From: Phoronis australis
Lineage: Eukaryota; Animalia; Phoronida
NCBI GenBank assembly: GCA_002633005.1
Contig: NMRA01000122.1
Location: 227,908-274,385, forward strand
Length of the DNA: 46,478 bases
Direction: 5' to 3'
Below, in pieces: positions 1 through 46,478 of the stretch. The notes under the pieces are model-generated. The model saw nothing but the letters and a program-made list of their open reading frames with translations. It was not told where the DNA came from and did no database searches. The stretch's first letter is position 1. Each line of letters opens with the position of its first letter. The position numbers and the translations under genes are program-made.

Positions 1-342
1 CTAAAGCGCCACTGTGATGCAAACTTGGGTTTGCATCTCCATTGTTTTGGAGGTGCGCCCGAGGATGTACTCCGGTGGACGGGGTTCTTTAGAAACTGCC
101 ACTTCGGTTTCGCCGGTCACGTGCGGCAGTTTCTACAGTTCCAAAACAAGGGGCTACAAGATGTTCCGATGAATCGACTCCTCCTGGAGTCCGATTCACC
201 GCACCTCGCCATTGGGCAAGCCCCAATGGCGCCCCAATACCTGGGCGAAGTAGCTATGGAGGTGGCGCAGCGTTCTCGTCGTGCGCTGCGTGACATCCTG
301 GCTGCTTCCACCAGGAATGCCAGGCGGCTTTACCATCTCTAA
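1..342 (+). CDS. TatD-family metal-dependent nuclease, C-terminal part (5'-truncated by window)
   Basis: Frame 1 is open from base 1 (LKRHCDANLGLHLHCFGG...) to TAA at 340-342. It has TatD hallmarks HCF, GFAG, P-x-NRLLLESDSPHL, P-x-YLGEVA and the terminal N-A-R-R-L-Y. No introns in this span, and GC is higher than in host exons. Confidence 0.85.
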   Translation, partial: LKRHCDANLGLHLHCFGGAPEDVLRWTGFFRNCHFGFAGHVRQFLQFQNKGLQDVPMNRLLLESDSPHLAIGQAPMAPQYLGEVAMEVAQRSRRALRDILAASTRNARRLYHL

Positions 343-1213
343 CAAATTTTTAGAGGTGGTTCAGCATCCTGGTGTGCCTGGGTCATAACTTATGCCCCGG
401 GTTTTCTCCTAGTCCCTTGGGTAATTGCCTGTTATTATAAACTCTGAGGCTGACTACGGTCTCTGGGTTTGTGCCCTACCCTTGGTCCTAGGAGAAGTGT
501 AATGTCCATATTAAGTAGTATAAGTAGTTAAGTAGCGTACTGGTCCATTATTTTTATATAGTAGTGTTTATTTGTTAAAACTATATAGTATATTTTTGTT
601 ATAAGTTTTCATACTATATATATAGTCTATTATATATTCAAGACTATACTTCCTATAGTATTATGTATTAGTTGTCACTATATAGTTTATTTTTGTATAT
701 TTAGTTAAGTTTCCTATTAGTCTATGTATGTTATTAAAGACTATATCATTTTATATCTCTGTGCATCACTACTAAAGTAATGAATACTCATTTTATGGCC
801 AGTATGCTTTTGTTGTTCAGTTTTTTTAGTTTTTAAAAAGAAAAAGAAAATGTATATATTCTCTCGCCAGGTCATCACCAACAATCAGACTGTTGTCATA
901 GCATAGTCCAGGAATTTTATGCTCCCTGGTACTGGTATTAGTGGAGCATATTTTCTTTTTTTTCTTTTTTAGTCATGTTCGACTACAATAATGGATATAG
1001 GCTATGACTGTATGTCTAATTAGTATGTGTTTTTTTTGGTAGGGGGGGAGAATAGTTAGATAAAATTTTAAACAGTAATTCTTACTTCATAAGGTCATTC
1101 CTAATCATGTTACTTATAGGGTTTAGAGTCTTGTCATCTTAGGTCAAGGGTTTATGTTTAGGTGTTGGGAGTGACGTTCGCCATTTCCTATAAGGGCTCC
1201 ACTCCTTTTCTTT

Positions 1214-1227
1214 AGGGAAGGGAGGAA
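1214..1227 (+). other. Polypurine tract (PPT)
   Basis: AGGGAAGGGAGGAA, 14 purines, directly abutting TGT at 1228. Confidence 0.65.
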
Positions 1228-1528
1228 TGTAGTAAATGTCGACGTCAGTCTCGGCTGTGGCGTCTCTATGTTGTGATGGCCTTTTCGTGACAATGTTGGT
1301 CTTGGCCTGGTGCGACATCTAACGCCAGAAGAGCCCAGCCGAGGTCACACTCCTACCACGTGACGAGTCACCTATCAAGACCACGTGACAAGATCGTCTG
1401 GGCCTTCTGGAGTTCGCTGCCGTCCTGTGCGGACGTAATGTGAGTATCCTCCAGACTTTGCTCTTGCACCGTGTTAATAGGCCCGAACCTGTGTGTCTGT
1501 TTAGCCGACCCCTCTTCACTCTATTACA
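1228..1528 (+). repeat. Putative 3' LTR (301 bp)
   Basis: Starts TGTAGTA and ends TATTACA (6/7 inverted match). GC/CpG-rich relative to the flanks, with two CACGTG boxes (1357, 1382) and a GACGTCA (1241). Only one copy is visible. Confidence 0.62.
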
Positions 1529-2040
1529 ACAGTTTTTAAACTTCGCGGCAGATACCTGGGAAATATAGAGCAACTCGGGTGATTCCGACCGTTATTTGGT
1601 TGTTGCCAAATCAAGTTCAAAAGAACATTCATTGAGAAAAGTGCTCCCGATGACTTGTAAACATGTCGCATGAACAAGGGAATGCAGAATTGGTCTTTGA
1701 CGCATTTTATTGACCAATACTTTCGGCTTTTTGCAAATTTCCGGATGTGCCGAAGAAAGTTTCGGACCTCGGAATAACACGTCATAATACGTCAGAAAGC
1801 AGCGGTGTTTCTACTAATTCTTGAACGACGAAATTACCAACCTTAGTGGTGGAAAAACATTTATTTTTCATGTAAGGTGTCCTTAATATCAAATTACGGC
1901 AACACCCACGGCAATATGCCTGATTGCACTGAGACACTGGTCGGTTCCACTGTTAGCGCTGGAAAGCGGTCCCGGCAGACGATCGTCGTGACTTGGAAAA
2001 ATGCGTCTCGTTTTTATCGCGAAAGACAGCAAATGTGAAA

Positions 2041-2104
2041 ATGACATCCATCCGAATTAATCGCCAAACTACGGACATGCCTCTGCGCGCTTTCGCAGAA
2101 TACG
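2041..2104 (+). CDS. Coiled-coil gene, candidate exon 1 (MTSIRINRQTTDMPLRAFAEY)
   Basis: ATG in AAAATG context within a CpG-rich stretch. The phase-1 donor GTAGAA (weak) fits the phase-1 acceptor at 5560. Confidence 0.45.
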
Positions 2105-5100
2105 GTAGAAACCCGCACCGTCGGAAATCATTTCGAGGCCTTTTACTTCATGGAAAACTAATTGACTACGTACCGGTAAACAGCATAAGTCCCGCATTTT
2201 GTGTTGTGAAATTTGAAGTGAATTGTTTCCGAGTATCAATATGTCATTCAGCGAGTAGGGCAACGTTTCACGAATTTCTTCGGACAGGATGTTTTTTCAA
2301 ACGTCAAGTTGAAAAGTTTGGCCTGCGAACAAATGGAAGGAATTCTACTCTGAGTTATCAATCTTTGGATCTTTAACGACTTTGATGACAGTCACATAGC
2401 AAGTCAGTCCTAGAAAAGTCGTGGATACTTTTTCAACGAGTATTTTCTTCTTTTTCACGTTGCACACTTAGCTAATCGAATGCATGAGTCGGTTAGAGAG
2501 CACTGATTTAATTTTCACGTCGGCAACTGCCTTTCGCTCCAGGGTCTTTCACTGGATGGCGCCAGTGAAGAATAGTAACGCGGTGCATGCATGATATGCT
2601 TGTAAGAACTCAGTTTTGCAACATGAAATTTGTGAGTATTTAACGTCGCAAGAACATAATATAGGCATTTTCTGATGACGTAAAAGCCAATTTTGGTTCG
2701 TAAAAATGGCGGAAAATTTTCGCGACCTGGAATTTATGAATGCGAGCTGAATTTTGAAAATGCGACCTAGGATTTTGGCTTGGTCGCAAAATGCGACCTG
2801 GCGATTTTCAAAGCGTCGAGCCCTGTATAGGCATAGCTCTAGTTTCGAACCCGGTACATCTTGCTTCAGTGCCAGGCGTCTTAACCACTCGACCAAAATC
2901 AAAGAACAATTGCCCGTAGGTGAGTGATTAAGATAGGCCTTTATATTACTACTACACTCACTGCAGATTTACCACACTGAAAATATGCCAACCACGGTTT
3001 AGCAAGGCAAAGCACCCACACGCGGGCACAGCCACAGGTGTCCTCAGGCAGTGACCACCATCTCTAGATTAGCCAGTTGACAATGACTGTCGTCTCTATG
3101 GGCGCTTTTTCTTCAAGCAGTCTTTTGATCAGTTCCCAAAATCAGAAACTGGCCATTTTTAAAAGTGCGCGAGGCAGGTAATATGACGTCAAATCCCCTG
3201 GCGTGCACAGTGTAAAAAAATGGCCAGTGAGTTTCCGATTATGGGACCTGAACAAAGGGCTGCTCAAAGAAAAAGTTTGATAATGAGAGTATTTGTTCGA
3301 GTTGGAAGAAATTAAAGACATCGACAACCTATAAAAATGTGCCTTTGATTTTTTAATCAGTGAGGCATAATTCGCCAAAAAGCTTCGGGCATATGAAGCT
3401 CCTGTAGCAGCTACACCATCTCTACTGAGCCAGCTAGAGATGGTGGTCACTGTCTAAGGCATCCTTAGCTTCTAATCGTCCCCAATACACTGTAATATAA
3501 CTGCAAGGTATGACACTCGGGACTAGGAATTCCAAGGGTGATTCCCTATCAAACTTAAATCTCAATAAATTTACAGAAAACAGGGATTCAACTAGACAGT
3601 GACCATCATCTCTAGTTGGCTCAGTAAAGATAGGACTAGACAGTGATCACCATCTCTAGTTGGCTCAGTAAAGATAGGACTAGACAGTGACCACCATCTC
3701 TAGTTGGCTCAGTAAAGATAGGACTAGACAGTGACCACCATCTCTAGTTGGCTCAGTAAAGATAGGACTAGACAGTGANNNNNNNNNNNNNNNNNNNNNN
3801 NNNNNNNNNNNNNNNNNNNNNNNNNNNNNNNNNNNNNNNNNNNNNNNNNNNNNNNNNNNNNNNNNNNNNNNNNNNNNNNNNNNNNNNNNNNNNNNNNNNN
3901 NNNNNNNNNNNNNNNNNNNNNNNNNNNNNNNNNNNNNNNNNNNNNNNNNNNNNNNNNNNNNNNNNNNNNNNNNNNNNNNNNNNNNNNNNNNNNNNNNNNN
4001 NNGTGTGCACTGTGTGTTGTTTAACAGGTATATCCCCTAGTGTGCACTGTGTGTTGTTTAACAGGTATATCCCCTAGTGTGCACTGTGTGTTGTTTAACA
4101 GGTATATCCCCTAGTGTGCACTGTGTGTTGTTTAACAGGTATATCCCCTAGTGTGCACTGTGTGTTGTTTAACAGGTATATCCCCTAGTGTGCACTGTGT
4201 GTTGTTTAACAGGTATATCCCCTAGTGTGCACTGTGTGTTGTTTAACAGGTATATCCCCTAGTGTGCACTGTGTGTTGTTTAACAGGTATATCCCCTAGT
4301 GTGCACTGTGTGTTGTTTAACAGGTATATCCCCTAGTGTGCACTGTGTGTTGTTTAACAGGTATATCCCCTAGTGTGCACTGTGTGTTGTTTAACAGGTA
4401 TATCCCCTAGTGTGCACTGTGTGTTGTTTAACAGGTATATCCCCTAGTGTGCACTGTGTGTTGTTTAACAGGTATATCCCCTAGTGTGCACTGTGTGTTG
4501 TTTAACAGGTATATCCCCTAGTGTGCACTGTGTGTTGTTTAACAGGTATATCCCCTAGTGTGCACTGTGTGTTGTTTAACAGGTATATCCCCTAGTGTGC
4601 ACTGTGTGTTGTTTAACAGGTATATCCCCTAGTGTGCACTGTGTGTTGTTTAACAGGTATATCCCCTAGTGTGCACTGTGTGTTGTTTAACAGGTATATC
4701 CCCTAGTGTGCACTGTGTGTTGTTTAACAGGTATATCCCCTAGTGTGCACTGTGTGTTGTTTAACAGGTATATCCCCTAGTGTGCACTGTGTGTTGTTTA
4801 ACAGGTATATCCCCTAGTGTGCACTGTGTGTTGTTTAACAGGTATACACTTGACTTGAGATCTGTTGTTGCGCTCATCACATATTTCAGGTTTCGTTGGT
4901 GAATTGAAACTAAAACATTTTAAAAATCTTATTAAAAATGTGACCATTTGTAATGAAAGTAGACATTTACTTAAAACGTGTCTTTTGAAAAAGCCTTTTG
5001 CATGTTGACTTTATATACAGATACAAGTCAGTGATATTAGCACTCTCTAACGTAATTAGTTTGAAAAGCCCCTGCTACCACACCATGGCCATATGGGCTT

Positions 5101-8100
5101 TTTCATGATGTATTCTAAAACAACTAAATGTACAAAGTAGGGGCCTATTGGCGAGAGTGACAACATTACGAAAAGACCAATGTGTGAAATTTTTCAAACT
5201 ATCCATTAATTTTCGGTAACTTCAGAATATCAGAACCAAATGTTGATCTCAATGAGTGCCATTTGCCCTGCAGGGTACTAGTGCCGCAGATGTAATAATT
5301 AAGAAGTTTCAGCACTGATCAGTGAAAGCGCCTATAATCTTGCTTGCTGTATCATAAAAACTACCTTTTCATTGGACAATTCATGAATAGAAATGTGAAA
5401 TTGGTCTCAAATTGCTCCATAGTCCATAGTCAAGTTAAAGGGGATTTCTGTGTTTGGAAATCACCTACGTACTGGTCAGTATTGGTTGAGACCGAATTCA
5501 GCAAATTGTCTTGTCAAAGTTGTCATGGTACGTCATTTTATTCATTGAACATGGTCTCAGTGAATGATGAAGTGACATATCTTTCCAAACCCAGAAGCAG
5601 CTCATCATATGAGGTAAGAACACACTGAGACTTGCTTTCTTATGGTAAGTGGTATAAACCAAAACTTATTTGTTGGAAAACGTTTTTAGCCACTTTAAGG
5701 TTCTGCTGTGCTACCAGCTGCAAACTTAGTAACTCGGTAGTACTCTGTTGGTCTTTTCTGATCTCATGATAGTTGACAATCACTAAGAATTTATACTATG
5801 GATTGTTTTCCTTTCAGCAACGTCTTTCATCGGCCAAGTACACTGCAGTATCCAGTCTGTCCCCTCCCAGTGTTTACAACCGAGCTCCAGTCACTTCACT
5901 TTCCACGCGTAGGGTCACTTTTGACCAGTCGCCAAATGAGTACAATGCAAGCAAACCCAGTGTAACTGGGCTGGTTAATGGACAGACACTCACACGGGGC
6001 GTGTATGATCGGCCAATCAACAGTCAGCCAGACATGTCTGGTGATCGCCAGTCACAACCCTCACTTGACAATTCATCTGCCGTGTCTTTGTTCTTGCATG
6101 AACAGCTTAATCAACAAAATAAGGTAAATATTCATATATTTATTGTAAGACAGGTAAATATTCATATATTTATTGTAAGAGAGGAGGCAGTGTGGCCTGG
6201 TTGATAAGTGCCCGCTTTCTTTACTCGAGGTCGTGGGTTCAAGTCCCACCAGGTTACACTGCTAAACCCTTGAGCCAGGTTTCTAGCTCCTCAGCTCGGT
6301 TTTAACCATATATTAATAAAGCATAAAAATATTTCCAGGTGATCAGTGCAATAGGCCCACATGCGAGGCCTGCTCACGTCTGGTACAATGTGTATCAGAC
6401 CGCCTGCAATTATTTTTCTTTTTATTTATTGTAATGGAGTTTAATGTAGTTACCAAAAAAGTTGACCTTGTAATGGTTTTTANNNNNNNNNNNNNNNNNN
6501 NNNNNNNNNNNNNNNNNNNNNNNNNNNNNNNNNNNNNNNNNNNNNNNNNNNNNNNNNNNNNNNNNNNNNNNNNNNNNNNNNNNNNNNNNNNNNNNNNNNN
6601 NNNNNNNNNNNNNNNNNNNNNNNNNNNNNNNNNNNNNNNNNNNNNNNNNNNNNNNNNNNNNNNNNNNNNNNNNNNNNNNNNNNNNNNNNNNNNNNNNNNN
6701 NNNNNNNNNNNNNNNNNNNNNNNNNNNNNNNNNNNNNNNNNNNNNNNNNNNNNNNNNNNNNNNNNNNNNNNNNNNNNNNNNNNNNNNNNNNNNNNNNNNN
6801 NNNNNNNNNNNNNNNNNNNNNNNNNNNNNNNNNNNNNNNNNNNNNNNNNNNNNNNNNNNNNNNNNNNNNNNNNNNNNNNNNNNNNNNNNNNNNNNNNNNN
6901 NNNNNNNNNNNNNNNNNNNNNNNNNNNNNNNNNNNNTTCAGGTGTATACTTTGTGTTACTTCGTGACTGTGAAGGAAAAGTTCCAAGTAGAAATTTGTTT
7001 CTGGCATTCTAATGCTGTGCTAATCTCGTATGTTGGTAAATTTGTTTTTAATTCTATGTTTCTGTGGTGCTTTAAGCAACTGGTGTATAGGATGTGCTTG
7101 TATTATGAAGATTACTCACATTTTGCCCCTAGCCTATTGAGGAGACAATGACCATGCCTTTCCATTTTGCTAAGTACAACATACTACATATATGCCCTCT
7201 ACTGGCCACTTTATGGCACCAATAAACAACCCTAGAAGGATACCGTATACGGTGCAATTCTGGGCGCGTTTCAACGCTCTGCGTTGCTCTTGTAAAGGTT
7301 ACTTTTGCCCCTTGTAGCTTTGTTGTTTGTGTTGTGCCTCTGTGCAGTAACAACACTTTTTATTCTTCTTCTTGGGGATTTTGGTTCTCTGTGAAGTGGT
7401 GAATTCATTCATGAGAATTTTACATTCTACTCCTCTGCATGACATGGTGATAGAATATTTCAGTAGCTCTCCACTATTTTTCCAGAAAAATAATTGCCAA
7501 AATGTTCATCTTTGGAATGCTGATTACTTTTTTTGCAAATAATGTGGATTTCAGGAATTGTTACTGTACAAATCCTTCGCACCGATGCATGCCTGTAATA
7601 GACTTGAGTGTTCACTTTTGTGGAGAATATGGAATTTCACTTATCGACGATATCATGTGTTAAATTGGTGAAGAATCAGTGTATTGTGTGCTGCAGATCA
7701 TTGACCAGTTGAAGCAAGAGGTCAAGAGACTTTCCACTGAACATGACCAGGATAAGCAGGAACTCCAGGCATTGAGAGGTAATGACACAAGTTTTTCATC
7801 ACCTCACCATGCAACATAATCTTAAGCTTGAAAATAACTATTGTACAACTATGAGTGCAACTGCCATCTTTTTTGACAGTTTTCATTTATTTAGTCAACA
7901 TATGTTAGTGTATACTATAAATAGGTAAATAAAACAACAAGAATGGATCAACTGAAATTTTTGGTTATAATAACGTCCTTTGTCAACAGAAACAGAAATA
8001 AAGTAAAATCAAACACTACTTGACAACTGACATAACGCCACATCTTAAATGTCAGTTGTCATATAGTGTTTGATTTTACTTTATTTCTGTTTCTGTTGAC

Positions 8101-11100
8101 GAAGGACGTTATTATATACGAAAATTTCAGTAGATCCATTCTTGTTGTTTTACTTACCTATTTATATTCTACATTTCGGGAAACAATAGTATCCTTGGGA
8201 GGATCTGGATTGCCTTTTTTATTTTCAGATTTATTTTCTACGTTATTTAGTGTAAACTGAAATGTACAAAGCCAAAACCTGCAAACCTCCATAGTGTGTA
8301 CATCAAGTTTTCAATTAAATCCTTAAGGAAGTGAAAGAAGCATGTCAGTGCCACAGTTAGGTGAAAAATAATGTGACAGATCTGATCTGTTCATCATGAC
8401 AGTGCCACAGTTTGGTAAACAATAATGTGATAGATCTGACCAGTTTAACATGTTTTATACTTTTTGGTTTGAAGTGTAAAAACCAGTTGGCATAAGCGAA
8501 CTATTGGATGATATGCGAAGCCAAAGAATCAAAAATAAATACATGGACAAAAGTTAAGTTGTGTTAGTAACAAAGCTCAGAGGCATGCGGAGATAATTTG
8601 TGTACTAGACATTATGCAACTGTCACGGAAGTAACTTATCAATGAGTTAGCACTTTGCACACTTTTCACAAATTTGCCAAGTAGTCTATTACTGCCTTGG
8701 CAGCGTTTCATCTAACTTCGTGGTCAATAATAAAATGTCTGCTACATTTGTCAAAGGACACTTTCTCTAGAAGATATATGCTACAATTAATGTCTTTATA
8801 GCTGAGTTGTCCCAGGTTCACAACAGAGTGGTGGAACGTGGTGTGGACTTCCAGACAGAACGTAAGATGGAACAGTGGCGGCGTGATCTGTCGTCGGAGT
8901 TACAGCTGATGCAAAGTCAGATGCAGTCTTATCGCGGAGCTACTGACAACCACCAGTACTCAAATACACAGTTACAGTCTGCTCTGAGGGAGCTTCAGGA
9001 CGTGTGAGTTGTGAACAGTGTAATACAGTAGTCTGGGTTACAGTGTAATGCAGTAGTCTGGGTTACAGTGCAATACAGTAGTCTGGGTTACAGTGTAATG
9101 CTATAGTCTAGGTTACAGTGTGATACTGTAGTCTGGGTTATAGTGTAATACAGTAGTCTGGGTTACAGTGTAATACTATAGTTTGGGTTACAGTGTAATA
9201 CTGGGTTACAGTGTAATACAGTAGTCTGGGTTACAGTGTGATACTGTAGTCTGGGTTATTGTGTAATACAGTAGTCTGGGTTACAGTGTAATACTATAGT
9301 CTGGGTTACAGTGTGATACTGTAGTCTGGGTTATAGTGTAATACAGTAGTCTGGGTTTCAGTGTAATGCAGAAGTCTGGGTTACAGACTGTGAGTCTCTC
9401 CTGAATCATGGGATTGAATCCTTTGTTGGTTGATTATTGTACTCTCTGACCTCTTGGTGCTTGAGTGTGTGAGGGGGGTAATTGTGGTGGAATGTGTCGA
9501 GGGTCCTCGAAGCTGATGAGGCTGCCTCAATGAAAATATTTCAAAATTCACGTTACGTAGCATAAACAAAATTGTTCTTGAGAGTGACTAATGATTCTGA
9601 AATCGTGTGCTCAAATATGTTGTCAAACTTGTCAAAGAGAAAAGTTATATTGATCATATTTAGAACTCACCTGGTTATTGTTTTACACTAGTTAATGACA
9701 TGACACTGCTCTCTATCAACATCTTTGATGCAAATTCCTTTAAATCTATGGAATGGGTCATCAGCCAATCCTGTTGTATGTTTGACTATTCTGTTAAGAA
9801 GGGATGCTGCTGCTAAATAGTTGTGATTTCACAACACAATGACTGTATGTGTTTATTAATTTACAGCTCCTTCTGATGTGTAAATGGTTGTTATGAGTCT
9901 TAGTCCTTGAAATCTGATCATGAAGCAAACCAGTATGAATACAACATCGAACTATGAATGCAACATCCAACCAGGAGTGCAGCATCCAACCTGGAGTGCA
10001 AGTGCATAGTTAAAATTAAAATTAATATAGCTGCTATTTAACACTAAAAATCTGCTGTATTTTATTGCAACAGCTTATGAAATAACCTGTTATGGGTTGT
10101 TTTTATTAGGAAAAGATTTGTGATGGATGAAAGTCAGTCTGTGAGACGAGAAGTAGACAGCATCAAGACAAGACTAGGTATTGTACTACTCAGTTGTTTC
10201 TTGACCTTGCTATCTCCTTACTGTGACCCATGGTATGTTCTATGACACAAGGCACTTACAAGACAATTGCAGTGAGAAATCTTGGCGTTTGGAACAAAAA
10301 TAATTAATTTATTTTTTCTCATATGAGTCCTTTCAGTCTCACAGCTCAATCATTTCAATGGTGGCCATTTTGCCAGTGTATACGGGATGAGCTTTCTTCT
10401 CAAGCACTTGCCTTTCACTGGATATCACCTTTCTTGTGCGATCTCATTTAACTCCACAGTTCCTTGCTCTGGAATGTACACCCATCTATTTTCGACAATC
10501 CATAGAAAGGTGAATGGTTGGTGAATTTTAAGTTTCCAATTACAATACCAACCGGTACGTAACATTATCCATGCGTTGCATTTTGTTAGTTTACTTAGCA
10601 CAGCATCATACAGTCTACACTTCAGTATTAGTCACTTCATAATGAAACACTTTCAACCCAATTACCGTTTGTCATCAGATTTAAATTTTGTGATGCATGT
10701 TTTTTCTTTTTCTTTTTCAGTAAAATATGAAATGGATTTGACTTCCCTGAGAACAGACACGAGTGAGATAAGTCGAAGGGTTGACCGGATGGATAGGGTA
10801 ATTGTTGCTGGTTTAAAACTAGTTGTTCCCTCAGTATACTTACAATGGGGTTATGTCCAGTGGATGGGGTTATTATAACTACTTGTTTATGACACCAGGA
10901 TTTTCTTACATATTTCATGATCAGGGGGAGAACTTGTAAGCAGTATAAAATGAACAAAAATACAAATGTGCTAAACATTCTTCAAATAATTGCAAATATT
11001 TCCTTATTTCCATTTTTCACAGGCTTACCATGTGGTTGTTCAAAATTTTACCAAATGCTGCTTGGTAACAGATAGACTATATAAACCATCCTAAAAACAA

Positions 11101-14100
11101 ACTACATTGTCATGAAAAGTTAATTTTGTTGAAAAATTTGGCAAAATGAAATTTCACCTGACCGCCAATATTGAGTCCCAAACTGAACAATTTTTACCAT
11201 AATGCCCAGTCTGGTAGGTCATAGTGTGTTATAGGCAAGAATGCACATTATGTACATAATATAGAAGCTGAGGTTGTCCAATAGTGAATCAAACAAACTC
11301 AGAAAAGTCAGGAACTCCAACTGGGAATCAAACCACTTATTTCTAGATTGTCGGTCTAGTGCTTTTACCACTGAGCTACTGAGGACTTGATATCTGTACC
11401 AAATGCTTCTGAATTATGGTTTTCTACACATTCTTCATAGTGTGAAGATCATGTACATAAAGAAATGAAATACGACTCACTTTCAGTGTTAGTAAAGAGT
11501 AGTAAACTTATGTGGAAGGGCATTGCAGTTGTTAAGATTGCTAGCTATGTGGTTATCAGTAGTGCATGTGAAAGGGCTGTTGTACTGATGTCAATGTTGG
11601 ATTATTATAGGGGACTGATTGTGAGTCCAAAACTTCATTTGAAATTAAATAATAAGAATGTGAGTTGCATTAATATGTATTTTTCATCATTCTGAGTCAT
11701 GACAACTTATTACTGTGTCTGAAATGTAATGTACTTGTCTAGTAAAGAGTGAAGAAAACGCTTTCATATTTGACGAAGATCTTTGTAGTCGTTGATCTTT
11801 ACACTGTTTCAGAATGTGCGTGAGCTTTCTGATAGTCAGAGGGCTTACAAAACAGACGTGACCAGGAATTTGGACGACAGTCAACATGCCAAACTGCAGA
11901 TTCATGAACTGAGGTTTGTTAATTCAGTGGCAGGGTTTGATGCGCTCTTAGTTCATGAGAAAGGTTGAACTGATTAAAATCTTTTAGGGCCCCAGAAATT
12001 GTGTACTGTAGTTAATCGATTATAAGCATGTGGGCTTGAAATTTATAGCTTCAAAGGAAGCAAGGGGGCTGGGGCTTATACTTAGATGGGCCTATGTTGT
12101 TGTGTGAGTCCATGAACTTGTATTGTACATCTGTGCCTGAGCCTGTTGACTTATATCAGACATCCGTGTATAAATCTGATGGTTTGTATTGCACATTCAC
12201 AATGACTCCAACTGTACCACCGTCGACAGATCTCTGGCTGCTTTAGGGAGACTTTATATAATTCTCTCGACCTCCCGTATCCTTAATAAAAACTCTCACC
12301 TTGAACCGCTTTATTAGTAATAATTTACATGTTTTCCTATGTCATTCTTAACTTAACATATTTTTTGAAAATACATTGAGTCAAAAGAATTTTTCTAGAA
12401 ACGTCCAAGGAGGGATTAAAATGCATCTTAGAACATCTAATTTCAAACAATTTTTCGATGAGGGACATCCCCCCCGAACACCCTTAGATTTGTTTCGCAC
12501 ATTAAGCAAATGTGGTGAACTTGAAAACCAACCCAGTGGACGTAGGTGCCCTTGTTATTTTGATCTTGTGCACACTTTACATGTCAATTTCTTGCATCTA
12601 ATGGTTGAATAGTACAATGTAAAACGGGGATTCAAAGGGTAGTGCATGTTAAAATCTTACCAATTTAGGACACAACATGGTAGATGAGTTTAATTCCCAC
12701 TTTAGTCATGAATGATAAGTAGCAATGCTTTAATTACCCTTTTGAAGTTTTTACTATAGCCACTAGAGGGCTGTCAAGATTTTGAAAAATTGTGAACGTT
12801 CGTAACAGTGCCTTTGACAAATGGCTGATTTAGGTAATTGATTGGTCTCAATTGGTGAAATTTTACCATGTTGTAAATTTGTAAAATTATAAATGCTGAG
12901 ATGCTATGACGAGGCATTTTGTTGTCATATTCAGGAGCTCAGTGCGTGGACTTCGAGAGAAAGTGTCTAACGTGGAATCTCAGATGTTTGACTCTACGAA
13001 AAAACAAAGTTTAAGTAAGTGTTTTGATGACTAAGCGATGATTTCTGGTTGTAAGCTGTGTCACTCTCGCTTGAAAATAGTTGTGATGTTTTGAACTTGA
13101 AAGAGGATATCAAAAATGTTTTTTTTCCAAATTGAACGTTATTGGAAAAAAGAAACACTTCATTTATGCTAAGTTTATTGGTTTAAGAGTGAGGTTTCTG
13201 GCACACGAACTTGGAAGATGTTCTTATTTGTCTGATGGTATTTGCTAATGGAGGAGCTCTGAGAAGTGCTACAAACTTCATGTTGAACACAAGAGGAGAA
13301 TGTCCGAGTTGTCACCATTTCAATCAGGGTCCATGGTCCCTAACTTTCTTTTAATACAACAGAGTACTCTTAAAACTGTAATCTGCTATCTTAGGTGTTG
13401 CTTTTCTTAATAATTAATAAGATTACAACCCCCCCCCCCAATGGAAATGCTCCAGTCAATGTAATTGACCAAAGGTTCCCTTAGCTATTGACTATAAAAT
13501 CTGGACAAATGTGAAAATATATTTTGATTTTGAAATGTCCACTCTTCTAATGCTTTAGTTCCAAGCAAAGTAGACAACAGGCATAAAGAAGGGAAACAGA
13601 GGCGCAGTAAAAATCACAAGAAATCATTAACGACATCTGACTTGGACGAATTGAGTCTGTCTTCAACCAGTGGACTTAGTACGCTCAGTTTAGCCGACTA
13701 CAGCTCCGACGACCTATCATTTACAGCTAAAAAGCCTCCAGCCAATGGTAACTCTATGTCTACGTTTTTTACCAGAGACTATTATTTTAGCAGCTACATA
13801 AAACTTCATTTGCTGCTTTTTTAACAGCTGAAATTGTTGCAATCCCTAAAATTTCGACTCCCAGTTTGTGTCGAGACGTCTGTAACAACTGCTCCAGTTT
13901 GTATTACTTTTTCGTCTTAGTTCATGTTGCAGTGGTACCTGTATTGTTGAATGACTGTACAAATTACTGCGAGCCTTCACTTCATGTTGCAGTGGTACCT
14001 GTATTGTTGAATGACTGTATTGTTGAATGACTGTATTGTTGAATGACTGTACAAATTGCTGCGAGCCTTCACATCATAGGTTGTGACGATCTGCACTTTC

Positions 14101-14399
14101 AAATTGTTGTCAGGTTGTGCAACATGGCAACACCAGAGTTTGAATGAGGGTGTCAAGTATTTGTGCTACAGTATTTGAACAAATATACTGAACAGATGAG
14201 TTTAATATTAAATGTATTGTGCCACAGGAATTGGTGTGACAGCAAGCAAATTTTGACTGAATGAGAGTCTAAGCATTCTTTCCTGTGACTACTCTTTTAG
14301 TAACCTCCTTTGGCCTTTTTTGTGTTTTCAGATCTCGCCTTAGATGACCTGGATTTGAGTGATGTGCCAAGTTTGAGTGCCAGTGATCTTGAACTATGA
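2041..14399 (+). CDS. Uncharacterised coiled-coil protein, 11 exons, ~429 aa
   Basis: join(2041..2104,5561..5613,5818..6123,7697..7778,8802..9003,10110..10177,10721..10797,11813..11913,12935..13014,13559..13747,14332..14399). All introns are GT-AG and phase-compatible, 1290 nt including TGA. The centre is heptad-like (IIDQLKQEVKRLSTEHDQDKQELQALR..., MEQWRRDLSSELQLMQSQM). The first exon is uncertain; an alternative ATG sits at 5551. Confidence 0.8.
2833..2895 (-). mobile_element. tRNA-derived SINE head fragment
   Basis: Minus strand reads TGGTCGAGTGGTTAAG (A box) ... GGTTCGAAAC (B box); no intact cloverleaf. Confidence 0.55.
3049..3452. mobile_element. Non-autonomous TIR element (MITE family A, CAGTG termini, hAT-like)
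   Basis: Perfect 19-bp TIRs CAGTGACCACCATCTCTAG (3049-3067) and CTAGAGATGGTGGTCACTG (3434-3452). Internal sequence is shared with copies at 31920, 33584 and 34290. No clean TSD. Confidence 0.75.
3591..3778. repeat. 44-bp tandem repeat, >4 copies, running into a gap
   Basis: Unit TAGACAGTGACCACCATCTCTAGTTGGCTCAGTAAAGATAGGAC. Confidence 0.95.
4003..4846. repeat. 37-bp minisatellite, ~23 identical copies
   Basis: Unit GTGTGCACTGTGTGTTGTTTAACAGGTATATCCCCTA, no spacers; begins at the gap edge. Confidence 0.97.
5561..5613 (+). CDS. Coiled-coil gene exon 2
   Basis: ctcag | ...NDEVTYLSKPRSSSSYE | gtaaga. Confidence 0.65.
5818..6123 (+). CDS. Coiled-coil gene exon 3
   Basis: tttcag | QRLSSAKY...HEQLNQQNK | gtaaat. 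Confidence 0.85.
6183..6418 (+). mobile_element. tRNA-derived SINE
   Basis: A box TGGCCTGGTTGA (6193) and B box GGTTCAAGTCC (6236), followed by a CCCTTGAGC core-like motif and a T-rich tail. Confidence 0.6.
7697..7778 (+). CDS. Coiled-coil gene exon 4
   Basis: ctgcag | IIDQLKQEVK...ELQALR | gtaatg. Confidence 0.85.
7916..8166. mobile_element. Palindromic (fold-back) MITE
   Basis: ~117-bp near-perfect inverted arms TATAAATAGGTAAATAAAACAACAAGAATGGATC...GATCCATTCTTGTTGTTTTACTTACCTATTTATA around a short loop. Confidence 0.8.
8802..9003 (+). CDS. Coiled-coil gene exon 5
   Basis: ttatag | ELSQVHNR...LRELQD | gtgagt. Confidence 0.85.
9015..9385. repeat. 25-bp minisatellite, ~15 copies
   Basis: Unit ACAGTGTAATACAGTAGTCTGGGTT, starting ~11 nt after the exon 5 donor. 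Confidence 0.93.
10110..10177 (+). CDS. Coiled-coil gene exon 6
   Basis: tattag | KRFVMDESQSVRREVDSIKTRL | gtattg. Confidence 0.82.
10721..10797 (+). CDS. Coiled-coil gene exon 7
   Basis: tttcag | KYEMDLTSLRTDTSEISRRVDRMDR | gtaatt. Confidence 0.85.
11315..11384 (-). mobile_element. tRNA-derived SINE head fragment
   Basis: Minus strand reads TAGCTCAGTGGTAAAAGCAC ... GGTTTGATTCCCAG, i.e. degenerate A and B boxes. Confidence 0.55.
11813..11913 (+). CDS. Coiled-coil gene exon 8
   Basis: tttcag | NVRELSDSQ...LQIHEL | gtttgt. Confidence 0.82.
12935..13014 (+). CDS. Coiled-coil gene exon 9
   Basis: attcag | SSVRGLREKVSNVESQMFDSTKKQSL | gtaagt. Confidence 0.82.
13559..13747 (+). CDS. Coiled-coil gene exon 10
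   Basis: ctttag | PSKVDNRHK...DLDELSLSS...KKPPAN | gtaact. Confidence 0.8.
13921..14072. repeat. ~60-bp tandem duplication with nested 17-bp triplication
   Basis: TTCATGTTGCAGTGGTACC...GAGCCTTCAC x2; TGTATTGTTGAATGAC is repeated within copy 2. Confidence 0.85.
14332..14399 (+). CDS. Coiled-coil gene exon 11 (last)
   Basis: tttcag | LALDDLDLSDVPSLSASDLEL*; AATAAA downstream at 14751-14756. Confidence 0.8.
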
Positions 14400-17255
14400 G
14401 AAATTAGTCAATCATCAGCTGTGTGTTCTCAGCACCATCCACTTGTTTCTATGTGCGTGAATTAACAATGGCTAACCATGAGCAGGAATTCAGTAAAGAC
14501 TGCCTCCATGGTGTGTTGTAGTGTGGCCAAGAGGGAACCTTATAGGTTCAGCTTGTACAAGACTTACACAGTGCCAGCATTTTCACTCCTCTGTGTGTGT
14601 GTGTGTGATAGGTTACATTTAACTAAAATTATGACAGAATAGGAAAATGTCTCATTAACGGTGCACTAGTGATGGTTCTTTATAAATGATAATCACTTGG
14701 TGAGAAAGTAACTGTAATGAAATTAATGACTAATAACTAACCCAAAGGCAAATAAAGAGTTGTCGCTTTGTTTCAAATTGGTGAAATTCTCATAGATTTG
14801 TTTAAAATATTTTCAAGTGTCATTATACAGTCCCTTTCACTCTATGTGTTCAAAAGTCATATTCCCAAACTGACAGTAGTGCTAGCACAAGTACATGAGC
14901 AAGCAACTTGTCCAGTCAGCTAAGCGTCCACATGACAAACTTGCCCCCAATCAGCCGAGCGTCCACATAACAAACTTGCCTCTAATCCGCTGAGCATAAG
15001 TGGTGAGAAAAAAGTAGCTCCAAGCGCGTAACTAATAATTGGTTGCATTTTGACAGTTTCTTGCCACACACTGCACTGAGGCAAGTAAACTAAATGCACT
15101 GCCACTATGAAGATGGGATACTTGTTCCAGTCCAATTATTGACTGAGGCAAGGTTTTGACACCAAACAAGGATATTTCTTGACTCATACATACAATCCAA
15201 TTGCATAACTACAAGCCCTGTTTATAATGTTCACTCTCTTATAACAATACATTCCATTAGTCCCATTATTGCAAAATACTTTTTCAATGCTTTGTTTTAA
15301 ACTAACACTCAAACGATGTTCACATGGTTATAATGTACCAATTTCAGTGTCCCAGTGGGTCACTTCAAATTGTCAACGAATCACGCAGACTCTCAGATTT
15401 CACATTTGCCTACAGCATGACACGCAAGTATGTGATTCGACAACCTTAGGTACAAAAATGGCGATGAAACGGTTCTATTTTCTCTAAAAAGTCAGTTTGG
15501 TTACAGTGAACTTCAGTTACAACAAAAGTCTTCAATAGCTTCGAGGAGGTTCGTTTTAACAAGGTTAGACCGTAATGGTCCATAATGATCGAACTGCCCT
15601 GTAAATAATTATGTTACAGTAGAACATATCGTTTTATCATGTGGATTGTTTACTTCATTGACATGATGCCTTTGGGACAAGTGTTGAATCATCTGACCCC
15701 TCGCAATAGACAGACAGTGCAACAATATGAAAAATTGGCAATTTAACTGGAAAAAAATCATTTTACGTGTTCATCAAGACTCGTACATAAAATTAATCAA
15801 GTGTTTATTATCCAAACTTAACACTCAATCAAGGACAATAAAGGTGGACACTGACAATGAATCACTACAAGAGTAGAGTAACACTCAACATTCAGTAGGT
15901 ACTGGTCATGAAAAATGGTTCCCCTTCTATTCTTTGATATTCTGAATAGATTGGTAATGAAAAGCTGCTCGCTAATACTGATGTGGTGGGTCCCATGTGT
16001 TGACCAGAATACGTGTGTTTCATACACAGGTCAGTTCACTACTGCCACCTTGTGAACAGTATATAGCCACCTATTACTGTAAAGAATTGTCAGGTTCATT
16101 ATCTGAATTCAGAGCATGTACTTCTGCAAACAGCTTAAAATGATTCTGAAATATTGTTACACTGCAAACACCAGTAGGTATAAACACCATACGAGGTAAG
16201 CCCCAACATAGAAAGCAAGAATTACATTACAATGACTTAAGACAAAAAATCTATCAAATGGCAAGCAAAATGTAAAGCTAGAAGGTGCCTCAGTAACACT
16301 AAGCAAGCCAAAATCATTTAAATAATTGAAAGTCCCATGTCACACTACTGTAATTAGGTGAAGCCAAAAAATCGCAAACTTCACACTGGAATAAATCACC
16401 TTAGCGGCACAGAAATTGATCTGGTCCATGATTTTATATATGTATAACAGAGAACACTTACTTGCTACCATGCTGCAAGGGGATATAAAACTTAAAGCAC
16501 ACGATATTGTAAATACTGGTGCCAACAGAGATAATTAAACAGGAATTAATGAAAATAATTGTCTTGTGACTAGTACAAGTTCCATTTCAAAACAATTGGG
16601 CATCAGAAAATGCGATCACATTATTTAGAGATTACGTATTTATAAGAAAAACTTCCCTGATGGCAATGGAGGTCCTTGCACAAGTTATAAAAGAAAATCA
16701 AAACTATCAAAACATGCCTGAGCCAACATCACTCCCAAAATGCTACAGCACCACTTGAGTACTTCTCCCACCTCACATAATAAATTAATGCCACATTGAA
16801 ATACCAGCAAACTTGTTGAAGAAATAATGATGTGCAATGCATTCGAATTGTACTCGTCATTTTGAAAACTGGGTCAGCCAGATTCATTTCCTACTTCAGT
16901 AAAAAAGCTTCAGGAGGTAGCAAATGCAAGTAATTTTAAACTGGCAAATAACTCTAGATAAGTTGATTGGGCAATATGGAGACAAAAATGCTTTAAATAC
17001 ACATTGTAAGACAAGGTTTGAAATTGAATATAAACAGTTCAACATTAAAACTGTAGATTAAATTGTATAAAACACCAAATATAACTGAATCACTAACTAG
17101 CAAGACATCTAGATAGCTCATTTTAAAATCAATAATTTAAATAGCTTTCTACACTTTTAATGCTTTACAATACCATGTTAAAATGTTAGACGTTTAGAAA
17201 ATACTTAAGCTGCAATGTCTATGTTTTCTTTCTTATTGTTATTCAGTGGTCATGC

Positions 17256-17409
17256 CTATCTTCTGGCTTGGCGGTTTATTTTATCGTAGACATCGGGGAA
17301 AGCCTTCTTGCAGTCCAACCCCTCTCTCATTCTGTCATACAAACTGTGGTCGAACATTTGCCGGAACTCTTCCCTGGTCATGAAGGAATCAGCGTACAGC
17401 ATCTGAAAT
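17256..17409 (-). CDS. DHCR24: DHCR24 exon 8 (last)
   Basis: ctgcag | [10 protein letters not shown]...[10 protein letters not shown]. Confidence 0.95.
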
Positions 17410-20400
17410 CTGCAGAAGGTCTCGTGCATCAGTATACTGTCTGTAGTCAATAGTTAATATGTACTGCAAGGTCATTCAAAATATGAATCCTGGTTGAAAC
17501 TGGAATCTGAGGTGAAAAATTACATTTAGATGGAACTAGAACCCCATCAACACACTGGTCACTATGTAAAACACCAAACCCATAGCAGGGTGCTCAGTCA
17601 CACAAACCACGTTTCAAACTTTCAAAAGAAAATGATTTCCATTCCCAAATGAGCGATTCAGGGCACCAACTGCAGTTCATCTTCCTTTAAATGTGAGAAA
17701 TGAATTGTTTTCAGACATGGTCAGGAAGAGTTTGAGAACAGGTTTTAAAAGTAAATCAATCAATTTCATGACTTTCTTGTAATGGCCCTAACATGAAGGA
17801 AACAGTGGTGGCCTCTGATTGATATTGCTACAGTGAAGTAGTTTTCAAAAAGTCTACGAATGTTGGTGAAATTTCGTAAAAAAATTCCAGCTAGATGATA
17901 TGAGAAACTTAATTTTCATCTGCTTTCCTGATGAGTTCTCCCATTAACTCTGACAGAAACAAGATGAATTTTGATGAAACTCAACTGTTTTTTCGAAAAA
18001 CACTTCAGATCTTGGAGATCCTACACAATCCCCTCATCTTAAATAACAATACAATTGTCCCTTATAATGACTTACTCTGAAGAATGCGGTAACTTTTTTA
18101 AATTAAAATAGTGCAGGAATACTTCCACTAAACTAAGTCATTGCTTACCCTTTCACATCCCGGACAAACTTCTCCAGCTTCCTGGTGGTAGACTTTGCCT
18201 CATAGTCCTTTGTGGTGGGGGCACCATACGCACCGATATCCACATACATCTCCTCGGCACTTCCTCCGGGGTGAACCATTCCAGGATTCGCGGGCAAGTT
18301 GAAGGGACACAACCACAGAGGGTACATCTGAAATTGTTCAAAAGAAAGGGTTTAACATATTAACCCAAAAAAATGAAACATGAAAGGAACACAAATGGGT
18401 TAAACATGAAACAATTTAACAAGAAACAGTTAATAAACAAGAATGGTTAATAAACAAATAAGGGTTAAAATTGAAAGGCTTTCACACAAAAAGCAAACAG
18501 AAATGGGTAAATGTGCAAAATATGCTGGAAATACATGTGATGTAGTTGATACAGAAATTGCAAAGTTGCCAATATCTATAAAATAAAAAGCAAAAAATGA
18601 GACTAGACAAGCAATGACATCAGAAACTGGAAGACAGTACTCCTTTCAAAAATCAAGGTCTAACAACATTTTGTTGTATTCACTACACTGCAACCAGTAA
18701 ACTTATTTACATCAGAACGATATCCTTATAATCATAATGTAAAGTAGTGATAAGCATAGCAACTATGAGCTACAATGTGCCTATTGCCCTACTGACCCAC
18801 AGCATTGTGGGTAAATATCTCAGAATGTGAGAAGGCCTATCACTTACTTTAATTTCATTTTCAAAACACTTGAGAGAGTCGGCCAACTTGGATATGGGCA
18901 CCAGCATATCCTGTATGATCTGATGTTCCTCGTACATGCGCTTGGTAGTCTCGCTCTGGGTCAGTTTGAGTAATGAAATCTTGGGTGGTACCATCCAACC
19001 AAACAGATAGCGGAACAAGGGGTTGTTACCAAATGGAATAATGTCCTACGGCAAAAGTGAAATTGTATGGTGAGCAAAACAGATTACATGGCTTGGATAT
19101 ATTTCGAGGTGGCCTTGACTTGGACACTGATATTGCGTGGCCATCAAACTCAGTACATCCCATGGCCTCTGCATATACCACAGGTACTCTGGATGCAATA
19201 TTTATAAAACAAAATTAATCTAGTTATTATTTACATGAAATAAGAAGACAGGAACTTAATCAATCATGACCATATTTCAATGAGAAATTATTCACCAAAA
19301 CACACTCTCATTTGACAAATGAAGCAATTGAGACTCCAATGATTATTCTTCCAACTGAAATCCTCATCGACTATGCATACTCCACCTCCTTGTAATTACA
19401 AGGATTTTTCCTGGAGCATTACTGAATGTACAAAAATGCCAAGCGTGCAATGTAAAATGCCACTGCTATGACTGAGCAAAGTTGGATACAGATGCCAGTA
19501 AATGTGCGTTTAAGGTTATCTCAAACATTATTTATACTTACTAGCCATTATTATAATTAAGCTAACACTTTTTAAGGCAAAACTTCACCTTTAGGAAAGG
19601 TACATTCGTAGCAAAACAACACCTCTGCCGTATTTAATGAAACCTTTTTAAATGAAAACTTAACCACTTACCTCACACTATTAGGAATTTTCGATTACTC
19701 TTTTAGTTTGGTTTCTAAGACAAATTAACTCACAAAACGGAAGTTTTTTTTTTTTAAAATTGCAGACATATTTGTCTTTGTTACATTATGCAAAAACTAA
19801 GCCTTTATATCGAAAATCCTAACAGCATTTATGAGACTGATGACTAAATATTAAATTCGGAAAGTTTCAGCAAAGTCGTTTTCAAGAACTTGTGTTCCTA
19901 AGTTCAAATTAAGTCGATTTGCCGAGAAAAAGCCGATTAAGTTGTGAGACGTGAAAATCTCAAAATCTTCAGTTAATTATGCGGTGAAAACTTGTTTTCG
20001 GTCATGTTCGCTACTTCAACGTTCACTCGCACTGTCAACTGAATTTGCAGTACGTAATTAACTTAATTATCACTAAAACGTTTTACGACCACCTCCAGCT
20101 AAGACGGAGTCTACAGATGACATACTTAAATGTATGTCAACAGTTCATTGTTATACACACCATGCACCAGGAGATTGATATGAATCCAAGTATGAAATGG
20201 ACAACAGAAATCAAGTCGGTGGTTAAAGCGTGTTGTGAGTACGAGATCGAAACAGCGAAATGTCAAATTACAAATCGAATGAATTTGGGTGAGGATTTTT
20301 CTCTTTTCAAAACTTGTTGTGTTTGTGAACACAATTAAGGTCAAAGAGGCGTGCGGCGACTCAGAGCATTCGTTCTTAACAGTCGTACGCATGTAGATGC

Positions 20401-23400
20401 ACAACTATACATTTTGTTTTCTTCAGTGACTCACCTGAATCTGCCAGAATATACTGCGTGAGTGCCGATGGTAATAGTGTCTCAGGGGTATATACTCCAC
20501 ACAGGGACCAGTCTTGAGCATCTGTTCAACATGCTTGAAGAACCATGGTTTCCAGAAGTTGCCTATTTCATTCACCTGAATACAATGAATGTCAAGGTGT
20601 TCAGCAGATTGTGCATGCACGAACGTTCACTTACTTAGCACACAATATGGCCGACAAATGAAATTCTATCGTTATGTACCATTGCCCTAGACTGTTAAAA
20701 CCAAGAAATTTCCAACAACATGATCTGATCTAGAATCACGCTAGATTAAACTTGACAAACAAGCCTATTATATTGGTACACAAAGCTGTGGTAGTAGGGT
20801 CAGAGCTTACAGTTACACAAGTTAGCAGTTGAAAGTTAAGTCCTCTGTTTTTCTCCGTTTAAAATTTTTGGTGGCATTTGTTGAGTCATTAGGAAATAGA
20901 ATTTTTTAAATATCAGTTAGCGTCAAGCATGCTGTTCACAACATAATTCATGGATTACGTGAGCTTATCAGATGAATGCAGGCAATGAGAGAGTTGGACT
21001 ATGTAAACATTGGTTTGATAACTTTCTCCCCTTTCTATCACTATCACATTGATAACGACACATCTCTATCCCCAATTCCTGATCAGCAACATTGGGAAAC
21101 ACACCCTAAAGTGCAGGAGCATAACGTTTGTCAAATTTCTACAGAAAAAGAAAGATTAAAAAAAGTTTGATCTATTACATGCTTGGTCTTGCAATGTTTA
21201 GATTTAATAAAACAACATTTAGTGACAGAGGTTTCCATTACAAGAAGATGGAATAATTAACGACTTACTGTGTCAAATATCTTTTGCAAAATAAGAAGAG
21301 AATTAGCATCAGATATTTTCATTTTTATTGATGACATTTTGGCACACAAATTGGTTAAAAGTTAAACGGATATGAACACTATCAGTCCATGTACAGGTTG
21401 TTTATCATGACATTTTTAACAGTTTATGAGGAATTAAGTTTTAGAGCCCATTACATTTAAAACAGTCAGTAACTGTATTGTATGATATTGCACAGAAATC
21501 ATGTTCAAACAACATAAAGTCATAAAAATCAAAAACTTTACTTATTTCGCTGATTTATTTTTCAAATGCACAAAACATGAGACAAGCACCTGAGACTGGC
21601 ACGAATGCAATAAGCGAGCACTCGACTTGATAGACAACACAGGTAAGGAAATTAAAGTTATGTAAGTCGCTATCAACGAGTGTGTGTGTTTAGCCAAATA
21701 TCAACAAAGCTATAGATATTGACTTTAGTTAGTAAAAGCAGATTACATTTTCTGAAAGTTGAAAACCTGCAGAGTTTGATATAATTTTTACCAGTCTACA
21801 ATTAACTGGATCACCTGACCAATATCTTTTTAGTAAAATTTAGCTAAAAGGAAAAATACTTTGATAACAAAACCATGAGATCAAATCGCAAGATCAATTC
21901 TTATTTTCATGTTCATACTTTAAACATTCCCTTTAAACAAACAAGCATCTCTTTGGATAAATCTATGAAATTTCTCAAACGTCACATGGTCAGCCACACC
22001 AGTTCCATCCATAATTCAGTCTCACTGCAGGGGGCTAGTCATCAATAGACTTACTATTTCTTAGGTCACATGATGAAGGTTAATTACTGCTATTTATCAG
22101 ATCACCTCTAAATAGAATGTTACAGTTATTGTAAAATAACTTGCACGTCATTTTTGTATAGTCTGACTTAAATAAGTAAGAATGCAGATGTACTTAAATA
22201 GCTGAGAAAGTTGGCAATTTCAGCAAAAATCGCAATGAGTAACACAAGAACGACTTAATGCATAAATTTTTCAAAGATTAATTTTTTTCAAGACTGAAAG
22301 TAAAATAAGTATGTGACTCAAAACATTTTATTTAAAATTTACACAAGAATTATTTTTTCACTCATTAAAATGAAATTTAGTGTACCAAAAAATAACAGCT
22401 GAAAAAATATTTTAAATTCGTTTTTTCTTAATCTACCAGAAAAACCAGGGGAGACTAGAAATGCTACATGGAATAGGTTGAAACGTCACAATTTCCCATA
22501 CTGCTTTACTGTTTTTATACCTTTCCAGGTTCAGCCTCGTCTGTCAAACTTCCAGTCATCACAACACATCTGTCAATAGAGTACATCAAACCCTCGACGA
22601 ACATGCTGGGATCCTTTTTGGTCGACTCTTCACTGAACTTGGCCACTGACTCTTTGAATGAATGTGTTGGATGGTACTCCATTCTCACATACTTCTTAGC
22701 CGGAATTATCGTGATTTCTGCTGCCACTAGGAATCCCAAGGTTCCATAAGACCACGGAATAGCGTAAAACAAGTCAGGGTTCTCATCCTGTGGAAAGATT
22801 GTGAAATTTTGATACAACAGAGAAAATAAAATATTCCAGGCTGTACTTTTTTAGACGGGGTAATGAAACAATTATCTTCTCAACACCACAAAGCCCCTGT
22901 TAGAGCTGTATTTAGTTACACTGAGTCCAGCTGGGACAGTTATATGACTAAAAACAGAGCTCACAAAGAACTACTTTCACTGACCTTGTAAGTCAATTTC
23001 AAAGGGCCTATTGTGTTTGAAGGATACCTATGATTTACAACATTCCCCTGCAAAATTCTAAGCCACTGTTGGACTACTTACCTCCTCAAAGCCCAAAATG
23101 AAACATGTCTGCAGATAATCATTGTAGAAGCTCACCAAAACAAGCATCGAAACTTACCATTTGACTAAAATGGTTGTTCATATTAGAAAGCTAGAAATTT
23201 CAAGCATTACAATTCATTGAACCAACGGTTTTAAACTTAAAATGTTGACTCTATGACTTGATTAACATGTTCCTAATGTCATTGATTCAATGAAACAAAT
23301 AAGGTCCAAGACCACAGGTCGTGCTTTTGTAGCTCCCCCAAAATATGAAGAAAATGAATTGGGTCAGGTTTGACAGCAACTTTTTGGACTAGACGGAAAG

Positions 23401-26400
23401 TGATAGCCACGTATGATATTCAGTGGTTGCTTGAAGTTGTTTAGAGTAAATAGATTCCAGAATCTTGTCTACCTAGACACAGAAGAGCCGCCATTTTCAA
23501 AACACGTCCTTGGTCAAAGTTGACTATTTGGCACAAATTCAGGTAACCTCCAGATAAGTGAAAAAAGTCAGAATTTGGTTGGTAATGACATAATTTAACT
23601 GAAATTTCTGTAATCTAGAGTTCAAAAGCATTCTCATTCTTGTCCAAAATCACAATTTTGGGTCATTTTTTGACATGTCACATTTTTTCTAGTGGACGCA
23701 GAAAGGCAAAAACACATGGCTTTGTTGATTTCTTGATCTCTGACAAACCCCATAGATTCAGTTATGCCTTTTTAGGTGCCTTGATTAAGGGCGCAAACAA
23801 GGGCTATCATTGACCCAGACCAGTGATAACGTCAAAATCAGCCACTCAAACATTAGTCTTTGACCTAGCAATGGAGGGAATTGTAGTGTCCCCAGGAACG
23901 GAACAGGGATTAGAAGGACTCAGGCATAAAAATCCAAGTCTAATGCGATTAAATTATTAATGAATGAAAGGAACTTATTTTTTAAACCAAGGCAAAGTTG
24001 GTGACATATAAAAACTAAAAAGACTTAATGTTTGCTGGTCAGTTCTCAAGCAGAACATTTTATATCTTGAGAAATTACAAAATAAAACCGAAAGAGAGCA
24101 CCCAAATACAGAGAAATGGAAATTTCATATCAGCCCCGTCTTTCTGAAACATCTTACACACAACATAAAACACAGCCTTAAGCAACAATCCTTCAATTTT
24201 GAAAAAAAAAGAATTGCCAAAAATTTATAAATTTTAATTTCATTGTTGCAAATATTCTGAAAATTTACCAATCGTTATTTGACATTTGCAGTACAGCACT
24301 CGTTATGACATTGTTTTCTAAAAGTTTATTGTTGCTGAGAAATTTTGATGAAATAAAACTTTACTTTTCCACAATATTTACAAACTTTTATCACACTTTC
24401 AAAGAGAAAATGGCCAACCCTAAAACCCATTTACAAATTTCACACACATGATAGTTAGAAGCAATTCCCATTTCCCAATCCCATGCTGGCGGTTACCTTA
24501 GTACATCTGACTAGACTCCCATCAGATAAGACAATCTCATAGGCCACGCAAATGTGTTGGAACAAGCCATAGATATGTGATGAGGTCTCTATACCTGTAC
24601 CCATAACAAGCCCACCTGTAATAGAAGATAGCACCTGCTGATGGGAAAATATACTACTACTAATATACCATAAACATGTTTCTGGATAAAAAACATAGGA
24701 ACCGACTGTCGCATTTGTGATCTTTTGAAATAATTCACCATTTTACTAAAGACTAACACAGTGCTAATGAGGCCAAGAAGATATCTAAAGCTCCATGTAG
24801 CCGTGGCAGTGAATCTTGGACCAATCAATTACAAACGTTAACTCACTGTACCAATAAACAAACGTTTCCCCCAAAACATATTAAACAAATCAACACTGAT
24901 GGTGCTGCGCTGGGCTTTAAACACCCATGTCCCACTTCATTTTCATGCCTTTCCTCAAACAATGAATTGTTACACAAACCACATTTCACCATGTGGAGAA
25001 TTTCTTGCTTACACTGTTCTCTGCTCTCATTCCCTAAGCCCCAGAGGACTTTTATGATGCCTATTCAGCTCGTCCTTTGTATTGATCTAGATCTGATGAA
25101 GTGGAAATGTAATAGCTAGCACTACTTTCTTAACAATGGTGGTCCTTATTACACCCAAATTGTTTCTCTCTGGCATTTGTACACGAGTTAAAGCCTGCAA
25201 TGTAGAGAGCAGTTTTAACTTGGTACACTTTAAATCTAACAAAAAGACTTAAAAGTTAATTTGCGTTGATCTTGACAAAGGGCCACTTCCCAAAGGAACG
25301 TTGGTTTTAAATATGTTTCATACCTGTTTTCATTACTTTAATTTAATACTCCTGTCTACTTGTTTTTTTCTTACGGGTTATAGTTGCTATCTTTTTATTT
25401 TGTTTTTAAACAAAGTATCAAAACAACTTAGAAGTTTGATTGTGAACCCAAATTCCCTGAATTTTCCAGATTACAGCTACACCAAACATGTCACAGCAAA
25501 CAAAACTACATAACTATTCTAGCTTTTCCTCAGTCTAAAAAATGAAATCACAGCTCTTGCCCATTGACCAACCTCATCCACTGCTTGCACTCTCTCGTTG
25601 ACTACAAAGCTAGCCATCTTAGTTGTCTTCACAGCTGCAAGCTAACTATTGAAATTGGCACATATCCGCGAATAGCAGTTTTCTGGTTAGTGTACTTTAA
25701 CTTTTGAGTATAGTAGTTCGGCATGCGCTGAGCTATAAGGGATGTTTTAAAAGTTATTGACATCTACGGTAATTTAGTGACTGTGTGCTGTTTATAGATG
25801 TTTCAATGTAGTTAGTTGTATATTAAAAGAATAATCCACGTGATATTGTTAAGCGTTTGTAAATCAGCGAGTATATCAATGTGCACAGTCGTTTATCTTC
25901 AATCGTACCCAATGTTTGTAGCTTTTAGCTTTTAAATTCGATTTTTAAAAACCGAAAACCAAACTTGTTGTTTTTTCCATCTGAATACAGTTGCGGTGTT
26001 TGTTTTTAACGAAAACTGTTGGTTAATACATTTTGAAAACTCGCCAGTATGTACAGGCAGAGGTGTTTACTACAGTTTATGGTAGGGTAATTANATGACC
26101 GCATAATGCGTCCACATATAAATATGTGGGCGCATAAAAATGAAATCACAGCTCTTGCCCACCGACCAACCTCATCCACTGCTTGCACTCTCTCGTCGAC
26201 TACAAAGCTAGCCATCTTAGTTGTCTTCACAGCTGCAAGCTAACTATTGAAATTGGCACATATCCGCGAATAGCAGTTTTCTGGTTAGTGTACTTTAACT
26301 TCTGAGTATAGTAGTTTGGCATGCACTGAGCTATAAGGGATGTTTTAAAAGTTATTGACATCTACGGTAATTTAGTGACTGTGTGCTGTTTATAGATGTT

Positions 26401-29400
26401 TCAATGTAGTTAGTTGTATATTAAAAGAATAATCCACGTGATATTGTTAAGCGTTTGTAAATCAGCGAGTATATCAATGTGCACAGTCGTTTATCTTCAA
26501 TCGTACCCAATGTTTGTAGCTTTTAGCTTTTAAATTCGATTTTTAAAAACCGAAAACCAAACTTGTTGTTTTTTCCATCTGAATACAGTTGCGGTGTTTG
26601 TTTTTAACGAAAACTGTTGGTTAATACATTTTGAAAACTCGCCAGTATGTACAGGCAGAGGTGTTTACTACAGTTTATGGTAGGGTAATTACACTTAATT
26701 GGGTCTTGCTCACACCGGACAATGCAGTCATCGCAACTGAGTCTGACTCTGGCGTCGCGCTCTCTTTGATCCCGCTAAAAGCCGCTCAGAAGGACGAGCG
26801 GTGAAAAGTCAGGCATATTTTTAGAAATGCGTGTAAGCGTATTAGTCACAGCATGCTGTTAAGTGAGGGAGAGAGAGAGGGGGAGACAATAATTTTCAAA
26901 CAAGCTGCAGATCAGTACAAACAGCAAAAGAGGAAGTGAAGACACAAAGATTAAACAAATAACCTTTGTCATGCGTGATGCTGCAGCGAGAAATCAAACG
27001 GAGTCATGCTCAACATCATTAATTAAACTCCCACTTCATTTTTTCTCAGCAAATCCTCTTAGAGTCTAATAGAGCACACAGTAGGCATTTGACAATCCTG
27101 AAAAGAGGGGAGATTGAAAAAAGTCTAAAGCCAGTTTTAAAGGTCATTGACTGAAAACTTGCGGTTAAATTAACTGTTAATATTGTTTTTTTTTTATTTT
27201 TGCTGTTTAAGCAATCACTGCGAATTCCAAGATAATGACTAAGGTCAAGGAATATTTTTCCATGTTTATTTTTATGAATATTTACAATTCACATGAAATA
27301 ATATCACACGTTACAATATTGTTTCAGTGTATAAGTACAGCACTCCACGCTTAGCTAAACGTCAGGTTGCATTCAGCAACCCAACAAAAATCCCAGGTGT
27401 CCAAAAGTGAAAATCTCCGGCACTAATATATTTTAAGGTCCCTATTTATCCCTAAACTTTCAGCAACCAAAAAAATCCTCGGACATCCCATTCTCCTTCT
27501 GCCTTTCTTAATTTCGCCCGTACATCTGTGTACGGTCATTCTTTAACTCCACTAACTCAATTACTCCTCCCACCAAAAAAACGGAACAATTGTGAATCAA
27601 AGGTAGTAAATCTGGGAAAACTTTTAGTAATTTAAAGTTTGGAAGACAACATGTACCTTGGAATGAATTCAGAGGGAATTATTGTCAGACTTTAATACTC
27701 GCAGTGGCGACCTCGTGGCGACTTGGAATTTTTCCCAGGTTGCCAAACACAATCTGGTCACCAAATCGAGTGCTAAAGTACATTATTTACAGTTAGCAAC
27801 AAGTACCACATTTTCTTCAGAAACATTTGGAAATTTAAGATCTGCTGAGCAATTTTGTTGTGTAAATATATAAATTTTCATCTAATATGATCAATTTGCA
27901 AGATGTTTGTTTCAACCATTCAGCAAACAGGAGAACAGTGTGAGACAGCGTTCCCAAAACAGATAACGAAAGGTTTCACTTTGATCTACACAAAAAGAAC
28001 ACAAATCATTTATTTTTTAGATCAATTTTATTCAAATAATTATTGGTTGGGCAATATTCTGTGAATTGGGCAGTATTGAAACCAATGTTATTTTGCTTTT
28101 TCTACAACTGTCCTCGTCACCAATCAGGACCATGCAATTATAGAATTTTTCACAAAAAACGCACAAAACACCCCAACTCCTGAAAGTGTACACAAACAGG
28201 GACTTCGACAGCTTACAGGAAAGGCGACTGAAAGAGAAAATGTTATGAGGGGACAATTCCTCCGGGTTGTCACATGAGGTGAAAGTGATCCTAAACTCAA
28301 AGAGCATTTCTGATCCAAGGGGATTTCTGGGTCTAGGAAGGGGAATTCCGTTTGATTTTTAAATGTTTTTCTGAGAAGAAAGAAGCCCATAAAAAATCAA
28401 TGCATTGAGGGCTTTGACAGAAGTGGGAATATTTTTGTACGATGATAATTTATTTAAGAAAATTGTATGTTAACATCTGCTCTTATGAAACTGCCTGGAT
28501 GTTGGAAGTTTCAGTGAGGCATATCTGTCATACTCTGCATGTGGATAAACTGAAGTATCCATTTACGAGTCACGATTTGAAACGATGACAACTCATATCC
28601 ATTCTATTTAACACCCAAGGCATTTCAATTGAGGAACTAAAAATCAGAGTATGAGTGTTAAAGCCACATGCAAACAGCCCATCTTCAAACGGCCATTGTT
28701 TTTGGCTTGTTTCTTGTGGTGTAAACCTTATATTTTACATAGAATTAGCCTTCCCAATTGCACATGATAACACTATCCACTGAATGAAGTTCACCATTTG
28801 TTTGAATGCGGAGCTTTAACGTCACTACCTAGGGTTCGTTTGAGTTAGAAGTTCGTGACTTCGGCTCAAATCTATTTTTCACTACATTGGGCTTCAATTT
28901 GAGTTCATCGGTGCATGGAGATCAAAAACTTAGTTGTTAGAAGGTTTTTAGCCTAACGTTAGCAATAACTCGAACTGATACAATCAATTAGTAGGTAATA
29001 TGGTGGTCTGAGCCTCTGGGTCAGCATGGGTTACCCACAATGAGTACGGTACATTAACAGTACTTCTAGGGTCAGAGCCTCTGGGTCAGCCTGCTTATAC
29101 CTACAATATGTATTCACCAATAGCACTACAGTGGTCTGAACCTCTGCCAGTCGGCCCGAGTTAACCACAGTGAGTACACATACTCACCAACAGTAATTTG
29201 ATGGCCTGACCCTCTGTCTCAGCCTCATTGTCCATAATTAGTACATATGTACTCACCAACAGTAAGATCATCCAACTCTGGCACAATAGGTAAAGTCCAG
29301 CCCAGAGGAACCAACGCATGAGTAATCTGACCCATATTGACCATTGGCTCCACTCGTACCACCTGGCGGTCTGTATCAATGTCCAGAATGTCCATCAGGT

Positions 29401-32400
29401 TGATGTGGATGTTTCTGCAAGTGTCTTTGTAAACACCCTGTCTAAAACTGACTGTCATCCATCCAGGCCGAGACGTACACATGGTGTTCTTGCACCCATC
29501 TTCTCGCCATCTGCGGACCTGAGGTTATGAAGAGAGTCATGAGAAGACAACAAGAGAAAAGCACAGTGTTTATATATAACTACCGCGTGCATGGATACAG
29601 TGAGCACAGTGTTTATATATAACTACCGCGTGCATGGATACAGTGAGCACAGTGTTTATATATAACTACTGCGTGCATGGATACAGCGCAGATACAAGAG
29701 TTGATCATTATATTAAACATTGTTAGTACACATAATCACGTAATACCTTCTAGGCTGGTGCAAACCTAGTCAGAAATGTTATGGTAGGAATACACCTGAC
29801 ATTTTCTGTAGTGATTCTTCAAGATGATTACGAGGACAGAGATGCAATAAACCACAAATGACACAAAAATAACAGAAATGTCACAAGGAGGCGTAATGGA
29901 GGTTAAATCTATCTCAGTGAGACACGCCACGAGTATTGTCTACGTGCTGATACCCCATTTTGCAAAATTTCAAAACAACAAAAAAATTCCCATAACAATT
30001 GGAGCAGTTCAAAAAGCATTTTCATTCATGCACTTCATAAGAAGAATGTGCATGCATCAAGTGGTTTTGGAGATAGATCAGTAGACGCCATACGGACGAG
30101 GACGACAGGTAATGCACCCACATATATGGATGCATAAAAATATACAATAACACAAGACGTGGCACTGACGCTTCTATGACAGAGCTTGCAACTTTTTACT
30201 AAATGGTGTTCCCTCGGTGATACTCATTCATCCACGAGGGGGGGCTCGACTGCCGTGGGTTATGCCTCCCTTAGGGTTCATCAAAAGCCCACTTCTGTTG
30301 AACTTCAACCTTGGCTTAAATAGCCCCTCTGTTCAATGTTCTCTTAGTGTAAGTCATTTCACACACCCCTTCTCGCCCCTCCCATCACCAACAATTTCGC
30401 ATTCAACTGTTTCCCCCCAGTTGAAAAATGCAGACACCTTCAATAAGGGAAAGAGCACCGGTGAGCAAAGAGTTAAGATCAAAAACATTTCAAATACAAG
30501 GTGTGGAAAGCTAACCTAAACTTTCCACTTAAATTTGCTGAGGCTGGCATAACAGCATATCATATATAGTAAAAAAGAAAAACATTTTGCCACTGGGATA
30601 TTGTATGATTTTCCGAAGATCGCTTATGACCTTTTTGTAAATATTGACAGCATCAAACAGACATTTTGCATTCATGTTCATGGATATGTCCCAGTTATAG
30701 TTCATGGCTGTTGTCACCGACAACCACCTCTGCTTCCTAATCCCCAAACAAAAGAAGTCCAAAATCAGTAACTCACCATTTCAGTGGAGAATTTCTAGCT
30801 TACACTGGTCACCCCTCAGATTCCCTCAACCCCAGACAGCTTTTACGATGCCTATTCAACACGCCCTTTGTATTAATGTAGATCTGAGCTAATGAAGTGG
30901 AAAGGTAGCTAGCATTACTGTCTCAACAATGATGGTTGTTGTTTACACCCAAATTGGTTTTCTCTGGCATTTGCATGGAGTTAGGGCCTGCAACTGTGGA
31001 GAGTGGTTTTAACTAATAGTGCATTTTAAATATTACAAAATGACTAAAAAAGTAAATTGTGTTTATCTTGACCAAGGGCCACTTCCCAAAGGAACGATGG
31101 TTTTAAATATTTTTGTTATTTCATTTTCAATACTCCTGTGTACTTTTTTTCTTACAGGGAACAGGTTGATATATCTTTTTATTTTATTTTCATACTTGAA
31201 GTATCAAAACAGTGGTAGATTTTGATCACCACGGAAACTTAATCAATTTAATTAATCATTTGTTCACATTTAATTTTATTAGAACGCAATTCATAAAATA
31301 CATAAAAAGTACAAATATGATGATAGCCATGCAAACTGAAAATTTGGAATCTCTGGAAATTTCGGTTGCACTGACTACATAACTATGCTAGCTTATTGTC
31401 AGTCATAAAAAACGAAGAGTGCGCACAAGTTAAAAACAACTGTTTCCTAGTCAAAAATCTGGTTAAACGAGATTGAAAGACTATTAAAAGAATAATCCAG
31501 GTCATATCATTAACTCTGCTCAGCGTTTGAAAATCCACCGAGTAAATCAATACCCACGGTCGTTTATCTTCAATTGCATCATATGGTTGTAGTTTTAGCT
31601 TAAGTTCATCAATTTTTAAAAATTGAAAACCTTATTTGGTTGCTTTTTCCAGCTGAATACCGCCGTGGTTTAGTTTATTTTTAACGAGAATCGTTGGTTA
31701 ATGCATTTTGAAAATTCCCCAGTGTGTACAGGTAGAGATGTTTACTACAGTTTATGGTCAGGTAATTACACTTAATTGGGCCTTGATGGCACCCGGACAA
31801 TGCGGTCAACACTTACTGTATCCGACTCTAGACGCCACGCTCTCTTTGATCCTCAGGTAAAAGTTGCTCAGGAGGACAAGCGGTGAAAATTCTGCACTTA
31901 GAAAGGTGACATCACGGTATGTTTTAAAACTTCATACGGCAAGTGATATGATATCATATCCCCTGGTGAAATTGTGTGAAATTGGCGAGTTACCGGTTTT
32001 GGGAACTGAACAAGGGACAGCTCAAATAAAAAGTTTGATAACAGGAGTAGGCCTATTTGTTCGAGTTGGAAGAAATTGAAATACATCGAGGACTACCTAA
32101 GGTGTTCCTCTATGCGCAAAAGGTATTTATTACGTGACTTTGATGTTTTAGGCAGTGCGAGGCATAATTCGCCAAAAACTTTACAGCGTATGAAGCGCCT
32201 AAAGCCCTAAAGGAGCTCCACCGTCACTATTTGTATGGCACCGCCAGTAGAGACGGTGGTCACTGACTATGCTCGCCTATCCCCACCCACGAATCTGGTA
32301 ACAAGCACAATTAACAAAGTCCCGAAAAACACGCGGTTACCACTCTGGCGGATAGCTTTTCCACGATAGATTATCAAACTAAATACTTTAATTCAAGTTG

Positions 32401-32658
32401 GACTGAAACTACCTGTCGTTGAACATCCTTTACGCGATTATCATGTTCTTTCGGAGCGCTACGAAGCTTGAAGACAATCCAGTTTCTGAAGAAGTGAAAG
32501 GCGTCATAGGCGACGGACAGCGGGAGTAGAAACAAACACACAAACACCCATCTATGTTGAATAATAACGTATTCTAAGCCTCTATACCTGGCCCAAGAGA
32601 CAACAGACAATAAGGCAGGAATAACTATATAATAAACGAGATTTGACACCTCAGCCAT
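17256..32658 (-). CDS. DHCR24: Delta(24)-sterol reductase (seladin-1), 8 exons, ~521 aa
   Basis: complement(join(32413..32658,29257..29518,24497..24615,22521..22787,20435..20575,18848..19045,18149..18327,17256..17409)), 1566 nt, all GT-AG. Motifs: [102 protein letters not shown]. Confidence 0.97.
18149..18327 (-). CDS. DHCR24: DHCR24 exon 7
   Basis: tttcag | MYPLWLCPF...FVRDVK | gtaagc. Confidence 0.95.
18848..19045 (-). CDS. DHCR24: DHCR24 exon 6
   Basis: ccgtag | [13 protein letters not shown]...FENEIK | gtaagt. Confidence 0.95.
20435..20575 (-). CDS. DHCR24: DHCR24 exon 5
   Basis: attcag | [13 protein letters not shown]...IFWQIQ | gtgagt. Confidence 0.95.
22521..22787 (-). CDS. DHCR24: DHCR24 exon 4
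   Basis: ccacag | [12 protein letters not shown]...EAEPGK | gtataa. Confidence 0.95.
24497..24615 (-). CDS. DHCR24: DHCR24 exon 3
   Basis: ttacag | [12 protein letters not shown]...LVRCTK | gtaacc. Confidence 0.95.
25025..26815. repeat. Interspersed repeat family B, copy 1 (contains a ~557-bp near-identical duplication around a single N)
   Basis: Collinear, diverged similarity to 30815-31895 along its length, e.g. GATGCCTATTCA, GGGCCACTTCCCAAAGGAACG, GGTAATTACACTTAATTGGG, GCGGTGAAAA. Confidence 0.8.
29000..29265. repeat. Degenerate ~65-70-bp tandem repeat (4 units) overlapping the DHCR24 exon 2 donor
   Basis: Recurrent GGTCTGAGCCTCTG...CACCAACAGTA blocks; TACTCACCAACAGTAA is exact at 29181 and 29250. 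Confidence 0.7.
29257..29518 (-). CDS. DHCR24: DHCR24 exon 2
   Basis: cctcag | VRRWREDG...PELDDLTV | gtgagt. Confidence 0.95.
29560..29686. repeat. 43-bp tandem repeat x3
   Basis: Unit AGCACAGTGTTTATATATAACTACCGCGTGCATGGATACAGTG. Confidence 0.92.
29694..30140. mobile_element. Possible Helentron-associated (HINE/DINE-like) non-autonomous element; left boundary uncertain
   Basis: GACG-type microrepeat, then terminal hairpin TGCACCCACATATATGGATGCA and TAAAAA. A related hairpin end occurs at 26108-26140. Confidence 0.35.
30815..31895. repeat. Interspersed repeat family B, copy 2
   Basis: Same orientation and shared blocks with 25025-26815. Confidence 0.8.
31920..32265. mobile_element. MITE family A, right half
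   Basis: Homologous to 3156-3452; ends TAGAGACGGTGGTCACTG. Confidence 0.72.
32413..32658 (-). CDS. DHCR24: DHCR24 exon 1
   Basis: MAEVSN...RVKDVQRQ | gtagtt; N-terminal hydrophobic anchor. Confidence 0.95.
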
Positions 32659-33042
32659 CTCCGCTGATCACCAACCGGGAATGACAGCTCCCGTGCAAAA
32701 CGCCGTATCGAACCATAGGGGGTTAATCTAAGTAGGTCAAAGACCACAGGTTAAAGGTTGATGTAGAAAAGTATAAATTACATAAGTGAAAGGAGCTGCT
32801 ATAAAAATCATATTCATTATAAATTAAGATTAAGACTATGTGTCATTATACTAATATTATATTTCAACATAATTTTTGTGGATAAATACTGCATAACATT
32901 TTACTGGATAAAATTATAATAATTTGTTTTCTTCTTTAAATTTCCTCTGTTATAGTTACCCTGTTTCCCGCCTTTCTAAACACATGTGCCCAGATTTGTT
33001 GACGTTTTGCAGCGAATTTGTCTTTACAAGTCTTGCTTTAAA
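32659..33042. promoter_or_regulatory. Divergent (bidirectional) promoter region DHCR24/UHRF1
   Basis: 384 bp between start codons. E2F-type TTTCCCGC at 32964; AGGTCA half site with AT-rich 5' extension (TAAGTAGGTCA, 32729-32739) followed by DR1-like repeats up to 32760. Confidence 0.7.
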
Positions 33043-33195
33043 ATGTGGATTCAGGTTCGCTCCTTCGATGGCAAGACATCAGTGCGAATCGACAATCTTT
33101 CAAAACTAACAAAAATTGAAGAACTGCGTGAAAAACTGACCGATGCTTTTGAGGCTCCACCGGAAAGGCAAAAATTGTATTACCGCGGAAAGCAG
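33043..33195 (+). CDS. UHRF1: UHRF1 exon 1
   Basis: MWIQVRSFDG...YYRGKQ | gtgggt. Confidence 0.95.
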
Positions 33196-36100
33196 GTGGG
33201 TCAAAATATTTGAGATACAGTTCATTAGCAGGTGATTAGACACTTTGTAACGGCTGTGCTCTCTGTCTAATTGACGATCATTTGGTAAAAGCAATATATT
33301 TGCATTGTACTGTAGGTCAAGCACATCTGCCACATCTACAAAAATTCACGCATTGTCATTGACCCTGACCTGAGACCTTGGCCTTTTGCCTTAAAGTACA
33401 AAGCATAGCCATGGCATAGTCTCTGAACAAATGTGTCCTTGTTGTGAATAAGACGGGGAGGAGGGGATTCACGGTTAGGCAACTGCATCTCTTGGGCACT
33501 GCTCAGATATAGTGGTCCCGATTTTGAGAACCAGGCAAGCACTGAATCAAACACCCGCAATGGTATGAGTATTCCGATTAAAAGACTGACCACCGTCTCT
33601 AGTTGAACTACAGACGGTGGAGCTCTATAGGCGCTGCATATGCCGGAAGCTTTTCGGCAAATTATGCCTTGCACTGACTAAGACTAAAAAGATCAAAGAA
33701 AGTCACGTTGTTATAAATACCTTTTACGCATAAAGGGACACCTTAGGAGGCCGTCGATGTATTTAATTCCTTCCAACTCGAACAAATACTCCCGTTACCA
33801 AATTGTTTCTTCGAGCAGCCCCTCGTTCAGTTCCCAAAATTGATAACATTTTTAACACTGCGCGGCAGTACGTGGTATGGCGTCATATCTCCTGGCGTGC
33901 GCAGTGTTAAAATGGTGAATGAGGGACTACTGGAAAAAAAAGATTGATAACGGGAGTATTTGTTTAAGATGGAAGGAATTAAATACATCGATGGCCTCCT
34001 AAGGTATCCTTCTATGCGCAAAAGGTATTTATAACAACGTGATTTGATGTTTTAGTCAATGCGAGACGTATTTTGCCGAAAAGCTTCCGGCGTATGAAAC
34101 GCCTATACAAGCTCCTACTGGCGGTCCAGTAGAACAGTGTAATCGAGCATGAAAATTTCTTGTAATGGGCCCATTATTCATCACTTGGATTAAGGCGTCC
34201 ACAGGCAATGGCTTTTCCCCATGAAAATTTACTAACATTTCAAAATATGTAGTGAATAACATCGAATGAGGGCATGCGGTTACACAGGTGATGCTCCCAT
34301 AGGGCCTTCTTACGCCAGTAGCTTTTCAGCGAAAAATGCCTCGCACTAATTAAGCCATTGAAGTCATATCGCTATAAGTTCCTTTTGTGCATAGAGGGTT
34401 AGGCACTTGTAGTCAAACTTTTTTCGATCATTCCTTTGTACAGATCCCGAAATTGGCAACTGGCCATTTTTACACTGCTCGGGCCAGATCTTGCTTCATA
34501 TACATAATGGACTTTGAAGTTAGTGTTTTGTGTCAATTTATTCACAGTGGGTAATCCGTCCAGTGACGTCATCAAAATTAACCTTGTCACTTACTGCTGA
34601 CGTGATGCAGCGTCTCCCTGTAAGTGGACACTTAATCACTGGCGGGTGTCAGGTTCACTCTTGATGATGTCTCTAGCCACCAGTTCTATCCCTTGTTGCC
34701 ACTCCCTGAATATGCAGATCAGTACATTCACGATGATCTTCAGATGCCATGATATACTGTAGGTGGCAGCACAAGCTAGCCACTATGGCAAATGTTGCCG
34801 TGTACATGCCAAAGGATTTTCTATTAATTGTACTTAAACTCAGCTGAACCATCAAAGTCATGTCTATAATTACCATTCGAGGATAGAGGGACATCTGAGG
34901 AGGTTGTCTATGTCGTGGATTCCTCCTAACTCTGGCAAATACTGTTGGAGTCCTTATAGACACACTGAAGAGTGCAGTTGGCTCTTGTAACACAAATTTG
35001 CATTTAAATCTTGTAAATCAAAAAGTATTACCTGAGGTTGGTGTGATGCCTGAATGAACTGAAGTACAGTATCAAGGCTAACTAACACATGAAAATTGCT
35101 TAAATATCAATACATTCCACAGTCATGTCTTGTTTCCTATACCACATTAACAAAAGTACCTCTGCCTTTATGTTAATGCTATGATTTGAGATTTGATTGT
35201 AAAGCAACACCTTGAAAGAAATCCCAGTACGCTCGTATGGTGCTAATACACCTGGCTCGATTTGACAACTTAAGATTTTGTTTGGTGACCTGGTAATAAT
35301 TTGAAGTTGCTATGCACTCATCTGGGCACACACTCAAAATATTACAGAGTGTAAACAGAAGGATGGTAGAATCGTTTTGAAGTCAGAAGGTCCCGTTTAT
35401 GAGTCATGCACAGATAAGGTGTAGGTTGCTGATCATGTGTTTTTGGAGTTCAGAAGTCTGTGGGATGTTAGACCTAAAGGGGGAAATTTTTAGTTACGGA
35501 GCACGTGAATCATTCCTGATAGATTTGAGGTCATAATATGAATGGGGTTATTAAAAACTGTAAGCGCTTTAGGTCACCAGTCCTGTCTTGCAAATCCATG
35601 TGGTTATTTGTCGCATCGCAGTCTTCAGATGTTGCAGGTCTGTGTGCTGTCAGATACTTAGTTGATCGAAAGAGGCATGGAACGCGTGTTATTCGTAGCT
35701 GTTTGAATTAAAAGGTGATTCTCGCGGTGACATAGATAAAAGCAAACCAATACACCTAACAGTTCGTTATATCTGACAATTTATGGCAAGAGTGGGGTCA
35801 GAGCAATGTTCTTAATATGCTGTAGGATCTAAATTTACAAGTGTTACCGTTCAAGATAGGTTTTAACATTGGCCAGTCATAGTTATGCTGATATAGGAAA
35901 TGCATGGCCTTTTCGGTTCAGTAAGCTTAATATTTCTGGGCTGTATAATAATAGACTTGAATTCAGGGTTCTCCATTTGACTTGATTTTTATGAGGGTTC
36001 GATGTTTTTGTAATGAAGCCTTTTTGCTTGATGTGCATGCAGATGTTCTCTCAAAACATGGTCGTCATGAATTTGGGAGGATGTGATCGCAATAACATCA

Positions 36101-39100
36101 ACAGCCAATGGTGACCCTCAGAAGCCACTCTGTTCCAGTTGAAAAGTCACATATTTGGGATTGGCTTGTTGAAGTCAGCTGTAATGAGAGGCGTGTCTAT
36201 TGAGACAACATTCTTGTGGTTAGAGTTAAGTTGAGTAAAAGCACCCCTCTGAATAACTTCTATAGTGTTCACTGCAGAATTTGAATCTGGAATAAAGTTT
36301 GTGGATTCCAAATTGAATTTCACTCCTGATGCAGAAAGTGACAACTGCTGCTATAGTACATGACTAAAGTAACCTGTACAAAACCCCTGTTATGATTGAT
36401 GGCTATAATTCTGCTAATTATGAAAATAACTGATAATGACAATTTTTGACAAAAAATGTTCGTTAAAATTGCCTTTTTTTCAAAGGCTAAGGCTAAATTG
36501 CCTTTTTTCAAAGGCTTCTACATGTTTCAGATGATAACTTTGGTACAAAACTTGAACATGAAAAATCATGAACTTAGTGCTACATATCTTCTAGGGAAAG
36601 GGTTAGAAAGTAAGATTTCACTCGTCGGCTATATTGTGTTCTAAATTAGTGACATTTTGCCATAACAGTGACAAAAATCAATTCCATAATGGCTCAAACC
36701 GCCTTTTCGACTTTCTGGTTAATTCTCCTATACATTGTCTATCATCATGGAGAACCTTGGCTACTCTGACCATGACGTCAGCTTTTGTCCAGTCATCACA
36801 AAGAAAAGTTTCCAGTCTGAATGCTTTTGGCATGTACTGATTTTCTTTGCATGCGGGAACTGGTTAGAAAAGTTTCAGTTTTCAGTGTGTTGGTGTATTG
36901 TTCCATGTGATGTTCCGTAATAAACAGAGGGCTGCCTTGTAGTTTAGAATCGGCATGATACATCAGCAAACAACCGTTTATTACTCTTTTGTTGAAAGGT
37001 TAATAAATACTGGCGCTGTTTCAGGTTCTTTCTTATCCTTCCTTCCTGTGACTAGAAGAAATATTTGCAATTGATAGTGACTTTAAAATGTTCCCAAAAT
37101 TTCCTGTACATTTTATACCCCCTTCACATTCTGGCTGAAGGGCTAACAGTTTTTTCTTACACTTTCGCTCTATAGAAATGAAAACGCCAATAGCCATCTT
37201 ACTTGAAGACACTGTGCTGAAGCTAGCACACCAATAGCCATCTTACTTGAAGGCATTTTGTTGAAGCTAGCACACCAATAGCCATCTTACTTGAAGACAC
37301 TGTGCTGAAGCTAGCACACCAATAGCCATCTTACTTGAAGACACTGTGCTGAAGCTAGCACACCAATAGCCATCTTACTTGAAGACATTGTGCTGAAGCT
37401 AGCACACCNNNNNNNNNNNNNNNNNNNNNNNNNNNNNNNNNNNNNNNNNNNNNNNNNNNNNNNNNNNNNNNNNNNNNNNNNNNNNNNNNNNNNNNNNNNN
37501 NNNNNNNNNNNNNNNNNNNNNNNNNNNNNNNNNNNNNNNNNNNNNNNNNNNNNNNNNNNNNNNNNNNNNNNNNNNNNNNNNNNNNNNNNNNNNNNNNNNN
37601 NNNNNNNNNNNNNNNNNNNNNNNNNNNNNNNNNNNNNNNNNNNNNNNNNNNNNNNNNNNNNNNNNNNNNNNNNNNNNNNNNNNNNNNNNNNNNNNNNNNN
37701 NNNNNNNNNNNNNNNNNNNNNNNNNNNNNNNNNNNNNNNNNNNNNNNNNNNNNNNNNNNNNNNNNNNNNNNNNNNNNNNNNNNNNNNNNNNNNNNNNNNN
37801 NNNNNNNNNNNNNNNNNNNNNNNNNNNNNNNNNNNNNNNNNNNNNNNNNNNNNNNNNNNNNNNNNNNNNNNNNNNNNNNNNNNNNNNNNNNNNNNNNNNN
37901 NNNNNNNNNNNNNNNNNNNNNNNNNNNNNNNNNNNNNNNNNNNNNNNNNNNNNNNNNNNNNNNNNNNNNNNNNNNNNNNNNNNNNNNNNNNNNNNNNNNN
38001 NNNNNNNNNNNNNNNNNNNNNNNNNNNNNNNNNNNNNNNNNNNNNNNNNNNNNNNNNNNNNNNNNNNNNNNNNNNNNNNNNNNNNNNNNNNNNNNNNNNN
38101 NNNNNNNNNNNNNNNNNNNNNNNNNNNNNNNNNNNNNNNNNNNNNNNNNNNNNNNNNNNNNNNNNNNNNNNNNNNNNNNNNNNNNNNNNNNNNNNNNNNN
38201 NNNNNNNNNNNNNNNNNNNNNNNNNNNNNNNNNNNNNNNNNNNNNNNNNNNAATAGTCATCTTAGCAGGCTTTTATGCAGCGTACGTCCTGGGCGTCCAA
38301 ATGGACGCCCTGGCACTAATCTTGAGGCCCTGGCAAGGATGCCCAATGTATCATTTGAACGCCCACTGTCAATAGGAACCTTTCAAGTTTGGACTCACAC
38401 ATTGTAATGAATACTAGGAAGCCTCTGAAAGCTCACAGTGGGGGCTCTTTTTTCAAACCAAGAAGAAATATTCAATGTATATACAAAGTATATGCATTGT
38501 TGCTATTTTGACACTTGATTGACAGCATTGTAAAAGTCTTGGTCTACACAGTTTTTTTAGTAAAAATGCTCACCATAGAAGGCTGTTTTATAAACTTAGA
38601 TGTAAAATCCTTGATCTATGCATTTTTTGTAAAAAAAATCTGTGTTTGGGGGTATTGCTGGGGGTGGGGGGTTACGCCTCGGAATCATGGACGCTCTGGA
38701 ATATTGGGAACCCCATTTTGGACATCCTATTTTCAAAATCCTGGATAAAGGCCTGCATCTTAGGGCATTGTGCTGAAGCTATCACACCAATAGCCATGTT
38801 ACTTGAAGGCATTGTGCTGAAGCTAGCACACTAATAGCCATGTTACTTGAAGACACTGTGCAGAAGCTAGCACACCAATAGCCATCTTACTTGAAGACAT
38901 TGTGCTGAAGCTAGCACACCAATAGTCATCTTACTTGAAGGCACTGTGCTGAAGCATAACAGATACGTATAAAGCAAAGAAATTTTCATACAAACTCATT
39001 AAAGGTTTAATCCATATTGTAATATCGCGTTCAGATGAGAAATGTTTACAAGAATTCGGATAGGCTGTGGGCTCTGAAGGCAGATCAGCTGCTGAAGTAT

Positions 39101-42100
39101 AACGAGCATTTACAAAGGAGTCTTGTCTGAACAACCATCTTTCAGGTTATTAGTGTCATAGGAAGACATTACCTACCGTCAACTATTTTGTGTATTTCAA
39201 AATGGTTTCAAATGTGATCTATTATGAACTGTTCAAGTTGCCAACATTGCAATATAAAATTGAAGTCTTTAGCCACAAAATGACGTCAAATCAGCCCCTG
39301 AAGATTGTAAATAACTAGAGCGCTTTGAATACGATGTGTTTTACCTCTACAAAAGATAGCTTTTCTCTGACGAAGTCTTGGACATATGCCTTGTGAACTA
39401 TGACCATGCAAATTTAAGTTTTTAATTCTTTCCTTTCCAATAGGATGTCGTTTGTCAGAATTATCTTTTGGGATATCTGTGCGTGCCTGTGTATCTGCTG
39501 CTGAGTATTTCTTCTAAATTCTCTATTTCACTGTCACGAATCTAGTTGACCTATGACCTATCAGTTGACCTTTGACCTATCGACCATTTGGGGATGACCC
39601 TAACCTGGGCTTGGTTGTATAAAAGCTATACGCTAGATATCAACATTAATGTCGCACCATCACGTGAGACCTCTTGTTGAACAGTGCATTTTATGTAAGG
39701 CAACTATCAAACTTGTCCAGTGGATAAGTTTTAAAATTTCATTTGACCTAGCCTTGTGCATATGAACGTACTTTCTTTGTAAGCTAAGACTAGCTTGTAT
39801 TATCTTATTTAGATCCAGTCAGATTATCTCCACATGCTTTGTTTTCATACGAAATAAGCATGGCATTATCTTGTAATATTGTGCATCAAAAGCAATGCCA
39901 AGCAATCATGCTTTTGATAACTGGACTTCATTTCTGATGCCTCCCTTTTTCGCAAATTGTATCCTTGCCAAACTGATTTTGAGAGGACTTGCAAAATGTA
40001 ATTGATTTCTACGACATGTTTGGCAGCTCTAGGTGAGTCGACTCACTGACTAGACAGTCACACCATCTGGTGACTGGGGGCACATAATTCCATATTCCAG
40101 TAAAGCTCATTTTATGGGACAGATTTGTAGAAATCCTAAGAAAACACAGGCATTCAAGGTTGTTTGGCTACTAACATGTTTGTTTCTTATTTCAGTTGGT
40201 TGACAACCACACTCTGTTTGATTACGATGTCGGCCTTAATCAAGTGGTCCAAATTATGGTGCTACCGCCTGCTGCACCTAAACTTGAGGTGTCACGTGAT
40301 GACAGTTCAGATGAGACATCCTCAGATAAGGAAAATAAAGAGGTAGGTAAATTTGGCTTTANACATACTTGTTTACTGAAGTTTACCATTGTAACCACAA
40401 TGCAACATTCTGACCCATTTCCAATATGGCGGCGTTGCAACTCCGCTATTGTGCATTGGAGATTCTGATGGGCCAGAAAATGCATCGGGTTTGTTTTGAA
40501 GAACTCAGTGTTGCGGCATTCTATAGAAATAGCCAGAGAGTGATCTTGAAAAGTTGTAGCATTTTCAAAATTCCTAATTTGCGACATGTTTTCTGCCAAT
40601 CTCTAACGCGAGATAAGTGTCAAGTGTACTATCTTAAATATTGTAAATAACTTGGCAAAAAGTAAACCTTTGTCTCGTCTTGGGGCTCAAGGAAAATTTG
40701 ATAGTAGATGTTGAATACCTTTGTCAGTCACCTTATTGTGGCTCACTGTCATGCCAGTCATAAAAATGTACATTCCATTATTTAAATCAAGAATGTTGCC
40801 ATTGGATACTGTGGTAGTTTCAATGTCAGTAGATATAAAGAACCCTGTTTTAGAATGAACGAACAACCGCTCATGTTTACAGTCGTGTTGGAGTCCACTC
40901 CACGTACCGTTTGCAACTTGCTAACGGACGTATTGACTTTGGTTCTAAAATTTAACCTCTTGTTGCCAATTTAATGAGTTATAAAATGCAGTCATGCCTT
41001 GAAAGCTCAGAAAAACTTTAACAAGTTGAGACCAGCAATATAGTACTCAAGCGTCGCATTTGAATGTTGACATTTTTACACTGAAATCGGAATGTGCCTT
41101 TAAAAGCAGCTGTAGTCTTGATGGTGATTTGTGAAAAGCCATAAGCCTTCTGTTACATTACAATCATTGTTTTCATGTCAAGTTAAAGACGAGCCTTGCT
41201 ATTCCCTGCTTTAATTTGTTTCCAGCCTGAGCCTATGGAAGCCGAGCCCAGCATAAGCACTGAAGATTTCACTGCTTCCACATACAAGGTTAGCAAAAAG
41301 GCCTTTGTTTCTTTGAAACTATTTTGCTTTTATTCAACAAATGTTACTATTCTCCAGATAATCTACACATCTACTCAGTACGTCTGCACAGTACCCGTCT
41401 GCTCAGTAGGTAGCGCCGATGTTTGGATACAGATTTAATAGTCAGTTTTGCAAAAAAAGGATTATAGAAAAAATCACAGGGCTCAATACTTGGGGTAATG
41501 CCAAATCGGCCTATGCAACTTGGCAAAATTCCCAGGTCACTAAATGGGGAATGAAGTTACCAAAACGAGGAAACCGGTATGTGAGAGCATCTGAAGCAAC
41601 TCCAGTATTTTATAAAGCCTTCTATACATGGATATCAACACCTAACTCTAAAAACAAAGACTTTTTTTACCAAAGCGATAATTAATGATTGTCTAGTGAT
41701 GTATCATCATTAATCTAAACTATTATGATGTACGGTGCACTGTTCTCCACATCTGAAAATATAAACAGGTTGTTTGCGTGAAAACACCAACAAGGCATGC
41801 TGTGTGCAAAAGTCCCAGCCTTTTGTTTTTGCCAAACAATTCCAACTCCGTTTGTTTCCTTCCCACAGTATTTTGAACTCGTGCTCGGATGTGTGCATGG
41901 CAACTTCATGGTGAATTGGGATTTCTACGAGGTCAATGAATGAAATCTGAGGCCGCATTGGCGACTTGCATGTTGCCAAATCGAGCCCTCTAATCAGGTT
42001 TTGGTTACTTGTCCCACTTACATAGCAGGTACAGGATGACTATTCTCCAAGGGGTACCAATAAAGAGTCTTCTTTTTGTCTTCTGAATAAAATGAGAGCA

Positions 42101-45100
42101 GAAAGCAGTTGATCAACATAGGGTTATTTGTGTGATGAAGATCCCGCGTGATTAACTTAATGCTGTCATTTCTACTGGATGGCCCTCTGCTACTCTTGCG
42201 ACAACTAGTGAATTTCGAGTTCTCAATTTTGAAATAACTAAACAGTGTATATGGAAAGCACATTGTGTTCAATACTTAGAATGAAGTTGTGTATTGCTCC
42301 CTTCTTTTCTAGGATGCTGTGTGACTTGAAAAGAATTTAATTTTGTCACGTTTTGCGCGAAAACGACCAGTCAGAGCAAGAAGTTGAAACAACCAGAATC
42401 TGAGGGCGATGTGCACCTCATAGCACCTAAGTGAACGTTTTTTGTTTCTTACAGGTGGGGGACATTGTCGACTGTCGTGATCCTACCATGGGGGCTTGGT
42501 TTGAAGCAAGGATTATAAGTATCTCACTGGCACCAAAAGACACTACAAATGATAGTCAAACTGCTGAAACAGAAAGTTCAAGTAAAAATTCTGAAAAGAC
42601 TGCCACAGACAATGCAGAACCTGTTGATAATAATAATAGTAAACCTTCTGATGAAGCTGTTGGTGCTAAGGAGGAAATCTCATCTGATGGAGAGGAAGTA
42701 CCAGCATTCAATGGTCACACCGAGGATATCAAGTCACCTGATGAAGGAGTTGAAGACGATGAGTTTGTCTATTACATCAAGTACGAAGGGTACGTGAAGG
42801 AAAATGATTTTCTTTGCGTAATTTGCTTCAGTGTCTGCTGTGCTGTTCAGAAAAGGAATATTGGTACTTGTGTATATTATCTGGGGGTTTTTTTTGATAA
42901 TAGAACGTGCTTCGTAAACAGCTTTTTGTGTCACAACACTTCCTTGGATTGTGTATAGTTATTAGGTTTGGCATGTAAGTTATGCACAATGGCTATCATT
43001 GGGGGGGTTTTGTTGTCATGCTTCTGCACTATTAAAGTAGATTGTAGTAGTTGTGTTCATTTTGTTATTATGCAGTTTGCTTGTTTGCTGTGTCTTTTCA
43101 GATTTCTCTTGTGGGGTTTGTGTTGGCTTCTGCTTGTTGCTTTTAACCGAGAAAGAAAAATCATTTTTGGGAGTTGATGACTCATGTTATAAAAACGAAA
43201 TACCACATATTAAGAGGTATTTGTTAAATTACTTAATAATGCATGCGACCTGCAAAGTATTGTGGATAATTTTCTGGCCAATTGTCATGTTTAGGCTATA
43301 AGTATTACGCCATTATCCATTTAAAATCTCCCAGAAATGACTATCTTGCGTCGCTCTTCTTTTTCCAACCTCTCCCTTGCCAGTTGTTCTTGCTTCTTGT
43401 AAAATGTCATTTTCTGTTTTCCTGATTGAATTTCTTCAGTAGGTATGAAGAAGATGAACCAGAAAAGTTACGCTCGCGCAACATTCGGCCACGCTGTTGC
43501 AACATAGTTCAATTCAAGGACGTCCAAATAGGTATGTGCTTAAAAATTGAAGGTGTGATGGGAGCGCCATCTATTATGGGGTTTTGAGTTCAGTCAGTTA
43601 AGACTAAGTTTAGTTCCAGAAGTTAGAGTGAGTTGTTATATTTTAAACGGGTGTAAGATGGTCAATTCCTTATTTGGTACTTCCGATGACGAAATTTTAG
43701 TTGTATTGATTCGTTTTTACATTTAACTTGAGACCCCTATTGTAGAGTAATTTGGAACATTCGCGGTGCGAATATGCCATTGGCCCCCACACGCTCAAAC
43801 TTCGGATTCTGTCGGGTCTCGATTCTATCCGCAAGGAATTCCAACCAAACAAACAAACTAACTGTTTGGGCCTTTTTAATTTGGACTTTAACATTTTTCG
43901 GTGTATTTCTCTTGCTTATAAATTCTTAGGGTTATAAGTCAAAGTTAAGATGTCAACAGAAGTTAGTGATGAGTTGTAAGTTTGTAGATATGCATTTCAT
44001 ATTTAGTGCACAATAAACTCAGTATATTTATCATCTTCTCTTGTTTCTCTCTCTATAAGTTGTCACCATGGTTCTTTCTTATGCGATTCGAACGAGTGAA
44101 AAAGTACACAACACTGCAAATATTTTTATCGGCTACGAACACTCGACATTTTAGATTCTAAGTAGATCGGTGCTGGTCGCTCCACCAATTCCCACTTGTT
44201 TGCATAAGTTGACGTCCATGCATGTTGAAAACGAGGTTTTAGAATGTTTCATGTTGTGAGTAAAGTTCTAAATCTAATGCTTTGGTGGTTTTACACATGA
44301 TTTGTTTTGCATTTAAGGTGATAAAGTGATGGTGAACTTTAACTATGATGAACCCCTGGCTCGAGGGTATTGGTATGATGCAGTTATCACAGCTAAGAGA
44401 GACACTCGTACCATAAAGGAACTATTCGCTACAGTTTTCCTGGGGTTAGCTTTTGAAAACTGGTCACTGTCTAATGTCATGTCTTCAGTATGTCTCTGGC
44501 TGTTTGCAACACTGCTGGATCATTGGTTTTGTTTTGTACTATTTTTTTACATTTATCATTTGTTCTAATGTTCCCAGTTAGACTGGGCTAACACAGGTAA
44601 TGCTGTGGCCAATATCATGAAGCATGCATATTAACCAAATTCCAATTGTTTCTTTTGAAGAAATAATTCAGGTCACTAAGTAAGGCAAGTTGAGTCTTTA
44701 TATTTAAGTGGGAAGGTTAGGCTATTTCTAGAGTGGCTCCTAAGCTGGGCATTTGTAGGTTGGCAAACTTTTTGTCTCATTTGAAGTCTTGTGTGCTCAT
44801 TATCCCTTTTTGAAACCAAAATTAAGTTCATAATCTTGATTATAGGGTGCTTTGCATTAATTTTATTTGAATGGAAGACTGTCATTAATCAGAATAGCCT
44901 CCTGAAACAACTTACGTTCACCACAAGACAAAAGTAGTCCGATAAAATACCATTTCCCTGTCATGATGGATAATTCTGTTAACTACACAAGTGGCTGGTA
45001 ATAGCCATGTAGATGGCAGCATTCTAATTACAGAAAGACTTAATCACCTATTTCCTGTTAATTTCTCTTCATTCTCGGACATGAGGGAAGGCTACTATGA

Positions 45101-45728
45101 TAGTGAAGTCTGCTTGCTCTCAGTCATCTTGCCGGAGAATTTCGGGCCTGAATACTTTTGTCTTTTACTGTAGTAGTAACGTCATTTTTAAAATTGTTGG
45201 GTCTATTTACGCCAACCCGTAGGCCCTAGCCTCTTTAGCTTGGCATGACATTTCGGTTGTCCGTTTCTTTGGTCATTTTCAGGTGTTACTGGTTTTTTAG
45301 ACACGAGCACAGATGCGTGGTATATTTATAGTGGTCAATGATGAGCACTTTCTTGGCATTGTATTAAGTAAGCTAGAGATTGGTGTTAATAAATCAATAG
45401 ATTTTAGAAATAATGAAATTAATGAAAATATTTGTACTGCCCTCCGGTATGGGTTGTTCATCTGGTTAAAGACAGCTGTGCAGGTGTGTTCGACATTTGT
45501 TTTAAGTAGCAACTGTTTTTACTAAATTGTTCAGGACAGAGTATCCTAATCTGGTATGTAGTTTGGCACCAGGTGGAGCTGCCTCTTCAAACTTTCCTGT
45601 TTCTTCCAGAGCTGACCTAATGCCACTGAAGGATTGTAAACTAGTGTTCATCTATGAGTTGTATGCAATAGAGAAGGCTGGTAGTCAGAAAAACGTGGAA
45701 AGTCACACTGAAGCACTGCCGAAAATAA
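33043..45728 (+). CDS. UHRF1: E3 ubiquitin ligase UHRF1, first 7 coding exons (UBL + tandem Tudor domain); 3'-truncated by window
   Basis: join(33043..33195,40196..40342,41226..41288,42455..42789,43443..43531,44318..44444,45610..45728). Motifs: MWIQVRSFDG, LSKLTKIEELR, LYYRGKQ, HTLFDYDVGLNQVVQIMV, YKVGDIVDCRD..MGAWFEA, YYIKYEGY, NIRPR, VMVNFN.DEP..RGYWYDA. The PHD, SRA and RING exons lie beyond the window. Confidence 0.95.
33584..34132. mobile_element. MITE family A, near full-length fold-back copy
   Basis: Starts GACTGACCACCGTCTCTAG; ~210-bp imperfect inverted arms at ~33620-33830 and ~33915-34115. Confidence 0.78.
34290..34490. mobile_element. MITE family A, degenerate left-arm fragment
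   Basis: AGCTTTTCAGCGAAAAATGCCTCGCACT...CCTTTTGTGCATAGAGG resembles 33648-33740. Confidence 0.55.
37187..38957. repeat. 44-bp minisatellite spanning a gap, interrupted by a MITE
   Basis: Unit CCAATAGCCATCTTACTTGAAGACACTGTGCTGAAGCTAGCACA on both sides of the gap at 37409-38251. Confidence 0.92.
38266..38755. mobile_element. hAT-type MITE with 8-bp TSD
   Basis: TIRs CAGGCTTTTATGCAG / CTGGATAAAGGCCTG (13/15 match); exact TSD CATCTTAG at 38258-38265 and 38756-38763. Confidence 0.85.
40196..40342 (+). CDS. UHRF1: UHRF1 exon 2
   Basis: tttcag | LVDNHTLFDY...SDKENKE | gtaggt. Confidence 0.93.
41226..41288 (+). CDS. UHRF1: UHRF1 exon 3
   Basis: ttccag | PEPMEAEP...TASTYK | gttagc. Confidence 0.88.
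41477..41990. mobile_element. Degenerate hAT-like MITE
   Basis: Ends CAGGGCTCAATACTTGG ... CCAAATCGAGCCCTC; TSD only partial (AATCA). A similar end, GTCGAGCCCTG, occurs at 2815-2825. Confidence 0.4.
42455..42789 (+). CDS. UHRF1: UHRF1 exon 4
   Basis: ttacag | VGDIVDCRD...YYIKYE | gtacgt. Confidence 0.93.
43443..43531 (+). CDS. UHRF1: UHRF1 exon 5 (NAGNAG acceptor; may start at 43440)
   Basis: cagtag | YEEDEPEKLRSRNIRPR...DVQI | gtatgt. Confidence 0.9.
44318..44444 (+). CDS. UHRF1: UHRF1 exon 6
   Basis: tttaag | DKVMVNFNY...ATVFL | gttagc. Confidence 0.92.
45610..45728 (+). CDS. UHRF1: UHRF1 exon 7
   Basis: ttccag | ADLMPLKDCKLVFIYELYAIEK...LPKI | gtaagt. Confidence 0.9.
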
Positions 45729-46478
45729 GTAAGTTTTTATTTGTTCCTGCTATTGCATATGTATCAAAGTTGTCTTTAAGTTTTTGAAATTACTGCTCTT
45801 GACTGACTGCATTTGACTGATGGCACGCCATATTCATTGTAATTTATCATAGTCACGCCACATGTATTTTGTAACCTAACTAATCCATTGCTTCCTGATA
45901 TGTGACCCACCACCACAAAATGAGTCTTAAGTCGGGATTTGCCATTTTTTAATTGTTATTTTTTCTAAAAACGCAGTGTTTTCTGATCATTTTCAGGTAT
46001 GAAATGTGTCCTTATCTTCACAAATGACCGAGTTATTGCCAATTCTATTCGGGGAAAGCGAAAATTTAGAGCTTTCAAAAGTCAAGGAAAATGGCCGACG
46101 AAAAGTGCCGACAGTGTCTTTAAAATTTCAATAGCAACCTGCAGTTGAATGCTACATTTCAGACTTATTAGTATGCACAACAACATAAACAAATAAAAGT
46201 AATAAAAATTAGAAAAAATATAGACCTTATCATGTAATCTCAGCCAAAAACGAGTGATATTCATGTTGGGTTGCTGCAACTGGGTCAATAAATTTCCCAG
46301 CTAATGTGTACAGGGTCAGTCCACTTGTGACAGGAGGGGTTACCGCAAGTAAAACAAGTAGTTAAAGTGTATTTTGGAGAAATTTAATAAAATGAAGTCC
46401 TGTAGATTACAAAATACACGTTCGTGGCTGATTTTTGTTCGAAATAATTCAAAATTTTACGCTAGTGTGAATAATTTT

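What the first reader, a model, noticed from the sequence alone, without database searches (positions are those of the whole stretch)
1..1528. TatD nuclease apparently carried as cargo at the 3' end of an LTR retrotransposon
Seen: an intact, intronless, relatively GC-rich TatD C-terminus (HCF, LLLESDSPH, NARRLY*), then ~870 bp of AT-rich noncoding DNA, a 14-nt polypurine tract flush against TGTAGTA, and a 301-bp segment closing with TATTACA. Established: PPT followed by TG...CA is the canonical 3' architecture of LTR elements. TatD proteins are 3'-5' exonucleases/AP endonucleases, and host TATDN genes in animals are usually multi-exon. TatD is not part of the standard gag-pol(-env) repertoire. 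Inference: this is an LTR lineage (superfamily not determinable here) with a TatD nuclease in the env-like slot. It could proofread or process cDNA, repair abasic/uracil damage from host deaminases, or degrade competing nucleic acid.
Basis: partly seen in the sequence, partly recalled or inferred. Interest (0 to 1): 0.85.

Follow-up and report, generated by a model that had tools for sequence, protein, structure and literature searches.

The report
Gypsy retrotransposon clade carrying TatD nuclease
The window starts inside the tail of a multicopy jumping gene; its relatives are Gypsy retrotransposons whose third gene, in the slot where retroviruses keep env, encodes a conserved TatD nuclease that likely trims the element's own RNA or DNA, a cargo I found in none of the papers searched.

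Summary
Largely confirmed. Bases 1-342 are the open C-terminus of a TatD nuclease, followed by 871 bp of non-coding DNA, a 14-nt polypurine tract and an LTR. Reads from four runs break off at exactly 1228 into diverse flanks. Correction: the LTR ends at 1531 (304 bp), so the TSD candidate is GTTT(T), not ACAG(T).

This copy's gag-pol lies outside the window and is inferred. In relatives, 15 of 24 contigs have pol sequence directly upstream of the TatD gene; 8 show gag, PR-RT-RH-IN and ORF3. The superfamily is Gypsy, in a clade with a PHD finger on integrase. ORF3 is usually a 700-1100 aa protein: helical domain, zinc-finger domain, class II TatD. Its metal ligands are conserved, dN/dS is about 0.14, and it co-diverges with integrase. 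Near-identical copies are dispersed in Mya and Dreissena and annotated as host genes.

Activity and substrate are untested; the donor gene is unresolved. The scan noted the same layout before on other DNA (e1-7881919). The closest published case is the DEDDy exonuclease ORF3 of rotifer elements.

The parts
1..342 (+). C-terminal 113 codons and stop of ORF3 (TatD domain); keeps the His of HCF (residue 14) and the Glu-x-Asp pair (63, 65); the gene starts left of the window
   Evidence: Pfam PF01026 E 6.9e-13; residues; 45% identical to ORF3 of L180; inside the element-borne clade
343..1213 (+). 871-bp AT-rich 3' non-coding region of the element
   Evidence: GC 0.33; multicopy depth like the ORF; 186-1342 nt from ORF3 stop to LTR in relatives; no Rfam match
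1214..1227 (+). polypurine tract flush with the LTR
   Evidence: sequence; the same kind of tract before TGT.GT in 9 of 21 related contigs
1228..1531 (+). 3' LTR, 304 bp, TGTAGTAA...TTACAACA
   Evidence: diverse flanks before 1228 in 4 of 4 runs and shared ACA at the right end in two other loci; 7-of-8 inverted repeat; summed depth 4396-9115 against 1127-1357 on the ORF
1532..1536 (.). candidate right-hand target-site duplication GTTT(T); inferred, its left twin is outside the window
   Evidence: follows from the LTR end at 1531
1532..2825 (.). separate high-copy non-coding repeat into which the element inserted (context, not part of the element)
   Evidence: depth up to about 106,000, pieces starting at 1531, joints 2800 to 1531, loose ends behind 2825 in 71 contigs

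Best explanation
The stretch is the 3' end (TatD gene tail, polypurine tract, LTR) of one copy of a multicopy LTR element that, judged from its relatives, is likely a Gypsy retrotransposon whose third gene encodes a predicted active 3'-5' nuclease serving the element itself. Shown in relatives: gag, PR-RT-RH-IN-PHD, then ORF3 with an N-terminal helical domain, a C2H2 zinc-finger helical domain and a class II TatD domain under purifying selection. Inferred: ORF3 is made from a spliced subgenomic RNA, as env is, and enters the nucleus through a basic signal before the zinc finger. Mechanism I commit to, at about 0.35 on its own: the zinc-finger domain tethers the protein to nucleic acid, and the two-metal TatD domain removes the RNA strand of RNA:DNA hybrids or loose single-stranded 3' ends made by the element (R-loops at transcribed copies, left-over RNA or cDNA ends), which raises transposition success. 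The confidence figure is for the identity and for selection on behalf of the element, not for the substrate.
For: Multicopy: summed contig depth 1127-1357 over 1-400 against 24-49 for single listed contigs (the tool warns this is no copy number). LTR border. Relatives: pol directly upstream on the same strand in 15 of 24 contigs; gag, pol and ORF3 on one contig in 8; Gypsy domain order and PHD by Pfam. One RT-RH clade (SH-aLRT 100, 11 rows) holds TatD in all 7 contigs that reach past pol. Integrase and TatD identities correlate, Spearman 0.71, 1 of 2000 permutations as high, n=12. dN/dS 0.13-0.15 in the 4 unsaturated pairs of the 6 closest. Metal ligands kept in 141-143 of 145 sequences; HxH in 122-123 of 145, the rest nearly all gaps. 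TIM-barrel model matches solved TatD. Pyrimidine tract plus YAG before the first ATG in 9 of 15 against 136 of 2247 other ATGs. Basic signal before the finger in 21 of 39 against 0 of 39 in a control linker; no signal peptide in 39. TatD enzymes are 3'-5' exonucleases on ssDNA and RNA (PMC10085689, passages); human TATDN2 degrades the RNA strand of R-loops (PMC10711561, abstract).
Against: No pol, 5' LTR, PBS or left TSD was seen for this copy or for its own family; the window starts inside ORF3. The window fragment's exact place in the tree is weak (41% of columns, 82/49). The splice-acceptor rule was written after I had seen the junctions, and no spliced read was seen. RNA reads are few, partly from other copies, and the strand bias differs between runs (X7 and X8 against X9). 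ORF3 is split over two frames in 6 of 24 contigs. Most Gypsy lineages in the same bins do without TatD, so it is not needed for transposition as such. No activity or substrate was tested.
Confidence: 0.8

Rival explanations
1. Same element, different job: ORF3 is a counter-defence nuclease that destroys small RNAs, nascent transcripts used for co-transcriptional silencing, or immune-stimulating nucleic acids.
For: Separate env-like expression slot and nuclear signal. TatD domains diverge faster than integrase (29-60% against 46-85% identity). A 3'-5' exonuclease of another fold sits in the same slot in rotifer elements (PMC5408684, Results and Discussion read). A PHD chromatin reader sits on the integrase.
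Against: No sign of positive selection in the pairs tested (dN/dS about 0.14). No silencing data were examined.
Confidence: 0.25
2. Same element, different job: ORF3 acts at the DNA stage as an AP endonuclease or 3'-end cleaner that repairs damaged cDNA or the gapped integration site.
For: TATDN1, TATDN3, TatD, YcfH and YjjV all have AP endonuclease activity on dsDNA (PMC10085689, passages). No dUTPase domain was found in the three pol frames scanned.
Against: ORF3 is not fused to pol in any of the 15 contigs, so it has no obvious route into the particle. Host repair enzymes serve all other Gypsy lineages (established knowledge).
Confidence: 0.15
3. This particular family is non-autonomous: it has LTRs and ORF3 but has lost part or all of gag-pol.
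For: Nothing left of base 1 was seen. One related contig (L199) has gag and protease followed by a broken TatD with no RT. The window copy differs from all laid reads at several places such as 136, 162 and 1279.
Against: All related contigs with an unbroken ORF3 and more than about 1.3 kb upstream carry pol. The window fragment keeps its frame and catalytic residues.
Confidence: 0.1
4. A host TATDN gene's last exon lies by chance next to a solo LTR, or TatD is a passive, recently captured passenger.
For: RefSeq names some members 'putative deoxyribonuclease TATDN2'. No canonical TATDN2 sequence was in my trees.
Against: Multicopy depth across ORF, spacer and LTR. 13 near-identical Mya records on 11 sequences of different length, and 20 and 11 in two Dreissena clusters. 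Fixed place behind pol, co-divergence with integrase and purifying selection.
Confidence: 0.02

Closest known systems
Juno and Vesta LTR retrotransposons of bdelloid rotifers with a DEDDy 3'-5' exonuclease ORF3 (PMC5408684; abstract, first part of Results, Discussion read)
   Same: Gypsy-type order PR-RT-RH-IN; an enzymatic, non-env ORF3 behind pol; a predicted 3'-5' exonuclease with intact catalytic residues; function untested
   Different: Here the enzyme is a TIM-barrel TatD, not an RNase D-like DEDDy fold; it is the last of three domains in a protein of usually 700-1100 aa; integrase carries a PHD finger and no dUTPase was found; ORF3 tracks integrase across an old clade with dN/dS about 0.14, whereas the rotifer ORFs look recently acquired and showed no significant departure from neutrality within the genome
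Env-bearing Gypsy elements (errantiviruses; PMC13524379, passages)
   Same: ORF3 position between pol and PPT; an acceptor-like signal before its start codon
   Different: No signal peptide (0 of 39) and no hydrophobic stretch of 2.0 or more (0 of 39); no Pfam envelope match; predicted nuclear enzyme, so no sign of infectivity
Class II (HxH) TatD nucleases: human TATDN2 and TATDN3, E. coli YcfH and YjjV (PMC10085689, passages; PMC10711561, abstract)
   Same: HxH, Glu, His, His and Glu-x-Asp ligands; TIM-barrel fold; long N-terminal extension as in TATDN2
   Different: Mobile, multicopy and single-ORF; two extra folded domains without a Pfam or clear PDB match; forms its own branch apart from the bacterial TatDs sampled. 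Relation to TATDN2 proper not tested
QatD of the QatABCD anti-phage system (PMC13434339; search listing only)
   Same: An HxH TatD nuclease recruited into a genetic conflict
   Different: Bacterial defence protein; far below its NCBIfam cut-off (24-76 bits against 230)

Membership tests
Ty3/Gypsy LTR retrotransposon | LTR bounded by TG...CA with a polypurine tract before the 3' LTR | tested here: met
   window 1214-1531
Ty3/Gypsy LTR retrotransposon | dispersed multicopy insertions with varied flanks | tested here: met
   loose ends before 1228 with agreement 0.46-0.6 in 4 of 4 runs; depth
Ty3/Gypsy LTR retrotransposon | gag and pol in the order PR-RT-RH-IN upstream (in relatives with the same ORF3) | tested here: met
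   L178, L182, L196 by Pfam; 8 contigs with gag, pol and ORF3
Ty3/Gypsy LTR retrotransposon | gag-pol, 5' LTR and matching TSD for this very copy | not testable with these tools
   window starts inside ORF3; no genome held; loose ends limited to 30 letters
Ty3/Gypsy LTR retrotransposon | tRNA primer-binding site behind the 5' LTR | tested here: inconclusive
   not visible for the window's family; TGGC motifs 14-17 nt behind the LTR in L196 and L191, tRNA not identified
Errantivirus (env-bearing Gypsy) | ORF3 is a membrane glycoprotein with signal peptide and transmembrane anchor | tested here: not met
   0 of 39 signal-like N-termini, 0 of 39 hydrophobic windows of 2.0 or more; Pfam finds only TatD
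Class II TatD nuclease | N-terminal HxH motif | tested here: met
   in relatives 122-123 of 145, the rest nearly all gaps; this part lies left of the window
Class II TatD nuclease | remaining metal ligands Glu, His, His, Glu-x-Asp | tested here: met
   141-143 of 145; His14, Glu63, Asp65 in the window fragment
Class II TatD nuclease | TIM-barrel amidohydrolase fold | tested here: met
   model of relative P0011, pLDDT mostly above 90 in the domain; Foldseek E 1e-14 to solved TatD
Class II TatD nuclease | 3'-5' exonuclease or AP endonuclease activity | not testable with these tools
   needs a biochemical assay
Host TATDN orthologue | single-copy gene at a fixed locus | tested here: not met
   multicopy here and in Mya and Dreissena; linked to pol in relatives
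Host TATDN2 clade | nests among TATDN2 orthologues in a tree | not tested
   no canonical TATDN2 sequence came back from any search; profile scores YcfH 133 bits, TATDN3 61, TATDN1 58
Rotifer Juno/Vesta DEDDy ORF3 | RNase D-like DEDDy domain in ORF3 | tested here: not met
   ORF3 matches TatD by profile and fold

The most novel reading that the evidence does not exclude
An old Gypsy clade of marine invertebrates encodes its own nuclear anti-silencing nuclease. PHD-guided integration puts copies in chromatin, and the zinc-finger-tethered TatD strips nascent RNA and R-loops from its own copies, removing the handle that small-RNA-guided silencing needs. That would be a retrotransposon counterpart of viral immune-evasion exonucleases. 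It would also mean that many 'TATDN2-like' host genes, and some 'bacterial TatD' genes in symbiont bins, are retrotransposon genes.
Probability: 0.2. Interest if true: 0.85.

Novelty: new variant of a known kind. Interest (0 to 1): 0.62.

Why it matters
Non-env third genes of LTR retrotransposons are mostly of unknown function. Here one has a known enzyme fold with intact catalytic residues, is kept by purifying selection and tracks integrase across a diverse clade, so its role can be tested directly. With the rotifer DEDDy case it suggests two independent recruitments of a 3'-5' exonuclease to the same slot. It also matters for annotation: bivalve RefSeq models ('TATDN2', 'YcfH-like', uncharacterized) and 'TatD family hydrolase' entries in symbiont bins belong to this family, which inflates host gene counts and can mimic gene transfer. 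The ORF has two further folded domains without a known match.

Tried and rejected
No whole genome is held for the window, and the LTR has no second copy in the window. Scans of metagenome, genome and viral contigs with the family alignment used generic TatD patterns and returned ordinary TatD genes; none of the 171 loci had the family's M-domain or CDP motifs. Viral contigs gave nothing for the window fragment, a family motif or the pol protein; phage records gave nothing for the M domain. No pol-TatD fusion of 1900-5000 aa among 7975 candidates (weak evidence). The N and M domains had no Pfam match, no Foldseek match at E 0.001 in PDB or viral models, only generic helical matches by VIA (best Z 7.7; the M domain barely tested), and Atlas scores under 0.8; this does not show a new fold. 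No Rfam match in 1-4000. No RNA holder was listed by the index. The PBS of the window's family could not be read. Rejected: LTR end at 1528 and TSD ACAG(T); an env-like membrane role; a host TATDN orthologue. Literature searches (listings only, and only 20 of 37, 15 of 211 and 20 of 407 rows shown) gave no paper on a TatD-bearing retrotransposon. 'TatD' was absent from the 7 supplements of PMC13524379, from the 5 supplements of PMC6238403 that were searched (one picture file could not be), and from the text of PMC10294476. Repbase, Dfam and subscription journals could not be searched and may already list such elements.

Full report
OBSERVATION. The window opens inside a reading frame (1-342) that matches the C-terminal part of Pfam TatD_DNase (profile 143-253, E 6.9e-13). 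GC is 0.56 in the frame, 0.33 in the 871 bp behind it and 0.53 in the LTR; a 14-nt purine tract (1214-1227) is flush with TGTAGTA. A tract of this length flush with TG plus a 7-of-8 terminal inverted repeat within 150-700 nt occurred once, against 0.06 per window in 200 shuffles. No genome is held and the window has no second LTR copy, so I used public reads.

READS. In DNA run X2 the summed contig depth is 1127-1357 over 1-400 and 4396-9115 over 1201-1500, while single listed contigs have depths of 24-49. The tool warns that this is no copy number, but it shows many copies, with more of the LTR than of the interior. Seven contigs run on left of base 4. Loose ends begin before 1228 in all 4 runs laid (11 contigs; 20, 16 and 8 reads) with agreement 0.46-0.6, so many unrelated flanks meet the same TG. 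At the right end, two loci in X9 (5 reads each) share the window's ACA after TTACA and then diverge. The inverted repeat is better at 1531 than at 1528 (7 of 8 against 6 of 8), and the neighbouring repeat's own upstream letters do not fit 1529-1530. The LTR is therefore 1228-1531 (304 bp) and the TSD candidate is GTTT(T). The element sits inside a separate high-copy repeat that ends at 2825. RNA run X7 has 16-23 first mates on + against 5-6 on - over 1-300; over the LTR X8 leans the same way and X9 the other. Library orientation is not on record, so I claim neither sense expression nor a level.

PROTEIN FAMILY. The fragment found 690 representatives at E 0.001; the best 150 are 35-49% identical and many are 600-1085 aa with TatD last. 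Of 67 longer hits scanned, none has an RT, integrase or protease domain. Alignment and an AlphaFold model of P0011 show three folded parts joined by disordered linkers: N (about 70 aa, helical), M (about 135 aa) and TatD. M starts with Cys, Cys, His, His kept in 74, 75, 77 and 81 of 81 sequences. N and M have no clear match. TatD matches solved TatD structures (E 1e-14). In 145 core sequences the HxH histidines stand in 123 and 122 (22 and 21 gaps) and the later ligands in 141-143; the window keeps His14, Glu63 and Asp65. HxH defines class II TatD, with TATDN2, TATDN3, YcfH and YjjV (PMC10085689, passages). Members come as near-identical dispersed copies: 13 Mya arenaria records on 11 sequences of different length, clusters of 20 and 11 that are almost all Dreissena polymorpha, and unnamed clusters of 182, 125, 64 and 17. 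Among 6 full-length Mya copies compared with one reference, TatD differs at 0.4% of residues and the linkers at 3.4%; the contrast is weaker in other sets and slight in the P0173 set. In a 161-row tree the family lies apart from the bacterial TatDs sampled (support 99). No canonical TATDN2 was fetched, so the donor is unresolved.

GENOMIC CONTEXT IN RELATIVES. A first hint: the cluster of P0195 also lists 8 of 14 members that are pieces of a Gypsy pol (RT-RH-IN-PHD) unrelated to it, which suggests an unseen read-through bridge. Direct evidence came from prokaryotic genome bins that carry animal-type retroelement contigs: 3 of 380 genomes searched hold the family, and G772 has at least 150 RT matches. 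I fetched the 24 contigs with family-type matches and left out 7 lower-scoring matches that I took for bacterial TatD. In 15 of 24, pol sequence lies directly upstream on the same strand (integrase in 12, only the PHD end in 3). L199 has gag and protease before a broken TatD. The other 8 begin inside ORF3 or within about 1.3 kb of it and show no pol. Eight contigs carry gag, pol and ORF3 (L178, L181, L182, L183, L185, L189, L196, and L191 in permuted order). Pfam confirms zinc-knuckle gag, protease, RT, RNase H, integrase, PHD and TatD in L178, gag and pol in L182, and the same pol without PHD plus TatD in L196. ORF3 is split over two frames in 6 contigs. Behind ORF3, 9 of 21 contigs show a purine tract flush with TGT.GT at 186-1342 nt (885 nt in the window). 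L191 and L196 give LTRs of 349 and 363 bp with 7-of-7 inverted ends in ACA, followed 17 and 14 nt later by TGGC. These contigs are collapsed repeats, so paired LTRs and TSDs were not seen.

CLADE AND SELECTION. In an RT-RNase H tree of 50 rows (40 comparison contigs picked by hand from the top), one clade of 11 (support 100) holds all 7 PHD contigs that reach past pol, each with TatD, plus P0327 and 3 contigs that stop earlier. L196 lies in the next clade out, beside L202 and L203, which show no ORF in 829 and 1061 bp. None of the 36 rows outside has TatD; only 12 of them have 2 kb or more behind pol. For 12 elements, integrase and TatD identities correlate (Spearman 0.71; 1 of 2000 permutations as high). 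Four groupings recur in both trees, including L193 with P0327/P0195, while L179 and L189 pair only in the TatD tree. This shows co-inheritance, not function. dN/dS on TatD is 0.13, 0.14, 0.14 and 0.15 in four of the six closest pairs; two are saturated. In a 57-row tree the window fragment lies in a 33-row clade (96/83) with the ORF3s of PHD elements and the Mya and one Dreissena family; its exact sister is weak (82/49). A Crassostrea 'TATDN2' groups with L196 (100/96), so it too is probably element-borne.

MECHANISM. Shown: position, domain layout, conserved ligands, purifying selection. Inferred: a pyrimidine tract and YAG lie within 16 nt of the first ATG in 9 of 15 elements against 136 of 2247 other ATGs (rule set after seeing the data), which points to a spliced subgenomic RNA as for env. 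A basic signal precedes the finger in 21 of 39 full proteins against 0 of 39 in the other linker; none has a signal peptide or a strong hydrophobic stretch, which points to a soluble nuclear protein. From established knowledge: TatDs are 3'-5' exonucleases on single strands and AP endonucleases on dsDNA (PMC10085689, passages), and TATDN2 removes the RNA strand of R-loops (PMC10711561, abstract only). I rank trimming of the element's own hybrids or loose 3' ends first (about 0.35), counter-defence second (0.25) and cDNA or integration repair third (0.15). Nothing here discriminates among them firmly.

COMPARISON AND NOVELTY. It works like the DEDDy exonuclease ORF3 of rotifer Juno and Vesta elements (PMC5408684; abstract, first part of Results, Discussion) but has a different fold and architecture. 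It is a Gypsy element by the features testable in relatives, not an errantivirus. PHD fingers in retrotransposons are known (PMC6673714, passages). Eight literature searches (listings, some cut) and two supplement searches gave no TatD-bearing retrotransposon; Repbase and Dfam were out of reach. Other papers consulted: PMC6962438, PMC12709183, PMC3286476, PMC6238403 and PMC13524379 (passages), PMC10294476 (term search, no hits), PMC13434339 (listing only).

VERDICT. A real feature and a new variant of a known kind: a Gypsy clade with a conserved TatD-nuclease ORF3. The link to pol is shown in relatives and inferred for this copy; the function is untested. Interest 0.62.

Noticed in passing
window 1532-2825: High-copy non-coding repeat with a sharp right border at 2825 and internal sub-repeats (joints from 2800 back to 1531). 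The LTR element inserted into it; its type was not determined.
   Followed up: partly
window 17290-29350, minus strand: Multi-exon host gene that looks like DHCR24 (sterol reductase; name and motifs recalled), ending near 17290, so the element is not in its intron.
   Followed up: partly
window 42431-42958, plus strand: Exon with the tandem tudor domain of UHRF1 (PF12148, E 6.6e-10).
   Followed up: no
window 3591-3778, 4003-4846, 9015-9386, 37187-37408, 38764-38955: Tandem arrays of 44, 37, 25, 44 and 44 bp, several beside assembly gaps; a long hairpin at 7909-8173 and MITE-like inverted repeats at 33626-34107.
   Followed up: no
L206:5306-6055, L211:6672-7589, L212:247-1386, L214:8466-9032, L216:233-1546, L230:4603-5655: Other Gypsy lineages in the same bins have frames behind pol; five match C2H2 zinc-finger profiles (most below cut-off) and one is coiled-coil-like. 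Some may be permuted gag. If they are third genes, a zinc-finger ORF3 may predate the TatD capture.
   Followed up: partly
L222:7326-9089, L233:5905-6537, L236:6439-8865: Further third genes behind Gypsy pol: a BTB/POZ domain (E 6.6e-13), a GDSL lipase (E 4.6e-7) and a baculovirus-F-type envelope protein (E 9.2e-13).
   Followed up: no
L178:1743-3680, L182:1650-3962, L196:705-2858: The gag frames of TatD-bearing elements show a weak helix-hairpin-helix match near their start in 3 of 3 scanned (E 0.001-0.005, below cut-off).
   Followed up: no
G772, G773, G653 (loci L172-L241): Prokaryotic genome bins in the species-representative collection carry many animal-type retroelement contigs (at least 150, 49 and 14 RT matches), which looks like host contamination.
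   Followed up: partly
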